64,000 bases of DNA from the IMG/VR virus record IMGVR_UViG_3300045988_133024, positions 1-64,000 of that record. The stretch is one strand, 5' to 3'. The notes beneath the pieces are model-generated. The model was not told the DNA's origin. It saw only the letters and a list, made by a program, of their open reading frames with translations, and did not search any database. Source of the DNA: a virus. The translations under genes were made by a program, and so were the position numbers. Position 1 is the first letter of the stretch; every line of letters starts with the position of its first letter. Shown here piece after piece: positions 1-64,000 of the stretch.

Positions 1-294
1 ATAAAGCGGTTCACACCGCCTGATTGCGAGCAAGTCTCAAGATATTGCCAACAGAGACACAATGGAATTGATCCAGAAGAGTTTGTGGATTACTACACAG
101 CCAAAGACTGGATGATTGGCAATAGCAAAATGCAAGACTGGAAGGCAGCAGTACGAAACTGGGAACGTAATCAAGCTAAGAAGAACGCTAAACAAAAGTC
201 TAAGACAACAAACCTTTCACGCTTGGAGTGTGATCGTGATTATGATTTCGGTGCGTTGGAAAGACAACTTTTTGAGAAGCAAATGACAGGATGA
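1..294 (+). CDS. C-terminal fragment of phage replication-initiator/primosome-organizer-like protein (5' partial; the frame is open from nt 1)
   Basis: The frame of the 85..294 ORF has no stop back to position 1. The motif 'FVDYYTAKDWMIGNSKMQDWKAAVRNWERN' resembles the conserved C-terminal domain attached to DnaD-like phage replication proteins. Confidence 0.45.
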   Translation: MKRFTPPDCEQVSRYCQQRHNGIDPEEFVDYYTAKDWMIGNSKMQDWKAAVRNWERNQAKKNAKQKSKTTNLSRLECDRDYDFGALERQLFEKQMTG

Positions 295-475
295 ACCTGT
301 ATGACGGATGATGATGATTTGCAAATTGAATAATTGCAATTTTGAGAAGCTTATGGGCTTCTTTTTGTTTTGCCTAAATTTAGAGAATAGGAGTAAGAAT
401 TATGGAATTAATCGAGGTAGAAATTAGACCAGAAGTACGTGAACAGTGTAACAACTAAGAGAGGAGATTGGAACA

Positions 476-772
476 ATGAAATTATACGGAACAGTGAATA
501 CAGAGGTTGATGTGAGCAAATATAATATATTAATAGCTGCGGCTCAAATACTATACGATGGACATCTATATGATGGTTGGGGAATTCATACAGAGTTATT
601 GGAGTCAGATCATAGAGAAAATAACACTGGTAAAAGAGGATTATTTAAGGTTGAAGATATATCATATCATGGTTCCCCAGTATGGAAATATACATTGATT
701 ACTGACGATGAAAATGCAATAAATGATTTTCTGTTGGCACAGGAAATAGAAAAAGTAATTAAGAGAGTGTAA
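476..772 (+). CDS. hypothetical protein
   Basis: 98-aa ORF. RBS 'agaggag' lies 8 nt upstream of the ATG. Confidence 0.55.
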   Translation: MKLYGTVNTEVDVSKYNILIAAAQILYDGHLYDGWGIHTELLESDHRENNTGKRGLFKVEDISYHGSPVWKYTLITDDENAINDFLLAQEIEKVIKRV

Positions 773-798
773 GAATAACTAGGAGAGGTGAGATTATC

Positions 799-1761
799 AT
801 GGCAGCAACACAGTTTGAAGTTATTAAAACAGTAAAAAATAATAACACAGAAAAATCCGAAACAAAGATCAAAAGACGCAAGGACGGAAACCCTAAATGG
901 ACTCGATCTAACAAACAGAAAGGTGTATCATCTTTAGTTTATCCGATTAAGAATCCAGAGAAGTTTAAGGCTTTCTGTGATTATTTTTTTGAGCAGATTG
1001 ATTCTGCGTATACGGATTATAAGAAATATGTTGCTGCTAGAAACTATCTTCTAGTATGCATTGGAAACAATACAGCCTATCGTATTTCTGATATCGTCAG
1101 ACTTAAATGGTGTGATTTGTTAGGAGATAATGATCGTGTGAGAAAGCAAGAGAAAAAAACAAAGAAGTTCAGAACTGTATTTTTCAATGATATTGTAAAA
1201 AAGGCAGTAGAGATTTTCTTTGATGCAATTGCAGGAACAAGGTATGATATTAGAGTTGATAGAGAAATTCCAATGGATAATTATATTTTCTGCACATGTA
1301 AGTCAGGATCAGATGGACATATGACAGAAGCTAATGCCTTAGATTTTGTGAAAAAGGGAGCAAGGGCAGTAGGTATTGAAGATAACGTAGGAACTCATAC
1401 ATTGCGAAAAAACTTTGTCTACTGGACTCTTGTAACACACAAGAATGATCAGAACGTACTGTATGAGTTAATGCGATTGATGAACCATAGCAACCCAGCT
1501 ATGACATTTTTGTACGCAACAATTACCGAGGAAGAAACACATGAGTTATTCTGCGACATTTCTGATACGTACAAGGATATTATTAAAGGCATTTTTGATG
1601 GAAAGAATAAGAATCTTGTGACAGCAAGTAAAGACTACATCTTAGATTTGATTAAATGTGCTTATGATATGGGGCAGCAAGATGCAAATGAACAAGATTA
1701 TAACGTGCATATGGATAATTTAGAAACATTGGAAGAATTATTGAATGAGATTATTAAGTAA
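799..1761 (+). CDS. tyrosine recombinase / phage integrase family
   Basis: Box I 'AYRISDIVRLKWCDL' carries the Arg. 'GTHTLRKNF' matches the HxxR motif. 'MNHSNPAMTFLYATI' carries the His and the catalytic Tyr. RBS 'aggagaggtg'. Confidence 0.65.
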   Translation: MAATQFEVIKTVKNNNTEKSETKIKRRKDGNPKWTRSNKQKGVSSLVYPIKNPEKFKAFCDYFFEQIDSAYTDYKKYVAARNYLLVCIGNNTAYRISDIVRLKWCDLLGDNDRVRKQEKKTKKFRTVFFNDIVKKAVEIFFDAIAGTRYDIRVDREIPMDNYIFCTCKSGSDGHMTEANALDFVKKGARAVGIEDNVGTHTLRKNFVYWTLVTHKNDQNVLYELMRLMNHSNPAMTFLYATITEEETHELFCDISDTYKDIIKGIFDGKNKNLVTASKDYILDLIKCAYDMGQQDANEQDYNVHMDNLETLEELLNEIIK

Positions 1762-1775
1762 GAAGAGGTGATAAG

Positions 1776-2474
1776 ATGATTAATAAAGCAGAGATAAAGG
1801 ATGTATATAACGAAGCATTGGAAAAATCTCAACAAAGTTATGAATTACAATTACAGCAATGGCTAGAGAATTATATCCGAAAAAATAATAAATTTACCAT
1901 AGAGGAGTTGATTGATCGTTTTCATGATAAAAGATATTCAGTTTCATATACAAGATCCATAATTATGTCTATCTTGAATATTTTTTATGTTGGAATACGT
2001 GAAGTCTCTGATACAGATGTTATTGTGAAATTTCAAAATAAAACCGTACAGGAAATTTGTAATAATTTCGATTTTAAATACAAGCCAGAATTGGTCAGCG
2101 AATATTCTGATTGTATTAATTTTGCAAACGATGATATTTTTTCTCAAGAAATTATTGAGATTTATCATAAGTTGTTACAGAAAAAAGATAAAATAGAGCA
2201 AAAAATTAAAGATCAATTACTTAATGCAGCAGAACGTCTTGATAGGGTGTGCGTAATAAATCTAACAGACATTATGATTCCTAAAAATACAAAAGTAACA
2301 GATTTTATGTTTCTAGTTGTATATAATTATATAGTTCGATCAATATTGATAGAATCTCAATTATTATTTGAAATGATATCAGATGAAGAAGATAATTTCA
2401 TTAGATATAAGTCTGGAAATTCAAAAACAATACGATATGACGATTATAGATACAAGGTTAGAGGATATTGCTAG
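1776..2474 (+). CDS. hypothetical protein
   Basis: 232-aa ORF. RBS 'aagaggtg'. Confidence 0.55.
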   Translation: MINKAEIKDVYNEALEKSQQSYELQLQQWLENYIRKNNKFTIEELIDRFHDKRYSVSYTRSIIMSILNIFYVGIREVSDTDVIVKFQNKTVQEICNNFDFKYKPELVSEYSDCINFANDDIFSQEIIEIYHKLLQKKDKIEQKIKDQLLNAAERLDRVCVINLTDIMIPKNTKVTDFMFLVVYNYIVRSILIESQLLFEMISDEEDNFIRYKSGNSKTIRYDDYRYKVRGYC

Positions 2475-2566
2475 GAGGTAGTATTATGATTTTTGCAACA
2501 GGAGATACGCATGGGGGATTGCAATTTATGAACAGATAATTAGGATTTTATAAGGAGGATTTTTGT

Positions 2567-2887
2567 ATGAAGATAAATACGATGAGACAAAATAAGGAAG
2601 AAAAGAAAGTAAATCAGAATCTTATGTGGATTTCAGCTGAGATTCCACCGCTAAAGCCAGATAACGCATCACGTTATATGAGATATAAAACATATCCTGT
2701 GATTGTAGATTACAGATATAATGATGGATATGTGGACGAAGTGCTTGATTTTTGTGACTATGACTTTGAAGAAAAGAGGTGGAAATTAGACAAGCCGCAT
2801 AAAATCAGACAGTATTTTCCACTTCCAAGCAAGCACAAGGTAAAGTGTTCGAACAAAAAGAGAACACTTGTTCGAAAAATATCTTGA
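2567..2887 (+). CDS. hypothetical protein
   Basis: 106-aa ORF. RBS 'aaggagg'. Confidence 0.55.
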   Translation: MKINTMRQNKEEKKVNQNLMWISAEIPPLKPDNASRYMRYKTYPVIVDYRYNDGYVDEVLDFCDYDFEEKRWKLDKPHKIRQYFPLPSKHKVKCSNKKRTLVRKIS

Positions 2888-2968
2888 TTTTGTTCTGTAG
2901 TAGCATTATAATAAGAAGTGTAAAAATTCTTTGTTATATTAGACTTTTGAAAAATATCTTTAAACGCT

Positions 2969-2998
2969 ATTGACAAGCATATAAAGGTATGGTATATT
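2969..2998 (+). promoter_or_regulatory. sigma-70-like promoter: -35 ttgaca (2969-2974), extended -10 'tggtatatt' (2990-2998), 18-nt spacer
   Basis: The -35 hexamer is a consensus match. The -10 has a TGn extension. The promoter lies inside a 30-bp block, 'atctttaaacgctattgacaagcatataaag', that recurs at 47454..47484. Confidence 0.55.
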
Positions 2999-3046
2999 TA
3001 ACTCATGTAAATGAAAATGCAACTGATGGAAGTTGAGGTACATGAA

Positions 3047-3502
3047 ATGAACGGATATACTAATAAAAAAGAAAATGGAAAGAGATACGACAAAGATGAA
3101 AAGAAACAATATGAATATGGGAAATATATGAAGCCGCATGTGTGGGAAATATATTTTGCCGATCTACCTGAAGTAGAAGATAGTCATATATTGTGTGGGT
3201 TACGACCAGTGATTGTGTTTTCAAATGATATATGCAATAGTACGAGTACGGAAATCAATGTTTATCCTCTAACTAAAAGGATAAGAAATTGGATTCCTAC
3301 ACATGTTACTATATGCAGAAATAAAACAAATGGTCTTAAAAGAAACTCTCAAGTGTATTGTGAGCAAGGACGAACAATTCCAAAACGGAATTTGTTAGAA
3401 TACTGGGGACAAGTAACCAACTTATCTCTTCAATTAAAAATTGCACATGCCATTATGATACAGAATGGTATGTTGTCATATATGAATGTGGCAGCGTCAT
3501 AG
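3047..3502 (+). CDS. hypothetical protein (alternative start at 3011)
   Basis: ORF 3011..3502. The internal ATG at 3047 is preceded by 'gaggt'. The 3011 ATG would be nearly leaderless from the promoter at 2969. Confidence 0.5.
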   Translation: MNGYTNKKENGKRYDKDEKKQYEYGKYMKPHVWEIYFADLPEVEDSHILCGLRPVIVFSNDICNSTSTEINVYPLTKRIRNWIPTHVTICRNKTNGLKRNSQVYCEQGRTIPKRNLLEYWGQVTNLSLQLKIAHAIMIQNGMLSYMNVAAS

Positions 3503-3517
3503 AATGGAGAAAGTTTT

Positions 3518-4546
3518 ATGAATAATAAAGAATTTATAGAAAATTATATAAAGACAAAAGTTCCAGAGTCAGCACGACCAGGATGGGAATGGATGTTGGA
3601 TTCTGATCTTGCAAGAGAGGACGAACAGGGCTTAACATACGCTCCAGGAACAATCCAAGAGGCTATGTTAAGGGCAGGAAAAGGGACTGCAAGAAATCGA
3701 ACCATGAATTCTATTGTGAAAAGATATAAACAACTTGTAGATTTATACACCTACGCAAATGAATGTAACTATATAAAATATAATCCATTCAAAAGCGATA
3801 AATTCATTGATCTACAAATCGTTGTGGATATTTATTTTTCCAATCAGGTCAACGTGAACTATGTGTCGAAAGAACAATTGAACGAACTTCTGATAGCTTT
3901 AGCTCTGCGTAAAAAGCCTTTGGATAAAAAAACAAGGTTGCAAATCGTACTATATCTAGTAAGTTTGTATAACGGTATTGATGCTGACGCCTTAAAGGAC
4001 TTAAAGTTTTCTGAAATCGACGAAGAGAAACAAACGATCTCAGGGAAACCAATTGGTAAAAACTTTTTAGATATGATTGCATACTATAAAAACGCAATGG
4101 GTGAGAATATTTATGAAGATCATATAATTATTCCATCATACAAATGTGATGATTTGCAGGAATATAAAAAAGCACAAGACCGTATTGGCTACAATATCAG
4201 ATTTTTGTTTAATACGCTTGGCAAATCGTTAAATTATTATAAAATGTCAAAAAATGACGTTATTAATTCTGGGTTTGTACAGTATTTAAAATCAAGAATG
4301 AGCATTGAATCAATATCTGAACTGTATTATGTTAAACCAAAGGATGGTGTAGCGAGATCATTAAATGCTAAGATGTTCAATGATATTGCGATTGATTTTT
4401 ATTACAAATACTATAAAACATATAGATTGGATGACGTACCGTATAATTTTAGTAGGAGACAAACGGTAATTGGGAAAACGATCAGTTATCTATATCAAGA
4501 TGAAGATTACAAGAATTATCGTGTGCATCAAATCATGACAGAGTAA
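3518..4546 (+). CDS. hypothetical protein
   Basis: 342-aa ORF. RBS 'ggag' 8 nt upstream. Confidence 0.55.
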   Translation: MNNKEFIENYIKTKVPESARPGWEWMLDSDLAREDEQGLTYAPGTIQEAMLRAGKGTARNRTMNSIVKRYKQLVDLYTYANECNYIKYNPFKSDKFIDLQIVVDIYFSNQVNVNYVSKEQLNELLIALALRKKPLDKKTRLQIVLYLVSLYNGIDADALKDLKFSEIDEEKQTISGKPIGKNFLDMIAYYKNAMGENIYEDHIIIPSYKCDDLQEYKKAQDRIGYNIRFLFNTLGKSLNYYKMSKNDVINSGFVQYLKSRMSIESISELYYVKPKDGVARSLNAKMFNDIAIDFYYKYYKTYRLDDVPYNFSRRQTVIGKTISYLYQDEDYKNYRVHQIMTE

Positions 4547-4558
4547 AGGAAGGGATTT

Positions 4559-4930
4559 TTGTATATGGACAATCAAATATTAAACATGTTGGTAGCGAAT
4601 CAATCAAATCAAATGCGTGTTGATGTACTTGATTTACACTCGTCAGAAATGTCATCTTGGTTTCTGAGCGAATATAAGATTCGGGCAGATGATGGGAAGA
4701 TAAAAATCTATGGCAAAGATAAAGATCTTTCATATCATTGGATCGAATTTATTCAAGATGAGAATTTGTTCTCTCATATTAAGCAGGACGACATATTTGA
4801 CATAATCAAATGCCTGCAATTTACATACAAAGAGAGATACAATGTTGGAATAAAAATACAGACAACAAAAAAGAAAGCAGAAGTCTTTGGCAAAACTTCT
4901 ACTTTCACACAAACTAATAATTCTAACTAA
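4559..4930 (+). CDS. hypothetical protein
   Basis: 123-aa ORF immediately downstream of the previous gene. Confidence 0.5.
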   Translation: MYMDNQILNMLVANQSNQMRVDVLDLHSSEMSSWFLSEYKIRADDGKIKIYGKDKDLSYHWIEFIQDENLFSHIKQDDIFDIIKCLQFTYKERYNVGIKIQTTKKKAEVFGKTSTFTQTNNSN

Positions 4931-4964
4931 ACAAATAATAAATAACAAAAAAGGATTTTTTGAA

Positions 4965-4989
4965 TCTATCGTGTTGGCAGCACGATAGA
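4965..4989. repeat. perfect 9-bp inverted repeat hairpin: tctatcgtg-ttggcag-cacgataga
   Basis: Read directly from the sequence. No clear U-tract follows. Confidence 0.5.
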
Positions 4990-5005
4990 AAATCGAATTA
5001 AGTAT

Positions 5006-5065
5006 TTAGAATTGTTTAATAGATAAGGATAATAATATCCTTAAAATCATTATAACAATTCTAAA
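5006..5065. repeat. nested palindrome: outer arms tttagaattgtt/aacaattctaaa (12 bp), inner arms aaggata/tatcctt
   Basis: Read directly. The palindrome lies in the 190-bp AT-rich intergenic region before gene 5124. Confidence 0.5.
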
Positions 5066-5123
5066 CATGTTCGTCAACATGAAAATTTTTCCAAAAAACT
5101 ACAATTGAATATAGGAGTGATGT

Positions 5124-5774
5124 ATGAAATACATAATTACGAATGAAGAGTTCTATGTAAAAAGAGATCATGCAAGAAATAAATACGTTCGTGATAATCG
5201 TAAGTCTGAAGCTACTCAATTTACCTCCAAACAAGCAAAACATATTTTAGGTTTGAAGCATAAATATACGTGGATGAAAGACGGATTTTATGCCAGAGAA
5301 ATTGAGCTAGGTAAAGTTGGAAAACCTATGGAATCTAGTGAAATAATGCGTAAAGGTAATGGAAATTGCTTTATGGATTGGGAATGCGATAATACATTGA
5401 TCGACAATATAGAGACTGAGGAAAGAGCTATAGTAGGACTTCTAGCATATGACTCAGATCAATTAGGAGAAAAGAAGTTTGAACTAGAACAGGCATTATC
5501 ATATGCCGATTCTGCCAGAAGTGATATTCTTCATGCGATTGAGTTTAAAAAGATTGACGCTGCGAAACGTGCAGTGATTGTTGGGTATCTTAAAACCTTA
5601 CAAGAATTGCACAGAAAAATCAAGAATTGTATTCGATACATAGAAGTGATGCAGAATTGCATGGATAATCAGAGAGATATATGTACTTTGAAGAAAGAAT
5701 TAAAAGATGCAGAACATAAGTCGTATGTCGGCAGGACAAAGTATTATGAGTTGATCCAGAATATAATCGGGTAG
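5124..5774 (+). CDS. hypothetical protein
   Basis: 216-aa ORF. RBS 'aggagtg'. Confidence 0.55.
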   Translation: MKYIITNEEFYVKRDHARNKYVRDNRKSEATQFTSKQAKHILGLKHKYTWMKDGFYAREIELGKVGKPMESSEIMRKGNGNCFMDWECDNTLIDNIETEERAIVGLLAYDSDQLGEKKFELEQALSYADSARSDILHAIEFKKIDAAKRAVIVGYLKTLQELHRKIKNCIRYIEVMQNCMDNQRDICTLKKELKDAEHKSYVGRTKYYELIQNIIG

Positions 5775-5839
5775 AGTTTCTTCCTTATTATATATGATGA
5801 CTCGCACAGGCATTTGTGCAAAATTAAAATGTAAATATT

Positions 5840-6295
5840 ATGTTAGAAAGGAGAATTATGGGCATTTACATACAAAAGTTTGGGAAATTAGGACAAAGAT
5901 ATTTTCAACCAGATGAAATAGAATATAGTCCACACTCAGGAGACTGCATTAAAGTATTAAATAAGCAAAATGGAAAAGAAAAAACATATGTAGTGATTAA
6001 TGAAGATGTAGGCGATCTACGATTACATACAAGAGAGTTAATGCCAAGAGTTCATTATACAATCTGCGATGAAAAACATTTGGATAATATTTATATGTTT
6101 AGTGTTTCAGCTTTGCTTGATAAAGAAAGGTGGATATTGCGTATATATGATTCGTTCGGTATTGAAAGAAAACGAAATGGAATATATTCGTTTGTCGATA
6201 CGTTAGATTCAGATGTCATTATTACCATTTTGATAGGAAAATACAAGCGTGAAGATACATTTAATGTAAAAGTACCTTGTGAATTAAGAAATTAA
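5840..6295 (+). CDS. hypothetical protein
   Basis: 151-aa ORF. RBS 'aaaggagaa'. Confidence 0.55.
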   Translation: MLERRIMGIYIQKFGKLGQRYFQPDEIEYSPHSGDCIKVLNKQNGKEKTYVVINEDVGDLRLHTRELMPRVHYTICDEKHLDNIYMFSVSALLDKERWILRIYDSFGIERKRNGIYSFVDTLDSDVIITILIGKYKREDTFNVKVPCELRN

Positions 6296-6308
6296 AAAGG
6301 AGAATCGT

Positions 6309-7706
6309 ATGGATAAAAATAAAACGGGCGTTTGGATACAGGACTTAGAAGGTAGAACGTACCCTTATAAAGAAGCAGATGGTACATATAAAGGAATTGT
6401 AGGAGATACAGTTATTGTTGGTACGTCTAGTATGATTGCTACATTTACAATTGAAAATATATCGTATCAAAAACTTCCATTTACAATGATTAATTACCAA
6501 ATTAAGCCAATGTATTTTGGAAAGAAGGATAACGATATATGGAAATCGTATGATTGCAGCGATGCCAAACAAATAGAGATGTTTCTGAGAGACGGTACAG
6601 CAGTGATTATTGTTCCGTTTGATTATGATAAAAGTCAGTATAGAACAAAAAGCATTTCTTCAGATGAAGCAATGATTACCTTTTATGAACAAAATCAGAA
6701 TAAGATGGAAACGATCTTGTTTGGTGAGCCGACAGTAGGGAAGACCTATCCACTTCAAACAATGAACGAGGATCTTGAGATTCAGACAGGTACGATTTCA
6801 GCCGACGAAATACAGGTTGATACATTGACTCTACCGTCACTTTCAGAAAGAAGAGTGTCTGCTCTGCCACACTATCAGCAAAAACCAATTACCGCAACGT
6901 CAGAACCAATAAAGAATGAGGCTGGTGAGCTTTCAACCACAGGGAAATCATGGATGATACATGACGACCGTGGGTTGAGTCCTTATGCACCAACACATAT
7001 TGATTGGAATGGTGAAATGAGTGCAACTTTAACATTTGCGCCAGAAAAATTGGATGAAATCATGAGTGAACTTACAGGAAACGAAGAGGAGAAAGATATG
7101 AATACAGAAAAATTAAAAGACAAAATCAAAAAAGTTATTTATGTAGACAAAGAGATGACAGTTAGGGAACCTGTTTTAGATAGTAATGGTAAGCCACTCG
7201 AAAGAGGTGGTAAACCAGTAACTAAGGCTAAATTTTACAGAGGTATGGTTAAGGTGGTTTGGAACTGTGGTACTGAAACTGTTGCTTATACAAGCAGATT
7301 CGACAGATTTAACAGAGAAGAAGGTTTCAAGACTTGTGTATTAAAATACCTGTTTGGTAACGCAGGTGCTCATGATGCAGTTGACTTCTGGACAAACAAA
7401 TATGTGAAATATCCAAGTAGCTGCATTGAAGTAACAGAAAATTTATGCAAATTGGAAGAGATCATCGAGAATGATAAGCAGAGAGAAGAGGAACGAAAAG
7501 GTTTGCCTTATGCAAAATTCTTAAGAAGAACGGTGGATCGTTTAGTACCTAGCTTTTCAGATGACAAATTACATTATGCACCAGAAGATGAAAAGCTTGC
7601 TAATGAATTTAAGAAATTAGCAAAGAAATATTTTCCAGAACTTAAATGTAGGGAAATTTATATTAATGATAGAAAACAGGAAGACGTTTTCGTAGCAATT
7701 AAATAA
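6309..7706 (+). CDS. hypothetical protein
   Basis: 465-aa ORF. RBS 'aaaggagaa'. Confidence 0.55.
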   Translation: MDKNKTGVWIQDLEGRTYPYKEADGTYKGIVGDTVIVGTSSMIATFTIENISYQKLPFTMINYQIKPMYFGKKDNDIWKSYDCSDAKQIEMFLRDGTAVIIVPFDYDKSQYRTKSISSDEAMITFYEQNQNKMETILFGEPTVGKTYPLQTMNEDLEIQTGTISADEIQVDTLTLPSLSERRVSALPHYQQKPITATSEPIKNEAGELSTTGKSWMIHDDRGLSPYAPTHIDWNGEMSATLTFAPEKLDEIMSELTGNEEEKDMNTEKLKDKIKKVIYVDKEMTVREPVLDSNGKPLERGGKPVTKAKFYRGMVKVVWNCGTETVAYTSRFDRFNREEGFKTCVLKYLFGNAGAHDAVDFWTNKYVKYPSSCIEVTENLCKLEEIIENDKQREEERKGLPYAKFLRRTVDRLVPSFSDDKLHYAPEDEKLANEFKKLAKKYFPELKCREIYINDRKQEDVFVAIK

Positions 7707-7728
7707 CAAAATGAAAAGGAGATAAATT

Positions 7729-9798
7729 ATGTGCACACCAATGAATGAAAACTGGAGCAATTTTTTAAGCAAATTGTCAGGGCGTTTAAATAAGATGCTC
7801 GATTATGTAGAGAAAAACAATTCTACATTGTATGAAACCGATATTGATAAGGATGAACTTTGGGAAGTATATCTGAGTAGTTTCCCTGAAGGAACAAACA
7901 AAATGTATCGTAAACGACGAGAATATGACTGTGGTCATTGCCGAAACTTTATTAAAACAATCGGTGGAGCTGTGGCAATTGTTGATGGCAAGATTCATAC
8001 GATCTGGGAGATTGATACCGAGGATGCCGTATTTCAGCCAGTAGTTGATGCTCTGAGAACATATGTAGAATCTAAACCAATCAAAGATATTTGGAGACAT
8101 TTTACAAATACAGTTGGTACAAAAACCACAAATGAGTATACAGAAGATAAGCAGATTATCAAATGGACTCATATGTATACACCGATTCCAGAGAGATTAC
8201 TAGAGAGAAAATCCGATATTCCTACAGCAAAAGCAAAAGTCAGAGATCGAAAGAATGTGTTTAAAAGATCACTCGATGAGATTACAGAAGAAGCTGTTGA
8301 TACCGTATTAGAACTGATCGCTTCAAATACTCTTTACAGAGGACAGGAATGGGAAAGAGTCTTAAAAGACTTTAGAAAATATCAGCGAGAATATAATGCT
8401 TTGTCTGATGAAGAAAAAGATACATACGCATGGGCAAAAGCAATGACTATCGGAGATGTAATTGGTCGTATTAGAAACCATAGTATTGGTACATTGCTTG
8501 TAAATATCAGTGAGGATATGGACTTAGATAATGCGGTTAAGGCTTATGAAAATGTTGTAGCTCCTGCGAATTACAAACGACCAAAGGCAATTTTTACAAA
8601 GAAAATGCTTGAGGATGCAAAGAAAACTGTGACTGATTTAGGATATATGGATTCATTACAGCGTAGATTTGCGAAACTTGATGATATTACAGTAAACAAT
8701 ATTCTGTTTTGTAATCGTGATGCAGCACCACGTATTCAGGGTGGCTTAGATATTTTTGACGAGATGAGCAAGGAAGTCGCTGTAAATCCTAAGAAATTTT
8801 CTAAAGTAGAAGAGATCAGTGCAGAGAAATTTGTATCAGATGTTCTACCAACAGCAAAAGAATTAGAAGTTCTGTTTGAAAATCGTCACAAGAAGAATAT
8901 GGTTTCACTGATCGCACCTGTAAACAAAGATGCCAAAAACATGATGAAGTGGGGTAATTCTTTCAGTTGGGCATATTCAGGAAATATGACAGATAGCGAG
9001 ATGAAAGAAAGAGTTAAGAACGCAGGCGGAGCAGTCGATGGAGTCTTAAGATTCTCAATCCAGTGGAACGCAGGAAAAGATTGGAACAGAGATGACTTTG
9101 ATGCACATTGTAAAACACCTTGTCAGCATATTTTCTTTAGTCATATGGTTGATTCTAAAACACAAGGCAGACTTGATGTTGATGTAATTAATCCAGAAAA
9201 AGGCAAACCTGCCGTAGAAAATATCACATGGGCGGATAAATCTGAAATGGTTGACGGAGATTATGAATTTTTCGTACACAATTATCGCCATAACAACGGT
9301 ACATCAGGATTTACAGCAGAGATTGAATTTGATGGTCAGATTTATGAATTTGAATACGATCAGCCTTTACGACAGGGACAGAACGTACCAGTAGCTACAG
9401 TTACATTAAAAGATGGAGTGTTCACAATCAAAGAAAAACTTCCATCAACAACATCTTCAAGAGAAATCTGGGGAATCAATACAAATCAGTTTGTGCCAGT
9501 AACAGTAATGTGTTATTCACCTAACTATTGGGACGAACAGACAGGTATTGGGCATAAACATTATCTGTTCATGTTAAACGGATGTGTGAATGAAGATACT
9601 CCAAATGGATTCTTCAATGAGTTTTTGAAGCAGGAATTAGTACAGCACAAGAGAGTATTCGAGGCTTTAGGAAGTAAAATGCATGTCGCAGATGATCCAA
9701 ACCAGTTATCAGGAATTGGTTTCAGTTCTACAAAACGAGATGATGTGATCGTCAAAGTCAAAGGTGCAACAGAAAGAGTTCTTAAAATTAAATTTTAA
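7729..9798 (+). CDS. large hypothetical protein
   Basis: 689-aa ORF. RBS 'aaaggaga'. Confidence 0.55.
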   Translation: MCTPMNENWSNFLSKLSGRLNKMLDYVEKNNSTLYETDIDKDELWEVYLSSFPEGTNKMYRKRREYDCGHCRNFIKTIGGAVAIVDGKIHTIWEIDTEDAVFQPVVDALRTYVESKPIKDIWRHFTNTVGTKTTNEYTEDKQIIKWTHMYTPIPERLLERKSDIPTAKAKVRDRKNVFKRSLDEITEEAVDTVLELIASNTLYRGQEWERVLKDFRKYQREYNALSDEEKDTYAWAKAMTIGDVIGRIRNHSIGTLLVNISEDMDLDNAVKAYENVVAPANYKRPKAIFTKKMLEDAKKTVTDLGYMDSLQRRFAKLDDITVNNILFCNRDAAPRIQGGLDIFDEMSKEVAVNPKKFSKVEEISAEKFVSDVLPTAKELEVLFENRHKKNMVSLIAPVNKDAKNMMKWGNSFSWAYSGNMTDSEMKERVKNAGGAVDGVLRFSIQWNAGKDWNRDDFDAHCKTPCQHIFFSHMVDSKTQGRLDVDVINPEKGKPAVENITWADKSEMVDGDYEFFVHNYRHNNGTSGFTAEIEFDGQIYEFEYDQPLRQGQNVPVATVTLKDGVFTIKEKLPSTTSSREIWGINTNQFVPVTVMCYSPNYWDEQTGIGHKHYLFMLNGCVNEDTPNGFFNEFLKQELVQHKRVFEALGSKMHVADDPNQLSGIGFSSTKRDDVIVKVKGATERVLKIKF

Positions 9799-9816
9799 TA
9801 TAAAGGAGATTGAATT

Positions 9817-10206
9817 ATGACAACAGAAAACTTATTTGAAATGGCAACTAGAAACAAAATGAGATTCCCATCTACAAAAGGTGAGTTATCCGTAGAAGAT
9901 TTATGGGATTTATCCGATAAAGATTTAGATGTGGTATACAAAAATCTGAAAGATCAGGAAGTTAAATCTTCAGAAGAAAGTCTGTTGGATGATGCAAATG
10001 TTGATTCAAAATTAACGGTTGCGATTGGTATTGTGAAGTATATCTTTACAACAAAACGTAATGAGAGACTTGCCGAGAAGGAACGTATTAATAAGAAACT
10101 TACACAGAGAAAATATATTGATGCTCTTTCCAAGAAACAGGATGAGGCTATTGAGAAGATGTCAGAAGCGGAATTACGTGCGATGATTGATTCTTTAGAA
10201 GATTAA
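9817..10206 (+). CDS. hypothetical protein
   Basis: 129-aa ORF. RBS 'aaaggaga'. Confidence 0.55.
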   Translation: MTTENLFEMATRNKMRFPSTKGELSVEDLWDLSDKDLDVVYKNLKDQEVKSSEESLLDDANVDSKLTVAIGIVKYIFTTKRNERLAEKERINKKLTQRKYIDALSKKQDEAIEKMSEAELRAMIDSLED

Positions 10207-10263
10207 GACAATATGCCTGAGCGTCCGTTTGGACGTTCGGGTGCTTAAAGAAAGGAGATTACG

Positions 10264-10737
10264 ATGATTTATAAATTAGAATTAGGTGATTGGTCGGGAG
10301 ACGGACATCGGCTTTCAGAATCTTTTTTGTTTGACTGCAATTATGATATTCATAAAATTAGGCAAGCATACAAAGATAGTTGTAAAAAGTTAGGAATCGC
10401 TTTCAATTATAAAGAAGATTATACAGGTTCAAGTCTTAGTCTTGCAAGTGAAAGATTAACTTGGACAGGATACCAGGAATCAAGTATTAGCCAAACAGCA
10501 TTTGACATTTTAAATAATGCTAAGTGTTTTCATGGAGTTAAGGTTAAATATATTGAAGAAGAATCTTCGTACTTTGTTTATGGAATTGAAGATGGAGCAA
10601 AGCTTATTATGAATTTTATCGCATTTTCCATGCCAGAGGATTTTAGATATAAATTAACCAAAGAACCAAAAGTTGAATCAATTAACAGTTGGAACGATGA
10701 ATTATCTCAGCAATTTGGATATGGCTTATTTGATTGA
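10264..10737 (+). CDS. hypothetical protein
   Basis: 157-aa ORF. RBS 'aaaggaga'. Confidence 0.5.
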   Translation: MIYKLELGDWSGDGHRLSESFLFDCNYDIHKIRQAYKDSCKKLGIAFNYKEDYTGSSLSLASERLTWTGYQESSISQTAFDILNNAKCFHGVKVKYIEEESSYFVYGIEDGAKLIMNFIAFSMPEDFRYKLTKEPKVESINSWNDELSQQFGYGLFD

Positions 10738-10768
10738 TAAAACAGTAATTTAATGGAAGGAGAAAACA

Positions 10769-11365
10769 ATGGACGTTAATAAATTATTGGTTGTCGTCGA
10801 TATGCAGAATGATTTCATCGACGGAAGCCTTGGAACCAAAGAAGCACAGGAAATTGTTCCCAAAGTAATTGAGAAAATTAAAAATTTTGATGGCATTATT
10901 GTTACAACAATGGACACACACGATGAAAATTATTTATCTACACAGGAAGGAAAGAATCTTCCAGTAAAGCATTGCATCTGCGGAGAAGATGGATGGCATT
11001 TAAATGAAGAAGTTAGAAAGGCATTATTATCGTCAGAGATGTTTTGTCGCAATGACAAGCAAGAAAATGCTATTTGGCTTCTTGAGAACTATTGTAAAGA
11101 AACATTTGGGTCATTAGAACTTATGGACGATTGTTCTGATGAATTCGGTGAAGATGGTCGGTCTCACCCAGAAGATGTTGAAATTACACTCATTGGTCTT
11201 TGTACAGATATTTGTGTAATCTCCAACGCAATGTTATTAAAAGCAACGTTACCAGAGGCAAAGATTACTGTAGATGCATCGTGCTGCGCAGGCGTAACAC
11301 CAGAGAGCCACAAGAACGCACTCGAAGCAATGAAGATGTGTCAGATTGAAGTAATCAATGAGTAA
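10769..11365 (+). CDS. isochorismatase-family cysteine hydrolase, nicotinamidase (PncA)-like
   Basis: N-terminal 'LLVVVDMQNDFIDG' and the catalytic Cys context 'LIGLCTDICVISNA' are typical of the isochorismatase/nicotinamidase fold. Confidence 0.55.
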   Translation: MDVNKLLVVVDMQNDFIDGSLGTKEAQEIVPKVIEKIKNFDGIIVTTMDTHDENYLSTQEGKNLPVKHCICGEDGWHLNEEVRKALLSSEMFCRNDKQENAIWLLENYCKETFGSLELMDDCSDEFGEDGRSHPEDVEITLIGLCTDICVISNAMLLKATLPEAKITVDASCCAGVTPESHKNALEAMKMCQIEVINE

Positions 11366-11379
11366 AGGAGTGATGAAGG

Positions 11380-12216
11380 ATGATTACTATTGGTGGAGTA
11401 CCAGTTGTTCCAGAATCTTTTCCAGATGGAACACAGAAAATTGGTTTGCCGTTAGGAGCAATGAGATCACGGATTGCAGTAAATAAATTTGTATCAATTG
11501 AATGGCTGTATGAATCAGATAAAGAATTATTTTCGCTATATTGTATTTCAAAAAGTATTCGAGAATATTTCCCACATTTATCACAGTGTTTAGTGATGCC
11601 GTATATTCCGAATGCAAGATTTGACAGGGTTAAAGATCATAACGAATGTTTTACATTAAAATATTTTGCAGAAATCATCAATGAATTAAATTTTAGAAAT
11701 GTCATCGTAACAGATCCTCACTCAGACGTTTCTAAAGCATTGATTGATCACCTACAATATATACCAATTAAACTATATATTTCTAAGGTTTGCAATAAAG
11801 TCCTTAAAGCAGAGCCATCAAGAAATCTCGTAATTTATTTTCCAGATAGCGGATCACTAAAAAGATATTCTGAATTTGTATCAGATGATTATCCGATTGT
11901 CTATGGAATTAAAAATCGGGATTGGAAGACAGGAGAAATTCTTGGTATTGAGATTCATGGAGATACAGATAAATTAGATGAGAATACAGCAATTCTAATG
12001 ATTGATGATATTTGTAGTAAGGGTGGCACATTTTATTATGGATCAAAAGAATTAAACAAATACGGTTGTAAAGATATGTATTTATATGTTACTCACTGTG
12101 AAAACACAATTCTTGATGGCGAATTATTAAAGGAAGATAGTTTGTTTAAAAAAGTGTATACGACACGTAGTATTTTTACAAAAGAACATGAGAAAGTTGA
12201 GGTGTTAGATTTATGA
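11380..12216 (+). CDS. ribose-phosphate pyrophosphokinase (Prs)-like protein; candidate ADPR-pyrophosphate synthetase of a NARP1-type NAD+ reconstitution pair
   Basis: PRPP/phosphoribosyltransferase-type loop 'AILMIDDICSKGGTF'. A Prs-like 'VIVTDPHS' motif. The stop overlaps the start of the downstream NAMPT-like gene. Confidence 0.55.
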   Translation: MITIGGVPVVPESFPDGTQKIGLPLGAMRSRIAVNKFVSIEWLYESDKELFSLYCISKSIREYFPHLSQCLVMPYIPNARFDRVKDHNECFTLKYFAEIINELNFRNVIVTDPHSDVSKALIDHLQYIPIKLYISKVCNKVLKAEPSRNLVIYFPDSGSLKRYSEFVSDDYPIVYGIKNRDWKTGEILGIEIHGDTDKLDENTAILMIDDICSKGGTFYYGSKELNKYGCKDMYLYVTHCENTILDGELLKEDSLFKKVYTTRSIFTKEHEKVEVLDL

Positions 12217-13679
12217 AACAGACAAATCCAATGTTATTAATTGATTTTTATAAAGCAGTTCATGCTGAAATGTTACCAAAAGGTATTACAAAATCTGTTT
12301 CTTATTTTACTCCACGTATGAGCAGGGTAAAACGATGGAACGAAGTCGTGATGTTTGGGTTACAGGGATTCATTAAAGAATATCTGATTGATTATTTTAA
12401 TAAGAATTTCTTTGATCTTAAAGGTGGAGCAGTTACTTCTTACAAGAGGATTATGGACGCAGCTCTTGGAGAAAATACTTATGGATTACAGAAAATCGCA
12501 GATCTTTATGAGCTTGGTTATCTTCCGATTGAGATTAAAGCACTTCCCGAAGGAACTTTAGCACCAATGCATGTGCCGATGTTTAGTATTGAGAATACTC
12601 ACAAAGATTTTGCATGGTTACCACAGGCATTAGAAAGTTTAATTTCCGCAGAAATGTGGCATCCGATGATTGCTGCGACTGTCGGGCATACATATAGACA
12701 GATTGTTAATAAGTTTTATGAAATGACTTGTGATGATGATATTGTAAAAGCTAAAGCATTAGGGGCTTTCGATTTTCGTGGCGAAGAATGTTTACAGTCT
12801 GCGGTTAAAGCAGGAGTAGGATGGTGTTTATCATTCTTAAATACAGCTACGGTTCCAACAATTCCATATTTAGAGAGAAATTATAACTGCGATTGTACGA
12901 AAGAACCAGTTGCTTTTGGTAGTCCGTCTACTGAGCATGCGGTCATGTGTAGTAATTATGCGATTGACGGAGATGAAGAGACTCTGATTAAAAGATTACT
13001 TACAGAGATTTATCCAAACACAAGCTTCTCAGCAGTATTGGATTCTTATGATTATTGGAATGTTGTAGAGAATATTCTTCCAAAACTCAAGAACGAGATT
13101 ATGAATCACAATGGATGTTTTCTTGTCAGAGGAGACTCAGGAGATTGTGTAGATGTAGTAACCAGAACAGTATTTAAGTTATGGGAAGAGTTTGGGGGAA
13201 CGACAAATACAAAAGGGTATAAAGTATTAGATCCTCATGTAAAAGCAATTTATGGAGATTCAATTACAATACAGAGGTGTGAGCAGATTTATGACATCTT
13301 AGAGAAAAATGGATTCGCAGCAAGTAATGTTGCACTTGGCGTAGGATCATTCTCATTCCAGTGTATCGAAGAAGATGGAGTTTTAAAACCATTTACAAGA
13401 GATACATTTAGCAGTTGTATTAAAGCAACGTATTGTGAGATTGATGGCAAACCATATCCAATTTTCAAGAATCCAAAAGATGGCGGATTTAAGAAATCTC
13501 AGAGAGGTTTATGTTATGTCTATAAAGGATCAGACGGTAAATTGACATTTAAAGATGGATATACTTCAGAAAATCTTCCAATGAACAACCTGCTTGAGAC
13601 AGTATTTAGAGATGGCAAGTTGGTAAAAGAGCAGTCATTACAGGAGATTAGAAGAGTGTTAAACGAAGGAGAATTTTAA
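12213..13679 (+). CDS. nicotinamide phosphoribosyltransferase (NAMPT/NadV)-family protein; candidate Namat of a NARP1-type pair
   Basis: N-terminal 'LLIDFYKAVH' matches the NAMPT 'D-x-YK-x-H' signature. The length (488 aa) fits the family. Start overlaps the upstream Prs-like gene. Confidence 0.6.
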   Translation: MKQTNPMLLIDFYKAVHAEMLPKGITKSVSYFTPRMSRVKRWNEVVMFGLQGFIKEYLIDYFNKNFFDLKGGAVTSYKRIMDAALGENTYGLQKIADLYELGYLPIEIKALPEGTLAPMHVPMFSIENTHKDFAWLPQALESLISAEMWHPMIAATVGHTYRQIVNKFYEMTCDDDIVKAKALGAFDFRGEECLQSAVKAGVGWCLSFLNTATVPTIPYLERNYNCDCTKEPVAFGSPSTEHAVMCSNYAIDGDEETLIKRLLTEIYPNTSFSAVLDSYDYWNVVENILPKLKNEIMNHNGCFLVRGDSGDCVDVVTRTVFKLWEEFGGTTNTKGYKVLDPHVKAIYGDSITIQRCEQIYDILEKNGFAASNVALGVGSFSFQCIEEDGVLKPFTRDTFSSCIKATYCEIDGKPYPIFKNPKDGGFKKSQRGLCYVYKGSDGKLTFKDGYTSENLPMNNLLETVFRDGKLVKEQSLQEIRRVLNEGEF

Positions 13680-14191
13680 TGATTAAAATTATTGAAGGCG
13701 ATTTGTTTGATACAAATGCGAAATTTATTTGTCATCAAGTAAATTGTGCAGGAAAAATGGGATCTGGGGTAGCGTTACAGGTACGACAAAAATATCCGCA
13801 TGTATATAAAGAATATGAAAAAGTTGCTTCGGAAGATATGTTAGGGGAAGTACAGATCATACCAGTGAATTCAAAATTTATTGGACATGAACCAGGAGAT
13901 ATTTGGTGTGGTATGAAAGTAAAAGGGTTCAGGGAAACACAATGGATTTGTAATTTATTTGCTCAAAAGAGTTATGGATATGACGGCAAGCAGTATACTT
14001 CAAATGAAGCTTTAAGACAGTGCTTTAAAAAACTTGCAGGAATGGTGCATGAGAAAAACAATAACTTTGGACAAACAATCGCTATGCCATATAAAATTGG
14101 ATGTTGTCGTGGAGGATCTGATTGGAGTGATGTTGCCAATATTATCGAAGAAGAATTTAAAGATTGTAATGTAGAATTATGGAGGTTATAG
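13679..14191 (+). CDS. macro domain protein (ADP-ribose binding/processing)
   Basis: 'IEGDLFDT...ICHQVNCAGKMGSGVALQV' is a macro-domain signature. Confidence 0.6.
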   Translation: MIKIIEGDLFDTNAKFICHQVNCAGKMGSGVALQVRQKYPHVYKEYEKVASEDMLGEVQIIPVNSKFIGHEPGDIWCGMKVKGFRETQWICNLFAQKSYGYDGKQYTSNEALRQCFKKLAGMVHEKNNNFGQTIAMPYKIGCCRGGSDWSDVANIIEEEFKDCNVELWRL

Positions 14192-14194
14192 AAC

Positions 14195-14965
14195 ATGAGT
14201 TTTAATGCAAAAGAAACCAAAGACAGATTAGTGCAGTGGATTAGAGATTGGTTTGAAATTAATGGTAAAGGATGCAATGCCATTGTAGGAATTTCAGGAG
14301 GCAAGGATTCATCAGTTGTCGCAGCCTTATGCGTAGAAGCACTTGGCAAGAATCGAGTAATCGGTGTCATGATGCCACAGGGCGTACAGTCAGATATTGA
14401 GTATTCTCAGATGTTATGTAATCACTTAGGTATTGAAAATTATACAGTTAATATCTACGAGCCATGTTTAAGTATCAAGCATGAAGTATCAAGCGTATTA
14501 AATGGTAAATGGAGTAAGCAGAGTGCAACAAACTTACCTGCTCGTATCCGTATGGCTACATTATATGCTTTCGCACAGAGTATGAATGGTAGAGTGGCAA
14601 ATACTTGTAACTTATCTGAAGACTGGGTTGGATATGCGACCAGATATGGAGATTCAGCTGGAGATTTTAGTCCATTAAGTGATCTGACTGTGACAGAAGT
14701 TAAAGCAATTGGTAAAGTTCTGGGACTTCCAACAGAGTTAATCGAAAAAACTCCTACTGATGGGTTATGTGGCAAGACAGATGAAGATAATCTTGGATTT
14801 ACATACGAAGTGTTGGATGAATATATCAGAACAGGTGAATGCAAGGATAAAGTAGTGAGACAGATCATTGATGAAATGCATGAGAAGAATGTATTTAAAC
14901 TTGCTCCAATGCCTAAATTTATATCTGGTATGTGGATCGAGGCAGGAATGGAGTTGGATGATTAA
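14195..14965 (+). CDS. nadE: NH3-dependent NAD+ synthetase (NadE)-like PP-loop ATPase
   Basis: PP-loop 'GISGGKDSSV'. Size and architecture fit NadE. Confidence 0.65.
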   Translation: MSFNAKETKDRLVQWIRDWFEINGKGCNAIVGISGGKDSSVVAALCVEALGKNRVIGVMMPQGVQSDIEYSQMLCNHLGIENYTVNIYEPCLSIKHEVSSVLNGKWSKQSATNLPARIRMATLYAFAQSMNGRVANTCNLSEDWVGYATRYGDSAGDFSPLSDLTVTEVKAIGKVLGLPTELIEKTPTDGLCGKTDEDNLGFTYEVLDEYIRTGECKDKVVRQIIDEMHEKNVFKLAPMPKFISGMWIEAGMELDD

Positions 14966-14967
14966 TT

Positions 14968-15300
14968 ATGGAAATTAAAGCAAAATGGACAGGTTGTGGT
15001 TTTGCACATTGCGTTGGAGAATGGAAACTTTATGTTGACGGTAAGGATGTTACCAACAAAATTCCAGAAGACTTACGCACAGAACCTATGAATACATATA
15101 AAAGATATGAGCGATGGTATTTTAAGGACGGGGTTGAAGAATGGGAATCATATTATGACGGACTGAAACAAGATGAGTGGATTGAGACTAATAAGTATTG
15201 GTTAGATGAAATTACAACAGATATTGATGTTCAGCGCCAGATCTTCAAAGCAATCAACGAAGAGGATTTTCGCCCTAACTCATGTGGTGGGTGTATTTAG
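14968..15300 (+). CDS. hypothetical protein
   Basis: 110-aa ORF starting 3 nt after the NadE stop. Confidence 0.5.
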   Translation: MEIKAKWTGCGFAHCVGEWKLYVDGKDVTNKIPEDLRTEPMNTYKRYERWYFKDGVEEWESYYDGLKQDEWIETNKYWLDEITTDIDVQRQIFKAINEEDFRPNSCGGCI

Positions 15301-15365
15301 TAACTAGATTATGACATCTGTATATGGTGTTGTGGTAAATAAATTTTATAACAAAGGAGATATTT

Positions 15366-16826
15366 ATGATTGAAGTAATTGGAACAGTGGTACCAGTGGT
15401 TATTGCGGCAGGTGGCGTAGGAGCTATTATCGGTAGCGGTTATGTCAAAGCAAGTCCAGATAAAGCTTATATTATTTCTGGACTTAGAAAGACACCTAAG
15501 ACATTAATTGGTAAGGCAGGGTTAAAAATCCCATTCTTTGAAAAAGCAGATCATCTTAATCTTGAGTTAATTCCAATTGATGTCAAGACATCAAGTTCTG
15601 TGCCTACAGCAGATTATATCAATATCAATGTAGATGCAGCGGTCAATGTAAAGGTTAGCAGTAATCCAGAAAGATTAAAACTTGCAGCAGAAAACTTCTT
15701 AAATAAGCCAGTAGGCGATATTGGACAGGTCGCAAGAGAAGTCCTTGAAGGTAATATGCGAGAGATCGTTGGGAAGATGAGTCTCGAAGAAATGGTTTCT
15801 GATCGTCAGAAATTTGCACAGCTTGTTACAGAAAATGCGAAGCCAGATCTTGCTGCAATGGGATTAGATATTATCAGTTTTAATGTTCAGAATTTTATGG
15901 ATGATAATGATGTTATTGAAAATCTTGGTGTAGATAATGTTGTTAAAATCAAGAAGAAGGCTGCGATTTCCAGAGCTGAAAGCGAAAGAGATATTGAAAA
16001 AGCAAAAGCAATGGCTGAAAAAGAAGCAAATGATGCAAAGGTAGAGTCAGCAACAGCGATTGCAGAAAAGAATAACAATCTGGAGATTAAAAAATCTGAG
16101 CTTGAAAAGATTTCAAAAGCAAAGAAAGCTGAGGCAGATGCAGCATATAAGATCCAGGAAGAAAAATCACGTAAAGAAATTGAAGTTGTAACTGCGGATG
16201 CTAATATTATGCGTCAGGAAAAAGAAATTGAACTGAAACGCAAAGATGTTGAGGTAACAGAGCAGACATTAGATGCACAGATCAAGAAACAGGCAGAGGC
16301 TGAAAGATATGCTTCTCAGCAGAAAGCAGATGCAGACTTATACAAGAAACAGAAAGAATCTGAAGCTAACAAATATGCCAAAGAAAAAGAAGCCGAATCT
16401 ACAAAATATGCTATGGAGCAGGAAGCTGAAGGTATTCGTGCAAAGGGTGTAGCAGAAGCCGAGGCAATCAAAGCTAAAGGTATTGCTGAAGCAGAAGCAA
16501 TTGAAAAGAAAGCAGAAGCTATGAAACAGATGGGTAAAGCTTCTATTGTAGAAATGATGTGCCAGATGTTCCCAGAAGCAGTTAAAAATGCAGCAGCACC
16601 ATTAGGAAATGTAGGAAGTATCACTATGTATGGAGAAGGAAACACAACAAAATTAACAAAAGATATTATGAATGTTGTGAATCAGGTATCAGATGGTGTT
16701 AAAGGATCTACAGGTGTTGATCTTGCAAAGATGCTAAAAGATTTTGTTTCTGAAGATAAAGAAGCAGAATCTACAGATAATGTTGGTCAGCCAGAAGTAT
16801 ATTCAGACGATTATCGTGAGTTCTAA
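15366..16826 (+). CDS. SPFH/band-7 flotillin-like membrane protein
   Basis: N-terminal TM segment. Band-7 core 'YIISGLRKTPKTLIGKAGLKIPFFEKADHLNLELIPIDV'. Long Ala/Glu/Lys-rich coiled coil, as in FloT/YuaG. Confidence 0.65.
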   Translation: MIEVIGTVVPVVIAAGGVGAIIGSGYVKASPDKAYIISGLRKTPKTLIGKAGLKIPFFEKADHLNLELIPIDVKTSSSVPTADYININVDAAVNVKVSSNPERLKLAAENFLNKPVGDIGQVAREVLEGNMREIVGKMSLEEMVSDRQKFAQLVTENAKPDLAAMGLDIISFNVQNFMDDNDVIENLGVDNVVKIKKKAAISRAESERDIEKAKAMAEKEANDAKVESATAIAEKNNNLEIKKSELEKISKAKKAEADAAYKIQEEKSRKEIEVVTADANIMRQEKEIELKRKDVEVTEQTLDAQIKKQAEAERYASQQKADADLYKKQKESEANKYAKEKEAESTKYAMEQEAEGIRAKGVAEAEAIKAKGIAEAEAIEKKAEAMKQMGKASIVEMMCQMFPEAVKNAAAPLGNVGSITMYGEGNTTKLTKDIMNVVNQVSDGVKGSTGVDLAKMLKDFVSEDKEAESTDNVGQPEVYSDDYREF

Positions 16827-16840
16827 TAGGAGAAATTATT

Positions 16841-17575
16841 ATGACAATTATTATTATTTGTGTAATTGTAGCGATTATCGCATATTTACAATTTACTAAA
16901 AATGGAAAGCAGATTAAAAATGTAGCATCTGGAACAGTTACAGAGAAAATCAAAGAAAATGCAATGACCCCAGAGGGAGCAAGAGCCAGATATAATACTG
17001 CAATTAAAGAGAAACAGGACTTTTATAAGAAAACAATGGGTACATACACAACGGTGGCTGGTAGATTAGCAACAATGGAAGATGATCTCAAAGAAACTAA
17101 AGAAGAAATTTCTAAAACCGAGGCAATGATCAACCAGTACATTGATAACAATGATGACAAAAAAGCAATGTATTATGCTCAAAAATTAGCCACGCTAAAG
17201 GCACAGAAATCAGTGTACGAAAAGAAAATCCCAGAGTTGCAATCCACAAAAGATAAGCAAGAAGAAATTAAAAACCAAGCATATGATCAGCTCATTAAGT
17301 TAAAAGGCGAAAAAGATACTGTGGTTCTCCAGATGGAAGCGGATCAGCAGATTGCAGAATTGCAGAAAAATTTAGATCAATACAATAGTTCTAATGCTGC
17401 TCAGGAAGGATTGGAAGAGGTTCGAGAAGGAGCAAAGAAGCTTAGCGAACAAGCCAAAGGCGTTACCATTGCGTATGAATCTAGTGCAGAAACATTGGAT
17501 TATCATATGGAACAAGAAGAGCGACAGCAGGAAGCTAAAGCTATATTAGATCAGATGAAAAACGCTCGCAAATAG
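16841..17575 (+). CDS. membrane-anchored coiled-coil protein
   Basis: N-terminal TM 'MTIIIICVIVAIIAYLQF' followed by an extended coiled coil. Sits immediately after the flotillin gene. Confidence 0.5.
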   Translation: MTIIIICVIVAIIAYLQFTKNGKQIKNVASGTVTEKIKENAMTPEGARARYNTAIKEKQDFYKKTMGTYTTVAGRLATMEDDLKETKEEISKTEAMINQYIDNNDDKKAMYYAQKLATLKAQKSVYEKKIPELQSTKDKQEEIKNQAYDQLIKLKGEKDTVVLQMEADQQIAELQKNLDQYNSSNAAQEGLEEVREGAKKLSEQAKGVTIAYESSAETLDYHMEQEERQQEAKAILDQMKNARK

Positions 17576-17645
17576 CAAATAAATTTATCTATAAAAATTA
17601 ATTTCACAAACATAAAACTGGCATTTGAAACACAGTGCCAGTCAT

Positions 17646-17784
17646 GGAAACATAGCTCAGTTGGTAGAGCAGGCAAATACATAAATATTCATTTTTCTAC
17701 CTCCCTATAAGTATTTTGTTTATTTACATTTTAATTTTCATCACATATAAATTGCCGACACAGGTTCGATCCCTGTTGTTTCCA
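17646..17784 (+). tRNA. tRNA gene interrupted by a ~68-nt insertion in the anticodon loop; anticodon and isotype unresolved
   Basis: Acceptor stem ggaaaca/tgtttcc. D-arm gctc-agttggta-gagc. Anticodon stem ggcaa (17672-76) pairs with ttgcc (17752-56), and ~75 nt lie between them. T-arm acagg-ttcgatc-cctgt. Discriminator A. Confidence 0.5.
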
Positions 17785-17788
17785 TTAA

Positions 17789-17823
17789 AAAAGACCTTAA
17801 CCTAAATGGTCAAAGTCTTTTTG
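17789..17823. terminator. bidirectional hairpin terminator between the tRNA and the convergent minus-strand regulator gene
   Basis: 'aaaagacc-ttaacctaaat-ggtc...gtcttttt' has stem gacc/ggtc (or aaaagac/gtctttt) with a T-run on both strands. Confidence 0.4.
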
Positions 17824-17824
17824 A

Positions 17825-18028
17825 TTAATCGTTTGGTATGACCTCAATAACATCTTCAACTTTACAATCAAGATATAAGCAAATTTTATCGATGTTTTCG
17901 AGACTGATATACTGATTCTTTGCCATCTTGGCAATTGTACCAGACCCCATATTTAAAGCGGTTCGTAAATCAGATTTTGTCATACCCTTTTTCGCTAAAG
18001 TTACGAAAAGCGGTTTATAACTTATCAT
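17825..18028 (-). CDS. XRE-family helix-turn-helix transcriptional regulator (Cro/CI-like)
   Basis: 'LAKKGMTKSDLRTALNMGSGTIAKMAKNQYISLENIDKICLYLDCKVEDV' is a canonical HTH_XRE. The start is trimmed to the ATG at 18028, preceded by 'ggaggt'. It is the only supported minus-strand gene. Confidence 0.7.
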   Translation of the reverse strand: MISYKPLFVTLAKKGMTKSDLRTALNMGSGTIAKMAKNQYISLENIDKICLYLDCKVEDVIEVIPND

Positions 18029-18082
18029 ATGATATACCTCCACATCTATATTATAGCATATTACATACAGGATGTAAAATAA

Positions 18083-18104
18083 AATATTCAAGAAGTTGAA
18101 TATT
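18083..18104. promoter_or_regulatory. operator-like perfect inverted repeat aatattcaa-gaag-ttgaatatt (9-bp arms); a second inverted repeat ttacat-acagg-atgtaa lies at 18061..18077
   Basis: Read directly. Positioned between the divergent regulator gene and the -35 element of the rightward promoter. Confidence 0.5.
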
Positions 18105-18109
18105 TTGTA

Positions 18110-18138
18110 TTGACACTATCTGCAAGAAGTGGTATATT
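18110..18138 (+). promoter_or_regulatory. sigma-70-like promoter: -35 ttgaca (18110-15), 17-nt spacer, extended -10 'tggtatatt' (18130-38)
   Basis: Consensus -35 and the same 'tggtatatt' extended -10 as the promoter at 2969. Confidence 0.55.
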
Positions 18139-18193
18139 ATATTCAACAAGCGAGAGATAAACTTTAAGAAATGAAATATAAAGGAGCGAGAGG

Positions 18194-18601
18194 ATGTCAA
18201 ATAAAATTTATAGATATTATCAACCAAACGATAAAGATACAAAAGACAATCATTCAGATTGCGTGATCAGAGCATTAACAAAAGTGCTTGATAAAGAATG
18301 GTTAACAACATTTGATGATTTGTTGCCATATGCAAGAGACATGCAGTGTATGCCATCAGAGCGAAAATGTTACGAAGAATATTTATTCGATAATGGGTTT
18401 GCTTATCAAGGTATTAGCAACCGAAAAGGATCTAAACGACCAACAGTTGAAAGTTTTGCAAAAAATCATAAACAAGGCAATTACTTGGTAAATGTTGCGA
18501 ATCATGTAGTTGCAATTTCAGACGGTTGTTATTACGACACATGGGATTCTGGAGATTGTTGCTTGTATGGATATTACTATAAAGAAGAAGGAGAGAAATA
18601 A
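18194..18601 (+). CDS. hypothetical protein (Cys/His-containing; possible peptidase-like)
   Basis: 135-aa ORF. RBS 'aaaggagcgagagg'. Contains 'SDCVIRAL' and 'NHVVAI'. Confidence 0.5.
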   Translation: MSNKIYRYYQPNDKDTKDNHSDCVIRALTKVLDKEWLTTFDDLLPYARDMQCMPSERKCYEEYLFDNGFAYQGISNRKGSKRPTVESFAKNHKQGNYLVNVANHVVAISDGCYYDTWDSGDCCLYGYYYKEEGEK

Positions 18602-18889
18602 ATGAGAAAGAAAATTTTAGCAACGGTTTTAGGAGCAACGATTTGTTTAGGATCAATGACAGGATGTACCGCAGGATTCAAAAGAGAAGTTGTTGATATG
18701 AAAAGCAATTGGAATGGCGGTATGAATAGAGTCATTACAGTATACACGGCAGACGGTAAGAAGATTGCTGAATATCAAGGAAAAATTGATATTGATACAA
18801 ATGACGGTGGATATGTCAAATTTGATTACAAAGGCAAGAGATACATCTACTACAACTGTTTTGTAGAGAGTATCGCAGATATTGATTAG
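18602..18889 (+). CDS. putative lipoprotein
   Basis: Signal peptide with lipobox 'LGSMTGC'. Confidence 0.55.
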   Translation: MRKKILATVLGATICLGSMTGCTAGFKREVVDMKSNWNGGMNRVITVYTADGKKIAEYQGKIDIDTNDGGYVKFDYKGKRYIYYNCFVESIADID

Positions 18890-18906
18890 AAGTACAGGAA
18901 AAGGAA

Positions 18907-19434
18907 GTGGAGAAAATGGGAATTAAAAATCTAACAGAAGCAGAAGAAAAAGAGTTTTACAGACTTGTTGAGAAGATGAATGGGAAAGAACCAGAAAAGA
19001 AACAGGATGTAAAGGTAAAGAAACCAGAGATTGGAACACGTTATTTTTATTTGGATAGCGTTGGAGATATTGTAAATGCAGTTTGGGATGATGACGAATA
19101 CGATAATGCAAGATGGGATCTTGGAAAAGTATTTCTGACAGAAAAAGAAATAGTATTTGCTATAGAGAAAAGAAAAGTAGAAGTTGAACTAGAACGGTAT
19201 GCAAAGGAGCATAATGACCCAGAAAGAGATGTATGGAATGGGTTTAATGAGCGTTGCGGGATTCGTTATGATTGTCTTAGAGGTGATCTTGATACATCAA
19301 CCATGTACCAATTCAGGGATATTGGAGCTATATATTTTACGTCTAAAGAAATCGCTGAGGATGCAGCAAATAAGGTTGGAGCAAAACGCATCATGAAATA
19401 TCTATTTGATGTTGATTGTGAGGTGGATGAATAA
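18907..19434 (+). CDS. hypothetical protein
   Basis: 175-aa ORF. RBS 'aaaggaagtggag'. Confidence 0.55.
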   Translation: MEKMGIKNLTEAEEKEFYRLVEKMNGKEPEKKQDVKVKKPEIGTRYFYLDSVGDIVNAVWDDDEYDNARWDLGKVFLTEKEIVFAIEKRKVEVELERYAKEHNDPERDVWNGFNERCGIRYDCLRGDLDTSTMYQFRDIGAIYFTSKEIAEDAANKVGAKRIMKYLFDVDCEVDE

Positions 19435-19526
19435 TGATTATTCTTGCATTCTTAGCGCTTATATTTACACCAATTATTATTATCATATCAGAAACGACTG
19501 ATGTGTTATGGGAGGAGGATATATAA

Positions 19527-20003
19527 ATGTTACTTGCATTATTTATCCTAACAATTGCATTTTCGTTTTATGAATATAAAACTTTACAGGTAGCGAGAGA
19601 TCAGCTTAAAGAAAATACGTACAGTTCAGAACCCGATATGTGGGTTACCGAATTTTTACTATGTCTAATTATTGTAGCGACGCTAGTGTTAATGATATGG
19701 ATGTTTGCTGTTGATGGGTCTGATAAAAAATTGACTTATTATGAAAAACAGAATGTCGAGTTGGAGCGAAAAATTGATGTGTCTGTGAAGAATTATCTGA
19801 ACACTGATTCCGAAGTGTATAAAAATTTTAAAAAAGGAGATGGGATGGCTTTAATTGCCAATTATCCAAAATTAAGTAAAAGCGGTTTGATTAGAGATCA
19901 GATAGATATGTATAAAGACAATGCAAAAGAAATAAAGAAACTTAAAGGAAGATCAATCAGATATAACACGATAAAGTGGTGGCTATATTTTGGAGGTAAA
20001 TGA
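19527..20003 (+). CDS. membrane protein
   Basis: Two predicted TM segments. RBS 'gggaggagg'. Confidence 0.55.
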   Translation: MLLALFILTIAFSFYEYKTLQVARDQLKENTYSSEPDMWVTEFLLCLIIVATLVLMIWMFAVDGSDKKLTYYEKQNVELERKIDVSVKNYLNTDSEVYKNFKKGDGMALIANYPKLSKSGLIRDQIDMYKDNAKEIKKLKGRSIRYNTIKWWLYFGGK

Positions 20004-20188
20004 TTATGAAGATTATATATCAGGGTAAACCGTACAAAGTATATGGAATGCATACAAATTATAATTCAACAGGTTGGGATCATGAAATTTATGCATATTT
20101 CTTGATTTTTACAAAAAAATACTGGCAGTGGATATCTACTGATGATTGTATACCATATAAAAAGAAACATAAAAAAGAAAGGGTGTAA
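20000..20188 (+). CDS. small hypothetical protein
   Basis: 62-aa ORF with start overlapping the upstream stop. Confidence 0.4.
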   Translation: MIMKIIYQGKPYKVYGMHTNYNSTGWDHEIYAYFLIFTKKYWQWISTDDCIPYKKKHKKERV

Positions 20189-20292
20189 AGAATATTAAGT
20201 ACGCACTTAGAGACATTGCATTATTTACACTTACTAACGACACAACCGATGAAGAAAAAATAATATTTACAATTCAAGGGAGCAAGGCTGAT

Positions 20293-20613
20293 ATGAATTA
20301 CAATCTAACATTTCCTGTTGTAGTTCTGAAAGATGAAAGTGACTCAGTTCCATATATGGCATATATCCCATATTTTGACGTAATGACGCAGGGATATGAC
20401 CAACAAGAATTGCAGATGATGATCAAAGATTTGTTGAATCTTTGCTTAGAAGATAAGGAATCTTACAAAATTCCAGATTGGGCATATCATTATTTCAATG
20501 CAGATGATGTCAAGGAACGAGGCAGAAAATACTTTGAGGAACTTGATGACGGTGATGATACATATTTTCAAAAGCATTTTTACACAGTATGGTGGTTTGA
20601 TTTTAAGAGATAG
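20293..20613 (+). CDS. hypothetical protein
   Basis: 106-aa ORF. RBS 'aagggag'. Confidence 0.5.
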   Translation: MNYNLTFPVVVLKDESDSVPYMAYIPYFDVMTQGYDQQELQMMIKDLLNLCLEDKESYKIPDWAYHYFNADDVKERGRKYFEELDDGDDTYFQKHFYTVWWFDFKR

Positions 20614-20819
20614 TGGTAGGAAAGGAGAAAGATAAAATGGACGTTTTGTTTTACATAATTTGGGTATTGGCGTTTATGGTGATCGTAGCAATTGGAATTG
20701 GAGTACCATATATGACCTATTACAATTACAAAAGAATTAAGGCAATGGATAAGAAACTTACAGGTATGTGCACAGGTCTTGGCATTATGTTAAGACCAGA
20801 AGAAGGTGATAATGAATGA
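20613..20819 (+). CDS. small membrane protein
   Basis: 68-aa ORF with one TM segment. RBS 'aaaggagaaag'. Confidence 0.5.
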   Translation: MVGKEKDKMDVLFYIIWVLAFMVIVAIGIGVPYMTYYNYKRIKAMDKKLTGMCTGLGIMLRPEEGDNE

Positions 20820-21124
20820 AAGATATGAGAAATAATCCCATTGACAATGGAAATCTGTGTTTTAGATCAAGAATGGTAAATGGAGAAACATTGATGGGAT
20901 ATGCATTAGTTATCTCAAACAAGCTGTTTTGGAAAGACGGATGGAATAACTATATTTCTAGTCATGACAAACTTAATTCTAAGCAATTAATTGTCATCGA
21001 ACACCTAAATGATGATGAAAAGAAAATGAGAAAAGAGTGGTTAGAGTTCATGGCAACAACAAAATCAAAAAAGGTTAAAGATGAAGATAAAGAAATCGTA
21101 AAAGGATTACTGAGTGAAATGTGA
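20816..21124 (+). CDS. hypothetical protein
   Basis: 102-aa ORF with overlapping start. Confidence 0.5.
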   Translation: MKDMRNNPIDNGNLCFRSRMVNGETLMGYALVISNKLFWKDGWNNYISSHDKLNSKQLIVIEHLNDDEKKMRKEWLEFMATTKSKKVKDEDKEIVKGLLSEM

Positions 21125-21139
21125 GGTGCAAGGTATTAA

Positions 21140-21325
21140 ATGAGAAGATTAATTTGGTATATCAGGTCTTGCTTCTGCAAACATGACTGGGAGTTAATAT
21201 TTGATACCCGCTACGAAGAAGAATCTTATGGTAAATGGTACGACATTATTACAACTAAAGGTAGACAAAAGGTTTATCGTTGTAAAAAATGTGGTTGCGA
21301 AAAAAGATATAGAACGTAAAATCTG
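21140..21325 (+). CDS. small zinc-ribbon protein (61 aa; not present in the supplied ORF track)
   Basis: Hand translation gives MRRLIWYIRSCFCKHDW...YRCKKCGCEKDIERKI with two CxC/CxxC pairs. RBS 'gaggtg' 8 nt upstream. Confidence 0.3.
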
Positions 21326-21354
21326 AGTTTTATGTAAAGAGAGGATGATGAGAA

Positions 21355-21939
21355 ATGAGTTGGTGGACATATGTAAAGGGAATTGTTGAAGTTAGACCAT
21401 TTGGAAGAACACAGGCAGAGGAAAGATACATACTTGAAACTGCATTGAATCATTTGCCTAGAGTAACAGGGTCTGAAAGCGATATGAATATACATATAGT
21501 TCAAAAAGCAGGATATGATATGAGCGATTCATGTAATGAATTTGAACAACGAACTCATTTGGGAAATGGTAGAAGAGGAAATTTCGAAACACAGGGAACA
21601 TATTATTTGTTAGTCGAAGGCAGTTTGCGAGACAGAGAATTTCAAGAAACATATAGAGAATTACAAAAATGGCTATGTCGGCTTGCTAAAAGAGTTAGTG
21701 TCCAAGATGTAATGATTGAGGTCAAAGCATGGAACAGAAATAAACTTATTAGAAATGATAAAGGAATTTATACTCAAATGCTCGAAGATGTTAGTTGGAT
21801 AAACAAGAATAGCATTAATTGGTGCGAATATCTAATGTGGAAACCTTATAGAACACATAGAATGGTTGGTTATCCTGAGAAGCTTGTAGAAAAATATTAT
21901 CCAGAAATATACAAGAAAGAAAAGGAGTATGAGGAATGA
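21355..21939 (+). CDS. hypothetical protein
   Basis: 194-aa ORF. RBS 'agaggatgatgag'. Confidence 0.55.
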   Translation: MSWWTYVKGIVEVRPFGRTQAEERYILETALNHLPRVTGSESDMNIHIVQKAGYDMSDSCNEFEQRTHLGNGRRGNFETQGTYYLLVEGSLRDREFQETYRELQKWLCRLAKRVSVQDVMIEVKAWNRNKLIRNDKGIYTQMLEDVSWINKNSINWCEYLMWKPYRTHRMVGYPEKLVEKYYPEIYKKEKEYEE

Positions 21940-22274
21940 TAAATAGAGTTGAGATTATATTGGGAACGCTTGTATGTAACATTATTGGTAACAAAATATT
22001 TGATAGTTTGTATCAAAAAGATAAACGTGTTAGTGATTTTCACAAGGATAATGATGTATCACTGCGTACTCGGACAGAAAATGATATGAAGCAATTAGAT
22101 ATGATGTTTGCTGATCAGGTTATTAGGATATTAAGAGATATTCAAAACCATTGGTTACCTGAAAGACCAATAATATACGGAGATGATCGTATGTATACAG
22201 AGTCACAATACCAGGCAGAAAAGATGCATCAGGCTATTGACGATGCCGTTACTGTGTTATTAGAAAAAATGTAA
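21936..22274 (+). CDS. hypothetical protein
   Basis: 112-aa ORF with overlapping start. Confidence 0.5.
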   Translation: MINRVEIILGTLVCNIIGNKIFDSLYQKDKRVSDFHKDNDVSLRTRTENDMKQLDMMFADQVIRILRDIQNHWLPERPIIYGDDRMYTESQYQAEKMHQAIDDAVTVLLEKM

Positions 22275-22289
22275 AGTGAGGTAATTAAT

Positions 22290-22601
22290 ATGGGAGCTAA
22301 TATTGAGTTTGCCATTGGCTATGCGATTGGGTTTTGTATCGTTGGAGTGATTGTATTCCTGAGATATGAAAAGAAGTTAGATCGGATGAGGCAGGCAAAT
22401 GTAAATCTGATCTTAGACAAGATGTCGTTTATGTCAGATGTAAGCGATAAAGAAAATGGTACATATAATAAGGAAGAAACTCGTTCAGATGTTAAGGACG
22501 CAGTGAAGTATGCAATGAAGAAAAGTCATCCAGACAATGGTGGTAGTGCAGATGATTTTCGAAAATTTAGAGAGCTTTATGAAGAAATGGAAGGTAAGTA
22601 A
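22290..22601 (+). CDS. membrane-anchored J-domain-like protein
   Basis: N-terminal TM segment. C-terminal 'KYAMKKSHPDNGGSADDFRKFRELYEEM' carries the HPD motif of DnaJ J-domains. Confidence 0.45.
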   Translation: MGANIEFAIGYAIGFCIVGVIVFLRYEKKLDRMRQANVNLILDKMSFMSDVSDKENGTYNKEETRSDVKDAVKYAMKKSHPDNGGSADDFRKFRELYEEMEGK

Positions 22602-22883
22602 ATGCTAAAGGTCGGAGATAGAGTTTATATTTATAGAATGAAGCCAGCGGCTAAAGGAGGTTTGGTTAGAAATAACGACAAAGGTACAATTACTCGCATC
22701 GGAACAGATGAGATTGGTCGCAGATATGGGTATAGATATATGACCGTTAAATTTGACAAACCAGTAAATATCTCTAATCGTGATATTTACTCTTTAGAAT
22801 TTTTTGAAAACAAGGATGATCGTAAGATAGGTAGAATACGAGATACTGGATTCTTACTATATGGTAGAAAATGTGAGGAATAA
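22602..22883 (+). CDS. hypothetical protein
   Basis: 93-aa ORF starting at the upstream stop. Confidence 0.5.
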   Translation: MLKVGDRVYIYRMKPAAKGGLVRNNDKGTITRIGTDEIGRRYGYRYMTVKFDKPVNISNRDIYSLEFFENKDDRKIGRIRDTGFLLYGRKCEE

Positions 22884-22888
22884 GACTT

Positions 22889-23074
22889 ATGAGTAAACAA
22901 GAATCATTGAAGTTTTTGCAAGGTTTGATTGACGAAGTAGAAAATTGGACAAAAGAGGATATCGAGCGAGGTCGGAAATTGATGGAGAAAATGAAAAAAG
23001 AAGAACCAAAAGAAGTTGAAAATAGTGATGGATATTGGGAATTTATAATGCCAGATGGTAAGGAAGTGAAGTAG
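22889..23074 (+). CDS. small hypothetical protein
   Basis: 61-aa ORF immediately upstream of the Cas12f/TnpB-like gene. Confidence 0.45.
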   Translation: MSKQESLKFLQGLIDEVENWTKEDIERGRKLMEKMKKEEPKEVENSDGYWEFIMPDGKEVK

Positions 23075-23076
23075 AT

Positions 23077-24705
23077 ATGGCTAAGAAACAAAATAAAAAT
23101 ACGATGCAGATCAATAGAAAAATTACTTTAATTCCAGTTGCAAGTGACAATGATGGTTGGAAGAAGAAGATGAATACATATCTTGAAAAATTTTATTTTG
23201 ACAAGAAAATTAAAGCCAAAGAAAGACAAATCAAAAATACGAGTAAACCAGAAAGAAAAGAAGAATACAAACAGCAGCTTACAGAATATAAAAAGCAACA
23301 AGAACAGTTCTTAAATGGTGAGCTTGAAGATTATACAAAGCAGATGGTTATGAGTTATACATATGATTTGGTAAGAGACTGTATGGAAAGTGAAGCAAGA
23401 CAGAAGAATTTCATAATGTCTTATATGTTCTCAGAGATGATCAGAGAAAAGGTCTGCTACTTAAAAAACAAGAAAGAAAAGGAAAAATGGGTAAATGACA
23501 ATATCAATGTTGCATTTAGAGTTAAAGGATCACCAAAGGGAAGTATCTTTGACGATGTTGAGATTTATAGTCCATTAAGAGCATTGAGTATTCAGGGATA
23601 TACTCAGGAATTAAAGGGGAGAGTTAAGAAATTCGCCACTGATGGTGGTTTAGACGGGAAGTTGGCAGTCGATAATTATAAATTAGATTCGCCATTTCAT
23701 ATGTCAAAGCAAGGATTTGATATTGTTCATGAATATGAAGACTTGACAGAGCTTAAAAAGAATATTGGTAAATCAAGTTGTGAAATATATGTGAATCTTG
23801 GTAACGGTGGCGTTCCTACATTCGCAAGATTTCAATTAGATTTTGGACACAAAGGCAATCGAGAAGAGTTAATTTCTACAATTACAAAAGTATTTACTGG
23901 CGAATATAAAGTATGTGGAAGTTCAATTCAGATTAATAAAAAGAATAAGATTATATTAAATCTTGGACTTGAAATTCCAAAAAGACTTACTGAATTAGAT
24001 GAAAACACGGTAGTTGGAGTCGATCTTGGGTTAGCAGTTCCAGCTGTATGCTCTTTAAATAATAATCAGTATAAGAAAGAGTATATTGGGGACGGAGAAG
24101 CTTTTGTAAAACAGCGAGGCAAAATTCAAAAAGAAAAACAGAGACTACAAAAAGCATTGAAACTTTCAAAGGGTGGACATGGAAGAAAGAGAAAAATGTT
24201 AGCCTTAGAAAGATTCAAAGAAAGAGAAGCAAATTTTGTAAATACTTATTGTCATAGAATCAGTAAAAAAGTTGTTGAATATGCACTTAAGAATAATGCC
24301 AAATATATCAATATTGAGAATTTAAAAGGATATGATTCTAGTAAATTTATTCTGAGAAATTGGAGTTTCTACCAGCTTCAGCAAGATATTACATATAAAG
24401 CAGAAAGATATGGTATTGAAGTAAGAAAAATCAATCCTGCATTTACTTCTCAAGTATGTAGTTTCTGTGGGTATTGGGAATCTGGACAGAGAATAAATCA
24501 GAAAACTTTTAAATGCGGAAATCCAAATTGTAAGAGTCATAATCTCAAATTTTTCAATGCAGATTATAATGCTGCAAGAAATATTTCAATGTCAACATTG
24601 TTTACAAGTGACAATTATAAGTTTGGAAAAGAATCTTTGCAAAAAGCAGCAGATTATTACGGAATTGATTTAGAAATTGATTCTGAAGACCAAGAAATTG
24701 CTTAA
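23077..24705 (+). CDS. Cas12f/TnpB-like RNA-guided nuclease candidate (split RuvC domain plus zinc finger)
   Basis: RuvC-I 'VVGVDLGLAVPAV'. RuvC-II 'AKYINIENLKGY'. Zinc finger 'CSFCGYW..CGNPNCKSH'. RuvC-III 'NADYNAARNI'. At 542 aa with the D/E/D spacing, it resembles miniature type V effectors. No tnpA or cas1/cas2 is adjacent. Confidence 0.75.
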   Translation: MAKKQNKNTMQINRKITLIPVASDNDGWKKKMNTYLEKFYFDKKIKAKERQIKNTSKPERKEEYKQQLTEYKKQQEQFLNGELEDYTKQMVMSYTYDLVRDCMESEARQKNFIMSYMFSEMIREKVCYLKNKKEKEKWVNDNINVAFRVKGSPKGSIFDDVEIYSPLRALSIQGYTQELKGRVKKFATDGGLDGKLAVDNYKLDSPFHMSKQGFDIVHEYEDLTELKKNIGKSSCEIYVNLGNGGVPTFARFQLDFGHKGNREELISTITKVFTGEYKVCGSSIQINKKNKIILNLGLEIPKRLTELDENTVVGVDLGLAVPAVCSLNNNQYKKEYIGDGEAFVKQRGKIQKEKQRLQKALKLSKGGHGRKRKMLALERFKEREANFVNTYCHRISKKVVEYALKNNAKYINIENLKGYDSSKFILRNWSFYQLQQDITYKAERYGIEVRKINPAFTSQVCSFCGYWESGQRINQKTFKCGNPNCKSHNLKFFNADYNAARNISMSTLFTSDNYKFGKESLQKAADYYGIDLEIDSEDQEIA

Positions 24706-24714
24706 ATTATCGAC

Positions 24715-24835
24715 TGTATATGGCATGTTTTGGATGAGGTGCCGAACTTCGTCGATCATAGAATATATGATTATGCCAAAAGTGAGGTGTGAATAGAAAT
24801 GCACTCACTAAAATTTGTGTAACTAGACAGAACGT
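24715..24835 (+). ncRNA. structured element A1 (candidate tracrRNA/omegaRNA-like scaffold) with a degenerate CRISPR half-repeat at its 3' end
   Basis: Starts 10 nt after the nuclease stop. Begins with 'tgtatatggcatgtttt', which is closed by '...ttatgcca' (ggcat/atgcc inverted repeat). Contains the hairpin agtgag-[17 nt]-ctcact. The tail 'taactagacagaac' resembles the 3' end of the array repeat ('taacataggtacagaac'). Confidence 0.4.
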
Positions 24836-24895
24836 AAAGTTTTGCATTGTATACATAATAAAGATTTGAGGTTTGAGAATTATTAAAAATTACAC

Positions 24896-24920
24896 AGATA
24901 CAAAACGGTTCTAGTGATCA
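24896..24920. repeat. direct repeat B1, 'agatacaaaacggttctagtgatca'
   Basis: Matches B2 at 22 of 25 positions. The two copies are 101 bp apart. Confidence 0.5.
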
Positions 24921-24996
24921 ATTCAAACATTCATAAGTTTTAGAATCATTAGAAATTATATAATTATAAAATATAGTATTAAATAAACATTTATGT

Positions 24997-25020
24997 AGAT
25001 ACAAAATGATTCTAGTGTCT
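24997..25020. repeat. direct repeat B2, 'agatacaaaatgattctagtgtct'
   Basis: Second copy of B1. The two copies flank a ~75-bp AT-rich segment containing the palindrome aattatataatt. Confidence 0.5.
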
Positions 25021-25069
25021 AAGACAATATATACAGGTTGATAAAACCTGTTATAACTACACAAATTAT

Positions 25070-25172
25070 TGTGTATGGCATGTTTCGAGAAATATCATCA
25101 CCAATATGATATTTCTGGTCATGGAGTATCATGACTATGCCAAAAGTGAGATTATATGATACTCACTAAAAT
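25070..25172 (+). ncRNA. structured element A2 (second copy of A1, 355 bp downstream), immediately upstream of the mini-array
   Basis: Shares 'tgtgtatggcatgttt...atgactatgccaaaagtgag-[11 nt]-ctcactaaaat' with A1. The internal perfect hairpin is agaaatatcat/atgatatttct. The loop sequences are variable. Confidence 0.4.
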
Positions 25173-25194
25173 GTATGTTAATTAAATATTCGAG

Positions 25195-25363
25195 GCTTAA
25201 GACCTATTAAATTTAACATAGGTACAGAACACATGATGCAGTATTTTTTTGAATCAATTATGTTTAAGACCTATCAGATTTAACATAGGTACAGAACTTG
25301 GCACATTACTGGATTGGCTAACCGATAGCACAAGACCTATCAAATTTAACAAAAATTAAAGGA
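25195..25363 (+). CRISPR. mini CRISPR-like array: 36-bp repeats at 25195-25230 and 25262-25297, plus a degenerate terminal repeat (~25328-25363); spacers of 31 and 30 nt
   Basis: R1 is gcttaagacctattaaatttaacataggtacagaac. R2 is gtttaagacctatcagatttaacataggtacagaac (3 mismatches). R3 keeps aagacctatcaaatttaac and then diverges. The period is 66-67 bp. The repeats carry an internal hairpin cctat/atagg. Confidence 0.55.
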
Positions 25364-25545
25364 AATTAAACAGAAAATGAAAACAAGGAAACAACGTAAA
25401 CAGGAAATAAAACGATTCTTTGATCGGCTGAGTCCTGAGGAATTGGACAAGCTATTAGAAAGAAATGGAATTAATGATAAAGAGTCTAATGAGGCTCTTT
25501 CATATAGAACTATAAAAGAAGAAATTGAGAAAGGAGAGACCTGAT

Positions 25546-25854
25546 ATGGCATATAAGTTGTATATTGAAACACAAAAGGAATATACGGGATGTAGTCCAC
25601 AGCTGGAGGTATTAAATGTAAGAGATTGCAAACATGTCATTGCATCATTAGATCATTACCCACCTACAGCTGAGGAGGTTAAGAAAGCAGCTTGTATATT
25701 AATCGGACAATGTATTTACAAACGTATTTGTAGCATGGAAATCGACATTGATATTTTGGATATGCATTGTTCTCCGCCAAAAGAAATGACGATTGAAGAA
25801 ATCGAAAAAGAACTCGGTCATAAAGTAAAAATTGTAGAGGAGAAAGAAAAATGA
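25546..25854 (+). CDS. hypothetical protein (start trimmed from 25525 to the ATG with RBS 'aaaggagag')
   Basis: 102-aa ORF. A 55-aa ORF at 25377..25544 directly after the array is also possible but has only a weak RBS. Confidence 0.5.
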   Translation: MAYKLYIETQKEYTGCSPQLEVLNVRDCKHVIASLDHYPPTAEEVKKAACILIGQCIYKRICSMEIDIDILDMHCSPPKEMTIEEIEKELGHKVKIVEEKEK

Positions 25855-26798
25855 AATGTTTTTATCATGTTGATCAAGACGGGATTGTGTCTGGATTCTA
25901 CGTCAGAAAAGCTTGTGAACAACGAGGCTTAGAGTTTGAACCAGAAGACTTCCGAAAAATTAATTACGGTATGAAATTCCCGTTTCATGACATTGAACAG
26001 GATGAATTCGTATTTATTGTAGACTACAGCATTGAGCCAGAAGAAATGTGGCAACTGCTTAGTATTACAAAGAATGTATTTTGGATTGATCATCATCAGT
26101 CTACGATTGAAGCGTATAAAGATTTCAAATGTGATGTGAAAGGAATTCGAATCACTGGAGCAGGTATTTCAGGAGCGAATTTGACATGGTTGTACTTTAA
26201 AGAAATGTGTGATGACAATTGGAAGCAAGTTGACAAAACAGATTATAAAAGAGGCAAAGCTTTGCTTGGTAGATATGAAATAGGAATCCCTATGTTGGCA
26301 AAATATACAGCAATGTGGGATACATTTTATTTTGGTGCAACGTCAAAAAAATTCATAAAAGCATTTCACTATGCATTTGAATCGTGTGATTTTGATGCAT
26401 TAAGTCCATTGCTAAACACGTTAAATGAAGATCAAGGAATTTATGAAGCAACAAAAATTATTGGTGATATGATAACAGATGGCTTATCAATTATTGAGTA
26501 TTTAGCAGCAAATGCAGAACAGTATCTCAGAGCATATGGTTTTGAAACCACCTTTGAAGGTCATAAAGTCTATGCAGTCAATCGAGCATTAATCAATTCT
26601 GATTTCTTCGAATCTATTGATGGTTCTAAATACGATATGTTTATTGGTTTCTCTTTTAACGGAAGTATGTGGGAATATCAGTTACGATCTGCAGAACAAG
26701 ATAAGGTTAATGTATATGAGCTTGCTGTGAAATATGGTGGTGGCGGTCATCCAAATGCAGCTGGATTTAGGAGTGATAAATATGTGTTAGGGGTGTGA
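25851..26798 (+). CDS. stand-alone DHH-DHHA1 phosphoesterase (NrnA / cyclic-nucleotide phosphodiesterase-like)
   Basis: DHH motif I 'YHVDQDGIVSG'. 'IDHHQS'. C-terminal DHHA1 motif 'GGGGHPNAAGF'. Confidence 0.55.
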   Translation: MKCFYHVDQDGIVSGFYVRKACEQRGLEFEPEDFRKINYGMKFPFHDIEQDEFVFIVDYSIEPEEMWQLLSITKNVFWIDHHQSTIEAYKDFKCDVKGIRITGAGISGANLTWLYFKEMCDDNWKQVDKTDYKRGKALLGRYEIGIPMLAKYTAMWDTFYFGATSKKFIKAFHYAFESCDFDALSPLLNTLNEDQGIYEATKIIGDMITDGLSIIEYLAANAEQYLRAYGFETTFEGHKVYAVNRALINSDFFESIDGSKYDMFIGFSFNGSMWEYQLRSAEQDKVNVYELAVKYGGGGHPNAAGFRSDKYVLGV

Positions 26799-26801
26799 TG
26801 T

Positions 26802-27605
26802 ATGTCAAGGAAAAATACAAGAGAATTTGAACTTGCTTTTAGTAAAAACAGAGATCCAGATTGGGAAGCAGATGTGGAAATTTATAGAAGAAGAAAGTTC
26901 GAAGTAGTGCGTGGTATTTGTCTTGGAGATGAGTTTGCTGAAATTGAGTCTTTAGAATACAAAAATTGTGACGAGTTAGATGAAATGTATTATCGTTTTG
27001 ATTATAATTTAAAAATGCTTATGAAGTCTTATTTGCATGAATATACAGATTATGTGCCAATCGAAACAATGCATATTACATCTCCTGCAATATTGTGTTG
27101 TGATGAAATTGTATTAAAAAACGGTGAGAAAATTTCTATTGATAACATATGTGGTGATAAATCAAATGGCAATGAAGTTTATAAATTATATTCTAATAGT
27201 ACATATACAGATGATGTATATTATGAATCTACTAAAGCATTAGTTTATGAATTGGCTAGTAAAGATGTTTGCAAGGCTATACATATAATGAAAGATATAA
27301 TGGACAAAGCGTATATAAAAGCAAGAAATGAACGAAGCATACATCCTTTTATTAGCCACTTGTTTAACGACCCTCCAATTCCATGTATTAAAAATAAATA
27401 TTCTATACATGATTTAGTAATGGGTACATTAAAATGCAGTGGTGATATTTATGAAGAAATAAACAAAGAAGTCCCAAATGCTATAGATATGATTGTGCCT
27501 CATCCTGGAAGACATGCAGAGTATTATTTTGGGTTAGATTATACAGATGAAGTAGAGCAATTCATTAAAGAACAGGAGGCAAAGAGATGTGAAGAAACTA
27601 AATGA
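26802..27605 (+). CDS. hypothetical protein
   Basis: 267-aa ORF. RBS 'aggggtg'. Confidence 0.5.
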   Translation: MSRKNTREFELAFSKNRDPDWEADVEIYRRRKFEVVRGICLGDEFAEIESLEYKNCDELDEMYYRFDYNLKMLMKSYLHEYTDYVPIETMHITSPAILCCDEIVLKNGEKISIDNICGDKSNGNEVYKLYSNSTYTDDVYYESTKALVYELASKDVCKAIHIMKDIMDKAYIKARNERSIHPFISHLFNDPPIPCIKNKYSIHDLVMGTLKCSGDIYEEINKEVPNAIDMIVPHPGRHAEYYFGLDYTDEVEQFIKEQEAKRCEETK

Positions 27606-28122
27606 TGAACAGCGAAGGCTGATTGAAGATAATTACTCTTTGATTTGGCATTTACATGAAAAATATTTTACAAAGTTTACAGATTTTGATACATATATGG
27701 ATCTTGGTCGTATGGCAATTTGTAAAGCAGCATTAAAATGGGATGAGTCAAAAGGAACTTTTGGTACTTTCTTTCGGTGGGTATTGCAAACAGAGGTAAA
27801 TCAATATTATGCAAAATGGCATAGACCAACAGAAAAAATGAATAGAAATGCAGAATCGTTAGATACGCCATTGGCAGGATACGAACCAGAAGATGATATT
27901 ACAATCGGAACAACACTGATGAGTAAAGATAATGTAGAGGATGAGGTGCTTACAAAGGTACATTTTCAAAATGAGTTTGATAAATTGGCACCGAGAAATA
28001 AAAAAATTATCACGTTAAAGCAGAAAGGTTTAACACAAAGACAAATTGCAAGTCAGCTTGGAATCACTCATCAGTGGGTTAGTCAAAATATTGTACAGTT
28101 TAAGAAAGCATTATGTGGATAA
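27589..28122 (+). CDS. sigma-70 family (ECF-like) sigma factor
   Basis: Region-2-like N-terminus 'LNDEQRRLIEDNYSLIWHLHEKYF'. Region-4 HTH 'LTQRQIASQLGITHQWVSQNIVQFKKAL'. A paralogue lies at 33349..33891. Confidence 0.55.
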   Translation: MKKLNDEQRRLIEDNYSLIWHLHEKYFTKFTDFDTYMDLGRMAICKAALKWDESKGTFGTFFRWVLQTEVNQYYAKWHRPTEKMNRNAESLDTPLAGYEPEDDITIGTTLMSKDNVEDEVLTKVHFQNEFDKLAPRNKKIITLKQKGLTQRQIASQLGITHQWVSQNIVQFKKALCG

Positions 28123-28135
28123 AAGAGGTGAGACC

Positions 28136-28957
28136 ATGACAATTGAAGAAGTAAAGGATTACATAAACTCGTCTACAGAGTATGACTTTTTGCGAGATTA
28201 TCCGCACAAAATCGCTTTTCTCACACTAGGTGGAAGTTATGCCTACGGAACAAATACAGAAGATTCTGATATTGATTTACGTGGTGTTTTCCTTAGTGAT
28301 AAAAGAGAGATTTTGTTGAATAATAATCAGAACAATCTTGAGAAGACCGATGACCATAAAGACATTGATACCGTGTTACATTCGCATATTAAGATGGTTA
28401 ATATGCTTGCTAAGGGCAATCCTACATTTTTAGAGTTGCTATACTTTGCACCAGACCGCTATCTGTATGTATCCGATATTGGTATGGAGTTGATCAAAAA
28501 TAGAGATATGTTCTTATCTAAGAGAGTTTGTCATGCATATAAAGGATATATTTGTGATTGCCTAGAACAAGCATACGTGAGATGTTCTAAATCAGACGAC
28601 ATTCAAAAGAAAACAAAATTTGCCAATAAATCAATGATACATGCTGTTCGTTTGTTGCTCCAAGTGATTCAATTACTACAATGTGGAACTATGTGTGGAA
28701 CAATTGAAGAAATAGGAAAAGACCTTATAGATATTAAGATGGGGTACAATACTTTGTGTGAAAAGAGACATCTTCCAGATGGCACTGAATGTACGGATTA
28801 TCGTCCAAACGAATCTTATAATGTGTTTACTAACAGACTATTGTCTGAATTTGAGTATGGGTACAAACATACAACCTTGCCAGACGAACCAGACTGGGAT
28901 CGTATCAATAACTTCTTGATGACAACAAATGAACGAATTGTGAGAGGAATGGTGTAA
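28136..28957 (+). CDS. Pol-beta-superfamily nucleotidyltransferase
   Basis: 'FLTLGGSYAYGTNTEDSDIDLRGVF' matches the NTase G[GS]x(9-13)DxD motif. Start trimmed to the ATG preceded by 'agaggtg'. Confidence 0.5.
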   Translation: MTIEEVKDYINSSTEYDFLRDYPHKIAFLTLGGSYAYGTNTEDSDIDLRGVFLSDKREILLNNNQNNLEKTDDHKDIDTVLHSHIKMVNMLAKGNPTFLELLYFAPDRYLYVSDIGMELIKNRDMFLSKRVCHAYKGYICDCLEQAYVRCSKSDDIQKKTKFANKSMIHAVRLLLQVIQLLQCGTMCGTIEEIGKDLIDIKMGYNTLCEKRHLPDGTECTDYRPNESYNVFTNRLLSEFEYGYKHTTLPDEPDWDRINNFLMTTNERIVRGMV

Positions 28958-28959
28958 AA

Positions 28960-29229
28960 ATGTATGTAAAGATTGGAGACGAAATTGCTTTTCATCCTGG
29001 CGAATGCTTAGAAGAATTTGTTGAATCTTGCAGGATGACTCCTTATCAGCTTGCGAGTAAAATTGGCATGGATGTTGATTATGTTCAAGGGTTGATTAAC
29101 GGATCACAAAGTGTCACAAAAGAATTTGCAAAATCAATGGCAGATCATTATGGGTTCTCTGACGATGGACAGTTTTGGTTAAACTTGCAAGAAACATTTG
29201 ATAAAAAAGCAGGTGGCATAGATGTTTAA
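28960..29229 (+). CDS. HigA-like XRE-family HTH antitoxin-type protein
   Basis: 'HPGECLEEFVE...MTPYQLASKIGMDVDYVQGLINGSQSVTKEFA...FWLNLQ' parallels the HigA 'HPGE...FWLNLQ' pattern. Confidence 0.5.
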   Translation: MYVKIGDEIAFHPGECLEEFVESCRMTPYQLASKIGMDVDYVQGLINGSQSVTKEFAKSMADHYGFSDDGQFWLNLQETFDKKAGGIDV

Positions 29230-29758
29230 ATTAATAAAACGCCCACGTTCTGATAACGATCAATATACTAAATATGATGTTGTGCTTGATAAAGAATATA
29301 CTGTAGAAGAATTTATTGATGCGATTGCAGATGGAAGAAATGGAACGCATGGTCAAATTACAATAAAAAATGATAAACAAGCCATTGAATCATTTGGCTA
29401 TAATATCGAGAGTATTAATTATAGACATTGTAGACTTCAAAATGCTGAAGAAAAAATTAAACAAGTATGGGCAGATGGTAGCTGGGTAAAAATCAATTAT
29501 ACTATCTTACTTGAAAACAAACAGGAAACACAAAAAGGTGCGCTCAGATTTATTGTTAAGAAGCCAAATGGGGAAGAATCAGTGGTGGTTATTTTTAAGA
29601 ACAAATCCGATGGCACATATTCATTTGTTAATTTGACAAAAGAGCATATTTGTTCATGTAAATTTAAAACAATTGAGGAAGCCATTCAGGATATGAATGA
29701 TCGCTTAAGAAAAGGATTGATTGAGTCCTATATTGTGAAAGGAGAAATGAAACAGTGA
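29222..29758 (+). CDS. hypothetical protein
   Basis: 178-aa ORF with overlapping start. Confidence 0.5.
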   Translation: MFKLIKRPRSDNDQYTKYDVVLDKEYTVEEFIDAIADGRNGTHGQITIKNDKQAIESFGYNIESINYRHCRLQNAEEKIKQVWADGSWVKINYTILLENKQETQKGALRFIVKKPNGEESVVVIFKNKSDGTYSFVNLTKEHICSCKFKTIEEAIQDMNDRLRKGLIESYIVKGEMKQ

Positions 29759-30234
29759 GTGATGTATTTCAGATTTATTTGGCAGGCGGTATGCAGGATT
29801 TATCATTTGAAGATCAGAATGATTGGAGAGAAAGGGTTTGTCAGTCAATTATTACTAGACGTAGAATTCTTAATCCTCGCATAAAAGAAGTTAATGTGAT
29901 TAATCCAGTTGATTACTATAACTTTCAAGACGCATTGCATGATACAGAAAAAGAAGTAATGAGATTTGATACTAATTTTGTTCGAAACAGTGATCTCGTT
30001 GTGGTAAACACAAATGATCCGAAAAGTATTGGAACGTCTATGGAGATTGCAATTGCATATGAGCATCATATTCCTATATTAATTTTGAATACAGAGAATA
30101 AAACCCTACATTCTTGGTGGATCGAGATGTCTGATAAGATATTTGACGATGAGGAAAAATTATGTACATATATAACTGATTTTTATATCACAATGAACCA
30201 TAGTAGTGTTCGATCATGGGTGCAAATGCAATGA
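29755..30234 (+). CDS. nucleoside 2-deoxyribosyltransferase (Rcl/DNPH1)-like protein
   Basis: N-terminal 'IYLAGGMQ' and 'SIGTSMEIAIAYEHHIPILIL' carry the catalytic Glu, as in the deoxyribosyltransferase fold. Confidence 0.45.
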   Translation: MSDVFQIYLAGGMQDLSFEDQNDWRERVCQSIITRRRILNPRIKEVNVINPVDYYNFQDALHDTEKEVMRFDTNFVRNSDLVVVNTNDPKSIGTSMEIAIAYEHHIPILILNTENKTLHSWWIEMSDKIFDDEEKLCTYITDFYITMNHSSVRSWVQMQ

Positions 30235-30440
30235 TATAAAATAGGAATTTGATGTTAAAAATAACAACAATATATAGTATGCCTATAAATATTATATACT
30301 ACATATTGTGGTAGAAAAGGAGTTGAAACACTATTACAGCAGAAAAACAAGGCAAGTTTATTATTTTCCATCTGGATGATGGTAAAACTTGTAAATATGA
30401 TTTATCAAATGGTGATTGCTATGGCAAAAGTGGTAAGAAA

Positions 30441-31475
30441 GTGAAAGCTTTAAATAATATTCTGTCTGGGCATTCGGCTGATGAATTGGATAAATTATTT
30501 GTGTCCGATCCACATTATGCAGAGTTTTTAAAATATGTAAACTGGCGAAAAAATTGTGAAATGGGAAGAACTACATGGGGCTTCATTGATTATAATTTAG
30601 GAACATTGTTTAAATATGCAGGTAAATATTCGGTATGTGAGCAGTTCTTTGCTATAGGATTTACACATAAACAAGTCACAGAAGATTTTAAATATTCAAT
30701 CAATGAAGTACCAAAATGGTTAAGGAATTATTGTCTTGGTGTGAAGAATAGACGATTGTTAAGTAATGATTTTGTTGATTTTTATAAGATGTATCCAGAT
30801 TATGTACAAACGATTTTACAGACAGAGTATATGACATTAACTAAAGAATATTTAATAAATTTCTTCGAGGATAATCATAGATATCGTTTTACGAAAATTT
30901 TGGAGGCTTTAAATCAGGATTATGGCTATAATCTTGCAGATGTGTTTGTTTATATAGATAGAATAATTACATTTGAAGCTGCTACCAATAGTATAAATTG
31001 GTTACTCGGAGAATTGTGTGATTATGCCCGTATGATGGACGCAATCAGTCATAAATTTGATAGATATCCAAGACATTTCAAAACAACAATGGATATTGTC
31101 ACAAGAAATTACAAAAGATTGCAAAAAGAATTTTCGGAAGAAGTCTTTAAGAACCGTATTAATAAAGAATACGAATTTACATATAAAGGACTGAGATTCT
31201 TGTATCCAGATTCTACTCAAGACATTAAAGACGAAGCGGTGCAGCAAAATAATTGTGTGGCAAGTTACATAGATCGAGTCATTGATGGCGAATGCCATAT
31301 TATGTTCTTGAGAAGAGTAAAAGAACCAAACAAATCGTTAGTGACGATTGAAATACAAAATGGACGAATCGTACAAGCACTGCAAAGATTCAATGATCCT
31401 TTAACTGCCGATCAACAAGAAGCGGTTGATGCATGGAATAAACATTTTAGTAAGAAAGGTAAGGTGGCAGCATGA
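30441..31475 (+). CDS. hypothetical protein (GTG start as called; a protein-like in-frame extension runs upstream to ~30327)
   Basis: 344-aa ORF. The upstream 38 in-frame codons look coding but lack a canonical start. Confidence 0.5.
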   Translation: MKALNNILSGHSADELDKLFVSDPHYAEFLKYVNWRKNCEMGRTTWGFIDYNLGTLFKYAGKYSVCEQFFAIGFTHKQVTEDFKYSINEVPKWLRNYCLGVKNRRLLSNDFVDFYKMYPDYVQTILQTEYMTLTKEYLINFFEDNHRYRFTKILEALNQDYGYNLADVFVYIDRIITFEAATNSINWLLGELCDYARMMDAISHKFDRYPRHFKTTMDIVTRNYKRLQKEFSEEVFKNRINKEYEFTYKGLRFLYPDSTQDIKDEAVQQNNCVASYIDRVIDGECHIMFLRRVKEPNKSLVTIEIQNGRIVQALQRFNDPLTADQQEAVDAWNKHFSKKGKVAA

Positions 31476-32011
31476 TTAATATTAATGAATTAACCACAGA
31501 TCATAAGATTAAATTAAAGAAGCCAATGGGATGCTTCGATAATCTTGGCGAGGTATGTGAGATTGTTAAGATTGATACAGATGAAAATGTTATTAATTTT
31601 AGATTTGGTGTAGATGGAGTACATCTTGGCGTGATGTCGGGTGATGAATTAGAGAAATATTTTGATGTTATTGAATCTGCTGTTATTCCTGATGATTATG
31701 AGTGGCATACATATGGTTTTATTGAAGATAATCAGGTTATGTATCATGCTCTTAAGAATGGTAGTATTTCGATGGAGACTACATATGATGGAGATGGAAC
31801 AATTTCTGTTGTGTATGAGCACCCTGAAAATCCTTATCGGCAAATTAAAAATGGGCAAAGAGGTAGGTTTTATTGTGAAGATTTGAAAGTAGCATTTTTT
31901 AAATTAAAGAAAACATACTATGACAAATTATATGAAGATATACAAGAAGAAGTCATGTTGGATTTTGTTAAAAATAAAGACACATTAGAGCCAGTTGAAG
32001 TCAATGAATAG
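31472..32011 (+). CDS. hypothetical protein
   Basis: 179-aa ORF with overlapping start. Confidence 0.5.
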   Translation: MININELTTDHKIKLKKPMGCFDNLGEVCEIVKIDTDENVINFRFGVDGVHLGVMSGDELEKYFDVIESAVIPDDYEWHTYGFIEDNQVMYHALKNGSISMETTYDGDGTISVVYEHPENPYRQIKNGQRGRFYCEDLKVAFFKLKKTYYDKLYEDIQEEVMLDFVKNKDTLEPVEVNE

Positions 32012-32020
32012 TAGGATGCA

Positions 32021-32224
32021 ATGATAGATAATGTTAAATTAACAATCAGAATATTTTCAATTGCTGTGTGCGTATTGTTGTATGTAGCTGCTTGGGTTTG
32101 GTTCATAATTACTGGTTGTGATGATTCATATAATTGGGATTTAACTGAATGTAGGATATTTTTCTTATGGGTTATGTTCCATGTATCATGCTTAATTGGA
32201 GTAATTTTGTGGGCTTGGTGTTAG
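32021..32224 (+). CDS. small membrane protein
   Basis: 67-aa ORF with two TM segments. Confidence 0.45.
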   Translation: MIDNVKLTIRIFSIAVCVLLYVAAWVWFIITGCDDSYNWDLTECRIFFLWVMFHVSCLIGVILWAWC

Positions 32225-32230
32225 AAAGAG

Positions 32231-32626
32231 GTGATAAAGATGGGCGATTTCAAAGTTGGAAACGAAGTGTATTTTGCTTGGTACGATGAACCATATACTG
32301 TTAAGTCTGGAATCATTACGGAGATTAAATGTCTTGGCGATCTAATATATGTAATGATACAAGACAGTATAACGCATGGTTTATATATGGTTCTTTTAGA
32401 AGAGATATATCGCACTGAATCAGAAATAAAAGCGGTTCTAAAACGAGAGTTTTATGGCAAGGTGAATGAAGTCAAAAAAGATATTCATACCTTAGAAGAC
32501 TTGCTGAAATTCATGTACAATAATGATCTTACAATTGATGAAGATGATGGACATTGCGTTCAGGAAGAGCGTGTTGCAGTAAGAGAACTGGCGAAAGAAA
32601 TTTGTGGAATTGAGTTAGGAGAGTGA
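32231..32626 (+). CDS. hypothetical protein
   Basis: 131-aa ORF. RBS 'agaggtg'. Confidence 0.5.
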   Translation: MIKMGDFKVGNEVYFAWYDEPYTVKSGIITEIKCLGDLIYVMIQDSITHGLYMVLLEEIYRTESEIKAVLKREFYGKVNEVKKDIHTLEDLLKFMYNNDLTIDEDDGHCVQEERVAVRELAKEICGIELGE

Positions 32627-32859
32627 TGTTTATAAAGAAACTTTTATGTAAAAATTGTCATAAATTAGTTACATACGAATTTCTTACAGACTTTACGATT
32701 GTGCCTATTTTATGTGAAAATGTTGTATTTTCCGAAACATATGGTATTTGTAAAATTTGTAAGAATAAAATTTTTATTCCAGAAAAATGCGGAAAGAACG
32801 CAGAAAGATTTTATGAGGAATACAGAACAGCACAGGAGAAATATAATGGAGAAAAGTAA
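32623..32859 (+). CDS. small zinc-ribbon protein
   Basis: CKNC...C....CKIC motifs. 78 aa. Confidence 0.45.
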   Translation: MMFIKKLLCKNCHKLVTYEFLTDFTIVPILCENVVFSETYGICKICKNKIFIPEKCGKNAERFYEEYRTAQEKYNGEK

Positions 32860-33070
32860 ACGGCATACACCTGAAGAAATTTTAAATGCACTGCATGTAA
32901 TTCAGGATACATGTGAGTATTATCTTCATGGCAATGATGAAGATTGCAAAAAATGCCCATTATGTACAATGACAGGGAGGGCACCAAGTTGCACGATTAG
33001 AGATTCTGATCCTTATGTTTGGGAGATTGATGATGATCCAGATACTACGTGGCGAGCATTTAAAAAGTAG
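32846..33070 (+). CDS. small Cys-rich protein, paralogue 1
   Basis: Start trimmed to the ATG at 32846. Shares the 'AL..IQD.C....D.C..C...........C.I..DP..W' pattern with the next gene. Confidence 0.45.
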   Translation: MEKSKRHTPEEILNALHVIQDTCEYYLHGNDEDCKKCPLCTMTGRAPSCTIRDSDPYVWEIDDDPDTTWRAFKK

Positions 33071-33081
33071 GAGATGTTTAT

Positions 33082-33318
33082 ATGGATGAGAAAAATTATG
33101 GAGAGTATACAGAAGAAGCAGTGGCTGTTGCACTAAAAACAATTCAAGATATTTGTGCTCTTAACAAAGATTGTTATGGCTGTAGCATTACATGTCCATT
33201 TTTAGAATTACAGGATGGAGGAGCTAGACAAATATGTCATATCTCCTATGATTATCCTGTTGATTGGAGATTAAATGAATTTCCACCTAAGCAATGGGTG
33301 CCTTTTTGCGAGGGATAA
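33082..33318 (+). CDS. small Cys-rich protein, paralogue 2
   Basis: Tandem paralogue of 32846..33070. Confidence 0.5.
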   Translation: MDEKNYGEYTEEAVAVALKTIQDICALNKDCYGCSITCPFLELQDGGARQICHISYDYPVDWRLNEFPPKQWVPFCEG

Positions 33319-33348
33319 TTGCATAAACACAAGTAAATAAAGGAGAAA

Positions 33349-33891
33349 ATGTCGTTGAAATTAAATGACGAACAGAGAAAATTAGTGGAACAAAATCATA
33401 ATTTGATTTACTCTGCTATGACAAAATGCGGTATCCGCAGACAAGATTTTGATGACTATTATGGATTCGCTGCTATTGGGTTGTGTAAGGCAGCAATTGA
33501 TTATGATGAAACACGATCTAAATCATTTTCGACATATGCGTATTTATGTATACAAAATGAAATAACGGTATATAACAAATACAGATTTCGGCAGAGAAGA
33601 AAGGGTGATATGAATACTATTTCATATAATCATATGTTAGATGATTGGGATGAAGACAAAAATGAAAATTCATTTCTTTTAAAGGATGAAGAAAATTTTG
33701 AAAAAAATATTATTTTCAAGTTGAATTTTCAAGATAAACGTTACACACTAAATAATAAGGACAGAATGATTGTTGATTTAAAATCAAAAGGTTATACATA
33801 TCAAGAAATCGCAAAAATGTTTGGTACATCATTTCAAGCGATACAACAAAAGATTAAAAGAATGCGATCAACAACATTTTCCAGATTATAA
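33349..33891 (+). CDS. sigma-70 family sigma factor (paralogue of 27589..28122)
   Basis: 'LNDEQRKLVEQNHNLIYSAM' matches 'LNDEQRRLIEDNYSLIWHLH'. C-terminal HTH 'YTYQEIAKMFGTSFQAIQQKIKRMR'. Confidence 0.55.
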   Translation: MSLKLNDEQRKLVEQNHNLIYSAMTKCGIRRQDFDDYYGFAAIGLCKAAIDYDETRSKSFSTYAYLCIQNEITVYNKYRFRQRRKGDMNTISYNHMLDDWDEDKNENSFLLKDEENFEKNIIFKLNFQDKRYTLNNKDRMIVDLKSKGYTYQEIAKMFGTSFQAIQQKIKRMRSTTFSRL

Positions 33892-33928
33892 AAGTTGAAT
33901 AACGCAAACAACTTTTATTATTTTTTTG
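33892..33928 (+). terminator. rho-independent terminator: aagttg-aataacgcaaa-caactt followed by ttattattttttt
   Basis: 6-bp stem with a T-rich tail, directly after the sigma factor stop. Confidence 0.5.
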
Positions 33929-34001
33929 ACGCATTTGTTATAAACGTAATAGAACGATTATAACAATATAAGCCGATCAGATAAAATTATTTTTGTTCCT
34001 G

Positions 34002-34033
34002 TTGACTTTGGCAGAGTTGACAGTGGATATAAA
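34002..34033 (+). promoter_or_regulatory. candidate promoter for the replication operon: -35 ttgact (34002-07), extended -10 'tggatataa' (~34024-32); upstream inverted repeat gttataa...ttataac (33937..33964)
   Basis: Same 'TGG(T/A)TAT' extended -10 style as the other promoters in the window. The inverted repeat is a possible operator. Confidence 0.4.
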
Positions 34034-34101
34034 TTGATGACTTATTTACAAATTAAAAACTAACTAAACAAATTTAATAACAAGAGGAGGAATTCTATTT
34101 A

Positions 34102-35340
34102 ATGAATTTTGAAATGACAGGAAAGCTCGGCATTAGCAATGACACAGAAAAATTTCACCCTTACAGCGAGACAAAATATGAAAAGTCAGGCTGGGTACGA
34201 AGAAGACTGTTATTCAATGTGACGTGCGGTGACAGTAGACATATGTTAACTGTTGATGCAGGAAGTTTCGAAGATGGGCACGGTGATGTCTATACATATT
34301 CCAAACCAGAATACGACTCAAGTGGTAAAAAAATCAAAGATGGAGAAAAAATTCAGATTCCTTTTAAAGACAGATTAACATCTCCAAAGCTGGCAGAAGT
34401 ATCAGATTTCAGAAAATTTGTTTTTGACCTAGAGAAACCAGGAAGAAGATACAAATTAAAAAACGCCTTAGAAAAAATCAAAGGAGGTAAAGATGTTACA
34501 GATAAAGATCTTGCTGAAGTCGGACTAACATCTGTAGATGAACTTGAAAAAGAATATGAAAAAAGTAAGAAGAGACATCATGAATTTATTTCTGAATGGG
34601 ATTACGCAGAATTTATCAAAAAAGTCATTGATAATGGCAAATATGACAACTGCAACTTCCATATCAGAGGACGTGGAGATTATTCATATTCTGATGACAA
34701 AGAAAGATTTTATGAGAATCTGATTCCTAACAGAATTTATCTCGCAGCAGATGATGATGAACCATATTCTACAGCAACAATGAGTTTTGTATTTGGAGCT
34801 GAGAGCTTAGACGAAACAAGTGTCGAGGAAGACGGTAAATATTACGTTAATGGATTTGTCTTTGAATACATCCAGAGCAGAAAGAAAAAGTTAGCCGTTC
34901 CAACAACAATTGTTATTCCAGTTCCTGATAAAGAAAAAGACGAAAGCGGATACAAGAAAGCCAATGGATTAAAGAGAAAATTCATTGTTGAAGATGAAGA
35001 TAAATACATGGAATACGGTATTCTCGTAGACATGATTAATGGTTCTCAGCGTGTAGAACTTACAGAGGACATGCTCTCAGAAGAACAGAGAGACGACCTT
35101 GAATGTGGAATCATTACTATGGAGGAGATTCAAAAGGCGATTGGCGGAAGTGCTTATGGAGATAAGGTCAAAGAGTATCAGCTAATTAAACCATCACGCA
35201 ACGGTATCAAAGAAGGCGTTCAGGACACTGTTTATACAGCAGAAGATATGGAAGTGCCTGCATTAGAGATTGATGAAAACGAAGATTTATTTTCAGAAGA
35301 ATCAGTCGATAATGATGACGATGATGATTTATTCGATTAG
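34102..35340 (+). CDS. SSB-like protein (OB-fold-like N-terminus, acidic C-terminal tail ending DDDDDLFD)
   Basis: 'MTGKLGISNDTEKF...VRRRLLFNV' resembles an SSB OB-fold. The C-terminal acidic 'DDDLF' tail is an SSB hallmark. At 412 aa it is atypically long. Confidence 0.4.
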   Translation: MNFEMTGKLGISNDTEKFHPYSETKYEKSGWVRRRLLFNVTCGDSRHMLTVDAGSFEDGHGDVYTYSKPEYDSSGKKIKDGEKIQIPFKDRLTSPKLAEVSDFRKFVFDLEKPGRRYKLKNALEKIKGGKDVTDKDLAEVGLTSVDELEKEYEKSKKRHHEFISEWDYAEFIKKVIDNGKYDNCNFHIRGRGDYSYSDDKERFYENLIPNRIYLAADDDEPYSTATMSFVFGAESLDETSVEEDGKYYVNGFVFEYIQSRKKKLAVPTTIVIPVPDKEKDESGYKKANGLKRKFIVEDEDKYMEYGILVDMINGSQRVELTEDMLSEEQRDDLECGIITMEEIQKAIGGSAYGDKVKEYQLIKPSRNGIKEGVQDTVYTAEDMEVPALEIDENEDLFSEESVDNDDDDDLFD

Positions 35341-35418
35341 AGTTTAGAGCTTTTAGCCCTTTACTCGCTTGATGATTTATGAAACAAAACACTGTCTTTA
35401 AAAGGAGAAATTATACAT

Positions 35419-36618
35419 ATGGAATTACCAGTAATTAACGAAATTAAACCAGATATTAAAAACCTGTCAATCTATCTTAGATCCATTAAAAAGTTCGGAA
35501 AAACTACATTGTTCAGAGATGTAATTATTGCAAAATATGGAGATCCGTCATATGGACTTCTCGTACAGTGCGGATTCGAAAAAGGAACAAGGATGTTAGA
35601 TAATATTAATACTCTGCGTATTACTTCATATGAAGATGCGGTAGAGTTAAAAGAATATTTAATTAACAAAAGAGTATTCAAAAGAGATAAGTCTGGCAAA
35701 ATTGTTCGCAATGAAAAGAGAAAACCAGAATATGTTCCAGTAAAACACAATATTCAGATGGTTTGTTTTGATACCGTTGATGAAATTTGTCCATTATTTG
35801 AAGAAGAGACAATCAGAATCAGCAATAAAGAAGGACAGAAAAAGTGCAAAACTATCAACGCTGCTATGGGTGGCTATCAGGCAGGACAGAGATATACAGC
35901 AGATATGATCAAAGCTTACATGAGCGATATTGAAGATGCTGGTATCGGTGTTTGGGGAATTGCCCATACAAAATTCAAAACTATCAGAGAAAAAGGTGGC
36001 TTAGAAGAAGACGGATACCAGCAGTTAACATCCAATCTTGTAAGTGCTTATGAATCTGCTTTTGGTGATATCTTTGATGTAACTTTCACTGGTGTCATTG
36101 ACAGAAATGTTGAAGTTAGAGGCGAAGGAGATAAGGCTAAAAGATATGCTACAGATGAAATTAGAAAACTTTATTTCCGTGGAACAACATTAATTGATGC
36201 TGGTGGTAGGTTTGCTTCTGATGCAGTTCCTGAATATATGGTATTTGACAAAGGAAACATGGGAGAAGATTTCATTGAAGTAGTAGAAGATGGAATGGAG
36301 AAATCTAAAACAGTTCTTTCTAAAAGAATTAAAAAGCCAACTCCTCAGCCAGAGCCAGAAGATGAGATCGAGGAAGACATCGATGATGTTATTGAAGACG
36401 ATATCGTAGAAGTTGACGAAAATTTAATGGAAGATGTCATTGATGAAGACGTATCAGATGACTATCCAGAAGATTTAAGAGAATGTGTAAAAGAATTATG
36501 CAAAACTTGTGAAGACTCAGAATTAAAAACAAAAGTTAAAGGCATCATTAAGCAGTATGGAAAACTTAGCGAAGTTGATGATGATGGATTAAAAGAAATG
36601 TATGATCTGCTGAAATAG
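35419..36618 (+). CDS. hypothetical protein with highly acidic C-terminal region
   Basis: 399-aa ORF. RBS 'aaaggagaa'. Confidence 0.5.
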   Translation: MELPVINEIKPDIKNLSIYLRSIKKFGKTTLFRDVIIAKYGDPSYGLLVQCGFEKGTRMLDNINTLRITSYEDAVELKEYLINKRVFKRDKSGKIVRNEKRKPEYVPVKHNIQMVCFDTVDEICPLFEEETIRISNKEGQKKCKTINAAMGGYQAGQRYTADMIKAYMSDIEDAGIGVWGIAHTKFKTIREKGGLEEDGYQQLTSNLVSAYESAFGDIFDVTFTGVIDRNVEVRGEGDKAKRYATDEIRKLYFRGTTLIDAGGRFASDAVPEYMVFDKGNMGEDFIEVVEDGMEKSKTVLSKRIKKPTPQPEPEDEIEEDIDDVIEDDIVEVDENLMEDVIDEDVSDDYPEDLRECVKELCKTCEDSELKTKVKGIIKQYGKLSEVDDDGLKEMYDLLK

Positions 36619-36629
36619 GAGTCTGAACA

Positions 36630-37166
36630 ATGCTTGTAAAATGTAGAATTTGCGGCAAAAAAGTAGATAGAAATGAAGCTTTTAAAGTAGCAGTAGAAGG
36701 TAAACCAAATGCCTACTACTGCTCAGAAGCTGAGTATAACAAAATGATGGAAAACCGCAAAAATAGGAATGATACATATTATTGTATTTATGATATTTTC
36801 GGATATACGGTGACGAATACTGTATTAAATAAGGAAGTAAATGCCCTCGGCAAGATCTACGGATTTAAATTGATATTAGAATACTTGCATGACAATCAAG
36901 AATATTTAACAAGAATTGTTGGGAGAGAATATAATAGCGAGTTTGCTAAGATTAAATACTTTTCAGCAATTTTAAAAAATAGTCTGGTTGATTATAGGGA
37001 TTCTGACGAAAAGATTCCGCAGAGAAAACAAGCTACAGTTAAGCACCATGATGTAAGCAAACAGATCAATGAAAATATCGGAGCCGAAAAAACTAAATAC
37101 AAAAAGAAAAAGAAATCTCGTAGATGTATTGACGATATTTTGACGGAAGTTGGTGAGAAAGAATAG
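36630..37166 (+). CDS. zinc-ribbon-containing hypothetical protein
   Basis: N-terminal 'CRICGKKVD...YYCSEAEY'. Confidence 0.5.
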   Translation: MLVKCRICGKKVDRNEAFKVAVEGKPNAYYCSEAEYNKMMENRKNRNDTYYCIYDIFGYTVTNTVLNKEVNALGKIYGFKLILEYLHDNQEYLTRIVGREYNSEFAKIKYFSAILKNSLVDYRDSDEKIPQRKQATVKHHDVSKQINENIGAEKTKYKKKKKSRRCIDDILTEVGEKE

Positions 37167-37222
37167 CAGATTTTGTTGCAGGAGTTAAAGACAAATATCC
37201 GTCAAAATTATTAAAAGGTCGC

Positions 37223-38713
37223 ATGGAGGCAGAGGGAAATGTAATTAGTTGTTTTTTTAAAGACATGTTGCTTTTGGATGATACCACATTCGAACAGCAC
37301 GATTTCATTACAAAAGATGGGCTTTTTTACTTTTCTATGCTCAAAAAATTACGTGAACAGGGCTTCTATTCTCTGGATGAAATCACGATTTTATCCAACC
37401 TGTCTGAGAACGCTATAAAAAGATACACTGACATGGGAGGATGGGATTCTATTCAACATCAGATAGATATTATCAACACACAGAATTTTGATGTGTATAT
37501 CGACATTCTGTATAGAGAAAACACTATGCTGAAGATGTATGATGATGGATTTAACCTGTTTAAAGAGATAGACATTGACGGCAAGAAAATCGTACCAGTA
37601 ACACTTTTCAGAAGAATGACTGCCGAGGAAGTTACGGATTGGTATGATGCAAGACTAAGTACATATGGTACGGGATATTCCAGTAAGATTCTGGAAGAAG
37701 AAGAAATTGATTTTGATGATGATTTTATTGATTCCTGCGTGGAAGGTGAAGAAAATGGAGTTCCATTTGATGTGGCAGGGATTGATATTAATGGCGAAGA
37801 AATGAACTGCTTTCCGTTCTTATCCAGACAGATCATGGGTATTCTTGAGGGAACGCTCACTATGATGGGTGGATTCAGTAGTGCAGGTAAATCAACATGG
37901 TTTATCACTTTGCTTATGGCATTGCTGAATTATGATAGGAAAGTATTGATCATTTCAAACGAAGAAAAAGTAAAGAAATTTAAAGTCAAGTTTATGATTT
38001 GGCTTTTGGCGAAGCATAATCGTTATTTTAAGTTGACAAAAAAGAAAATGATGTCTGGACAGATTGACGATGCAAGCCGAAGAGAACTAAAAGACGTGCA
38101 ACAGTTATGGCGAGAACAGTATAAGGGTAGAGTGAAATTCTTACTTATCAATGATGCTGACATGACTGTTGTTAAAAAGAAAATCAGAGAGCATGTACTT
38201 CGCTATGGATATGACACAGTGTTGTATGACACTTTTAAGATTCAAGAAGGAGATTTTAAAGGCAATCGTACTGACTTATCTTTGGTTCATGACAGTCGAG
38301 AGTTAGATAAACTTGCAAAAAAATACAACATTATCATGCTGGCATCTGTACAGTTAGCAGAGTATATGAGAGGAAGACTATTTCTTGATAGTTCCGTTCT
38401 TTCAAACTCTAAGCAGATCAAAGAAGTATTAGAAAATCTTTTCTTGATGAGAACCGTGTATGATGAAGAGCTTGACGAAAAGAGCAAATTTTATTGCCGT
38501 CCATTTAGGCTAAAAAAAGTCAATGACAAATGGATTGAGGAGGAATATCATCCTGACCGCACTGCGGTATGGAGAGCTTTATTTGTTGAGAAATGTCGAA
38601 GCGGTTCAAACTCATCAGATACAGGAGTTGGTTATCTACTTAAATTCGATGGTGATCATTGTATCTTTAGAGAGGTTGCGCAGGCAAGATTTAAACATGG
38701 AGAGATCAAATAA
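37223..38713 (+). CDS. DnaB-family replicative helicase-like protein
   Basis: Walker A 'GGFSSAGKST'. DnaB-like 'IIMLASVQLAEYMRGR' motif. Confidence 0.55.
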   Translation: MEAEGNVISCFFKDMLLLDDTTFEQHDFITKDGLFYFSMLKKLREQGFYSLDEITILSNLSENAIKRYTDMGGWDSIQHQIDIINTQNFDVYIDILYRENTMLKMYDDGFNLFKEIDIDGKKIVPVTLFRRMTAEEVTDWYDARLSTYGTGYSSKILEEEEIDFDDDFIDSCVEGEENGVPFDVAGIDINGEEMNCFPFLSRQIMGILEGTLTMMGGFSSAGKSTWFITLLMALLNYDRKVLIISNEEKVKKFKVKFMIWLLAKHNRYFKLTKKKMMSGQIDDASRRELKDVQQLWREQYKGRVKFLLINDADMTVVKKKIREHVLRYGYDTVLYDTFKIQEGDFKGNRTDLSLVHDSRELDKLAKKYNIIMLASVQLAEYMRGRLFLDSSVLSNSKQIKEVLENLFLMRTVYDEELDEKSKFYCRPFRLKKVNDKWIEEEYHPDRTAVWRALFVEKCRSGSNSSDTGVGYLLKFDGDHCIFREVAQARFKHGEIK

Positions 38714-38734
38714 TTAAAATGTGCGGTGTGATAT

Positions 38735-39763
38735 ATGTTAGACAATATAAAAAAAGAACTATTGTCTAATCCTGAAAAAATAAGAGAAGTCTTGGAGCAT
38801 TTTGATTATTGTCATGTAGTGATCAGAAACACGTATATGTCATTTGGTCGAGATGAGGTCTCTTCAAAGAAGTCCATAGTAATCAATCTGAAAAATAACA
38901 AAGCGTTGTTTGTGCATGATTATGCTAGAGCAATCCAAAAAGATTTGTTCTCATATATTATGCAGCAACGTGGAGTTGATTTTGCAGAGGTTTTAGGAGT
39001 TGTTAAAAACATCTTAGGGATTACTGATTACTATGATTTCTTTGATAGACAAGGTATTTTTGGCGGATTTTATGAAAGGATTAGAAATCACAATGTAGTT
39101 CGAATCCAAACTTATGATGAATCTATATTAGATAAATACAATAATGTAGGGAATTTAAGATTCCTTAAAGATAATATATCACTTGAAGCACAAAGAACTT
39201 TTGGCATTCGGTTTGATACATCATCTCAAGGGATCGCAATTCCGATTAGAAATCAATTAGGACAACTAATTGGCGTAAAAGAAAGATTTAACTATGACGT
39301 TGAAGATGGTGAAATGAAATATTTCTACGATGTTCCGTGTCAAATGTCTCAAACATTATATGGATATTCTCAGAATTATCAGTATTTAGCCAACGGTGTT
39401 GTGTTGATATTTGAGGCAGAGAAATCTGTAATGCAGTGTTTTACATATGGAATTAGAAACTGTGTGGCACTTGGCAGTGGAACAATCAGCAAGAAACAGG
39501 TGCAATTATTATTGGAATTAAATCCTAAAAGAGTAATATTTATGCATGACGTTGGCTATGATATTAAGAATATCATGAGAAATATTGACATGGTAAAAGG
39601 ATATTCAAGATTTGCTGAGATTGAGTTAGGATACTGGGACTTTAAATTAAGTGAGTATTCCAATAAGGTATCACCGTCCGATATGGGAAAAGAAAAGTTA
39701 AATTACATATTAGAAAACGAAATAAAAATGATAGGGGATGAAGACGTCGAAGAAGAAATATAA
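38735..39763 (+). CDS. putative DNA primase (TOPRIM-like)
   Basis: 'VVLIFEAEKSVMQ' carries the TOPRIM Glu. 'VIFMHDVGYD' is an acidic cluster. Positioned between the helicase and the nuclease genes. Confidence 0.4.
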   Translation: MLDNIKKELLSNPEKIREVLEHFDYCHVVIRNTYMSFGRDEVSSKKSIVINLKNNKALFVHDYARAIQKDLFSYIMQQRGVDFAEVLGVVKNILGITDYYDFFDRQGIFGGFYERIRNHNVVRIQTYDESILDKYNNVGNLRFLKDNISLEAQRTFGIRFDTSSQGIAIPIRNQLGQLIGVKERFNYDVEDGEMKYFYDVPCQMSQTLYGYSQNYQYLANGVVLIFEAEKSVMQCFTYGIRNCVALGSGTISKKQVQLLLELNPKRVIFMHDVGYDIKNIMRNIDMVKGYSRFAEIELGYWDFKLSEYSNKVSPSDMGKEKLNYILENEIKMIGDEDVEEEI

Positions 39764-41357
39764 CATTTTGAACGATTGCAGAGGACTTTTTGAAGATGAG
39801 GTATTTGAAATTATCATGCAGGAGCGTGGTATTGACGATCCAGAGCATTTTCTAAATCCTACGGAAGATGATTTACTTCCTCTTGATGACTTAAAAAATA
39901 TTGATAAAGCATATAAGCTTCTGGTAAATGCAGTATACAAAGATAAACGTATTGCAGTACATTTTGACACAGATACTGACGGAGTTGCAGCGGGAACTAT
40001 TATGACACGACATTTAAAAAACATGACAGAAAATCCAGTAGATGTATACATTAACCGAGGCAAACAGCATGGATTAGCAAATCAGGACATTGCTAAGTTT
40101 TATGGGTATGATTTACTGATTGTCGTTGATAGTTTGGATAAAGACGAGACTCAGTATAAGGATTTAAAAGAAACAGGAGTTGATGTGATTGTGTTAGATC
40201 ACCATTCCATCGATCCAGATGTTCCTTATGATAACTATTGCACATTAGTTTCTTCTCAGAGAGAATATGAAAATCCGCAGCTATCTGGCGCAGGTGTTGT
40301 TTGGAAGTTTTGCAAGTATATTGATAAGCAGAATGGTACAGATTATGCAGATGATTTGGTCGATCTAGCAGGCGTTGGGCTGATTGCAGATATGATGGAT
40401 ATGAGAGTAATGGAGAATCGTTACATTGTATCCGAAGCTTTGAAAGAAATTAGAAATCCTGCGATTAAGAAGATTATTGGTGGATTTGAATTCAACAGCA
40501 CAGCAGTTGCTTTTAGTATTGCACCGTTGGTTAATGCTGCAAACAGAATGGATCAGAATGAAATTGCTCTAAATGCTTTCCTTGAAGATGACAATAAAAA
40601 GTTACGAGGATATATTAAACAATTAAAGCAATGCAAAGAAGACCAAAATGAAGAGGTCGCACAGCTGATGCCAATGATTGCGGAACAGTGTGAAGCTCAG
40701 AGTGATAAAAAGATGATCACAACTTTTATCGACACTGATTATGGTATTTCTGGGTTAATTGGAAACAAATTGCTTGAAAAATACCAGAAGCCGATTCTTG
40801 TGCTAAAGAAAAATGAAGATACATATGCAGGATCTATGCGAGCAGTTGGTGTAAAAGACTTCCGACAGATGTGTAATAACAGTCAGTTGGCTGAAGCAAA
40901 TGGACATGAACTTGCCAGTGGTATTGAAATTCCTAGAAAGAACTTTGCTGAGTTCACCTCTTATATAGAAGAAACTCTTCCAGATAAGCCAGAAGATACA
41001 ACAGTTGATGTCGATATTATGCTTGATATTTCAGACATCACAAGAAAAATGGTTGACATGATTAAGAAAATTGATCGTATTTCTGGACAAGGATTTAAAC
41101 CTGTAAGAGTTTATATTGAAGAGATTGACGACTATGACATTGGTCAGATGAGCAATTATAAACATCTTGTCCTGAAACCATGTAACAATGATAAATTGTG
41201 GATCATTAAATGGAACTATGATGGATCGTTTGAGGATATGGAAGACCATTCTATGATGAATGATGAGTTTTGTGCAGTTACTACACTTGATTACGGATTC
41301 TTTGGAAGAAAGTTTGTGCTGAAAGCTGTGTGTGATTCACTTGAAGAGGTGGGATGA
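39738..41357 (+). CDS. RecJ-like DHH/DHHA1 nuclease
   Basis: DHH motif I 'HFDTDTDGVAAG'. 'VIVLDHHS'. DHHA1-like 'NGHELASG'. Confidence 0.55.
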   Translation: MKTSKKKYNILNDCRGLFEDEVFEIIMQERGIDDPEHFLNPTEDDLLPLDDLKNIDKAYKLLVNAVYKDKRIAVHFDTDTDGVAAGTIMTRHLKNMTENPVDVYINRGKQHGLANQDIAKFYGYDLLIVVDSLDKDETQYKDLKETGVDVIVLDHHSIDPDVPYDNYCTLVSSQREYENPQLSGAGVVWKFCKYIDKQNGTDYADDLVDLAGVGLIADMMDMRVMENRYIVSEALKEIRNPAIKKIIGGFEFNSTAVAFSIAPLVNAANRMDQNEIALNAFLEDDNKKLRGYIKQLKQCKEDQNEEVAQLMPMIAEQCEAQSDKKMITTFIDTDYGISGLIGNKLLEKYQKPILVLKKNEDTYAGSMRAVGVKDFRQMCNNSQLAEANGHELASGIEIPRKNFAEFTSYIEETLPDKPEDTTVDVDIMLDISDITRKMVDMIKKIDRISGQGFKPVRVYIEEIDDYDIGQMSNYKHLVLKPCNNDKLWIIKWNYDGSFEDMEDHSMMNDEFCAVTTLDYGFFGRKFVLKAVCDSLEEVG

Positions 41358-44300
41358 TTATGTATGAAGATTTAATTGCAAAAATTATTCCAACATTAAA
41401 ATTTAAATTTCCATATTCTGTTGAAGATTATGGAAGAAATCTATATCTTGAAAACTACCATTGTCATAAAGATTTTAGTAATACATCAACTCCAGATTGT
41501 GCAGAATCAATTGAAAATTATGCAAAACGTATTCATGAATTTGGTGCAAAATGTCTTTATTCAGGGGAGCATGGGTCACAAGGAAACCAGTTTGAAGTAT
41601 ATAAAGTGGCTGAAAAGGAGCATTTGAAATATATTCATTCTGCTGAAGCCTACTGGGTGAAAGATAGAAAAGAAAAAGACAAAGCAAACTGTCATATGAT
41701 GATACTTGCGAAAAATGCTGAAGGGAGAGAAGATATTAACTTCGCCCTTTCTATGGCAAATATTGATGGATATTATTACAAACCAAGAATTGACTTAGAA
41801 TTACTTTTTAATATTCCAAAAGAGAATGTAATTGTTACATCAGCTTGCTTATCTGGTTGGCATTATAAAGATGCAGAGGACATTTGGTTAAAAATACATG
41901 ACTATTTTGGCGATAATTTCTTTTTAGAAGTGCAGGCTCATAATACTGATCCACAAAAAAGACTTAACAGAAAAATCTTAAAACTTGCAAAAGAACACAA
42001 TATTCAGATTATTTGTGGGCTTGATAGTCATTACATTGATGATAGGACAGCAGTAAAAAGGGATCAGATTTTAAAGTACAAGCATATTGAATATCCAGAA
42101 GAATTTGGATGGTATATGGATTATCCAGACACAACAACGGTTATAGAGCGATTTCAAGAGCAAGGAGTTCTTTCTGATGAAGAAGTCTTAACTGCTATTA
42201 TGAACACAAATGTGTTCGTGTCAGAATGCGAAGAAATTGTTTTTGACAGAAAATTTAAAATTCCAAGCGTTCATAAAGATAAAACATATGAAGGTAAATG
42301 TGCTATTTATAAGAAAATATTAAACAAAGCCTATGCTAAAGAAAAAGAAAAATCAAAAGAAAAGGCAGATGGAATTAGGTATGAAGCAAAACAAGTCATG
42401 GATTCAGGAGTTGTAGATTACTTTTTAACAAGTAAAGCAATTGTAGATGATGCAGTAAATTGCGAAGGTGGAATATTAACTACTACGTCAAGAGGTAGCG
42501 CTGCATCATTCATTACAAATAAGTTGCTAGGATTAACAACGGTAGATAGATTCAATGCAGATATTCCTATTTATCCAGAACGCTTTTTAACAAAAGACCG
42601 TGTTTTAGCAGGTCAGATGCCAGATATTGACCTAAATGTAGCTACTCAGGAACCATTTGTGAAAGCTGCAAAAAAACTTCTTGGAGAGCATGGATGTTAT
42701 CCGTTAATGGCTATAGAAAAGTTAAAAGAGAAAGCAGCATGGCAATTATATGCTGGAGCTAACGATGTTAGTCCAGAAGATGCAAACAGAATTTCAAAAT
42801 ATCTTGATGACTATAATAAAGCATTAAAATATGCTGATGAAGAAGATAAAGATTTTATTCATGTTGAAGATTATATTCCAGAAGAATACGTTGATTTATT
42901 TAAACAAAGCAACGAATATCAAGGAATTACTATCAATCTAAAAGTACATGCTTGTGGGCATTTTATATTCGACGGAGATATTCGTAGAGAAGTAGGATTA
43001 ATTAGTGCTGTTTCAGAAACGACTGGGAAAAGAACGATTTGTGCCGCCATTGAAGGTGGTTATCTCGATGAATTTGGATATGTAAAAGAAGATTTTCTTA
43101 TTGTAGATAGTGTTTATCTTACATATAAATTTTTTCATAGTATAGAAATGGAGGTTCCTACATCTGAAGAATTGAGAGAGATGATAGAAGGAGATCATAA
43201 AACATGGGATATTTATGCAAAAGGAATTACTTGTTGTGTTAACCAATGTGAAAAAGAAGCGACAACAAACAGAGCAAAGAAATATAAGCCACAAAATTTA
43301 GCAGAATTAAGTAGTTTCATTGCTGCAATCAGACCAGGATTTGCATCTTTATTAAATACTTTCTTAAATCGTGAACCATATTCAACAGGAGAAAAGAAAA
43401 TTGATGAGTTGTTGCAAGATACAGCACATTTTATGATTTATCAAGAGTCAATTATGAAGGTATTATCTTTCCTGCAATTGAAGATGGGCGAAACGTATGG
43501 AGTTATTAAAAATATCTCGAAAAAAAAATATAAAGCCCATCCTGAAAAGTTAAAAGAACTGAAAGAAAGATTAAAAGATGGTTGGCAAATCGAAATTGGA
43601 GAACTTAATAATTTCAATAATATATGGGAAGTTATAGACTCATCAGCTTCGTACGCCTTCAACTCTCCGCATGCGTGGTCGATGGCTGAGGATTCTGCCT
43701 ATCAGGCATGGTTTAAAGCTCATTATACGAAAATGTTCTATGAAGTAGCAATTAATCATTATCAAGAAAAAAATAAGAAAGATAAAATTGATGCCCTAGT
43801 AAAAGAAGCCATTAAATTTTGGGGATATAAATTGGGAGATTATCGGTTTGGAGCAGACAATAGAAAAGTCACGATTGATGAAGAACATAAAATTATATAT
43901 CCCAATTTATCAAGTATCAAAGGATTTGGAGAAGGTGTCGCCAATTCACTATATGATTTAGGACAGGCTAAATACAACTCATTCATAGAAGTGATCAATG
44001 CATTAAAGCAGAATCATCTCAATAAAACAGTGATAGACAAATTAATTAAAATTAATTATTTTGTAGAGTTTGGGGATGCGAATACCTTATTAGAAACAGT
44101 TAAATATTATGAACTACTAAATGGCAAAAAACAATTATCTAAAGAAAAGGCAATAAAATATCAAATTTCTTCTGATTTACTTTTGAAGTATGGTCATGAG
44201 ACAAAAACACTTTATAATCAATTAGATTCAGAACAATTACTTATTGAATCTATAAAAAATATTCCATACAGAGAATTGTCTTTGAAAGAAAAATTAGACA

Positions 44301-44653
44301 ATCAGAGAAATGTTCTCGGAATTGTAAGCTATGCTAACGTAAAAGTTAATAAAAGATTATATTATGTTTCAGATCTTGATGTTAAAAAATCCATCGTTAA
44401 CATTCAGTTATATGAAATTTACTCTGGAAAAACACAGAAAGTAAAAATGTGGACAACCCAATATAAGAAGAACCCATTCGATGAAGGAGATATTCTATAT
44501 CTGAAATCAGTTGAGAAGAAACATAAAAAAGAACCAACTGGGGAGATCAATACAAAAACAGGAAAGAAAATCTACAAAGATGTACCAGATAAATTTGAGT
44601 TTTGGCTTAAGAATTTCGCTATTAAAAATGACGCAGAGGAGGAATTAGTATAA
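41354..44653 (+). CDS. DNA polymerase III alpha subunit (DnaE/PolC family) with N-terminal PHP domain
   Basis: PHP motif 'ENYHCHKDFSNTS'. 1099-aa polymerase-sized ORF in the replication operon. Confidence 0.7.
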   Translation: MIMYEDLIAKIIPTLKFKFPYSVEDYGRNLYLENYHCHKDFSNTSTPDCAESIENYAKRIHEFGAKCLYSGEHGSQGNQFEVYKVAEKEHLKYIHSAEAYWVKDRKEKDKANCHMMILAKNAEGREDINFALSMANIDGYYYKPRIDLELLFNIPKENVIVTSACLSGWHYKDAEDIWLKIHDYFGDNFFLEVQAHNTDPQKRLNRKILKLAKEHNIQIICGLDSHYIDDRTAVKRDQILKYKHIEYPEEFGWYMDYPDTTTVIERFQEQGVLSDEEVLTAIMNTNVFVSECEEIVFDRKFKIPSVHKDKTYEGKCAIYKKILNKAYAKEKEKSKEKADGIRYEAKQVMDSGVVDYFLTSKAIVDDAVNCEGGILTTTSRGSAASFITNKLLGLTTVDRFNADIPIYPERFLTKDRVLAGQMPDIDLNVATQEPFVKAAKKLLGEHGCYPLMAIEKLKEKAAWQLYAGANDVSPEDANRISKYLDDYNKALKYADEEDKDFIHVEDYIPEEYVDLFKQSNEYQGITINLKVHACGHFIFDGDIRREVGLISAVSETTGKRTICAAIEGGYLDEFGYVKEDFLIVDSVYLTYKFFHSIEMEVPTSEELREMIEGDHKTWDIYAKGITCCVNQCEKEATTNRAKKYKPQNLAELSSFIAAIRPGFASLLNTFLNREPYSTGEKKIDELLQDTAHFMIYQESIMKVLSFLQLKMGETYGVIKNISKKKYKAHPEKLKELKERLKDGWQIEIGELNNFNNIWEVIDSSASYAFNSPHAWSMAEDSAYQAWFKAHYTKMFYEVAINHYQEKNKKDKIDALVKEAIKFWGYKLGDYRFGADNRKVTIDEEHKIIYPNLSSIKGFGEGVANSLYDLGQAKYNSFIEVINALKQNHLNKTVIDKLIKINYFVEFGDANTLLETVKYYELLNGKKQLSKEKAIKYQISSDLLLKYGHETKTLYNQLDSEQLLIESIKNIPYRELSLKEKLDNQRNVLGIVSYANVKVNKRLYYVSDLDVKKSIVNIQLYEIYSGKTQKVKMWTTQYKKNPFDEGDILYLKSVEKKHKKEPTGEINTKTGKKIYKDVPDKFEFWLKNFAIKNDAEEELV

Positions 44654-44703
44654 TTCAATTTTACAAATATACCGACAAGGAAATCAAAGAACTCATCAGC
44701 TCG

Positions 44704-45186
44704 ATGACAATCCTGGTCGACACAAGGGAGCAAAAGGCTGATCATATCATAGGTTACTTCGATAGAAAAAGCGTAAATCATAAAAAGAAAGCATTGAATT
44801 ATGGAGACTACAGTTTCCTGATTCCTGCAAATGAGAAGCTTGGTATTCAGAGAGATATGTATTTTGACAGCAAAGTATGTGTTGAGCGCAAAGGAAGTCT
44901 TGAAGAAATCAGTGGCAATTTATCAAAAGATCGTGCCAGATTTGAAAAAGAGTTAAGTCTTGCACCAGAGACAAAAGTTATTCTGCTTGAAAACGCCAAT
45001 TACTCAGATATTGCAGATGGCAATTACAACACACAGTATAACAAGAAATCATTCATTGGATCATTGCACAGCTTTTGGTTTAAATACAATGTGCCGATAT
45101 TCTTCATGCCAGATAATAAATATTCTGGGCTGTTTATTCGATTGTATTTTGAATATTACTTTAAAAATTATTTAAAAGGGAAATGA
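44704..45186 (+). CDS. ERCC4/XPF-type nuclease domain protein
   Basis: 'ILVDTREQ', 'NYGDYSF' and 'VERKGSLEEISGNL' match the ERCC4 signature V-D-x-RE / GD(Y/F) / ERK. Confidence 0.4.
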   Translation: MTILVDTREQKADHIIGYFDRKSVNHKKKALNYGDYSFLIPANEKLGIQRDMYFDSKVCVERKGSLEEISGNLSKDRARFEKELSLAPETKVILLENANYSDIADGNYNTQYNKKSFIGSLHSFWFKYNVPIFFMPDNKYSGLFIRLYFEYYFKNYLKGK

Positions 45187-45201
45187 GGTGCTGCCTAAAT
45201 A

Positions 45202-45642
45202 ATGGAGAGTCAGACATACGAAAAGGTATGCGAGTTTGAAATGATTCCTACATATCAGATATTTTATAATGAAGAATCAATGTTTGGTATCTATGCGTTT
45301 TGTACAAAAGACCAGATACCACAATTCAGTCCATACAATGATAATAAATTTGATGACTCAGGAGATAAAGAATATGTTGCAAGTAAACTTGTTGGAGAAG
45401 TTCAACAGTTATATATTGGGACAAAGTATAATGTAAAAGCGACATGTATTTATTCTCAAAAATATCACGAATATCAATATAAGCCGATTTCGGTTGTTGC
45501 AGATGTTCCAAAAACACAGACCGATCAGCTAATGTTTTTAAAAACACAAGCGAAAGAATCAATTGCTGAAAGCTTGCTGAATATCCAAATATTATTGAGG
45601 ATGTTATGGCAGGCAAATGTAAGACGATTGACACATCTATGA
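45202..45642 (+). CDS. hypothetical protein
   Basis: 146-aa ORF. RBS 'aaatgaggtg'. Confidence 0.5.
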   Translation: MESQTYEKVCEFEMIPTYQIFYNEESMFGIYAFCTKDQIPQFSPYNDNKFDDSGDKEYVASKLVGEVQQLYIGTKYNVKATCIYSQKYHEYQYKPISVVADVPKTQTDQLMFLKTQAKESIAESLLNIQILLRMLWQANVRRLTHL

Positions 45643-47450
45643 TTAAAGGACTTGGCAACAAGACATGGGCGAAGCTCAGAGAGAAGATCATTAATAATTA
45701 TGTGATTTCTGAGGTTGTAGTTATGCTACAGCCTCATGGGATTACTTTTAATATGATTAAGAAATTGGTAGAAGCTGAGCCAGATCCAGAAAAGTTAAAG
45801 TATAAAATCAACACAAATCCTTACATTTTAACTAAGATCAGAGGTCTTGGATTTAAGAAAGTTGATGATATTGCTTTAAAGATCCGTCCAGAATTGAGAG
45901 ATTCCAAGTATCGACTTGATTATTTTATGACGTATTATTTAACGAATCTTGGCGAGAGTGCCGGGCATACATATATGGCGATTGCCACGTTGCGATCAGA
46001 AGTTAGTGCAACGGTTGGGGAATGTCTACATATATTTGACGATTATGTTGAAAATGATTTTCCTCCAGACATCTATGTTAGTGGCGAGCTAATTGGTTTG
46101 AAAAAGTACCATGATACAGAAATGAATATACTGGCATTGTTGCAAGAACGCAGAGATACTAATTCTACCAAGAAGAAAGAGATAATCACTGTAAACGAAA
46201 TTGGACAAGTTATTGCTGAAGTTGAAAAAGAAGAAGGTTTTACGTTCAGCGAAGAGCAAAACAAAGGCATCTACACTGCATTACAGACAAATGTTGTTTT
46301 AATTAGTGGTGAGGCTGGAACTGGTAAAACTACCTTATTAAAACCAATTATCAGATGTTATAAGAAACGAAATTATAGCATTGCTGCATGTGCGTTATCT
46401 GCTAAGGCGGCACAGAGAATCCAAGAAGCAACAGGATTAGAAGCGAGAACTATTCATCGATTACTTGAAGCACAAGGCGTAGACTCGTTTATGCACGATG
46501 CTAACAATCCGTTACCAATTGATGTAGTTCTGTTAGACGAAGCAAGTATGGTTAATGCAGGGTTGTTCTATCAATTACTTTTGGCAATTCGTCCAGGTAC
46601 AAAGATTATTATTAGCGGAGATCATATGCAGTTACCACCAATTGGATATGGTAACATTTTCTCTGATCTACTCAAAATGGATGAGTTAGATTCAGTGCAA
46701 TTAACGAAGCCAATGAGACAAGCAGAGAAGTCTGGTATTCTTAGTGATGCTAGAAAAGTGCGTAGAGCAATTTCTCCAATTGAGGATTTTAGTGCTAAAC
46801 AAGTTCATGGAGAGCTACATGATATGTTTTACATTTTCAGAAATAATCGTGAGAATATTTTTAATTTGGTTGTAAAGCAGTTCATGACGTGTGTTAAACA
46901 AGACGGTATGGATAATGTGGTTGTAATCTCTCCTCGTAAGTCAAGTTGCATAAACTCTACAGAAGAACTTAATGTAGCAATTCAGAAAGAATTGTATAAA
47001 AATAAATCCAATGCAAGGTTCGTTACATATGGCAAAACAAAGAAGTTTTATGTGGGAGATAAAGTGCTTCAAACCAGTAATGACTATGAAAGAAACACAT
47101 TTAATGGAGATGTTGGATACATTACTGGCATTGATTATGATAAGAAAGTTGTTCATGCCATGATGAATCCAGGCATGGATAAGAAGATGATTGAATATTC
47201 TTTTGCTCAGTTAGGACAACTTCAATTGGCATATGCATTAACAACGCATAAGCTTCAAGGATCGGCAGCACAGACTGTGATCGGTATTATTGATAATACA
47301 CATTACAAATTGCTTGATAACTGTATGTTATATACGATGTTAACACGAGCTAAGAAAAGATTTGCGCTCCTTGCAGAGCCAGAAGCGTTCAAAAGATGTA
47401 TTGTGACAAATCATAATAAGCGACGTACATGGCTAAGTCTACAATCATAA
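45606..47450 (+). CDS. RecD-like SF1 helicase (an alternative in-frame start at 45639 would avoid the overlap)
   Basis: Walker A 'SGEAGTGKTT'. Walker B 'VVLLDEASMV'. Motif VI 'LTTHKLQGSAAQTVI'. Confidence 0.7.
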   Translation: MAGKCKTIDTSMIKGLGNKTWAKLREKIINNYVISEVVVMLQPHGITFNMIKKLVEAEPDPEKLKYKINTNPYILTKIRGLGFKKVDDIALKIRPELRDSKYRLDYFMTYYLTNLGESAGHTYMAIATLRSEVSATVGECLHIFDDYVENDFPPDIYVSGELIGLKKYHDTEMNILALLQERRDTNSTKKKEIITVNEIGQVIAEVEKEEGFTFSEEQNKGIYTALQTNVVLISGEAGTGKTTLLKPIIRCYKKRNYSIAACALSAKAAQRIQEATGLEARTIHRLLEAQGVDSFMHDANNPLPIDVVLLDEASMVNAGLFYQLLLAIRPGTKIIISGDHMQLPPIGYGNIFSDLLKMDELDSVQLTKPMRQAEKSGILSDARKVRRAISPIEDFSAKQVHGELHDMFYIFRNNRENIFNLVVKQFMTCVKQDGMDNVVVISPRKSSCINSTEELNVAIQKELYKNKSNARFVTYGKTKKFYVGDKVLQTSNDYERNTFNGDVGYITGIDYDKKVVHAMMNPGMDKKMIEYSFAQLGQLQLAYALTTHKLQGSAAQTVIGIIDNTHYKLLDNCMLYTMLTRAKKRFALLAEPEAFKRCIVTNHNKRRTWLSLQS

Positions 47451-47467
47451 AATATCTTTAAATGCTA

Positions 47468-47496
47468 TTGACAAGCACATAAAGATATGATAAGAT
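47468..47496 (+). promoter_or_regulatory. sigma-70-like promoter: -35 ttgaca (47468-73), 17-nt spacer, -10 taagat (47491-96), inside the conserved 30-bp block
   Basis: The block 'atctttaaatgctattgacaagcacataaag' matches the one at 2955..2985 at 28 of 30 positions. Confidence 0.5.
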
Positions 47497-47526
47497 AAGG
47501 ACATGTTGAGGAAAGGAGATGTGAAA

Positions 47527-48165
47527 ATGAGAAAAAGATTTTTAATGAAAGTTATTTCGTTTAGTTTTTTAGCAATGTGTTCGGGGTTTATGACTCACAC
47601 AGTAAAAGCAGAGAAGCGACCCTCTATAGAGGCTTCAACACTATCAACAGAGACAACTGCTGGAGAAAATAAGCAAGACAATGTGATTTCAAATAATCCA
47701 ATCAGTCAAAGCGTTGAATTAAAAGACGTTCATGAGCATTATCAGAAATGTAAGAAAGCTGATGAAGAGAAAGCAAGACAGATTCGATTAGAAAAACTTC
47801 GAAAGAAACGATTGCGAATTAAACGACAACGGCTGAAGCGAAAGCAAGAACTAGAAAAGAGTTCGCTTGGAACATTTTTGATCACGGCATATTGTCCATG
47901 TTATGAGTGTTCAGAAGGATATGGATCTAAGATTGCTTGGAATCACGCAGGGCATAAATTTGCTCGACCATATCATACGATTGCGGTTGATAAAAACATT
48001 ATCCCTTATGGAACAAGAGTTAAGATTGAGGGATACGGTGATACAATCTTTGTGGCAGAAGATTGTGGAGGCAAAGTAGAAGGAATGCATGTAGACGTGT
48101 TTAAATCAACACATTCCGAAACAGTAAATGTGCAACAGCACAGAAAAGTATATGTAGTGAAGTAA
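47527..48165 (+). CDS. secreted 3D-domain protein (MltA-like / cell-wall-active)
   Basis: Start trimmed to the second ATG (RBS 'aaaggag'), giving the signal peptide MRKRFLMKVISFSFLAMCSG. 3D-domain core 'ITAYCPCYECSEGYGSKIAWNHAG...VAEDCGGKVEGMHVDVF'. Confidence 0.55.
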   Translation: MRKRFLMKVISFSFLAMCSGFMTHTVKAEKRPSIEASTLSTETTAGENKQDNVISNNPISQSVELKDVHEHYQKCKKADEEKARQIRLEKLRKKRLRIKRQRLKRKQELEKSSLGTFLITAYCPCYECSEGYGSKIAWNHAGHKFARPYHTIAVDKNIIPYGTRVKIEGYGDTIFVAEDCGGKVEGMHVDVFKSTHSETVNVQQHRKVYVVK

Positions 48166-48249
48166 TTGGCAGTTACTGAAAGACATAGAAACACAAATTA
48201 AAATAATCAACTAAACAATATAAACAAGAAAAGGAAAATCCAAAAAAAT

Positions 48250-50241
48250 ATGAAAACTGAATATGTGAAAGAAATGAATGTCTTGATCGACAGAATCAAT
48301 GATGCTTCATATGCGTACTACGCAGAGGATAATCCAATCATTTCAGATAAAGAATTTGACGATTTATGCGCTGCTTTAGAACGACTTGAGAGAGATTCTG
48401 GCGTTGTTTTGAATAATTCGCCCATCCACCACGTTCAAGGATTTGTAATTGATTCTCTGGCTAAAGTAAAGCATACACGCCCAATGTTATCGGCTCAGAA
48501 GACAAAGGATGTCAATGAGGTCAAAAAATTTCTTGCGGATAAAATTGGTGTTTTATCGTGGAAACTTGACGGATTGACGGTGGTACTAAGGTACGAAAAA
48601 GGACGCTTAAAACAAGCAATTACAAGGGGAAATGGAGAAATTGGAGAAGATGTGACTCATACAGCACGTATGATTTTCAATTTACCTCTTGAGATTCCTG
48701 ACAAGCGTAGTATTGAGGTACGTGGCGAATCAGTTATCAGTTATGAAAACTTCCAGAAAATCAATGAAGCATTGCATGGTAAATACAAGAACGCAAGAAA
48801 TCTGGCAGCAGGCACAATTAGACAGTTAGATGCGAATGTAGCAAAGGAAAGAAAGCTTGCCTATAAAGCATTTGAACTTGTTAAGATTGATGGTGTATCT
48901 GATAAAGAAATGCCAAGTATTGCAGATAGTTTTAAATATCTTGCAGAGCAGGGATTTGACGTTGTAGAACATCAGATTGTTAATCGAGATAATGTCGAAG
49001 AATATATTGAGAAATTTGATCCAGAGACATATGAATATCCTGTTGATGGTCTGATTTTTACTTATAACGATTATCAGTATGGTAAATCTCTTGGAACAAC
49101 GGGACATCATCCATTAAATATGATGGCATTAAAGTGGATCGATGATCTCTACGAAACAACAATCAGAGATATTGAATGGAATACATCTCGCACAGGATTA
49201 ATTAATCCAGTTGCAGTGTTTGATCCAGTTGATCTTGATGGTGCAGAAACTACAAGAGCTACATTACATAACGTAAGTTACATTGAGGGACTAGAACTTG
49301 GTGTAGGTGATACGATTCAAGTTTATCGTAGCAATATGGTAATTCCAAAAGTACACGATAATCTGACAAGAAGCAATACATTCAAGATTCCAGATACTTG
49401 TCCAACCTGCGGTGGCGCAGCAAAAATCATCAACGAAAATGGTAGTAAAGTCTTAAAATGCATGAATCCTGACTGCAAGGCAAAGCTATTAAGCAAGTTT
49501 GTGAACTTTGTTTCTAGAGATGCAATGAATATTCAAGGTTTATCTGAAGCAACACTGAAAAGATTTATTGATCTTGGATGGCTGAAAGATTATACAGATA
49601 TTTATAATTTAGCAGAGCATCAATCTGAGATGAAGAACCTTGATGGGTTTGGTGCAAAAAGTGTTTCTTCCTTATTAAATAGTATCGAGGAAAGTCGTAG
49701 ATGTAAACTGGTTAATTTCGTAACAGCACTTGGCATTGAACTTGTCGGGAAGTCAACAGCAAAGGATATTTGCAAACTTATTGATAAGATTTCCCTATCA
49801 AATAATGAAAATCCATACAATGTGTTTATCGAAAGAATCAAACAGAGGAAATATTTTGGTCATATTGATGGCATCGGTATTACAACTTCATTATCAATGG
49901 ATGCTTATTTCAAAGACAATCTTGAAATGGTTGAGAAATTAGCAGAAGAACTTGAATTTGAAATACCAGAAAGTAAGAAAGAATCTGCTGTTGATCTTAC
50001 AGGAATGACTTTTGTTGTAACTGGTAAGGTAAATAAGTTTGCCAATCGTAATGCGATCAAAGATGAAATTGAGTCCAGAGGTGGTAAGGTTGCAGGATCT
50101 GTATCAAAGAATACGAATTATCTTGTGAACAATGATGTGAATTCTACAAGCAGTAAGAATAAAAAGGCACAGCAGTTAGGCATTCCGATCATTGATGAAG
50201 ATGGGCTGATCAAGATTCTAAAAGGTGATATGAATGAATAA
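48250..50241 (+). CDS. ligA: NAD+-dependent DNA ligase
   Basis: Adenylation motif 'WKLDGLTV' (KxDG). Zinc-finger Cys cluster. C-terminal BRCT-like 'TFVVTGKVNKFANRNAIKDEIESRGGKV'. Confidence 0.8.
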   Translation: MKTEYVKEMNVLIDRINDASYAYYAEDNPIISDKEFDDLCAALERLERDSGVVLNNSPIHHVQGFVIDSLAKVKHTRPMLSAQKTKDVNEVKKFLADKIGVLSWKLDGLTVVLRYEKGRLKQAITRGNGEIGEDVTHTARMIFNLPLEIPDKRSIEVRGESVISYENFQKINEALHGKYKNARNLAAGTIRQLDANVAKERKLAYKAFELVKIDGVSDKEMPSIADSFKYLAEQGFDVVEHQIVNRDNVEEYIEKFDPETYEYPVDGLIFTYNDYQYGKSLGTTGHHPLNMMALKWIDDLYETTIRDIEWNTSRTGLINPVAVFDPVDLDGAETTRATLHNVSYIEGLELGVGDTIQVYRSNMVIPKVHDNLTRSNTFKIPDTCPTCGGAAKIINENGSKVLKCMNPDCKAKLLSKFVNFVSRDAMNIQGLSEATLKRFIDLGWLKDYTDIYNLAEHQSEMKNLDGFGAKSVSSLLNSIEESRRCKLVNFVTALGIELVGKSTAKDICKLIDKISLSNNENPYNVFIERIKQRKYFGHIDGIGITTSLSMDAYFKDNLEMVEKLAEELEFEIPESKKESAVDLTGMTFVVTGKVNKFANRNAIKDEIESRGGKVAGSVSKNTNYLVNNDVNSTSSKNKKAQQLGIPIIDEDGLIKILKGDMNE

Positions 50242-50575
50242 ATTAACTATTTACGAATGTTTTGTTAGACTGGGAATCCCAGAAAGCAAAATCGAAAGGT
50301 TTGTTGTAAAAGACAATTATGTAGAATATCGCATCTGGGAACCGTGTTCAATCAGCTATAACGGAGAAACATACAAATACGGTAGACGTTGTAAAGTAAA
50401 ATATCTCACTACACCAGATGAGTTAGATTTAGTTTTTGACGAAAGATACTTCATTAAAGATCAAGATGCAGAGTTTTGGACAGAAGATTATGAATTTTAC
50501 AAACAACAGACAGGTGTAGAACCTTCAGAAATTGATTGGTCAAAGCAGAAAGAGATTAAACACCCTAAGATTTAA
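50234..50575 (+). CDS. hypothetical protein
   Basis: 113-aa ORF with overlapping start. Confidence 0.5.
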   Translation: MNKLTIYECFVRLGIPESKIERFVVKDNYVEYRIWEPCSISYNGETYKYGRRCKVKYLTTPDELDLVFDERYFIKDQDAEFWTEDYEFYKQQTGVEPSEIDWSKQKEIKHPKI

Positions 50576-50593
50576 AAGGAGAGAATTGAATAT

Positions 50594-51001
50594 ATGAAAT
50601 TAAACATTAAAAAACGAATGGCAATTATTGCTGCAATTGGATGTCTTAGTATTGGTGGTATTGTGACAGGATGCACTGAAGCCGATAAGGTATCAACTAA
50701 TGTATCCAAAGAAGCAGACAATTTTAATGTCTTAAGACGATTTGCTGTAATTAATACACGAACAGATAAAGTTGAGTTTGAAATTGTCGGGGCATTTTCT
50801 TTAGAAGATGAAGGCAGTAAGAAAGTAAAACTTATTGTCGAAACAGCAGATGGCTCATATAAGAAACATATTGTCCACATGAACCGAGATAGCATGTATG
50901 TAATCGAAGATTTAGGTGGGGCTAAAGTTAACAAATATAAATATGAAGTTAACTATATTCCAGAATCAATTGTTCCATTTAAAGTTACAGAGAGTAAATA
51001 A
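50594..51001 (+). CDS. putative lipoprotein
   Basis: Signal peptide with lipobox 'IVTGC'. Confidence 0.5.
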   Translation: MKLNIKKRMAIIAAIGCLSIGGIVTGCTEADKVSTNVSKEADNFNVLRRFAVINTRTDKVEFEIVGAFSLEDEGSKKVKLIVETADGSYKKHIVHMNRDSMYVIEDLGGAKVNKYKYEVNYIPESIVPFKVTESK

Positions 51002-51012
51002 GGTGCCGTGGC

Positions 51013-51258
51013 ATGATAGGTAAACTTATTGACGTTACAAATTTCAATCGGCAGCAGGCAATTAAGTTTATGGCAATAAAATGCACAGAATGTGATATTT
51101 ACGGTAAGTGTACTAGAGAAGATAAGAAAATATGTAGTAATAAAACAAATTATCTTTTAGAAAAAATTAGAAGAGAAGAAGAACAGAGGAAGTCAAAAGA
51201 TATTGCGACTGTAAACCACAAAGGAACTTATGTAAAATACACATACCAAAAAGAGTAA
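51013..51258 (+). CDS. hypothetical protein
   Basis: 81-aa ORF. Confidence 0.45.
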   Translation: MIGKLIDVTNFNRQQAIKFMAIKCTECDIYGKCTREDKKICSNKTNYLLEKIRREEEQRKSKDIATVNHKGTYVKYTYQKE

Positions 51259-51267
51259 AGGAGAAAA

Positions 51268-51555
51268 TTGAATATGATTATTACAGGAATGGATCACTTT
51301 CAGAGTGTATGTAAAAGAAAATTAGTAGATTGGTATAACAAACATTGTGAAGAAAATCATTTGGCAATGAAAATTGATCTCAGTAACGTGTTTGTCGTTT
51401 GGAGCTGTAAGACTTTGCAGAACTATAAATGCTTGGCATCTACGACAGTAAGCGGTGATGGTATCTATGCAGAGTATACATACAACGGAGACAAACAGGA
51501 ATTATATGAAGATGTGTATAAGAAACTGACAAATACATGTCATACGGAAGAGTAA
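51268..51555 (+). CDS. hypothetical protein
   Basis: 95-aa ORF. RBS 'aaaggagaa'. Confidence 0.5.
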   Translation: MNMIITGMDHFQSVCKRKLVDWYNKHCEENHLAMKIDLSNVFVVWSCKTLQNYKCLASTTVSGDGIYAEYTYNGDKQELYEDVYKKLTNTCHTEE

Positions 51556-51568
51556 AGGAGAATTTATT

Positions 51569-51832
51569 ATGGATTTTGGAACAGCAATTGATGCAATGAA
51601 AGATAACAGAAAAGTAGCAAGAAAAGGTTGGAATGGGAAAGGTATGTTTTTATATTATGTTCCAGCAGGAGCTTATGCGCCATGCACAGATATTGCTAAA
51701 AGCATTGTAAACAAAGACGGATTAGTCGAATATGGTGCTTATATTGCAATGAAAACAGCACAGGGGAACGTAGTTCCTTGGCTCGCAAGTCAGACAGATA
51801 TGTTGGCTGAAGACTGGATGATCGTTGAATAG
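51569..51832 (+). CDS. DUF2829-like protein; candidate Thoeris anti-defense Tad2-type nucleotide sponge
   Basis: N-terminal 'FGTAIDAMKDNRKVARKGWNGKGMFLYYV' matches the DUF2829 hallmark (A-L/M-K-x-G-K-x-V-x-R-x-G-W-N-G-K). The 87-aa size fits Tad2. Confidence 0.5.
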   Translation: MDFGTAIDAMKDNRKVARKGWNGKGMFLYYVPAGAYAPCTDIAKSIVNKDGLVEYGAYIAMKTAQGNVVPWLASQTDMLAEDWMIVE

Positions 51833-51869
51833 ATAAAATTAATCTTTGATGAAATACGTTAGGTGAATT

Positions 51870-52232
51870 ATGAAACATGAAGTAAATATGCAGGCATGGC
51901 AATTTTATTCTAATCGTCAAGAAGAGATTATTCCATGCGAATATAATCCGACAATAGTGGAATTACATGTGATGATCGAGGTCAGAGGGCAAATGCCAGA
52001 CTGGTTGTCTGAAGAGTCTCCTTACTTTTATTATAAAGCGAAACAGAAGACATATTATTCTTCTCATAAAGACCAGAATTTAAGTGAATTTTATAATGTT
52101 TTCGTAAGTATTGGACAACAGTTTCACATGTTATTAGAAGAAGGTGATTATATTATTCGTTGTAAAAATGGAAGATTTATGACAATGAAAAAAGATGATT
52201 TTGAGTCATTATTCGATACAGAAGGTAGGTGA
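51870..52232 (+). CDS. hypothetical protein
   Basis: 120-aa ORF. Confidence 0.5.
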   Translation: MKHEVNMQAWQFYSNRQEEIIPCEYNPTIVELHVMIEVRGQMPDWLSEESPYFYYKAKQKTYYSSHKDQNLSEFYNVFVSIGQQFHMLLEEGDYIIRCKNGRFMTMKKDDFESLFDTEGR

Positions 52233-52236
52233 TTAA

Positions 52237-53061
52237 ATGGCTTTAATTGGAGCGATTCTAGGAGATATTTGCGGTTCTCAATATGAGTTCCGCAGACCTC
52301 ATAATTTAGATTGGAAGAACTGTGAATTGTTTACAGATAAATGTAAATACACAGATGATACAGTTCTTAGTATTGCAACAGGTATGTGGTTGTTAGATGA
52401 AACCAATAAAGAACCTTGGGAGTTCTACTTAGAATATGGCAAGAAATATCCTGGTATGGGATATGGTGAAATGTTTGAAGACTGGTTGTACGATGATGGA
52501 AATCGTGTTAATGAAAGCTTTGGCAATGGATGTGCCATGAGGATTTCACCTATTACAATGTATTTTAATGGATTTGTTGATCGTCCAGACGTATCGAATT
52601 ATTACATAGATTTAGCACAATGGACATGTGAGAAAACTCATCGTCATGTGGAATCTTACAAAGGTGCATCGATTGTAACAGGCTGTTCTTTGATGGCGCT
52701 ATGGGGTAAATCAAAAGAAGAAATTTATCAATATGCATTAAAAAGTTATCCATCTCACCAGTATACATATGGCATTGATCGACCACTCGATGATTATAGA
52801 AAGAATTATGTTTGGTCAGCAACAGTTCAAGATAGTGTACCTGTGGCAATCAGATGCTTTTTAGAGAGTGAAGATTATGAATCGTTTTTAAGAAACGTAT
52901 TGTCTTTGCCATGTGATACAGACACAATTGCTGCTATTGGCGGTGGCATTGCAGAGGATTTCTATAGAAAAACACTTGATAATTCAAATGATCTTTTAGA
53001 AAGATATCTTCCGAAAGAATTATTAGATGATGTGAGTAAAATCTACAATGAAATGCCATAA
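52237..53061 (+). CDS. ADP-ribosylglycohydrolase (ARH/DraG family)
   Basis: N-terminal 'MALIGAILGDICGSQYEF' matches the ARH signature. 274 aa. Confidence 0.6.
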   Translation: MALIGAILGDICGSQYEFRRPHNLDWKNCELFTDKCKYTDDTVLSIATGMWLLDETNKEPWEFYLEYGKKYPGMGYGEMFEDWLYDDGNRVNESFGNGCAMRISPITMYFNGFVDRPDVSNYYIDLAQWTCEKTHRHVESYKGASIVTGCSLMALWGKSKEEIYQYALKSYPSHQYTYGIDRPLDDYRKNYVWSATVQDSVPVAIRCFLESEDYESFLRNVLSLPCDTDTIAAIGGGIAEDFYRKTLDNSNDLLERYLPKELLDDVSKIYNEMP

Positions 53062-53080
53062 GGTAGGTGATTAAATATCA

Positions 53081-53122
53081 TAAAGAAAATCTTAAAATTT
53101 TTAAAGAAAATCTTAAAATTTT
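53081..53122. repeat. perfect 21-bp tandem duplication (taaagaaaatcttaaaatttt x2)
   Basis: Read directly. Confidence 0.6.
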
Positions 53123-53130
53123 TCTTGTCG

Positions 53131-53301
53131 ATGATCGTACTGACCATCGTCTGGTTTCTTGCAACATTCATATCTGTTGGTGTATTTGCATTTGCGTTTT
53201 GGATGATAACAAATATTGTAATACCAATTGGATTAGTAGTAATTGTAACAATTGTATTAATGGCGATCACCTTCTATGTGGTGACATCGTTCATGGATTG
53301 A
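53131..53301 (+). CDS. possible small two-TM hydrophobic peptide (56 aa); competes with the overlapping track ORF 53067..53309
   Basis: Frame-1 translation is MIVLTIVWFLATFISVGVFAFAFWMITNIVIPIGLVVIVTIVLMAITFYVVTSFMD. No good RBS. The AT-rich template makes such frames easy to produce by chance. Confidence 0.25.
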   Translation: MIVLTIVWFLATFISVGVFAFAFWMITNIVIPIGLVVIVTIVLMAITFYVVTSFMD

Positions 53302-53323
53302 TAGATTAAAAGGAGAATATGTT

Positions 53324-53884
53324 ATGAGAATTAAAAAATTATTAATCGCTGGAGCATTAATGTTAACAGCAGTAGGATGCGTTTCAGCATATACTATTTA
53401 TGCAGATACACTAAATGATAACACTGATAAACAGGTTTCTGCAACAACAGAAGGTAAGTCAACTACAGAAACTACAAAGAACACAACAGAACAGAAAAAT
53501 AATAAGAAAAATGCCGTCAAAGAAGATTCTAAAGATACAACAAATGATGTATCGGCAACAACAGAAGAAGAAAAAAATACTGAAAATTCTACCGCAGACG
53601 ATACAGACGATGCAGATTATACAGAACCAGAATACCCTGATGACGCAGATGAAACTTGTGACCATGTGTGGGCAGAAAAAACAATTGCATATGATGAAGA
53701 AAATGGATATCATTGGACAACTTATTGCGAAAAATGTGGAACTGTTAAAACAGAGCCAGCCACAGAAGAAGAATACGAAGAACTTGATCCTGCAACAAAA
53801 GTAAAAGAAGAAGATATTGAATATGTAGATGATGATTCTGCCGAGGTTGTAGAGAAATCGACAGAAGCAGCAGCTGAAAACTAA
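53324..53884 (+). CDS. secreted/lipoprotein with Thr/Glu-rich low-complexity region and C-terminal Cys cluster
   Basis: Signal peptide 'MRIKKLLIAGALMLTAVGC'. RBS 'aaaggagaa'. Confidence 0.5.
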   Translation: MRIKKLLIAGALMLTAVGCVSAYTIYADTLNDNTDKQVSATTEGKSTTETTKNTTEQKNNKKNAVKEDSKDTTNDVSATTEEEKNTENSTADDTDDADYTEPEYPDDADETCDHVWAEKTIAYDEENGYHWTTYCEKCGTVKTEPATEEEYEELDPATKVKEEDIEYVDDDSAEVVEKSTEAAAEN

Positions 53885-53911
53885 AATATAGCATAAGGAG
53901 AAAATGAGTAT

Positions 53912-54040
53912 ATGACAAAATTAGAGCAGTTAAATTTATTAAAGGATAGAAAAGCCGTTTTAATCGCTAGAGGGAAAGATAATGGCAAAATCGTAACAAA
54001 AATCAATAGAAGAATCAAAAAATTAGAAAAGGACTTATAG
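53912..54040 (+). CDS. small basic protein (42 aa, not in the supplied track)
   Basis: Strong RBS 'aaggagaaaa' 7 nt upstream. Fills the gap between two genes. Confidence 0.35.
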   Translation: MTKLEQLNLLKDRKAVLIARGKDNGKIVTKINRRIKKLEKDL

Positions 54041-54042
54041 AG

Positions 54043-54633
54043 ATGGTAGGAGATAAAAGTAATGTTTTAATCGCTCTGGTTGGGCGATCTGGAGCAGGCA
54101 AAAGTGTCTCAGCAAAGTATCTGGAAGACATTTACGGTCTGAAATATCTACGATCATATACCACCAGAGAGAAGAGAGCAGACAAACTTGATGATCATAC
54201 ATATGTAAATCTAGCCCAGTATTCCAGAATTACAGGCAAGGTTGCAGAGAATCATTACACAGGCAATTGGTATTGTGCTACAGAAAGTCAGTGCGATGAT
54301 GCAGACGTATATGTAGTTGATGTTCCAGGATTAAAACAGTTAAAAGAAAATTATCATAAGAAACATATCTTGGCATTATGTATTGATACACCAAGTTCTA
54401 CACGTATTCAGAGAATGAAAGATCGTGGAGATACAAGTGATGCAATTGATGAAAGAATGAAAAAAGACGAATCTGCTTTTGAAGAAGCTTATGATTTATG
54501 CGATGCAGTTATTAATAATGAAGGAAGTTTGTCTATGACTTGTCTGAATATTATGGCTGAGCTAGAGAGATTCAAAAGACAGATTAGAGACACGGAAGGA
54601 GCGACAACAAAGGAAGTTGATCAGAACAATTAA
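54043..54633 (+). CDS. guanylate-kinase-like nucleoside monophosphate kinase
   Basis: P-loop 'VGRSGAGKSV'. 'SYTTREKRADKLDDHTYV' resembles the GMP-kinase 'STTR..R..E.DG.DY.FV' block. Confidence 0.5.
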   Translation: MVGDKSNVLIALVGRSGAGKSVSAKYLEDIYGLKYLRSYTTREKRADKLDDHTYVNLAQYSRITGKVAENHYTGNWYCATESQCDDADVYVVDVPGLKQLKENYHKKHILALCIDTPSSTRIQRMKDRGDTSDAIDERMKKDESAFEEAYDLCDAVINNEGSLSMTCLNIMAELERFKRQIRDTEGATTKEVDQNN

Positions 54634-54817
54634 TCAGCTTAGGAATTTAGTTTCTAAACTACACATAGAAAAAGAGGTACTTGTTAAGGATGTAGAAACA
54701 GGTAAGACAATGATGATTGAGAGCGTATCAACCGAAAAGATTGATGGTGATGGTAACGATGCACGATATACGTTGAACTGCAAGAAAGCAGGAGACGGGT
54801 GCGTTACATATAGATGA
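54617..54817 (+). CDS. small hypothetical protein
   Basis: 66-aa ORF with overlapping start. Confidence 0.4.
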   Translation: MIRTINQLRNLVSKLHIEKEVLVKDVETGKTMMIESVSTEKIDGDGNDARYTLNCKKAGDGCVTYR

Positions 54818-54851
54818 TGATATTATTACATAATTTATTGGAGGTCTTTTA

Positions 54852-57089
54852 TTGAAAGTAATTAAAAGAGATTGTACTGTTGTAGATTTCGACAAGACCA
54901 AAATTTACACAGCGATTATGAAAGCAATGAAAAATGGATCTGGGTTAATTAAGGAAGATGTTGCAAAACAGATTGCAAGAGAAATCGAAAATGATTGCAG
55001 TAAATTATCAGAAGAAATTGACATTTCTACAATTGAAGCAATGGTATTCAAAAAACTTGTTGAGAAAGGACAGGAACTAACTGCAAAAGCATACGAAGGT
55101 TATCGCAGTGTTCGAGAGTTCCAGAGAGAGAATTATGACTCTATTGATAGCGAAGTTCTTGGACTTATCGAGGATTCCAATGAAGAAATTAAAGATGAAA
55201 ATGCAAATAAAAATTCTGTACTAAATCCAACAAAAAGAGATTATATTGCTGGTATTGTTAGTGAGGATGCGACAGAACGCTATTTACTTCCACCAGAAAT
55301 TGTGCAAGCGCATAAGGAAGGTATTATTCATTTCCATGACAGAGATTATTTTTTACAGAAAATGCATAATTGTGGGTTATTAAATATTGAAGATATGCTT
55401 CAGAATGGAACTGTAATTAGCGAAGTTTTAATCGAAAAACCGCATTCATTTTCAACTGCTTGCAATATTACGACTCAAGGTATTGCACAAGTAGCTAGTT
55501 CTCAGTATGGCGGACAGAGTATTTCTTTGGCACATTTAGCACCGTTCGTAGATGTGAGTAGAAAGAAAATTAGATCTGAAGTTGAATTGGAATGGGCACA
55601 TGTTGATATTCCATACAAAGAGCAGCATATTGAAAAAATTGTAGCGAATAGATTATATGCAGAAGTTAAAAAAGGCATACAAATTATACAGTATCAGCTG
55701 ATCACGCTTATGACAACTAATGGACAATCACCATTTATTTCCATTTTTATGTATCTGAATGAAGCCAAAACACCACAGGAGAAAAAAGATTTGGCTTTAT
55801 TGATTGAAGAGATGATTAGACAAAGAGATGAAGGAGTTAAAAATGAAGATGGTGTATTTGTTGCACCAGCATTTCCAAAATTAATTTATGTTTTAGAAGA
55901 TGATAATTGTAATGAGTCTACAGAATATTGGTATCTGACAAAATTAGCGGCCAAATGTTCTGCAAAAAGATTGGTTCCAGATTACATCTCTGAAAAGGTT
56001 ATGAAAGAGTTAAAAGGTGATGTTTATACTTGCATGGGGTGTAGGTCGTTCTTAACACCCGATCGTTTCACAGACAAAGGGATTGGCAATATTGCACACG
56101 CAAAAAATTATGATCCAAAGCAGCATAAATATTATGGTAGATTTAACCAAGGAGTCGTTACATTATCTCTTCCAGATATCGCATTGTCTTCTAAAAAGAA
56201 TATGAATGAATTTTGGGCATTGTTTGATGAACGAACAGAATTATGTCATAAAGCACTTAAAGAAAGACATAAACGTCTCCTTGGAACAAAGTCAGATGTA
56301 GCACCTGTTCTTTGGCAGTATGGGGCATATAGCAGGCTGAAAAAGCATGAGGTAATTGATCCGTTATTATTTGATGGATACTCAACTATTTCATTAGGCT
56401 ATGCAGGGTTATATGAATGTGTCAAATATATGACTGGGCATTCTCATTCAGATGGTGGAGTTGGTGAAAAATTTGGATTAGAAATCATGAAACGAATGAA
56501 TGACAAATGTGAGCAGTGGAAGAGTGAAGAAAATATTGATTACAGTATTTACGGTACGCCTTTAGAGTCTACAACGTATAAATTTGCCAAGTGTTTAAAG
56601 AAACGATTTGGCAATGATGTGTTTGAAAAAATTGATGGCAAAGATAGAAATTACATTACAAACAGCTACCATATTCCTGTGTTTGAAGAAATTGATGCCT
56701 TTGACAAGCTTCGTATTGAAGCAAAATTCCAGAAACTTAGTCCAGGAGGGGCAATAAGTTATATTGAAACTCCTAATATGGAACATAATGTAAGTGCTTT
56801 ATTGGAAGTAATTAAATATATGTACGATCATATTATGTATGCAGAAATTAATACAAAGAGTTGTTATTGTGAAAAATGTGGATACTCTGGAGATATTCCA
56901 TTAGTTGACGAAGATGGTATTTTGAAATGGAGATGTCCTCAGTGCGGAAATGAAGATGGTTCTACTATGGATATTGCATTCAGATGCTGTGGTTACATTG
57001 GGACTTCTAAGAATGGAGGCAATCAGGGAAGATATGGGGATATCCATGATCGAGTTTACCACTTAGATGATAAGGAGTTAGATGAATGA
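54852..57089 (+). CDS. nrdD: anaerobic ribonucleoside-triphosphate reductase (class III RNR)
   Basis: N-terminal ATP-cone 'VIKRDCTVVDFDKTKIYTAI'. Zinc ribbon 'CEKCGYSGD...CPQCGNED'. Glycyl-radical motif 'RCCGYIG'. TTG start with RBS 'ggagg'. Confidence 0.85.
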   Translation: MKVIKRDCTVVDFDKTKIYTAIMKAMKNGSGLIKEDVAKQIAREIENDCSKLSEEIDISTIEAMVFKKLVEKGQELTAKAYEGYRSVREFQRENYDSIDSEVLGLIEDSNEEIKDENANKNSVLNPTKRDYIAGIVSEDATERYLLPPEIVQAHKEGIIHFHDRDYFLQKMHNCGLLNIEDMLQNGTVISEVLIEKPHSFSTACNITTQGIAQVASSQYGGQSISLAHLAPFVDVSRKKIRSEVELEWAHVDIPYKEQHIEKIVANRLYAEVKKGIQIIQYQLITLMTTNGQSPFISIFMYLNEAKTPQEKKDLALLIEEMIRQRDEGVKNEDGVFVAPAFPKLIYVLEDDNCNESTEYWYLTKLAAKCSAKRLVPDYISEKVMKELKGDVYTCMGCRSFLTPDRFTDKGIGNIAHAKNYDPKQHKYYGRFNQGVVTLSLPDIALSSKKNMNEFWALFDERTELCHKALKERHKRLLGTKSDVAPVLWQYGAYSRLKKHEVIDPLLFDGYSTISLGYAGLYECVKYMTGHSHSDGGVGEKFGLEIMKRMNDKCEQWKSEENIDYSIYGTPLESTTYKFAKCLKKRFGNDVFEKIDGKDRNYITNSYHIPVFEEIDAFDKLRIEAKFQKLSPGGAISYIETPNMEHNVSALLEVIKYMYDHIMYAEINTKSCYCEKCGYSGDIPLVDEDGILKWRCPQCGNEDGSTMDIAFRCCGYIGTSKNGGNQGRYGDIHDRVYHLDDKELDE

Positions 57090-57679
57090 GATACGCTTCA
57101 ATAAGAAAAATGGACATTAGCAACGGAGAAGGGCTTGGTGTAGCCCTCTTCGTTCAAGGATGTCACTTCCATTGTAAGAATTGTTTTAATAAAGAAACAT
57201 GGGATTTTGATGGTGGTAAAGAATTAACAACGTGGGATGTGTTGGAATTGTTACGCCCACTAACTAATCCGCAATATACAAGATTAAGTATTCTTGGTGG
57301 AGAACCTTTAGCAAAAGAGAATAGAGATGGTGTTTCTGCAATATGCAAATTTGTCAAAGAGTTTATGCCAGACAAAAAAATCTGGCTATATACAGGGAAT
57401 AAAGCAGAAGATATTGGTTTGGACTTAGCTGAGTTCTCTCGAAGACGTAGAACAAGCCACCTTATGTACGATTGCAGACTTGAGATTCTTCCTTACATAG
57501 ATGTCCTCGTAGACGGACAGTATGTAGACGAATTGAAAGACATGTCTTATCCGTGGGCAGGATCAACAAATCAGAGAGTGGTTGATGTACAAAAATCATT
57601 AGAAAGAAATGTGGTGGTCTTATGGAAAGGCACTTCGGATAATCTGTCCATGACAGAAGAACACGATGAAAATGAGTGA
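57086..57679 (+). CDS. nrdG: anaerobic RNR activating protein (radical SAM)
   Basis: Radical-SAM cluster 'CHFHCKNCFN'. Start overlaps the nrdD stop. Confidence 0.8.
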   Translation: MRYASIRKMDISNGEGLGVALFVQGCHFHCKNCFNKETWDFDGGKELTTWDVLELLRPLTNPQYTRLSILGGEPLAKENRDGVSAICKFVKEFMPDKKIWLYTGNKAEDIGLDLAEFSRRRRTSHLMYDCRLEILPYIDVLVDGQYVDELKDMSYPWAGSTNQRVVDVQKSLERNVVVLWKGTSDNLSMTEEHDENE

Positions 57680-57807
57680 AATAAAACACTTTTGTCAAAA
57701 TTATTAAAATAAACATAAGAAAATCGTTGAAATATAAGGGATTTTTCACATTAAATATAGCAATAAAATTCCACTTTTATCCCACTATCGAAAGGAGTGT
57801 GCTAATT

Positions 57808-58170
57808 ATGCCAAAATCAAAAGATTGTCTACAGGATACGGACTTTCTACAATATGTTCCTACAAAATTTCAGCAGAATCGTAAGACAATGTTAAAGAAA
57901 AGAAATCGTAGGAAGAGCTATCATCGAAGGTTGGCGAGACTTAAAAATATCGGTTGGTATCCTGCACCTGTGCAATATGTGGACAAGTATTATTGTGGAT
58001 TTTATGAAATACCATGTAAGAAACCTTATTACAAAAGGTTATATATCAGCAATTGGGATGATTACAGATTTCATAAGAAACTGTCTAACAAGAAAGTTCG
58101 TAGAGTATTGGATGTGCCAAGCAGAGGTGGCTATAAGAAAGTACACGATCTATGGTGGGAGACAATTTAG
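57808..58170 (+). CDS. basic hypothetical protein
   Basis: Start trimmed to the ATG with RBS 'aaaggag'. Arg/Lys-rich. Confidence 0.45.
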   Translation: MPKSKDCLQDTDFLQYVPTKFQQNRKTMLKKRNRRKSYHRRLARLKNIGWYPAPVQYVDKYYCGFYEIPCKKPYYKRLYISNWDDYRFHKKLSNKKVRRVLDVPSRGGYKKVHDLWWETI

Positions 58171-58183
58171 AAAGGAAATAGGT

Positions 58184-58501
58184 ATGACAAAAGAAACCTT
58201 AGATGATATAAGAGAAGTTATTGGTACACTAAGCGTTTGCATGAGCTATAAAAGCATTAATAACATCACATCAATTCCAACTTATGATTTATTACATCAA
58301 GTCAATATTTTAAAAAAAATTGTGCAGAAAAATATCGATCATGTAGTTGATGGTAGTCGATGCGTAGTTGTAGAAGAGGCAAATTTTGAAAAGTTTAAAA
58401 ATTGTGTAGACAATTATTTAGATGCAGGTTATAAAATTTCATCATCCTCATGTAATAGCAAAACTTGGAAAGCAATTCTTGTAAAAGAAGATAAAGAATA
58501 G
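58184..58501 (+). CDS. hypothetical protein
   Basis: Start trimmed to the ATG with RBS 'aaaggaaa'. This avoids an out-of-frame overlap with the previous gene. Confidence 0.45.
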   Translation: MTKETLDDIREVIGTLSVCMSYKSINNITSIPTYDLLHQVNILKKIVQKNIDHVVDGSRCVVVEEANFEKFKNCVDNYLDAGYKISSSSCNSKTWKAILVKEDKE

Positions 58502-58515
58502 GAGAGTGAGTGAAT

Positions 58516-58938
58516 ATGAGTACAGATTATAGAACATGTGAATGTGGCGAGACATTTGCTGATTGCGCAGACGGAGTTGTTTTCTGCCATTGTGGTATGG
58601 CTTGGTGTAGTGAGGAATGTGCAGCAGTAGACGGATATAAAGAAAAAGTGATTACACACGAAGATGGTTCTGAGGAAGAAATTCGTAGTTGTAATTTTTG
58701 CCGAGAAGACGATTTTAGTGATAAGGAATTACTTGAATTTGTAACATCGGCAATTGGCGTTAGTCGAGATGATCTTGTGAATTTTTACAAACGATATAAA
58801 ACAGAGTTAAAAAATGACAAAGCTTGCAGACTCGATGGATTCATTTCATCTACATTTACTAATAATAAAGATAGTGGTACTGGAAAAGGATTTGTACTTG
58901 GTGGCTTAGTAGGGAGGTTTGAATCAATTCATGAATAA
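58516..58938 (+). CDS. Cys-rich (zinc-binding-like) hypothetical protein
   Basis: '[28 protein letters not shown]'. RBS 'ggagag'. Confidence 0.5.
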
Positions 58939-59182
58939 CAGAGATTTACCAAAGAAAGATGATATTTACAAACACTTCAAAGGACATTTCTACAGAGTGA
59001 TTGACCTTGCAACTCATACAGAAACAGATGAGAAACTGGTAATCTATCAGGCAATGTATGGAGATTTCAATGTTTATGCTAGACCAGTCGAGATGTTTCT
59101 GAGTGAAGTCGATCACGAGAAATACCCTGATGTGGAACAGAAATACAGATTTAAAAGAGTAGGAGAGAAGCAATGCAGATGA
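58919..59182 (+). CDS. hypothetical protein
   Basis: 87-aa ORF. Confidence 0.45.
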
Positions 59183-59373
59183 GTGAAAAGTTGGCATTAG
59201 CACTTGGAGTAATTGGGCTTGTAGGCTTTGCAGTGCATCTAATCATTGCAATTGTATTAAGTGTAAAAAACAAATCTATCAAGCCATTTTATAGTGTGCT
59301 TCCACAAGAGCAGCCTTGGTATTTGAGTTTCATGTATATTTCAATTGGACTTTTGTTTTTGATTAAATATTAA
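59173..59373 (+). CDS. small membrane protein
   Basis: 66-aa ORF with two TM segments. Confidence 0.45.
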
Positions 59374-59410
59374 GAAAGGTTGGTGTAAAAGAATATTCAA
59401 AGTAATAATT

Positions 59411-59602
59411 ATGGTACTGAGCATAATTGAATGGATGCTGATTGGCTGGTGTGTCATTTCAGCAACTATATGTAATATTTTATTCTTCAAACATAAGAAA
59501 GAGATTGATAAGCACGTCTCTTTCTGGTTTAAATCAGCAGTATTGGCATACTTAATGGGATTCTTTATTTTAGGAATTGCCGTAATACTAATAAATATAT
59601 AA
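59411..59602 (+). CDS. small membrane protein
   Basis: 63-aa ORF with two TM segments. Confidence 0.4.
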   Translation: MVLSIIEWMLIGWCVISATICNILFFKHKKEIDKHVSFWFKSAVLAYLMGFFILGIAVILINI

Positions 59603-59864
59603 CAATGTAACATTTCTAGTTACATTTCTGATGACTATTCGAGGAGAAATATCTATAGATTAGACATGTCTTATTTCTTCCATATGATGACTTTAAAATT
59701 TTGTTTTTATTTTCTGTCATTTAAACCTTGTATTTACAAGGCAGCGCACTGCGTTTTACCTAGGATTACTTGATAAAACCTTTCTTATGTATTTGTTTTT
59801 GTATTGTTGTTACTGCAAATATTAAAGTTGCAATAAAAACAAAACTTCAAGAGGTTTAAGAGTT

Positions 59865-60764
59865 TTGAGTTTATGTGGCGGTGTAGAAACAGGATTATAT
59901 GCTTTACAACAACTTGATATTCCAATTGAAGAATATCATTCATATGAAATTCTACCAGAAGCCATTGCGGTTTCATCGTATCATTTTCCATTTATTATAC
60001 ATCATGGTGATTTATATGAAGCAGATTTTAAACAGTTTGAAGGATTTGATCTGATCCTAGCAGGTACATGCTGTCAGAGTCTATCAAGAGTACGAATTGA
60101 AGATAAAGGCGTAAATGCTGGATTGAATGGGAAATCTGGGATTTTCTATAAAGCTGTTGAGGCATTAAAGATTATAAAACCTAAATGGTTTATGTTTGAA
60201 AATGTGATTCCGTCACATGATGATGACTTAAAAGAAATGACTGAATGCATTGGCGTTGATCCGATCTTGATTGATTCGGCATTGTTCAGTGCTCAGTCAA
60301 GAGAAAGGTATTATTGGACAAATATTCCACTTAATTCGTTGCCAACAAGGCAAAATTCATTGGTACTGAAGGATATTATGGAGTCGGATGTACCACAAAA
60401 GTATTTTTATAACAAACCATTTGAAATATTAGATATGGACAAACGTGTCTGTGGCGAACTAAAAGTCAATACTTTCGAAATGAATCGCAGAATATACAAC
60501 CCAGAGTTCAAATGTTGTACGCTGACTTGTATAAATGGTGGGTATCAAGAAAAGAAAGTTTTGGATCATGGTGCGCCAAGAAAATTAACGGCAATTGAGT
60601 ATGAGAGATTACAAGGACTACCTGATAATTACACAAATATTAAGATGGGTAGCAGGAGTTTAAGTTATTCAAAAAGATGTAGTTTGATGGGAAATGGTTG
60701 GACAGAGCCAGTAGTTGAATGGATTTTGAGTGGGATTAGAAAGGACATAAATGACAATAAATAG
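59865..60764 (+). CDS. DNA (cytosine-5)-methyltransferase
   Basis: Motif I remnant 'LCGGVETG' right at the N-terminus (TTG start). Motif IV 'GTCCQSLS'. Motif VI 'FMFENV'. Motif X 'MGNGWTEPVVEWI'. Confidence 0.6.
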   Translation: MSLCGGVETGLYALQQLDIPIEEYHSYEILPEAIAVSSYHFPFIIHHGDLYEADFKQFEGFDLILAGTCCQSLSRVRIEDKGVNAGLNGKSGIFYKAVEALKIIKPKWFMFENVIPSHDDDLKEMTECIGVDPILIDSALFSAQSRERYYWTNIPLNSLPTRQNSLVLKDIMESDVPQKYFYNKPFEILDMDKRVCGELKVNTFEMNRRIYNPEFKCCTLTCINGGYQEKKVLDHGAPRKLTAIEYERLQGLPDNYTNIKMGSRSLSYSKRCSLMGNGWTEPVVEWILSGIRKDINDNK

Positions 60765-61251
60765 AGTTTGGTCAATGCCAAATAAACATACGTTTCTAAT
60801 TAAGCCGATTAAAGAATTAGTTGATAAATATATACACGGATATAGTATAGATCCGTTTGCTAATGAATGTAAAATCGCAAATGTTACAAATGATATTGAT
60901 AATTCATACGACACGTCTTTTCATATGGACGCAATTGATTTTCTCAAAATGTTTGCTGATGAATCAATGGATACGGTGTTGTATGATCCACCATACAGCC
61001 CAAGGCAAGTAAGTGAAAGCTACAAAAAATTAGGGATGTCTGTGAATATGGAAACAACACAAGCTTCTTATTGGGCAAAACAAAAGGCAGAAATTAGTAG
61101 AATTGTAACACCAAATGGAATTGTTATTAGCTGCGGTTGGAATAGTGGTGGTATTGGTAAGAAATATGGATTTGAAATTCAAGAAATTTTACTTGTTCCG
61201 CATGGTGGAGCACATAATGACACAATAGTTGTAGTCGAGAAGAAAATCTAA
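60751..61251 (+). CDS. small DNA methyltransferase-like protein with DPPY motif (atypically short)
   Basis: 'VLYDPPYS' is the amino-methyltransferase motif IV. At 166 aa it lacks a clear AdoMet-binding motif I. Confidence 0.35.
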   Translation: MTINRVWSMPNKHTFLIKPIKELVDKYIHGYSIDPFANECKIANVTNDIDNSYDTSFHMDAIDFLKMFADESMDTVLYDPPYSPRQVSESYKKLGMSVNMETTQASYWAKQKAEISRIVTPNGIVISCGWNSGGIGKKYGFEIQEILLVPHGGAHNDTIVVVEKKI

Positions 61252-61276
61252 TCCAAAGATATTTGCGAGGAGAAAT

Positions 61277-61579
61277 ATGGGCGAAAAAAATAAAGATTTA
61301 GACAATTTATATTTACAGTGCCAAAGTTGTGCTAATAAGTATACTTCTTTTGAATGTGCTTTATGCGAAGACTTTGACATGTACAAAGAGGAAAATATTA
61401 ATACGGGCAAAGAAGGAATTGCGACATTACATAGAGCTGAATACGTGGTACCTGATAGCGAATTAGAATTGATACAAGATACTGCTAAGGATCTTGGTCA
61501 GTTTTTTGTAGAATTAGGACGTCAGATTCGGTTAGATATGGAGAAAAATATTGTTTCAGAAATTAAAAGAGAAAATTAG
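61277..61579 (+). CDS. Cys-containing hypothetical protein
   Basis: 100-aa ORF. 'CQSCANKYTSFECALC'. Confidence 0.45.
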   Translation: MGEKNKDLDNLYLQCQSCANKYTSFECALCEDFDMYKEENINTGKEGIATLHRAEYVVPDSELELIQDTAKDLGQFFVELGRQIRLDMEKNIVSEIKREN

Positions 61580-61961
61580 AAAATGGTTGTTAGAAATCCT
61601 GCACCCAGATATTGATGCCTTAAAAAATGAAATTAATGAAAGCACCACTGCATTAAGATTTGCCACAAACAATTGCAATGAGGCAGCTCGTCAGTGTCAG
61701 ATTTCAATACAACAAAATGAAGAGATGAAGAAAATGTATAACCAAATTACCGATGTAGCAGTTGACGTTGGATTTCATGATTCAGAGCGTTCGTGGGCAG
61801 TTGTATGTGTCGAAGGAAGACCTGAATATGTAAAATTTATTCCTTTAAGCGGTGCAGATGCTAGAACTATTATGAATTTTTTAAGACAGTTTCAGTATTC
61901 ACGGCTCATTGTTGATAGTCCACTAAAATTCAAAGATGAACTTCAGAGATATTTTATATAG
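61551..61961 (+). CDS. hypothetical protein
   Basis: 136-aa ORF. Confidence 0.45.
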   Translation: MFQKLKEKIRKWLLEILHPDIDALKNEINESTTALRFATNNCNEAARQCQISIQQNEEMKKMYNQITDVAVDVGFHDSERSWAVVCVEGRPEYVKFIPLSGADARTIMNFLRQFQYSRLIVDSPLKFKDELQRYFI

Positions 61962-61977
61962 GAGGAGATTGCAAACT

Positions 61978-62331
61978 ATGATAACAAATGAACATCCAAC
62001 AACACTTATTATTAAAGACAGAGGAACAGGCAAAACAACACAGTTGCTTTACACAAGTGCAACAACACAGTATCCGATTATTGTGCCGAATTATTCACAG
62101 GTTAAATTCCTGCTAGAAAAAGCAAAGGAGCTTGATCTGACGATTCCAATTCCTTTGACTGTAGAACAGTTTAGAAACAGGATGGGAATGAATTATGATC
62201 GTGTTCTTATTGATGAAGGATACAACTTAATTGGCGAAGCTCTTGATGCTTATATGGGAACGCATGTGGCAGCAGTAACTTTGACTGATAGAGTCAAAGA
62301 ATTAGCAGATAAGAAAGCGGTGAGAATGTAA
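61978..62331 (+). CDS. small P-loop-containing protein
   Basis: Start trimmed to the ATG with RBS 'gaggag'. 'DRGTGKTTQLL' is Walker-A-like. Confidence 0.45.
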   Translation: MITNEHPTTLIIKDRGTGKTTQLLYTSATTQYPIIVPNYSQVKFLLEKAKELDLTIPIPLTVEQFRNRMGMNYDRVLIDEGYNLIGEALDAYMGTHVAAVTLTDRVKELADKKAVRM

Positions 62332-62507
62332 TGGAAGAACCAAGTTATATAACAGTTGGACAGCTTAAGAAAAAGCTAGGTAAACACCCAGATCATATGC
62401 CAGTTGTTGGCATAGATAATGAATTTATTACTACGACAGAACATGACACTATTGCACTTGAGGATGGTGTAGGATTATACGAATTTGGAGTTGTGAGAAT
62501 TTGTTAA
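62331..62507 (+). CDS. small hypothetical protein (58 aa, not in the supplied track)
   Basis: The ATG overlaps the upstream stop (taATGg). Confidence 0.3.
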   Translation: MEEPSYITVGQLKKKLGKHPDHMPVVGIDNEFITTTEHDTIALEDGVGLYEFGVVRIC

Positions 62508-62516
62508 GGAGGATTT

Positions 62517-62744
62517 ATGGCAGATAAAAATTTAACAGCTAAAGATATGAGTATGGTTTTTGAAGAAACATGTTTAACTGTAAAAGATGTAAAAAAATTA
62601 TTAGAAAAACTTCCAGACGATATGATTGTTGTGAATGATAAATCAGATTCTTACAGACCAATTGGAGATATCAGCATTGAAACAATTGATTATTGCATTG
62701 AAGACGGGAAGATCGTCTCAGGAAAAGTAGCTGGAATCTACTAA
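62517..62744 (+). CDS. hypothetical protein
   Basis: 75-aa ORF. RBS 'aaggagg'. Confidence 0.5.
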   Translation: MADKNLTAKDMSMVFEETCLTVKDVKKLLEKLPDDMIVVNDKSDSYRPIGDISIETIDYCIEDGKIVSGKVAGIY

Positions 62745-62788
62745 TTACATAAAAGAAATATTTAATTTGCGAAAGGAGTGATAAGCGT

Positions 62789-63253
62789 ATGTTCACGAAC
62801 GATAAACCTTTTATGGTATCGGGAAGTCTAAAAGATACATTTAACGGGACGTTGGAAAAGACATTGAGATTCATTGTTGATATTTATGGAGAAACAGCAG
62901 ATGAATTACGTGGAATTAAAGAAGTAGACGGAAAGTTATACTTTGGATGGATACCGACAAAAAACAGAGATGATGATGCTTTAGATGAAGAATATATGAA
63001 ACAGTGGGATATTGTATTGTCTGGAGATATTATGAAACCATCTTTCAATATGTTGATAGAGATTATCATTAATTGGTTGAATAGTGACAACGCAGTATAC
63101 GAGTATGACAGATTATATTATGAAGAAGATGATCTTGATTACGCTGAAGAGTTGACCAAAGGATGGACGATTTCTTCTATTGCATATGATGATAATTGCC
63201 CAAGTTTTAGCGTATTTTCTGTTGCTCCACGATGGGAGGAGATTGGTAAATGA
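62789..63253 (+). CDS. hypothetical protein
   Basis: 154-aa ORF. RBS 'aaaggagtg'. Confidence 0.5.
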   Translation: MFTNDKPFMVSGSLKDTFNGTLEKTLRFIVDIYGETADELRGIKEVDGKLYFGWIPTKNRDDDALDEEYMKQWDIVLSGDIMKPSFNMLIEIIINWLNSDNAVYEYDRLYYEEDDLDYAEELTKGWTISSIAYDDNCPSFSVFSVAPRWEEIGK

Positions 63254-63319
63254 TTGAAATTTTAGAAAAAGGAACACGAAAACAATGTACATGTGAAAAT
63301 TGTGGTGCGGAGTAGTCTC

Positions 63320-63712
63320 ATGAATGCAAATGATAAGTTAAAGAAATGGATCAATCATAATTATTTGACAAAAGGAGATAGAAGAATGATTACAGATAAA
63401 ACAAAATGGGATGACGAAAACTATTATAGCGAAAATTTCAAAGAAATCATGTACGACAAAATTACAGAAGGAATTGATTTAACGGAAAACGAGCTTAAAG
63501 GATTGGCATGTGAATTTCCATTTTATGAAATTGAAAAAGATAGAGATAGTTTTACCGTGGATACGCAGTCGATTGTTAAACTCCGTGGCAAGTATTTTGT
63601 TATTAATTGGCAGCAAGGCTTAGAAGATTTTGAGGATAGTAAATTTGACGCTCAGCCTTACGAAGTTAAGAAAATAAATCAAATGACCACCACATGGATT
63701 CCAATAGGTTAG
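63320..63712 (+). CDS. hypothetical protein (start trimmed to the ATG after 'ggag')
   Basis: ORF 63293..63712. The internal ATG at 63320 has better RBS spacing. Confidence 0.45.
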   Translation: MNANDKLKKWINHNYLTKGDRRMITDKTKWDDENYYSENFKEIMYDKITEGIDLTENELKGLACEFPFYEIEKDRDSFTVDTQSIVKLRGKYFVINWQQGLEDFEDSKFDAQPYEVKKINQMTTTWIPIG

Positions 63713-63778
63713 TAGAGAAAGTGAGTGATTAGATGATTACAGAGAAAACAAAATGCATATAACGGAGGATGTAATTAA

Positions 63779-64000
63779 TGAAGAAAACAGAAACAAAATA
63801 TTACTGTGATTTCTGCCATAAAGAGTGTACCAACAAACATCATAAATTAACAATACCAACAGTTGAATGCCTTGGAGTCAATACCCCTGATCAGTCAATA
63901 ATTGAGTCTATTGACGTAGATGTTTGTCATAGATGTGCAGAGATGGCAGCTGTTATGTTAAATATGATAGCAACATACACACAGGATGCTGAAAAATATA
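63779..64000 (+). CDS. Cys-rich hypothetical protein, 3' partial (runs off the window end)
   Basis: RBS 'ggagg'. Translation MKKTETKYYCDFCHKECTNKHHK... stays open to position 64000. Confidence 0.45.

Follow-up and report, generated by a model that had tools for sequence, protein, structure and literature searches.

A phage operon with a predicted nicotinate route for rebuilding NAD+ from ADP-ribose

NARP1, a phage pathway for NAD+ reconstitution, combines Adps with Namat (Osterman et al., bioRxiv 10.1101/2024.02.11.579819; Namat structure in PMC12774641). NARP1-AP, reported in January 2026, comprises Adps, the macro phosphatase Adpp and Namat (bioRxiv 10.64898/2026.01.28.702374), and two further pathways are known, NARP2 (Nampt and Nmnat) and NARP3 (PnuC and NadR) (PMC13464706). 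Bacillus phage G encodes a complete Preiss-Handler set of PncA, PncB, NadD and NadE (NC_023719.1 gp275, gp277, gp281, gp283). We found no description in the literature of NAD+ rebuilding from ADPR-pyrophosphate (ADPR-PP) and nicotinate via deamido-NAD (NaAD). This is the route that we propose, with a probability of about 0.58, for a five-gene phage block that is probably a deamidated NARP1 variant: nicotinamide would be converted to nicotinate and ADP-ribose (ADPR) to ADPR-PP, and both would be joined to NaAD, the precursor of NAD+.

The block lies in a window of 64,000 nucleotides, i.e. the whole stretch analysed here (positions 1 to 64,000 of IMG/VR virus record IMGVR_UViG_3300045988_133024), and consists of the following ORFs:

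10769..11365, + strand, PncA-type nicotinamidase, 198 aa
11380..12216, + strand, Adps-family kinase, 278 aa
12213..13679, + strand, Namat-like transferase, 488 aa
13679..14191, + strand, macro-domain protein, 170 aa
14195..14965, + strand, NadE, NH3-dependent NAD+ synthetase, 256 aa

These five ORFs are one densely packed operon. The PncA stop and the Adps start are 14 nt apart with an AGGAG Shine-Dalgarno, the Adps stop and the Namat-like start overlap as ATGA, the next junction is a TAATG overlap, and 3 nt separate the macro stop from the NadE start. A GGAGG-like Shine-Dalgarno is found upstream of every start, and no terminator-like sites were detected on the + strand in 9700-17700. The first-pass annotation had described a five-gene block at 10769-14965 with nicotinamidase-like, Prs-like, NAMPT-like, macro and NadE members. 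The ORFs occupy exactly these coordinates and contain the peptides it had quoted (AILMIDDICSKGGTF, LLIDFYKAVH, GISGGKDSSV), HMMs uphold all five family calls, and the ATGA overlap bears out the translational coupling of the Prs-like and NAMPT-like genes.

Like NARP1, the block is phage-borne and couples translation of an Adps-family kinase to that of a Namat-family transferase, and the expected input, ADPR released by NADases, would be the same. The kinase reaches only 75.6 bits against TIGR01251 (Prs; cut-off 113), has no match in a Pfam HMM search, including the Prs domain, and scores 224 bits against phrog_619. Adps of phage FADO, which has a validated NARP1 operon, is likewise sub-threshold (96.5 bits vs the cut-off of 113). 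In pairwise BLASTP the kinase aligns with FADO Adps over its full length (34% identity, 120 bits), compared to 24% identity and 42 bits for E. coli Prs. Unlike Prs, the kinase and FADO-type Adps both lack the N-terminal ~20 aa, share the motif K178-N-R-D-W-K-T-G-E-I and a 3-aa 'CEN' insertion (THCEN, 238-242), and have DDICSKGGT (209-217) where Prs has DDMIDTGGT. The failed Prs cut-offs and the Adps-specific motifs set it apart from bona fide PRPP synthetases, and the predicted reaction is ADPR + ATP -> ADPR-PP + AMP.

The transferase carries NAMPT_N and NAPRTase domains (NF006629, 433 bits) and matches PDB 9w5x/9w5w with 388 bits vs ~170 bits for NAMPTs; we take these structures to be SPbetaL1 Namat, as their residue numbering agrees with the published one. 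The pair therefore falls in the Adps/Namat (NARP1) lineage rather than with true Prs and NadV, as the first-pass annotation had expected. The block would share with NARP2 and NARP3 the restoration of NAD+ under NAD+-depleting defence, but its transferase groups with Namat and not with NAMPTs, Adps is present, and the window revealed neither Nmnat nor NadR or PnuC. As in NARP1, the catalytic and ribose-phosphate residues are preserved (D11, Y13, F186, R189, R306, D308, G348, D349, G378, S379, T395, R396 and D397), together with the catalytic His motif STEH (H242), which was identified in the window sequence with the help of the 9w5x/9w5w alignment. Ribose, phosphate and pyridine-stacking residues show no variation over 82 clade sequences. 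The adenine clamp is partly retained with the SCL arginine R38 (= R40) and the first SCH aromatic F380 (= F392), as in NARP1. However, the SCH motif published for Namat, GSXΦXΦXΦTRD, is not intact: an insertion of 9-34 aa across the clade (9 aa at 385-393 in the window) interrupts it in the adenine-clamp helix, and the second aromatic, SPbetaL1 Y396, is Cys (C384).

Another difference from NARP1 concerns the amide-binding Asp (SPbetaL1 D215, human NAMPT D219), which is Ala212 in the block and Ser in a sub-clade, with two more pocket residues changed (SPbetaL1 G213 to N210, A242 to S239); S190 is D187. In the alignment of the 82 clade sequences, 77 have Ala and 5 have Ser at the D215 position, the A242 position is Ser in 82/82, and the G213 position is occupied by Asn (76), Lys (5) or Arg (1). 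D215 of SPbetaL1 Namat forms a hydrogen bond with nicotinamide, and the D215A mutant yields 8-fold less NAD+ (PMC12774641). Asp219 sets substrate specificity in human NAMPT, where D219S reportedly switches substrate affinity (PMC7096376, PMC4919578), and its counterpart in human NAPRT, which is specific for nicotinate, is Ser214 (PMC4442680). The same position decides between amide and carboxylate in these enzymes, which differ from the proposed one in using PRPP. Human NAMPT G217R and A244M block inhibitor binding (PMC4919578), and by numbering offset G217 and A244 would correspond to SPbetaL1 G213 and A242. By itself Ala212 is no proof of nicotinate use because engineered D219A of human NAMPT is listed as loss of activity without a switch (PMC4919578), whereas Ala in the clade is accompanied by Ser239 and Asn210. 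Given the missing Asp and the SCH misfit, the published step from ADPR-PP and nicotinamide to NAD+ is probably not run, and it is more likely that the enzyme makes deamido-NAD from nicotinate, with ADPR-PP + nicotinate -> NaAD + PPi as the predicted reaction. The NARP1 logic invoked by the first-pass annotation would hold at the family level but not for nicotinamide transfer.

Nicotinate and an amidating enzyme would both be at hand. The PncA-type protein matches Isochorismatase PF00857 (Pfam HMM, 66 bits), in the PDB it best resembles nicotinamidases/pyrazinamidases (1ilw/1im5, 49.5 bits), and it scores 28.7 bits with the NCBIfam pncA equivalog, far under the cut-off of 174. Among 76 clade homologues, each residue of its triad (D11/K110/C149) and its metal site (D49/H51/H68) is kept in at least 95%, and nicotinamide + H2O -> nicotinate + NH3 is predicted. 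NadE exceeds the equivalog cut-off of TIGR00552 (190 bits, cut-off 63.65) and matches NAD_synthase PF02540 (189 bits), with a conserved PP-loop (S34-G-G-K-D-S39), no glutaminase domain in its 256 aa, and only NH3-dependent NAD synthetases as top PDB matches (2e18, 128 bits). NadE matches occur in only 47/50,697 phage records. The predicted reaction is NaAD + NH3 + ATP -> NAD+ + AMP + PPi, though NaAD as substrate is an assumption, since the second-best structural match, 3fiu from Francisella, is presumably a NaMN-preferring enzyme.

The same genes occur together in 80 IMG/VR viral contigs, 57 genome/MAG contigs, phage Phass-1 and GenBank MT835544, so their grouping is no chance event. We compared two sets of phage loci (163 in all), picked by similarity to two queries and thus not a random sample: among Ala/Ser-type loci (n=82), Adps is nearby in 80, PncA in 75 and NadE in 75, whereas canonical Asp/Glu-type loci (n=81) have Adps in 77 and PncA and NadE in 0/81 each. 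In 57 further genome loci Ala was found in 56, i.e. wherever the position was readable, and of the 31 with full flanks, all 31 carry PncA and Adps and 28 carry NadE. Full-flank clade loci without NadE or PncA within 8 kb are L028, L046, L067, L194 and L200, as well as L223 (15.4 kb). In the tree, all Ala/Ser-type sequences form one clan, so the complete 2x2 table represents one event kept over deep divergence (Namat identity within the clade is as low as 34%) and not repeated convergence. The PncA-Adps-Namat-NadE module travels as a unit: the genes flanking the block in the window occur in 0/57 genome loci although the module is present, and some loci have the same set in shuffled order, e.g. 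PncA after NadE in MT835544. PncA and NadE are thus conserved partners of the Namat-like gene and not optional add-ons; the first-pass annotation had listed both as extensions of the Prs-like/NAMPT-like pair.

This linkage bears on the reading as standard NARP1 or NARP1-AP, where the Namat-like enzyme would still turn nicotinamide into NAD+ while PncA and NadE boost the host Preiss-Handler pathway (PncB, NadD) in parallel. The Adps and Namat families, the intact catalytic residues and the partly kept adenine clamp would suit it, as would the macro gene adjoining the Namat-like gene as in NARP1-AP, and Namat enzymes tolerate some active-site variation, with Glu in place of Asp in 18 canonical loci. 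We consider it unlikely, as a phage nicotinamidase would consume the co-substrate of a nicotinamide-dependent Namat, D215A is costly in SPbetaL1 Namat, and Asp loss, Ser239 and Asn/Lys/Arg210 are fixed in exactly the locus set with PncA and NadE and nowhere else.

Gene content, families, catalytic-site conservation, the pocket changes and their complete association with PncA and NadE are observed. In the preferred nicotinate route, we infer every substrate, product and the anti-defence role of the block, with the three pocket residues and the linked genes as the basis for the substrate choice of the Namat-like enzyme. The carriers are large phages or prophages whose hosts are gut Clostridia. 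A host NADase of the SIR2, TIR or SEFIR type would cleave NAD+ to ADPR and nicotinamide, PncA would convert nicotinamide to nicotinate with release of NH3, and the kinase would pyrophosphorylate ADPR to ADPR-PP. The transferase, whose pocket no longer has the acidic amide-binding residue but has acquired Ser and Asn/Lys/Arg, would then couple nicotinate with ADPR-PP directly to NaAD, skipping PncB and NadD, and NadE would amidate NaAD to NAD+. This last reaction would use one extra ATP, which speaks against the route. The pathway amounts to four steps vs two in NARP1, and the transferase product would be NaAD instead of NAD+. The guess of the first-pass annotation that the extension handles deamidated derivatives points in the right direction.

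The macro protein would be an optional feeder. It matches Macro PF01661 (27.7 bits, cut-off 22), phrog_335 'phosphatase' (140 bits), DarG/TARG1-type structures (5m3i, 40.8 bits; 5m31) and, weakly, yeast Poa1p (6lfu, 25 bits), and is 42% identical to a protein of FADO that bears the annotation 'ADP-ribose 1''-phosphate phosphatase related' and 27-28% identical to homologous macros within canonical NARP1 operons (L091, Adps-macro-Namat; L163). Most likely it is an Adpp-like ADPR-1''-phosphate phosphatase or has another de-ADP-ribosylating activity; the former is putative because the best sequence matches are DarG/TARG1-type macros. Either activity would release free ADPR, from ADPR-1''-phosphate made by RES-type NAD+ phosphorylases or from another ADPR conjugate, as in NARP1-AP. 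A macro gene directly adjoining the Namat-like gene falls within the operational definition of NARP1-AP, a macro at most two genes from NARP1 (10.64898/2026.01.28.702374), but the order is Namat-macro-NadE vs Adps-macro-Namat. Moreover, it is present in just 25/82 clade loci (~30%); elsewhere the Namat-NadE slot is empty or holds a HAD-like ORF. It is a variable, dispensable accessory of the clade, with PncA-Adps-Namat-NadE as the four-gene core. Of the three-gene extension in the first-pass annotation, all genes are present, yet the macro is inconstant and its association already published as NARP1-AP.

Tpt1 genes, like macro genes, occupy this slot in clade loci, which would fit ADPR and not ribose-5-phosphate as the substrate. 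This matters for a PRPP-based Preiss-Handler pathway, in which the Prs-like enzyme would supply PRPP, the NAMPT-like enzyme would make NaMN from nicotinate, and host NadD and phage NadE would follow. Nicotinate use agrees with the pocket switch, phage G is a precedent, SPbetaL1 Namat uses PRPP in vitro without ADPR-PP (10.1101/2024.02.11.579819; PMC12774641), and the Tyr396 to Cys change and the insertion in the altered clamp make it less certain that ADPR-PP is preferred to PRPP. The block shares with phage G the first enzyme (nicotinamidase), the last (NH3-dependent NAD synthetase) and, as predicted, nicotinate and deamido-NAD as intermediates. However, Adps and the Namat-like enzyme stand in place of PncB (PRPP to NaMN) and NadD (adenylation), and the AMP moiety would already be part of ADPR rather than being supplied by ATP. 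No adenylyltransferase was found in the window by Pfam (+ strand ORFs of at least 147 aa beyond the block and its immediate neighbours), by motif search or by tblastn with phage G NadD, nor by the same tblastn in the complete Phass-1 genome; NadD is encoded in neither. Purified SPbetaL1 Adps used ADPR and showed no Prs-like behaviour (10.1101/2024.02.11.579819), the kinase falls below all Prs thresholds like FADO Adps, R38 and F380 are kept in at least 76/82 clade members, and ADPR-processing accessories cluster with the block, which makes a PRPP-based pathway quite improbable.

Finally, the block might serve general NAD+ overproduction for the phage's own NAD+ consumers, including possible ADP-ribosylation cycles, and not anti-defence. 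We regard this as very improbable given that the anti-defence role of canonical NARP1 was demonstrated in several phages (10.1101/2024.02.11.579819), although nothing links the window phage to any particular defence system. Such a function speaks of purpose, not mechanism, and is compatible with the nicotinate route. Two fitting genes are present in the window, an ADP-ribosylglycohydrolase (52237-53061) and the NAD-dependent DNA ligase already recognised in the first-pass annotation (48250-50241; PF01653, 165.6 bits).

Five + strand genes form a compact operon in the window, and both their coordinates (10769-14965) and their five families had been given correctly in the first-pass annotation, with HMM scans bearing out each family:

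10769-11365, +, ORF 1, PncA-type nicotinamidase (198 aa; Isochorismatase PF00857, 66 bits)
11380-12216, +, ORF 2, Adps-family kinase (278 aa; phrog_619, 224 bits; no Pfam match)
12213-13679, +, ORF 3, Namat-like transferase (488 aa; NAMPT_N and NAPRTase domains; NF006629, 433 bits)
13679-14191, +, ORF 4, macro domain protein (170 aa; PF01661, 27.7 bits, cut-off 22)
14195-14965, +, ORF 5, NadE (256 aa; TIGR00552, 190 bits, cut-off 63.65)

ORFs 1 and 2 are spaced by 14 nt, the adps and namat-like genes overlap by ATGA, ORFs 3 and 4 by TAATG, ORFs 4 and 5 are 3 nt apart, and a GGAGG-like ribosome-binding site precedes all five starts. A promoter/terminator scan of positions 9700-17700 gave no terminator-like sites on the + strand, while its promoter part was uninformative because it returned fewer promoter-like sites than shuffled sequence. 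Among 50,697 phage records, megablast found no match to the block, and relatives were seen at the protein level only.

The two central genes are reminiscent of NARP1, where Adps converts ADPR and ATP to ADPR-pyrophosphate (ADPR-PP) and Namat joins ADPR-PP with nicotinamide to NAD+ (10.1101/2024.02.11.579819). As in NARP1, the block has an Adps-clade kinase, an overlapping gene for a Namat homologue, and the Arg of the Namat selectivity-clamp loop (SCL), but its transferase lacks both the amide-binding Asp and the intact selectivity-clamp helix (SCH) motif of Namat. The kinase reaches 75.6 bits with TIGR01251 (cut-off 113), stays below all NCBIfam Prs cut-offs and has no Pfam Prs domain; Adps of phage FADO, from an experimentally validated NARP1 operon, likewise remains under the TIGR01251 cut-off with 96.5 bits. 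Pairwise BLASTP aligned the kinase to FADO Adps over the full length (34% identity, 120 bits); E. coli Prs reached 24% identity with 42 bits. In an alignment of 22 phage homologues and E. coli Prs, the kinase and FADO-type Adps, unlike Prs, miss the N-terminal ~20 residues, carry a three-residue insertion (TH-CEN) and share the motif K-x-R-[DN]-[WF]-x-T-G-x-I (residues 178-187 of the window kinase). Moreover, DDICSKGGT replaces the DDMIDTGGT of Prs, and the ribose-5-phosphate loop pattern DDxxDTxGT is not matched. Judging from these scores and motifs, the kinase is a member of the Adps clade, and the grouping with bona fide PRPP synthetases that had been named as counter-evidence to an Adps assignment was not found.

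The best solved relatives of the transferase are PDB 9w5x/9w5w (388 bits), whose residue numbering agrees with the published Namat of phage SPbetaL1, compared to ~170 bits for human and other NAMPTs. By sequence similarity it is thus best grouped with Namat and not with canonical NAMPTs, the distinction that the first-pass annotation had left to a database check. The PncB model TIGR01513 gives only 23 bits (cut-off 297), and the NCBI name of a close homologue, 'nicotinate phosphoribosyltransferase', derives from model NF006629 (PRK09198) and is no evidence of nicotinate use since FADO Namat fits the same model with 582 bits.

The nicotinamide pocket of SPbetaL1 Namat is built from F189, R192, D215, A242, R306, D13' and Y15', while two elements form a 'selectivity clamp' for adenine: the SCL loop, through R40, and the SCH motif GSXΦXΦXΦTRD, whose positions 3 and 7 are aromatic (PMC12774641). 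The contact residues given there were located in an alignment of 162 phage homologues, in which the window protein falls into a clade of 82 sequences. Invariant in this clade are R306, D308, G360, D361, G390, R399 and D400, which serve catalysis and contacts to ribose and phosphate, and the stacking residues F189, Y15', D13' and R192. The stacking Arg of the SCL is kept in 76/82 members (R38 in TPRMSR of the window protein, equivalent to SPbetaL1 R40) and the adenine-clamp residue F392 in 81/82. The SCH motif is not matched: the window protein reads GSFSFQC-IEEDGVLKP-FTRD (aa 378-397), with Phe at position 3, Cys at position 7 and 9 inserted residues (aa 385-393, window 13359-13385). An insertion of 9-34 aa splits the motif in all 82 members and is always followed by Pro-Phe-Thr-Arg-Asp or, in a Ser sub-clade, by Val-Val-Thr-Arg-Asp; the Y396 position is Cys in 74/82 and the S190 position Asp in 70/82.

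The canonical amide-binding Asp is absent from the whole clade. At the D215 position stands Ala (77/82, A212 in the window) or Ser (5/82), at A242 always Ser (82/82, S239 in the window), and at G213 Asn (76/82, N210 in the window), Lys (5/82) or Arg (1/82). These three changes surround the 3-substituent of the pyridine and occur together in 82/82 members. In SPbetaL1 Namat, D215A lowers NAD+ output ~8-fold (PMC12774641), and the equivalent Asp219 of human NAMPT sets substrate specificity, with D219S switching substrate affinity (PMC7096376, PMC4919578). The nicotinate-specific human NAPRT has Ser214 at this place, which is said to steer specificity towards nicotinate (PMC4442680). Further, G217R and A244M in human NAMPT block inhibitor binding (PMC4919578), and by numbering offset these two residues would correspond to SPbetaL1 G213 and A242. 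A PRPP-based Preiss-Handler route completed by a host NadD would also lead through nicotinate, yet the Adps signature of the kinase and the retained clamp residues both speak against it, making this explanation quite improbable.

Pocket residues were compared with gene content in IMG/VR loci with 8-kb flanks, 80 retrieved via the window protein and 80 via FADO Namat, with MT835544, Phass-1 and FADO added. Both sets were picked for their similarity to one of two query proteins and do not sample loci at random; within them, the correspondence between pocket switch and gene content is complete. Loci with Ala or Ser (n=82) contained Adps in 80 cases, PncA in 75, NadE in 75, both PncA and NadE in 70 and a macro domain in 25, with absences mostly at contig ends, whereas those with Asp or Glu (n=81) contained Adps in 77 and a macro domain in 6 but neither PncA nor NadE in any. 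These zeros are meaningful because both queries are sensitive enough: the NadE query reaches phage NadEs down to 26% identity, and the PncA query the isochorismatase of Bacillus phage G at 27%. Fifty-seven further loci from species-representative genomes had Ala at 56/56 readable positions, and the 31 of these genome loci with full flanks carried PncA (31), Adps (31), NadE (28) and macro (4). NadE is otherwise rare in phages: across the 50,697 phage records, it was found in 47 and a Namat or Nampt homologue in 2,044.

The Ala/Ser group formed one clan in a neighbour-joining tree, which argues for a single origin; the clade is deep all the same, as identity within it extends down to 34% (median 67%), and the nearest outsider, SPbetaL1, stands at 48%. 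Gene order was PncA-Adps-Namat-NadE in 50 loci, with a macro gene between Namat and NadE in 11, while PncA followed NadE in three, MT835544 among them. None of the 57 genome loci shared the flanking genes of the window, yet the module was present. Variable order with the set kept and the lack of shared flanks are evidence that PncA-Adps-Namat-NadE moves as a module. Candidates for a second, independent lineage in which NadE accompanies a Namat without the Asp had to be discarded. The 'NadE-like' genes of cyanophages and pelagiphages lie in sugar-modification clusters, and no Namat lies near the NadE of Agrobacterium phage Atu_ph07, Acinetobacter phage ME3, a 642-kb uncultured phage or MT835800. 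In Xanthomonas phage X1 (OQ427096.1 98942-115574), NadE lies ~2 kb from an Nmnat gene and ~3.5 kb from a Nampt gene that keeps GTDT; given this Asp and the Nmnat, the set is NARP2-like, and NadE evidently also accompanies NARP2-type sets. An ADP-ribosyltransferase gene is located near the X1 set.

Both end enzymes of the module look functional. The PncA-like protein aligns to archaeal and bacterial nicotinamidases, including P. horikoshii PncA, and across 76 homologues each residue of its triad (D11/K110/C149) and of the metal site specific to nicotinamidases (D49/H51/H68) is conserved to at least 95%; with 28.7 bits to the NCBIfam pncA equivalog NF008623 (cut-off 174), it is a divergent member. 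NadE (256 aa) is a single domain without glutaminase, has the PP-loop SGGxDS (S34-GGKD-S39), and its best PDB matches are all NH3-dependent NAD synthetases. The NH3 released by PncA would be exactly what NadE uses up. An unchanged NARP1 with PncA and NadE as a parallel booster is unlikely, as PncA would eat the nicotinamide that Namat needs as co-substrate.

We consider a deamido version of NARP1, running through nicotinate and deamido-NAD (NaAD), the best explanation of the block, with a probability of roughly 0.58. The genes and their families, the catalytic residues, the pocket switch and the linkage are seen in the sequences, and the substrates, products and anti-defence role are inferred. 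A host NADase would split NAD+ into ADPR and nicotinamide, PncA would convert nicotinamide to nicotinate and NH3, Adps would turn ADPR into ADPR-PP, the Namat-like enzyme would join ADPR-PP and nicotinate to NaAD, and NadE would complete NAD+. Optionally, the macro domain protein could supply ADPR from ADPR-1''-P or ADP-ribosylated targets. It is an even bet that the Namat-like protein has a hitherto undescribed activity, that of a nicotinate ADP-ribosyltransferase forming deamido-NAD from ADPR-PP and nicotinic acid in one step, and that this enzyme, PncA, Adps and NadE constitute a fourth, 'deamido' pathway of NAD+ reconstitution. Such a pathway would be common among the phages and prophages of gut Clostridia, and would have been missed because these phages are nearly absent from databases of cultured phages. 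The deamido route costs an extra ATP, for which several reasons are conceivable: nicotinate may be the available pyridine in gut Clostridia, the NadE step may make the pathway irreversible, or the charged base may stay in the cell.

Depletion of NAD+ is among the commonest anti-phage strategies of bacteria, and NARP1, NARP1-AP, NARP2 and NARP3 are phage answers that are now being mapped. NARP3 consists of PnuC and NadR (PMC13464706) and is therefore discarded as an explanation of the block. NARP2 pairs a Nampt-clade enzyme with Nmnat, whereas the transferase of the block is Namat-type, and no Nmnat was found in the window, i.e. in 64 kb of a ~160-kb genome. Compared to the Preiss-Handler pathway, the block keeps the first and last enzymes and has Adps and the Namat-like protein in place of PncB and NadD. 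A full classical Preiss-Handler set exists in one block of Bacillus phage G (NC_023719.1 200614-213300), with a KptA-like gene (gp280) among the set and a NUDIX gene close by:

gp275, isochorismatase/PncA-like
gp277, bona fide PncB (TIGR01513, 553 bits)
gp281, NadD (TIGR00482, 142 bits)
gp283, NadE

Beyond the block and the genes next to it, Pfam searches detected no NadD/CTP_transf_like domain in the window's + strand ORFs of at least 147 aa, and a six-frame regex found no NadD/NMNAT HxGH motif in the window. With phage G NadD as query, tblastn gave no match in the window, and none in the complete genome of Phass-1, which belongs to the clade and carries the block too. Literature searches combining NARP1 with NadE, nicotinamidase, nicotinic acid, Preiss-Handler or deamido-NAD returned no description of this variant; in the passages obtained from the phAss-1 genome paper, the stems 'nicotinamid' and 'NAD' appear once each and no NAD pathway is discussed. 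If true, the deamido route would add a new reaction (nicotinate + ADPR-PP -> NaAD), a short-cut of Preiss-Handler replacing PncB and NadD, and a natural use of the Asp-to-Ser/Ala switch engineered in human NAMPT, here re-targeting a Namat. The pocket switch would then be a simple sequence marker for substrate prediction, and NAD+-centred counter-defence would reach phages that are very abundant and infect Clostridia of the human and animal gut.

A macro domain next to NARP1 is already known. NARP1-AP, in which the macro-domain ADPR-1''-phosphate phosphatase Adpp joins the pair, counters RES-type NAD+ phosphorylases and occurs in 15% of NARP1 phages (10.64898/2026.01.28.702374). Of the initial reading of the block as an extended NAD+ rebuilding system, the Adps/Namat lineage stands while the macro extension loses its novelty; the new part is the PncA-Adps-Namat(Ala/Ser)-NadE module. 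The macro gene of the window lies directly 3' of the Namat-like gene, within the two-gene distance of the pair by which NARP1-AP is recognised (PF01661/PF14519/PF20016). Its family, phrog_335, occurs in 1,180 phage records, and it shares 27-28% identity with macro proteins encoded within canonical NARP1 operons, e.g. at a locus with the order Adps-macro-Namat (L091). Similarity to yeast Poa1p (6lfu) is weak (25 bits, E = 1.4e-4) and higher to DarG/TARG1-type proteins (5m3i, 40.8 bits; NF048014, 72.7 bits, cut-off 250).

Within the clade the macro domain is accessory. Between Namat and NadE, 36 loci have no gene, 18 have a macro-family ORF, 15 a member of an ORF family of 134-139 or 251 aa that shows a DxDxT (HAD-like) motif, and two have both Tpt1/KptA and a SLOG protein. 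The DxDxT ORFs (motif CVDFDDTLYD; e.g. L033:1662-2417, L168:11470-11880 and L082:7582-8001 in three relatives) have no Pfam match and a single weak one, to the HAD-type phosphatase BT0820 (26 bits), and may be an alternative phosphatase in the role of the macro domain. The Tpt1/KptA and SLOG genes are extras in the NAD block of a Ser-type locus (L080:9952-10491 and L080:11409-11834) and one other; in the former they encode an RNA 2'-phosphotransferase (PF01885, 165 bits) and a YspA-type SLOG protein (PF10686, 50 bits). Tpt1 uses up NAD+ and yields ADPR-1'',2''-cyclic phosphate, and ADPR-derived signals are ligands of SLOG domains.

The window belongs to a Clostridia phage or prophage of ~160 kb. 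Gut metagenomes contain homologues in very large numbers (at least 8,000 among the matches listed, all with E <= 1e-20), a syntenic contig is part of an Anaerostipes sp. isolate assembly, relatives occur in a Filifactor villosus assembly and many Lachnospiraceae MAGs, and a copy of the module resides in the Mogibacterium pumilum chromosome (NZ_CP016199.1 1143323-1160792). This chromosomal copy and the first three of the following genes suggest a temperate or integrative lifestyle:

799-1761, +, tyrosine integrase
3011-3502, +, PemK/MazF-type toxin
23077-24705, +, TnpB/Cas12f-like OrfB
14968-15300, +, 110-aa ORF 3' of NadE, weak TscA-antitoxin match (counterpart in the Anaerostipes-associated contig L168: PF27390, PM0253)
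15366-16826, +, SPFH/flotillin protein, 486 aa
16841-17575, +, coiled-coil ORF, 244 aa
28136-28957, +, RlaP-type RNA-repair nucleotidyltransferase (PF10127, 85 bits)
29791-30234, +, nucleoside 2-deoxyribosyltransferase-like protein (PF05014, 28.7 bits, borderline)
48250-50241, +, NAD-dependent DNA ligase (PF01653, 165.6 bits; OB and BRCT domains)
52237-53061, +, ADP-ribosylglycohydrolase (PF03747, 94 bits), ~37 kb from the NAD block

The NAD-dependent ligase, already recognised in the first pass, sits in a replication module with PolIII alpha, DnaB-like and RecD-like helicases, DHH (RecJ-like) proteins and an ERCC4 nuclease. That the block serves as a general NAD+ supply to the phage's own enzymes is a remote alternative and concerns purpose, not mechanism. 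The ADP-ribosylglycohydrolase is a second ADPR-releasing enzyme of the phage and could either counter ADP-ribosylating defences or feed ADPR to Adps. Anaerobic NrdDG is encoded in the window as well, and a tRNA scan detected no tRNA genes in it. The region 3' of NadE looks like a variable membrane-stress cassette; the Anaerostipes-associated contig carries at that place (L168:12643-17891) a cation ATPase, vWA-TerF, TerD and a weak PspA match. In MT835544.1, two ORFs lie directly upstream of the Adps gene: one of 249 aa with a ligase-type KxDG motif (EKVDGTNVR; L001:6538-7287) and one of 367 aa that is P-loop ATPase-like by eye.

What the first reader, a model, noticed from the sequence alone, without database searches (positions are those of the whole stretch)
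17646..17784. tRNA gene split by a ~68-nt insertion in the anticodon loop
Every canonical tRNA element is present and base-pairs:
- Acceptor ggaaaca/tgtttcc.
- D-arm gctc-agttggta-gagc.
- T-arm acagg-ttcgatc-cctgt.
- Anticodon stem ggcaa...ttgcc.

The two halves of the anticodon stem are separated by ~75 nt of AT-rich sequence. That is far too short for a group I intron, and bulge-helix-bulge introns are not expected in bacteria or phages.

Three options remain: a novel small intron or processing mechanism, a tRNA inactivated by an insertion, or an unusually long-looped tRNA-like RNA. None of the simple splice positions yields a standard anticodon (ACA or ATA), which itself needs explaining.
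Basis: seen in the sequence. Interest (0 to 1): 0.6.

Follow-up and report, generated by a model that had tools for sequence, protein, structure and literature searches.

The report
Phage tRNA-Val look-alike without anticodon
A ~160-kb gut phage carries a conserved copy of its Clostridium host's valine tRNA in which the whole anticodon arm has been swapped for a short stem and a 75-nt floppy AU-rich loop, so it is most likely a tRNA-shaped non-coding RNA (a mimic or decoy), not a tRNA waiting to be spliced.

Summary
Window 17646-17784 (+) scores 44.2 bits on Rfam tRNA, with 75 nt between the anticodon-stem halves GGCAA/TTGCC. The 'split tRNA' reading is only partly right.

- The acceptor stem, D-arm, T-arm and discriminator match Clostridium tRNA-Val(UAC) at 49 of 52 positions.
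- The anticodon stem, variable loop (3 nt) and loop are unrelated to that tRNA. The arm was replaced, not interrupted.
- There is no group I/II intron, ribozyme or bulge-helix-bulge signature. No splice gives a usable anticodon. No uninterrupted copy was found in viral contigs or species-representative genomes.
- The element with its long loop is present in 56 related phage contigs. It is the least variable stretch of its neighbourhood, and the loop alone is less variable than its flanks.
- All seven one-sided stem changes keep G·U pairs on the + strand.
- A distant phage clade has, at the syntenic spot, tRNA-like RNAs with no anticodon arm or an ~80-nt AT-rich replacement. They sit beside a 23S-rRNA-fragment mimic and a CCA-adding enzyme.

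Best reading: a non-decoding tRNA-like RNA, processed like a tRNA. Its function (decoy, handle or scaffold) is inferred, not shown. It is a new variant of a known kind, of moderately high interest.

The parts
17646..17784 (+). Whole tRNA-like gene (139 nt): a tRNA-Val-type upper body with a replaced anticodon arm.
   Evidence: Rfam RF00005 at 44.2 bits. Present in 56 related contigs. The cloverleaf is recovered independently by RNAalifold.
17646..17671 (+). 5' upper body: acceptor 5' strand GGAAACA, TA, D-arm GCTC-AGTTGGTA-GAGC, A26.
   Evidence: 23 of 26 positions identical to Clostridium tRNA-Val(UAC). Nucleotide diversity is 0.008, the lowest in 2.7 kb.
17672..17676 (+). 5' strand of the replacement 'anticodon' stem (GGCAA).
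   Evidence: Pairs with 17752-17756. It is unrelated to the host stem TCTGC. Variants GGTAA, TTGTC and TTGCT keep G·U pairs.
17677..17751 (+). 75-nt AU-rich loop (63-75 nt in relatives). It is predicted to be unstructured. It begins (A)UAC and contains CUACCUCC at 17697-17704.
   Evidence: Unpaired in the MFE, centroid and alignment folds. Variable sites are 8/75, against 26% in the flanks (p = 0.002-0.004). Indels occur only in A/T runs.
17752..17759 (+). 3' strand of the replacement stem (TTGCC) plus the 3-nt variable loop GAC.
   Evidence: Read from the sequence. The host tRNA has GCAGA plus GGGTC here.
17759..17784 (+). 3' upper body: C48, T-arm ACAGG-TTCGATC-CCTGT, acceptor 3' strand TGTTTCC, discriminator A73. 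No CCA is encoded (TTA follows).
   Evidence: 26 of 26 positions identical to Clostridium tRNA-Val(UAC). Host genes encode CCA, whereas phage copies read CTA or TTA.
17617..17642 (.). Hairpin 3 nt upstream of the tRNA-like 5' end (ACTGGCA...TGCCAGT). On the minus strand it reads as a terminator. In many relatives its loop carries an extra ~70 nt.
   Evidence: Sequence. Relatives. Flagged as a terminator on the opposite strand in L001 and L007.
17788..17822 (.). Bidirectional terminator-like hairpin. It closes the tRNA-like gene (+) and the convergent XRE repressor gene (-).
   Evidence: Inverted repeat I2, 15-nt arms, flanked by an A-run and a T-run.

Best explanation
This is a phage gene for a non-decoding tRNA-like RNA that derives from, or is kept similar to, the Clostridium host's tRNA-Val(UAC).

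Shown by the analysis:
- The acceptor stem, D-arm, T-arm and discriminator are retained almost exactly. These are the parts that form the tRNA 'elbow' and acceptor end.
- The whole anticodon arm and variable loop have been replaced by an unrelated 5-6-bp stem, which carries a 63-75-nt single-stranded AU-rich loop.
- The gene is conserved with that loop in all relatives found.

Inferred from established tRNA biology:
- The RNA is transcribed at the end of a + strand operon.
- RNase P cuts it at G17646, and RNase Z cuts it after A17784, because no CCA is encoded.
- It then receives CCA and accumulates as a stable RNA of about 142 nt.
- It cannot read a codon. It is probably a poor ValRS substrate, since ValRS depends on A35/C36 in a normal loop.

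Most likely role (inference only): the tRNA-Val-like body serves as a mimic. It could be a decoy or sponge for a host factor that recognises the tRNA elbow or acceptor end, such as a tRNA-targeting defence nuclease or nucleotidyltransferase. Alternatively it could be a stabilising, processing-competent scaffold that displays the AU-rich loop.
For: 1. Real tRNA architecture: Rfam 44.2 bits. The alignment fold gives the cloverleaf with the loop unpaired.
2. Origin: 102 genome loci, nearly all Clostridium sensu stricto, carry tRNA-Val(UAC) with an identical 26-nt 3' part and 23/26 identity in the 5' part. The 21-nt middle is replaced by 87 unrelated nt. None of 521 host tRNAs has the GGCAA/TTGCC stem.
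3. Not an intron: in a sensitive scan only tRNA is significant among the 4227 Rfam families. There is no conserved BHB motif in 21 variants. The only ARAGORN splice gives 'ata'.
4. Always long-looped: 54 complete copies plus one copy split between two stored loci and one IS-interrupted copy. No uninterrupted copy turned up in IMG/VR or in GTDB species representatives.
5. Constraint: diversity is 0.008-0.026 in the element, against 0.05-0.15 in flanking genes. Variable sites are 18/139 against 62/235 intergenic (p = 0.0025) and 348/1347 coding (p = 0.0006). The loop alone has 8/75.
6. Strand-specific structure signal: 7 independent one-sided stem changes all give G·U pairs on the + strand, and they would be A·C on the other strand. 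Overall 99.5% of stem cells are paired.
7. Parallel in a distant clade, whose flanking protein is 38% identical. The same position holds a 57-nt tRNA-like RNA with no anticodon arm (L099), or the same RNA with ~80 nt of AT-rich sequence (L102, L103, L131). Its T-stem changes on both sides at 3 pairs. It lies next to a CCA-adding enzyme and a 23S GTPase-centre mimic.
8. The window encodes an RlaP RNA-repair nucleotidyltransferase, which points to conflict over tRNA integrity in this phage-host pair.
Against: - There is no expression, processing or binding data. Every step after 'conserved tRNA-shaped gene' is inferred.
- The clade is shallow (mean column identity 96%). There are no two-sided compensatory changes, and the shuffle control is uninformative. 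Seven of nine pair-preserving changes is only modest support: by my own binomial estimate, p is about 0.01-0.09 depending on transition bias.
- Taken alone, the arms are not significantly less variable than the flanks (p about 0.08-0.1).
- Low diversity could reflect a recent recombinational sweep or a DNA-level role.
- One relative tolerates an IscB element inside the gene, and one has two broken acceptor pairs (L029). So the RNA is not indispensable.
- The distant clade's tRNA-like RNAs are not sequence homologues, so the parallel is by position and shape only.
- No decoy target is known.
Confidence: 0.5

Rival explanations
1. Dead relic. A tRNA-Val gene captured from the host lost its anticodon arm through a rearrangement and is now a neutral pseudogene. 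It looks conserved only because the phages are close relatives, or because it hitch-hikes with the adjacent repressor and terminator region.
For: No anticodon can be reconstituted. There are no two-sided compensatory changes. One genome carries an IscB insertion in it and one has two broken acceptor pairs (L029). The low-diversity trough extends into the terminator and the 3' end of the XRE gene.
Against: It is less variable than the flanking coding and intergenic DNA, and the 'junk' loop is too. Seven of nine stem substitutions preserve pairing in a strand-specific way. The replacement stem is itself maintained through three independent G·U changes. All 56 contigs keep both halves intact, even where the neighbouring gene has diverged to 73% protein identity. 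A distant clade keeps anticodon-less tRNA-like RNAs at the same position with a covarying T-stem.
Confidence: 0.18
2. DNA-level site. The 26 nt identical to the 3' end of host tRNA-Val act as an attP core for the phage tyrosine integrase. Alternatively the region is a recombination or homing target, or a transcription-control region between convergent genes. The RNA shape would then be incidental.
For: There is exact 26-nt identity with host tRNA-Val. The window has a tyrosine integrase at 799-1761, and an XRE repressor sits next to the element. An IscB element has homed into the site in L021. Terminator-like hairpins flank the element on both strands.
Against: The integrase is 16 kb away, not adjacent. 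An attP needs only the 3' segment, yet the 5' half, the acceptor complementarity and the D-arm are the best-conserved part. No phage flank lies next to any of the 102 Clostridium tRNA-Val loci. No consistent promoter is called in the loop across variants. The G·U pattern is RNA-strand specific.
Confidence: 0.12
3. Genuine interrupted tRNA. The 63-75 nt are removed by an unknown host- or phage-encoded activity to give a functional tRNA.
For: All tRNA arms are intact and conserved. UAC, the Val anticodon triplet, directly follows the stem in every variant. Short unexplained insertions occur in other metagenomic tRNA genes.
Against: The stem that would carry the anticodon loop is not the tRNA-Val stem, and the variable loop has only 3 nt. 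There is no intron or ribozyme family and no BHB motif. Loop length and sequence vary at both putative junctions, including a 1-nt difference right after the stem. No splice yields Y-U-NNN-R-N with a standard anticodon. About 40 window ORFs were scanned, and none is a splicing endonuclease or RNA ligase.
Confidence: 0.06
4. Antisense regulator on a tRNA scaffold. The single-stranded loop base-pairs with an mRNA, for example through its anti-Shine-Dalgarno-like CUACCUCC plus anti-AUG segment, or through its 3' block. The tRNA body only provides processing and stability.
For: The loop is unstructured and constrained. 17687-17709 is the exact complement of an ideal SD-spacer-AUG sequence. An 18-nt block is perfectly complementary to window 5820-5837, upstream of an ORF.
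Against: The 5820-5837 site does not covary with loop indels. It is absent from two genomes and differs without compensation in one. It also lies in a promoter-like spacer, not in a predicted transcript. No other complementary site exists in the window at 3 or fewer mismatches. CUACCUCC carries three of the loop's few substitutions. Host targets could not be searched.
Confidence: 0.1

Closest known systems
Clostridium tRNA-Val(UAC), the apparent source or model
   Same: The acceptor stem, D-arm, T-arm, Levitt-pair C48 and discriminator A73 match at 49 of 52 positions. The 3' 26 nt are identical.
   Different: The anticodon stem, the 7-nt loop and the 5-nt variable loop are replaced by an unrelated stem, a 75-nt loop and a 3-nt variable loop. 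G5·U68 has become A5-U68. The 3' CCA is not encoded.
Intron-containing tRNA genes (bacterial group I introns in anticodon loops; archaeal/eukaryal bulge-helix-bulge introns)
   Same: There is extra sequence where the anticodon loop should be, flanked by a paired stem.
   Different: The extra sequence is far shorter than a group I intron and has no group I core. There is no BHB motif. The 'exons' do not rebuild an anticodon loop. The flanking stem is not that of the source tRNA.
YrlA / bacterial and phage Y RNA-like tRNA mimics (PMC4201824)
   Same: A non-coding RNA with tRNA-like D-arm, T-arm and acceptor stem but no decoding anticodon arm. Members occur in phages. The M. smegmatis member is cut by RNase P and receives CCA.
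   Different: YrlA is permuted: its ends lie in a Ro60-binding stem and its acceptor is a closed hairpin. It carries a GNCGAAN0-1G motif and is encoded next to Ro60/TROVE. Here the ends are tRNA-like, and no TROVE gene was found among the ORFs scanned.
tmRNA
   Same: The topology is shared: an acceptor stem and T-arm enclose a large insertion that replaces the anticodon arm.
   Different: There is no G3·U70 (the pair here is A3-U70). There are no pseudoknots and no conserved tag reading frame. ARAGORN's tmRNA search is negative, and the Rfam permuted-tmRNA hit is only 12.5 bits.
Engineered 'tRNA scaffold' RNAs and viral tRNA mimics (TYMV valine-accepting TLS, MHV68 tRNA-like TMERs). Recalled from memory, not tested.
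   Same: A tRNA body is used for processing, stability or host-factor mimicry while the anticodon region carries other sequence. TYMV also mimics tRNA-Val.
   Different: Those are synthetic constructs or belong to eukaryotic viruses. None is a DNA-phage gene copying its bacterial host's tRNA body.

Membership tests
tRNA (Rfam RF00005, functional decoder) | Cloverleaf with a 7-bp acceptor stem, a D-arm, a T-arm with a T-psi-C-type loop, and a score above the family threshold. | tested here: met
   44.2 bits against a gathering score of 29. The cloverleaf is recovered by RNAalifold.
tRNA (Rfam RF00005, functional decoder) | A 7-nt anticodon loop with U33, an anticodon and a purine at 37. A variable region of 4-5 nt or a long arm. 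| tested here: not met
   The loop is 63-75 nt. The variable loop is 3 nt. Default ARAGORN rejects it.
Group I intron in a tRNA anticodon loop | A structured P1-P9 catalytic core (Rfam Intron_gpI), usually more than 200 nt. | tested here: not met
   A sensitive cmscan of 17560-17840 at E up to 10 shows no intron or ribozyme family. The loop is unstructured.
Bulge-helix-bulge (archaeal/eukaryal) tRNA intron | Two 3-nt bulges separated by a 4-bp helix at the exon-intron junctions, conserved among homologues. | tested here: not met
   A scripted search of 21 variants finds no conserved BHB motif. There is one strict hit, in a single variant type.
Bulge-helix-bulge (archaeal/eukaryal) tRNA intron | A splicing endonuclease and an RNA ligase available in the system. 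| tested here: inconclusive
   None was found among about 40 window ORFs scanned with Pfam. The window is only 64 kb of a ~160-kb genome, and the host was not examined.
YrlA / Y RNA-like tRNA mimic | Encoded next to a Ro60/TROVE gene. Ro60-binding stem with a GNCGAAN0-1G motif. Permuted tRNA-like module with a closed acceptor hairpin (PMC4201824). | tested here: not met
   The ends are tRNA-like and not permuted. No Y RNA family hit in Rfam. No TROVE domain in the ORFs scanned.
tmRNA | G3·U70 alanine identity, a tag ORF with a resume codon, pseudoknots, and detection by tmRNA models. | tested here: not met
   The pair is A3-U70. ARAGORN -m finds nothing. The permuted-tmRNA hit is 12.5 bits against a threshold of 47. 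Loop reading frames are not conserved.
IS200/IS605 (IscB) element or its remnant | A left end with the omega-RNA hairpin GTGAACTACCCAC... and a right end with a matching hairpin ending ...TTTATAAA. | tested here: not met
   The ends are defined from 22 copies. The window's loop contains neither hairpin. In L021 the IS sits inside the pre-existing loop.
Phage attP in a tRNA gene | A segment identical to the 3' part of a host tRNA. | tested here: met
   26 of 26 nt identical to Clostridium tRNA-Val.
Phage attP in a tRNA gene | Adjacent to the integrase gene, with prophage junctions at that tRNA in host genomes. | tested here: not met
   The integrase at 799-1761 is 16 kb away. No phage flank lies beside any of the 102 host tRNA-Val loci. 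The sample is limited.

The most novel reading that the evidence does not exclude
Large phages of gut Firmicutes encode a class of 'beheaded' mimics of translation RNAs. Each keeps the protein-recognition surface of a host RNA and replaces the working end with unrelated sequence. Examples found here are a tRNA-Val upper body with no anticodon (this window), anticodon-less tRNA-like RNAs, and a 23S GTPase-centre/L11-site fragment with an insert (distant clade, next to a CCA-adding enzyme). On this reading they act as decoys against host immune effectors that sense or attack tRNA acceptor ends, tRNA elbows or the ribosomal stalk base, without disturbing decoding.
Probability: 0.2. Interest if true: 0.85.

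Novelty: new variant of a known kind. Interest (0 to 1): 0.62.

Why it matters
tRNAs are a major battleground between bacteria and phages. Hosts use anticodon nucleases, toxins that modify the acceptor end, and CRISPR effectors that cleave tRNA tails. Phages are known to answer with replacement tRNAs and repair enzymes.

A conserved phage gene that copies only the body of a host tRNA, and discards the part that reads codons, would be a different kind of answer: an RNA decoy or handle. If that is confirmed, it would define a new family of phage non-coding RNAs that standard tRNA finders either miss or mis-call as 'intron-containing tRNAs'. It would also be a natural counterpart of the engineered tRNA scaffold, and a bait for finding the host factor it binds.

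There is a practical point too. Such loci should not be annotated as tRNA-Tyr(ata) or counted as evidence for tRNA introns in phages.

Tried and rejected
1. Minus-strand small gene. The loop's complement reads GGAGG-N6-ATG, but the ORF behind it has different frames and lengths (9-46 aa) in 21 variants. Rejected.
2. Antisense pairing to window 5820-5837, an 18-nt perfect complement. There is no covariation with loop indels, the site is missing in two genomes, and there is one uncompensated change. Rejected.
3. Internal promoter. The TTTACA-17-TATAAA I saw by eye fails the scan's -10 rule. No site is called in the window or L007, and only a weak antisense one in L001. Not supported.
4. Remnant of the IscB IS found in L021. 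The IS ends, defined from 22 copies, are absent from the loop, and the IS lies inside the pre-existing loop. Rejected.
5. Group I/II intron, small ribozyme, BHB intron, tmRNA, Y RNA. All negative.
6. Uninterrupted homologue with the same stem. There were 0 hits in 185,579 species genomes. That pattern required the phage's own D-loop, so it was strict. The broader T-arm/acceptor scan found only host tRNA-Val and no GGCAA stem. In IMG/VR there are no normal phage tRNA-Val genes with this T-arm.
7. INPHARED phage records: no DNA match to the region or to 22 kb around it.
It returned mostly tandem tRNAs and unrelated intron-type tRNAs, with no further members of this clade.
9. A CCA-adding enzyme in the window: none by tblastn.
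10. Literature: no description of such an element was found.

Full report

- Acceptor: GGAAACA pairs with TGTTTCC.
- D-arm: GCTC-AGTTGGTA-GAGC.
- T-arm: ACAGG-TTCGATC-CCTGT.
- Discriminator: A.
- A 5-bp stem, GGCAA (17672-17676) with TTGCC (17752-17756), whose halves lie 75 nt apart.
- A variable loop of only 3 nt (GAC).

The Rfam tRNA model matches exactly these coordinates at 44.2 bits (gathering score 29, E = 4e-6 for the window), with 82 nt where 15 are expected. It is the only Rfam match in the 64-kb window, even at permissive thresholds. Default ARAGORN finds no tRNA. With intron search on, it calls a 68-nt 'intron' and the non-standard anticodon 'ata'.

**Context.** The window is part of a large phage.

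- Nearly all genes lie on the + strand.
- They include an NAD-salvage cluster, a macro domain, a flotillin-like protein, PolIII-alpha, a RecD-like helicase, an NAD-dependent ligase, an anaerobic ribonucleotide reductase, a sigma factor, a tyrosine integrase, a TnpB and an RlaP RNA-repair nucleotidyltransferase.
- The tRNA-like gene ends a + strand gene block. A hairpin (17617-17642) sits 3 nt upstream of it. A bidirectional terminator-like hairpin (17788-17822) follows, and then a convergent XRE-family repressor gene with its own strong promoter.
- Deposited phage genomes have no match.

**Relatives.** Exact-pattern scans of IMG/VR with the 5' half and with the 3' half found 57 loci from 56 contigs, mostly 140-166 kb.

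- 54 loci hold complete copies.
- One copy is split between two stored loci.
- One copy (L021) is interrupted by a mobile element.
- Counting the window's copy, there are 55 complete copies in 21 distinct sequences. Every one has the long loop, 63-75 nt, and they differ mainly by 1-6-nt indels in A/T runs.
- No copy with a normal loop was found.

**What the L021 interruption is.** In L021 the sequence after ...GGCAATAC is a HEARO/IscB omega-RNA (RF02033, 98.9 bits), followed by an IscB ORF with RRXRR and HNH domains. From 22 copies of this IS family, the left end is the omega-RNA hairpin and the right end finishes in ...TTTATAAA. The left flanks differ in every copy, as expected if they supply the guide. 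The IS therefore sits inside the pre-existing AT-rich loop, between GGCAATAC and (A/G)TAAAC. The loop contains neither IS end. So the loop is not an IS remnant. The site is simply one that a mobile element has used.

**Not an intron.**

- A sensitive Rfam scan of 17560-17840 (E up to 10) shows only tRNA. There is no group I or II intron and no small ribozyme.
- A scripted search finds no bulge-helix-bulge motif conserved among the 21 variants.
- The loop is predicted to be single-stranded in the MFE and centroid folds and in the alignment fold.
- No splicing endonuclease or RNA ligase appears among about 40 ORFs scanned.

**Origin.** A genome scan for an uninterrupted tRNA with the same stem found nothing.

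- A scan with only the T-arm plus 3' acceptor strand hit 102 loci, almost all in Clostridium sensu stricto: C. disporicum, tertium, saudiense, hominis, nigeriense, cuniculi, sartagoforme and others.
- The gene there is tRNA-Val(UAC): GGAAGCA TA GCTC AGCTGGGA GAGC A TCTGC CTTACAA GCAGA GGGTC ACAGG TTCGATC CCTGT TGTTTCC A.
- The phage element matches 23/26 positions of the 5' body and 26/26 of the 3' body. The host's 21-nt middle (anticodon stem-loop and most of the variable loop) is replaced by 87 unrelated nucleotides.
- None of 521 tRNAs in those host loci has a GGCAA/TTGCC stem.
- All the common 3' contexts of the host genes begin with CCA. The phage copies read CTA or TTA after A73.
- The arm was therefore replaced as a unit. 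This is not an insertion into a tRNA-Val loop.
- The triplet UAC, the Val anticodon, directly follows the stem in all variants. That may be a vestige or a coincidence.

**Is it maintained?** I aligned 40 neighbourhoods (38 distinct) that had been fetched through the flanking protein and not through the element itself.

| Region | Nucleotide diversity |
|---|---|
| 5' body | 0.008 |
| Loop | 0.026 |
| 3' body | 0.026 |
| Flanking genes | 0.05-0.15 |
| Adjacent intergenic DNA | 0.06-0.08 |

| Comparison | Variable sites | p |
|---|---|---|
| Element vs flanking intergenic | 18/139 vs 62/235 | 0.0025 |
| Element vs flanking coding | 348/1347 in coding | 0.0006 |
| Loop alone | 8/75 | 0.004 / 0.002 |
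| Arms alone | 10/64 | about 0.08-0.1 (not significant) |

- On the cloverleaf, 99.5% of stem cells pair across 20 distinct variants.
- Seven independent one-sided changes all give G·U pairs. Three of them are in the replacement stem. On the opposite strand they would be A·C, so this signal is specific to the + strand RNA.
- The only two broken pairs are both in one sequence (L029).
- There are no two-sided compensatory changes, and the shuffle control is uninformative because the clade is shallow.
- The case for selection is therefore consistent but moderate.

**A parallel in a distant clade.** The upstream 244-aa protein has 36-38%-identical homologues in other large phages.

- In the 213-217-kb clade, the position after that gene and a small membrane ORF holds a 57-nt RNA in L099. 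It has a 6-bp acceptor stem, a 3-bp D-like arm and a T-arm (CGAGG-TTCAAAT-CCTCG), and only 9 nt where the anticodon arm should be.
- L102, L103 and L131 carry the same RNA with about 80 nt of AT-rich sequence there, and a T-stem changed on both sides at three pairs (TAGGG/CCCTA).
- In L099 and L102 the next gene is a CCA-adding enzyme.
- L100 and L101 carry other tRNA-like pieces at the same spot.
- Just upstream in this clade lies a ~200-nt segment whose ends match the 23S rRNA GTPase-associated centre (H43/H44, the L11 site), with about 130 nt inserted.
- These RNAs are not sequence homologues of the window's element. They do show that anticodon-less tRNA-shaped genes are kept at this genomic position.

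**Explanation.** The best-supported reading is a non-decoding tRNA-like RNA modelled on host tRNA-Val.

- Shown: the architecture, the origin, the replacement of the arm, the absence of intron features, and the conservation including the loop.
- Inferred from general tRNA biology: 5' cleavage by RNase P, 3' cleavage by RNase Z (CCA-less precursor), CCA addition, stability, and no decoding.
- The role is a hypothesis. It could be a decoy or sponge for a factor that recognises the tRNA elbow or acceptor end, or a scaffold that displays the AU-rich loop.
- The role fits three things: the phage's RlaP repair enzyme, the CCA-adding enzyme in the distant clade, and published host systems that attack tRNA 3' ends (MenT/AbiEii toxins, Cas12a3; titles and abstracts seen).

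**Rivals.**

- A neutral relic. Supported by the IS-bearing copy and the L029 copy, and weakened by the conservation pattern.
- A DNA-level site such as attP. There is 26-nt identity to host tRNA-Val and an integrase in the window. But the integrase is 16 kb away, no prophage junction occurs in 102 host loci, and the 5' half is the best-conserved part.
- A genuinely spliced tRNA. No supporting feature was found.
- An antisense regulator. The one candidate target failed a covariation test, and the anti-SD-like motif carries three of the loop's few substitutions.

**Comparison with known systems.** It works most like the tRNA-mimic non-coding RNAs: YrlA/Y RNA-like RNAs (PMC4201824), the tRNA-like domain of tmRNA, viral tRNA-like structures, and the engineered tRNA scaffold. 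It meets the defining features of none of these families (see the membership table). I found no description of such an element in the searchable literature.

**Verdict.** This is a real, conserved, unusual phage gene. It is a new variant of the tRNA-mimic kind and is mis-called by intron-tolerant tRNA finders. Its function is unproven. Interest 0.62.

Noticed in passing
L021 1-1267 (minus strand); contig IMGVR_UViG_3300045988_108264: In one relative an IscB element (HEARO omega-RNA at 98.9 bits, plus an RRXRR/HNH ORF) is inserted into the tRNA-like gene right after GGCAATAC. Its guide would therefore be the tRNA-like 5' half (GTAGAGCAGGCAATAC). The contig starts inside iscB, so the right junction is unseen.
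   Followed up: yes
L100 3859-4052; L099 about 3850-4060; also L101-L103, L131: A ~200-nt conserved segment in a distant phage clade. Its two ends match the 23S rRNA GTPase-associated centre/L11 site (GGCUUAGAAGCAGCCAUCAUUUAAAGA ... GCGUAAUAGC), with a re-paired closing helix and about 130 nt inserted. It looks like a phage-encoded rRNA-fragment mimic. The Rfam LSU hit is 17.5 bits, E = 0.0024 in that small search.
   Followed up: partly
L099 4081-4137 and 4165-5400; L102 4061-4195; L100 about 4075-4230: Anticodon-less or long-insert tRNA-like RNAs with a covarying T-stem lie directly upstream of a phage CCA-adding enzyme (PolyA_pol head, RNA-binding and HD domains). L100 and L101 have different tRNA-like fragments at the same spot. 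Neither Rfam nor default ARAGORN detects any of them.
   Followed up: partly
window 28046-28957 (+): An RlaP-family nucleotidyltransferase (RNA-repair pathway Pol-beta NTase, 84 bits). No RNA ligase or kinase was recognised among its neighbours.
   Followed up: partly
window 23077-24705 (+): A 542-aa TnpB (OrfB_IS605 plus Cas12f1-like TNB domains). It is a second, separate IS200/IS605-type nuclease gene in this phage. Its omega-RNA and guide were not examined.
   Followed up: no
window 11380-14965 and 52237-53061 (+): An NAD+ salvage/synthesis cluster: a ribose-phosphate pyrophosphokinase-like ORF, a NadV/Nampt-like ORF, a macro domain and an NAD synthetase-like ORF. An ADP-ribosylglycohydrolase lies elsewhere in the window. 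These are probably counter-defence genes against NAD depletion or ADP-ribosylation. Only the macro and glycohydrolase domains were confirmed by Pfam.
   Followed up: partly
window 799-1761 (+): A tyrosine integrase (Phage_integrase, 60.6 bits) in a ~160-kb phage. No host-tRNA-like attP fragment lies near it.
   Followed up: partly
window 17617-17642; compare L021 1290-1390, L050, L055-L057: The hairpin just upstream of the tRNA-like gene is polymorphic. In many relatives its loop holds an extra ~70 nt that itself contains small hairpins (CACTATA...TATAGTG). This is a second case of 'stem with a long inserted loop' at this locus.
   Followed up: no
window 18050-18138: Divergent near-consensus promoters (11/12 matches each, both with TG) around a 16-nt palindrome (AAAATAAAATATTCAA/TTGAATATTTTGTATT), between the XRE gene and the next + strand genes. 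It looks like a repressor/operator switch. The window's loop contains one half-site-like 9-mer (AAATATTCA), but most relatives do not.
   Followed up: no
L376 1276-1397; L354 2131-2260; L318 7011-7147; L364 9913-10052: Unrelated metagenomic tRNA genes with 50-75-nt insertions. L376 (GC 0.37) has an AT-rich 57-nt insert between TCTGA and TCAGA, the same architecture as the window. L318 and L364 have about 60 nt inserted in the variable region. L323 and L341 look like archaeal or eukaryal intron-containing tRNAs.
   Followed up: no
L176 (Clostridiaceae bacterium AF10-41, JAQCTH010000011.1) around 2233-2330: A chimeric tRNA gene: a tRNA-Glu(UUC) 5' part joined within the anticodon loop to a tRNA-Val(UAC) 3' part. 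It is either a deletion between neighbouring tRNA genes in the array or an assembly artefact.
   Followed up: no
L029 (IMGVR_UViG_3300045988_101578) element 3' end: The only copy with broken stem pairs. Its acceptor 3' strand reads CGTGTCC instead of TGTTTCC, giving two mismatches. It is either a decaying copy or a sequence error.
   Followed up: no

Follow-up and report, generated by a model that had tools for sequence, protein, structure and literature searches.

The locus described here raises the question of whether a compact RuvC nuclease encoded among viral genes is a transposon-derived TnpB or the effector of an RNA-guided system belonging to the virus itself. The gene lies in a window of 64,000 nt (positions 1 to 64,000 of IMG/VR virus record IMGVR_UViG_3300045988_133024, to which all coordinates refer), and an earlier, sequence-only reading had proposed a domesticated phage-borne RNA-guided nuclease. 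Our analysis supports that proposal, and none of the findings said to count against it (no similarity to RuvC, TnpB, or Cas12 profiles, acidic residues outside the catalytic positions, or a remnant inside a recognizable IS200/IS605 element) was made. Most probably, the locus is a phage-borne, adaptation-less type V-F CRISPR system comprising one active Cas12f and two tandem guide-RNA cassettes.

The ORF at 23077–24705 is confirmed on the plus strand, with an ATG start and a length of 542 amino acids. Profile searches and structure prediction, both suggested earlier as checks, agree on its identity: similarity to the TnpB/Cas12 families is very strong and closest to Cas12f by Pfam, NCBIfam, phmmer, and Foldseek. 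Pfam Cas12f1-like_TNB, representing the TNB zinc-finger domain, matches at 1.4e-18 (67.3 bits against a cutoff of 26.3), and a phmmer search of the PDB returns CnCas12f1 (8HR5, 1e-63), Al3Cas12f (9NZO, 1.8e-63), and RhCas12f (9NZP, 4.7e-54; identities of the PDB Cas12f entries taken from PMC13186708), as against 1.5e-06 for ISDra2 TnpB. The AF2 model (pLDDT 86.9) best matches Cas12f structures, which occupy Foldseek ranks 1–22 (1e-26 to 1e-13) ahead of TnpB (1e-11) and Cas12p (2e-10). The NCBIfam CRISPR_Cas12f2 cutoff is missed (111.8 bits vs. 450), but this model spans the Cas12f2 (Cas14b) branch only, and the protein groups with Cas12f1-type effectors, for which no dedicated model was returned.

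The RuvC-I (VVGVDLGLAVPAV), RuvC-II (YINIENLKGY), and RuvC-III (NADYNAARNI) motifs are present as first read, with their acidic residues renumbered to D316, E414, and D496 from approximately 306, 410, and 497. In alignments, these three fall on the catalytic positions of CnCas12f1 and Al3Cas12f, and they are kept in 30, 35, and 32 of 35 relatives, respectively. A zinc finger likewise exists (C461-x2-C464 ... C480-x4-C485), its second pair being Cx4C and not the CxxC originally described, and all four cysteines are invariant in the 35 relatives. The N-terminal ∼170 residues cannot be aligned by sequence to CnCas12f1. Judged by sequence and predicted fold, the ORF is a type V-F Cas12f, nearer to Cas12f than to TnpB. 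It falls in a clade of experimentally active Cas12f effectors and editors with its triad and zinc finger intact and is itself apparently active.

An ordinary IS200/IS605 TnpB with its omega-RNA, either a selfish element or a remnant whose decayed transposon ends pass for repeats, would account for the matches to Pfam OrfB_IS605 (1.5e-10) and the NCBIfam guided_TnpB subfamily (152 bits, cutoff 100), for the label "transposase" given to relatives by PHROGs and source annotations, and for the first scaffold abutting the 3' end of the ORF, which is the omega-RNA position. The guided_TnpB match is, however, superfamily-level membership only, common to all Cas12, and IS200_TnpB (67 vs. 425 bits) and IS607_TnpB (26.5 vs. 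350 bits) fall far short of their cutoffs. The gene was described as mid-operon between small phage genes, and indeed a mere 2 nt separate the ATG from the end of the preceding ORF at 23074, too little to accommodate an IS left end. The reported absence of tnpA, cas1, cas2, and cas4 also holds, as the ten nearest genes contain no transposase or cas Pfam match. In phage L021, a Cas12f orthologue with 60% identity is kept in the same syntenic slot, and none of these four genes was found within 10 kb on either side of it. Furthermore, there are only one cas12f copy and two cassettes in 64 kb, with true arrays of 36-nt repeats and 30-nt spacers in which the variable spacers are the guides. The transposon reading is thus largely refuted already, and we give it next to no probability.

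The cas12f gene lies inside the replication block of a large phage-like genome. All genes in the window are on one strand (33% GC) and include those for DnaE, DnaB, primase, RecJ, ligase, and NrdD, as well as a sigma factor, and the closest relatives of the polymerase are human-fecal "Bacteriophage sp." records and large Clostridium phages. Loci of 99% identity occur on IMG/VR contigs of 99 and 167 kb, the longer being IMGVR_UViG_3300029861_000362, and homologous loci number more than 1000 in all. The cas12f gene is stably inherited in this lineage of large gut phage-like genomes, which reach 167 kb. We call the carrier a phage on account of its genes and its inclusion in IMG/VR; it may instead be a large plasmid or phage-plasmid because the 64-kb window contains no capsid, portal, terminase, or other virion gene. 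A megablast search of INPHARED with positions 22000–27000 gave no match and tblastn with the Cas12f protein gave only 32–38% identity over half the length, so by this search the Cas12f family of this locus is absent from isolated phages.

Downstream of the nuclease gene, structured repeats and a mini repeat-spacer array had been placed within 10 nt. This is right in substance, although stem 1 begins at 24722, 17 nt past the stop codon, and what follows is two cassettes (24715–25363, plus strand), each with a tracrRNA-like scaffold of ∼110 nt that a linker joins to a mini-array. Neither this pair of cassettes nor the type II-A-like leader-repeat junction described below had been noticed in the earlier reading. 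The cassette A scaffold (24722–24822) opens with stem 1 (24722–24726/24773–24777), which encloses a pseudoknot strand, GTTTTG (24727–24732), pairing at 6/6 positions with the cassette's own repeat. Two inner hairpins lie 3' of this strand, followed by a conserved GTGAG..CTCAC hairpin (24782–24808) and an anti-repeat, ATTTGTGTAA (24813–24822), pairing 10/10 with the same repeat. The leader ends in ATTTGAG (24864–24870), identical to the type II-A leader-anchoring motif, directly before mini-array A (24871–24972), which comprises repeat 1 (24871–24906), spacer A1 (24907–24936), and a degenerate terminal repeat (24937–24972). Between the cassettes (24997–25051) are a relic duplication of a repeat-end/spacer-start junction (24997–25017) and a hairpin (25033–25051).

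Cassette B has the same layout, with a scaffold at 25077–25180 that contains stem 1 (25077–25081/25137–25141), the pseudoknot strand GTTTCG (25082–25087), a hairpin (25146–25166), and the anti-repeat ATGTATGTTA (25171–25180). Both scaffolds share one fold topology, and the minimum free energy fold of each has z = −3.4. The leader end ATTCGAG (25188–25194) precedes mini-array B (25188–25363 with leader), made up of repeat 1 (25195–25230), spacer B1 (25231–25261), repeat 2 (25262–25297), spacer B2 (25298–25327), and a degenerate repeat 3 (25328–25363). Repeats in the window are 36 nt long with G first and C last, and spacers A1, B1, and B2 measure 30, 31, and 30 nt.

Scaffold and repeat covary, as we followed in 47 cassettes from 17 loci (32 distinct). 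The 5' loop strand and the 3' anti-repeat of the scaffold are complementary to the last ∼17 nt of the cassette's own 36-nt repeat, and the pseudoknot strand, stem 1, and anti-repeat change together with that repeat. Anti-repeats pair at 8.72 of 10 positions with cognate and 7.26 of 10 with noncognate repeats, a total reached in none of 10,000 permutations, and the duplex energies are −16.0 and −10.5 kcal/mol, respectively. Within the window's lineage, the pseudoknot is formed by GTTTTG/CAAAAC, GTTTCG/CGAAAC, or GTTCTG/CAGAAC, and stem 1 by GGCAT/ATGCC, GGCAC/GTGCC, or GGCGT/ACGCC. All-clade permutation results for stem 1 and the pseudoknot are biased, as 5' strands of distant clades were located by best-complement search, and our conclusions use just the anti-repeat test, which is anchor-defined, and those cassettes from the window's lineage that can be aligned. 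From these comparisons, compensatory changes preserve complementarity from one cassette type to another, and the scaffold is a predicted tracrRNA that has an anti-repeat and forms a pseudoknot with the 3' end of the repeat. Rfam at gathering thresholds and a permissive scan of 24600–25420 gave no tracrRNA or omega-RNA family, and a sigma-70 promoter scan scored no better than shuffled sequences.

We predict that each cassette is transcribed from scaffold to array and that its scaffold then base-pairs with the repeat-spacer units. The first unit could be bound in cis, as in a natural single guide, and those further along in trans. Cas12f, probably dimeric like its solved relatives, would load the guide RNA, read a 5' T-rich PAM (TTTA, seen once for the window orthologue), and cut DNA complementary to the guide.

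The system could also be a decaying relic in which the gene is intact and the RNA cassettes no longer function in this phage. Unexpectedly, each nuclease gene in this group comes with two to four distinct cassettes, and the window keeps two of the four found in relatives of 99% identity. A deletion has made cassette B a chimera, with a B-type scaffold fused to D-type repeats; its pseudoknot strand pairs 5/6 and its anti-repeat 9/10 with the present repeat, as compared with 6/6 and 10/10 in the unrearranged cassettes of the relatives L001 and L002. Being recombinant and carrying one mismatch in each element, the cassette B guide may work poorly. The partial repeat/spacer relic between the cassettes and the lack of a known target for two of the three spacers also fit decay. 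Against this, cassette A is intact in both pairings and carries the spacer whose target match is nearly perfect, the ORF is not truncated and retains every catalytic residue, and the two cassette B spacers are unique to this phage, which argues for their recent acquisition, after or despite the rearrangement of cassette B. We therefore regard loss of function as quite improbable.

Spacer A1 is the one window spacer of three with an identifiable target. Its protospacer matches at 29 of 30 bases with a 5'-TTTA flank in an IMG/VR contig (L017) and in Anaerostipes sp. MSJ-23 (L018), where the site is the integrase-proximal attachment junction of a prophage integrated chromosomally in tRNA-Leu. The targeted element carries genes for an integrase and for scaffold, major head, terminase, and portal proteins. 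The TTTA motif as PAM of the window orthologue is drawn from this single protospacer family. A spacer of the related locus L003 matches an intergenic site in six Lachnospiraceae phages over 29/29 bases with a TTTTT flank, in free phage genomes. The suggestion that the nuclease serves inter-phage competition or host targeting is backed by the A1 match, which points to inter-phage conflict and suggests Anaerostipes as host. As the target is the attachment junction of a tRNA-Leu temperate phage, cutting there would hit a resident or possibly an incoming competitor and also break the lysogen's chromosome; the protospacer may exist in the attP of the excised phage or solely in the integrated junction.

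This double effect leaves room for a system that is mainly a host-takeover weapon, with guides cutting the host chromosome, here the prophage-occupied tRNA-Leu locus, for host shutdown. The A1 protospacer does lie in the MSJ-23 chromosome, at the junction of the tRNA-Leu 5' fragment and the element, and its flank, the putative PAM, falls in the tRNA anticodon loop. However, 20 of the 30 bases are matched in the prophage arm, so that an unoccupied tRNA-Leu gene would match 10 nt only, the L003 target is intergenic in free phages, and a scan of one genome with spacer A1 found no match to core host genes. We consider a primarily host-directed role unlikely and favor inter-phage conflict.

Even near-identical phages carry different spacers, and they differ in a polarized manner. 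Spacers common to relatives, such as A1, which the window shares with L002, are always leader-distal. Further spacer searches gave few matches: twelve spacers of the window, L001, and L002 had none in INPHARED, thirteen spacers had none among PLSDB plasmids, and the seeds of B1 and B2 found no protospacer in IMG/VR. The B2 seed did find two matches in metagenomes, ending at 20 nt in GC-rich unrelated DNA, which we judged to be due to chance. Two spacers, that of L001 cassette A and the second one in L002 cassette C, matched their own arrays only. For the spacer of L001 cassette D, two viral contigs had a match next to a TCTG flank that was limited to 21 PAM-proximal nt, and we set it aside as ambiguous. 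Searches of the window and all collected loci gave no self-targets and no cross-targets.

Polarized turnover is unexpected given that adaptation genes were not found in the phage, and new spacers would probably enter at the leader-proximal repeat via a host-supplied Cas1–Cas2 integrase. The first repeat bases (GTTTTAGA) and the last (..AAAC) are the ends read by the II-A integrase, and 36-bp repeats of the form G...C with ∼30-bp spacers are likewise features of II-A-type arrays. Over their whole length the repeats have 18–25 identities in 36 positions to what we take to be II-A repeats. The type II-A integration signal consists of a leader end ATTTGAG followed by a repeat starting GTTT (PMC5382924), and, unexpectedly, the cassette A junction, ATTTGAG/GTTT, reproduces it exactly (36 + 30 nt), with ATTCGAG/GCTT in cassette B. 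Among 40 distinct cassettes, ATTTGAG is exact in 23 and within one mismatch in 33, and repeats start with GTTT in 28; G1 is found in 35 and C36 in 28. No cas9-cas1-cas2-csn2 cluster is adjacent, the ten nearest genes having no Cas Pfam match, and the scaffold pairs with the repeat segment 5' of the spacer, as in type V systems and unlike a Cas9-type tracrRNA. The locus is therefore not a II-A system, but at most one with borrowed II-A integration signals.

The same resemblance could mean that the cassettes are anti-CRISPR RNA decoys (Racr or viral sgRNA) sequestering host Cas9, tracrRNA, or Cas1–Cas2, a reading to which we assign very little probability. In Cas9 systems, the tracrRNA anneals to the repeat segment that lies 3' of the spacer. 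Here, the scaffold is 5' of the repeat, pairs with its spacer-proximal 3' half, and forms a pseudoknot with its last 6 nt, and we rejected an identity of the cassettes as Cas9 viral sgRNAs. Moreover, a cognate Cas12f gene always adjoins the cassettes, the II-A resemblance is limited to ∼8 nt at each repeat end, and spacers match rival phages with Cas12-type 5' T-rich flanks. In favor of decoys, the repeat and leader ends match type II-A, repeat mimics and sgRNA-like inhibitors of Cas9 have been described in phages (bioRxiv 10.64898/2026.06.01.729453), and II-A systems are enriched in Lachnospiraceae (PMC6739867).

Instead of decoys, the arrays may be hybrid repeats built for loading in trans by the host II-A machinery (Cas1–Cas2–Csn2–Cas9), a tentative proposal to which we give somewhat less than an even chance. 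The repeat ends, leader, and length would then serve the II-A integrase and the 3' half would co-evolve with the phage's own Cas12f scaffold. Trans-adaptation of this kind is plausible, and cross-type acquisition has precedents: type VI-B uses II-C machinery (PMC8092290), plasmid type IV-A3 obtains spacers through I-E machinery (bioRxiv 10.1101/2023.06.23.546257), and viral mini-arrays exploit host CRISPR machinery (PMC11656645). As in those cases, the locus lacks adaptation genes, lies on a mobile element, has leader and repeat features of the kind read by the Cas1–Cas2 of another system, and carries spacers against competitors. It differs in that the proposed donor is II-A and the recipient V-F on a phage, and in that sharing is confined to the leader end and the repeat ends, the repeat 3' half also serving the phage tracrRNA. 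If true, Cas12f loci without adaptation genes would take on the integration signals of the CRISPR type that happens to reside in the host (type I-B repeats on the Clostridium botulinum plasmid pCB111, II-A signals in Lachnospiraceae phages), and cassettes would multiply as swappable scaffold-plus-array units recombining between phages.

A phage-borne Cas12f is not surprising per se, since adaptation-less V-F loci and phage type V systems are both known. Like the type V-F1/V-U3 Cas12f proteins of Clostridia and Bacilli (CnCas12f1, Al3Cas12f, RhCas12f, AsCas12f), the effector is miniature, with a WED/REC N-terminal half, a tri-split RuvC, and a zinc-finger TNB, and the locus has the same tracrRNA-dependent layout with an anti-repeat and a repeat-3'-end pseudoknot and no adaptation genes. 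Unlike these, it resides in a large phage-like genome and not on a chromosome or plasmid, its lineage has two to four tandem cassettes of different co-evolved repeat types (as opposed to one tracrRNA and one array in, e.g., C. botulinum pCB111), its scaffold is contiguous with repeat 1, and its leader-repeat junction is II-A-like. Compared with CnCas12f1, which has a C-rich PAM, the effector is longer (542 amino acids) and its apparent PAM is T-rich.

The locus also resembles the phage-encoded miniature type V systems (Cas12j/CasPhi, Cas-lambda, Cas12p, Cas12r of Thermus phages, CauTranC9) in having a compact RuvC effector without adaptation genes and in being thought to act against competing mobile elements; among these, Cas12j and Cas-lambda are not known to need a tracrRNA. 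The Cas12p "hacker," a family with a TrxA-binding TB domain, is likewise reported to have a conserved AAAC:UUUG-type pseudoknot between repeat end and tracrRNA (bioRxiv 10.1101/2025.01.20.633832). It belongs to a different protein family, with a fold match at rank 25 (9JFS, 2.2e-10, 14% identity) as against 1e-26 for Cas12f and no Cas12p chain among the phmmer matches, and we rejected this identity for the window protein. With TnpB/omega-RNA and TranC, the locus shares a scaffold that immediately follows the nuclease gene and is physically joined to the unit bearing the guide, and it differs in lacking transposon ends and a transposase, in having true arrays with spacer turnover, and in a protein that groups with Cas12f.

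In the literature that we surveyed on phage-encoded miniature type V systems, no multi-cassette organization is described. If these features hold, one effector works with several tandem cassettes, each with its own compact scaffold (about 60–110 nt) and co-evolved repeat, and near-identical phages, by exchanging cassettes through recombination, provide a natural experiment on how guides and scaffolds fit together. Polarized turnover without Cas1/Cas2, together with an exact II-A leader-repeat junction, makes a virus arming its own nuclease through host adaptation machinery across CRISPR types a specific and testable case, and a guide on a resident prophage attachment junction offers a model of large phages against temperate competitors in gut Lachnospiraceae. 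The locus family would also be a source of short natural Cas12f scaffolds. Cassettes 2 and 3 of L004 and cassette 2 of L015 consist of a scaffold and one repeat without a downstream repeat, and thus resemble a fixed single guide.

The ORF at 23077-24705 (+), which starts 2 nt past the stop codon of the small ORF before it, encodes 542 residues and contains every motif quoted in the sequence-only reading, although the residue numbers given there for the catalytic positions proved to be a few positions off. The RuvC catalytic residues of this protein are D316 (VVGVDLG), E414 (INIENL), and D496 (NADYNAARN), and the zinc finger comprises C461-x2-C464 ... C480-x4-C485. Pfam returned Cas12f1-like_TNB (1.4e-18) and OrfB_IS605 (1.5e-10), NCBIfam guided_TnpB scored 152 bits (cutoff 100), and the assignment to the Cas12f family is judged to be no chance resemblance. 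A phmmer search of PDB sequences matched 8HR5 (1e-63), 9NZO/9NZR (1.8e-63), and 9NZP (4.7e-54), which are CnCas12f1, Al3Cas12f, and RhCas12f, respectively (PMC13186708). All three are active nucleases. The same search matched 422- and 432-aa Cas12f chains (7WJU, 8J12, and relatives) at ~1e-41, Un1Cas12f1 at 1e-26, and ISDra2 TnpB at 1.5e-06 only. When an AlphaFold2 model based on 35 family members (mean pLDDT 86.9) was compared with the PDB using Foldseek, Cas12f occupied ranks 1-22 (1e-26 to 1e-13), followed by TnpB (1e-11) and then Cas12p (2e-10); TM-scores were low (~0.4), as expected for an RNA-free multidomain model set against RNA/DNA-bound complexes. We place it in the Cas12f1/V-U3 group, as a new member.

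Across an alignment of the window protein and 34 homologues, E414 and all four zinc-finger cysteines are invariant, and D316 and D496 are found in 30/35 and 32/35 sequences, counts that include the window protein. Five of the 35 (P0084, P0091, P0099, P0109, and P0120 in this alignment, A2) carry D316N in RuvC-I, and three of these also have D496E, with NNARNV replacing NAARNI. The clusters they represent are big (415 members for P0091, 254 for P0109), which suggests a populous, probably nuclease-impaired branch of phage-associated Cas12f whose proteins possibly act as RNA-guided binders or regulators.

The 670 bases 3' of cas12f hold two paralogous units, cassettes A and B, each ordered as a ~100-nt scaffold, a variable linker, a heptamer (ATTTGAG in A, ATTCGAG in B), and a mini-array in which 36-nt repeats alternate with 30-31-nt spacers and the last repeat is degenerate, with one spacer in A and two in B. 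Four cassettes (A, B, C, and D) are present in each of two relatives with a 99%-identical nuclease (L001 and L002) and three in a 60%-identical relative (L021), while more distant phage Cas12f genes (~440 aa) are preceded by one cassette and followed by one or two. In total, 47 cassettes in 17 loci were catalogued (distinct n = 32). At 24997-25017 in the window, past the degenerate repeat, 21 nt nearly duplicate the boundary where repeat A1 gives way to spacer A1 (AGATACAAAAT/GATTCTAGTG). L002 lacks this near-copy, which is probably left over from a local duplication or from gene conversion. Two related loci (L004 7960-8260 and L015 ~7103-7140) have cassettes made of a scaffold and one repeat with no downstream repeat, the next cassette starting 11 nt past the repeat of L004 cassette 2; in appearance they are fixed single-guide units or units lacking a spacer, and they recall omega-RNAs.

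Scaffold architecture is constant across the catalogued cassettes. The loop closed by stem 1 opens with six bases that complement the last six of the repeat, forming a predicted pseudoknot, and it holds up to two more hairpins of unrelated sequence (none in the shortest scaffolds). On the 3' side, an A-rich linker leads to a GTGAG...CTCAC hairpin that hardly varies, and four bases past this hairpin a 10-nt anti-repeat complements repeat positions -17 to -8. Minimum free energy folds of both window scaffolds recovered the same topology with the pseudoknot strand unpaired (z = -3.4 each), and no Rfam model matched the scaffold. Pseudoknot and stem-1 covariation was read in the window's own lineage, where the scaffold 5' strands are alignable and the reading is therefore free of search bias. 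The pseudoknot pairs are GTTTTG/CAAAAC in cassette types A and C, GTTTCG/CGAAAC in type B, and GTTCTG/CAGAAC in type D, and stem 1 varies as GGCAT/ATGCC, GGCAC/GTGCC, GGCGT/ACGCC, and GGTGT/ACGCC. For the anti-repeat, positions were set by sequence anchors in all clades; pairing averaged 8.72/10 with the cognate repeat versus 7.26/10 with non-cognate repeats (predicted duplex energies of -16.0 and -10.5 kcal/mol), and the observed total was reached in 0/10,000 permutations. Because the scaffold pairs with the repeat segment just 5' of the spacer and forms a pseudoknot at the repeat 3' end, the predicted geometry is that of tracrRNA-dependent type V effectors; Cas12p has been described with the same AAAC:UUUG pseudoknot. 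A Cas9 geometry was rejected on the position of the paired segment.

Cassette B of the window is a recombinant, with a type-B scaffold, including the anti-repeat ATGTATGTT and pseudoknot strand GTTTCG, and type-D linker and repeats (..AACATAGGTACAGAAC). A ~540-nt deletion relative to L001/L002 explains the chimera, and the joining of type-B scaffold to type-D repeats leaves the pseudoknot at 5/6 pairs and the anti-repeat duplex at 9/10, a single mismatch in each. Both of its spacers occur in no other locus.

Spacer content differs among near-identical phages, and spacers common to two loci are leader-distal every time (L006/L007 and L013/L015 cassette 1, L013/L014 cassette 2, and cassette 3 of five loci), the leader-proximal ones differing. 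This polarity is the pattern that Cas1-Cas2 integration yields, yet no adaptation genes were found near cas12f. Among distinct cassettes, the junction ATTTGAG/GTTT precedes repeat 1 exactly in 23/40 and with ≤1 mismatch in 33/40, upstream linkers being otherwise unalignable; repeats start with GTTT in 28/40 and with G in 35/40, and end with C in 28/40. ATTTGAG/GTTT is the conserved leader-repeat junction of 87/167 type II-A loci, in which adaptation needs no more than the last 10 nt of the leader and one repeat (PMC5382924). The II-A integrase reads the leader end, a leader-proximal repeat block, a repeat-spacer-border block, and a 36-bp ruler, tolerating mid-repeat changes (PMC6895254). Type II-A arrays have 36-bp repeats and ~30-bp spacers, as do the window arrays, and Lachnospiraceae are enriched in type II-A systems (p = 5e-27; PMC6739867).

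A 41%-identical Cas12f-like gene on Clostridium botulinum plasmid pCB111 (L028; NC_025146.1 73152-80246, locus 4150-4880), offers a contrast. It has one tracr-like region and one array with seven repeats, and is a Cas12f locus with type I-B-style repeats: the 29-nt repeat (GTTTTATCTTAACTATATGGAATGTAAAT) is 27/29 identical to the C. difficile type I-B repeat, and the leader ends ..TTAGGG as in the I-B leader. Since its scaffold (an ATTTA loop and ACATTCCAT anti-repeat) matches its own repeat and its leader lacks ATTTGAG, this heptamer is evidently no requirement of Cas12f RNA biology, and array features would track whichever CRISPR type the host carries. We therefore propose that the phage arrays are supplied with spacers in trans by the adaptation machinery of a host II-A system; cross-type trans-adaptation has precedents in VI-B/II-C and IV-A3/I-E. 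Type V systems that are carried by phages and lack adaptation genes have precedents (Cas12j, Cas-lambda, Cas12p, Cas12r, and CauTranC9). The literature searched, which lacks most subscription-journal papers, the TranC and virus-encoded CRISPR surveys among them, contained no description of one effector with several tandem scaffold+array cassettes of distinct co-evolved repeats, of cassette reshuffling between near-identical phages, or of a type II-A leader-repeat junction on a Cas12f array; earlier description is possible.

Spacers had no match in the window or related loci, and B1 and B2 had no detectable target in sequence searches. Spacer A1 (GGTTCTAGTGATCAATTCAAACATTCATAA), common to the window and L002, matches 29/30 in IMG/VR contig 3300045988_162445 and 29/30 in the Anaerostipes sp. 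MSJ-23 chromosome, with TTTA 5' of each match. At both sites, the match opens with 10 bases from the end of a truncated tRNA-Leu(TAG) gene, whose anticodon loop supplies the putative PAM, and the other 20 are the arm of an integrated element with two tyrosine recombinases as its first genes; an unoccupied tRNA-Leu gene would match over 10 nt only. As this element is integrated and encodes scaffold, major head, large terminase, and portal proteins besides the recombinases, we identify it from its gene content as a temperate phage. One spacer of L003, a related locus, matches 29/29 after TTTTT, in an intergenic position, in six 'Ca. Heliusvirales' phages of Lachnospiraceae, Agathobacter, Coprococcus, and Dorea. 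These matches lend support to targeting between phages with a T-rich 5' PAM, and they suggest that the host is Anaerostipes or a relative. In the MSJ-23 locus (L018 5960-6400, minus strand), ~90 nt of the prophage integrase-proximal arm is present twice, directly after tRNA-Lys and after the truncated tRNA-Leu fragment, which has its own promoter-like TTGACA/TATACT; the duplication suggests that elements integrated successively or in tandem at this tRNA cluster. The L001 cassette-D spacer shares 21 contiguous PAM-proximal bases with two IMG/VR contigs of 45 and 20 kb (L026 4041-4061 and L027 5090-5110), upstream of a recombination module (annealing protein and exonuclease-like ORFs) and with 5' flank TTTTTCTG; the final 9 spacer bases are unmatched, and this could be a partial target or chance.

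In L021, a 158,583-bp contig with a nuclease only 60% identical, cas12f occupies the same slot, directly downstream of the same three small ORFs, with NAMPT, NAD synthase, and a Band_7 protein farther upstream and a sigma factor downstream. Its annotation includes no Cas1, Cas2, Cas4, or transposase in 10 kb each side of the nuclease, and cas12f is therefore an old, vertically inherited gene of this phage lineage; a recent insertion sequence as its source was rejected, the slot being kept at such divergence. Pfam matched none of the ten genes nearest cas12f except for a weak DHH phosphoesterase. Public data hold >1000 cas12f homologues, many on contigs of 90-230 kb; isolated phage genomes have none above 38% identity.

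All 49 ORFs of ≥150 aa in the window are on the + strand, GC is ~33% from end to end, and the PHROG matches are those of a large phage's block for replication and nucleotide metabolism (DnaE-type polymerase, DnaB-like helicase, primase, RecJ-like exonuclease, exonuclease V/Dda-like helicase, NAD-dependent ligase, Sak4-like annealing protein, NrdD, sigma factor, methyltransferase, NAMPT, and tyrosine recombinase). The polymerase has its closest matches in 'Bacteriophage sp.' records from human faeces (54% and 39% identity) and in large Clostridium phages such as phiCD211 and c-st, and IMG/VR viral contigs of 98,855 and 166,770 bp carry the loci whose nuclease is 99% identical. The 64-kb window holds no virion gene, so that identification as a phage, although well supported, falls short of proof, and a phage-plasmid is possible. 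A tyrosine recombinase/integrase-like gene at 799-1761 (+) (phrog_216, 1.6e-30) shares the genome with the replication block; the element may be temperate or a phage-plasmid, or the recombinase may serve dimer resolution. Within 12213-13679, 14195-14965, and 52237-53061 the phage encodes NAMPT and an ADP-ribosylglycohydrolase, and the ORF syntenic with the L021 NAD synthase also appears to be present, a set reminiscent of phage NAD+-reconstitution counter-defence. Finally, an Rfam tRNA match of 139 nt at 17646-17784 (+) (44.2 bits; no ARAGORN call) has the sequence of a tRNA with a ~65-nt AT-rich insert interrupting its anticodon stem (GGCAA...TTGCC), and may be an intron-containing or disrupted phage tRNA.
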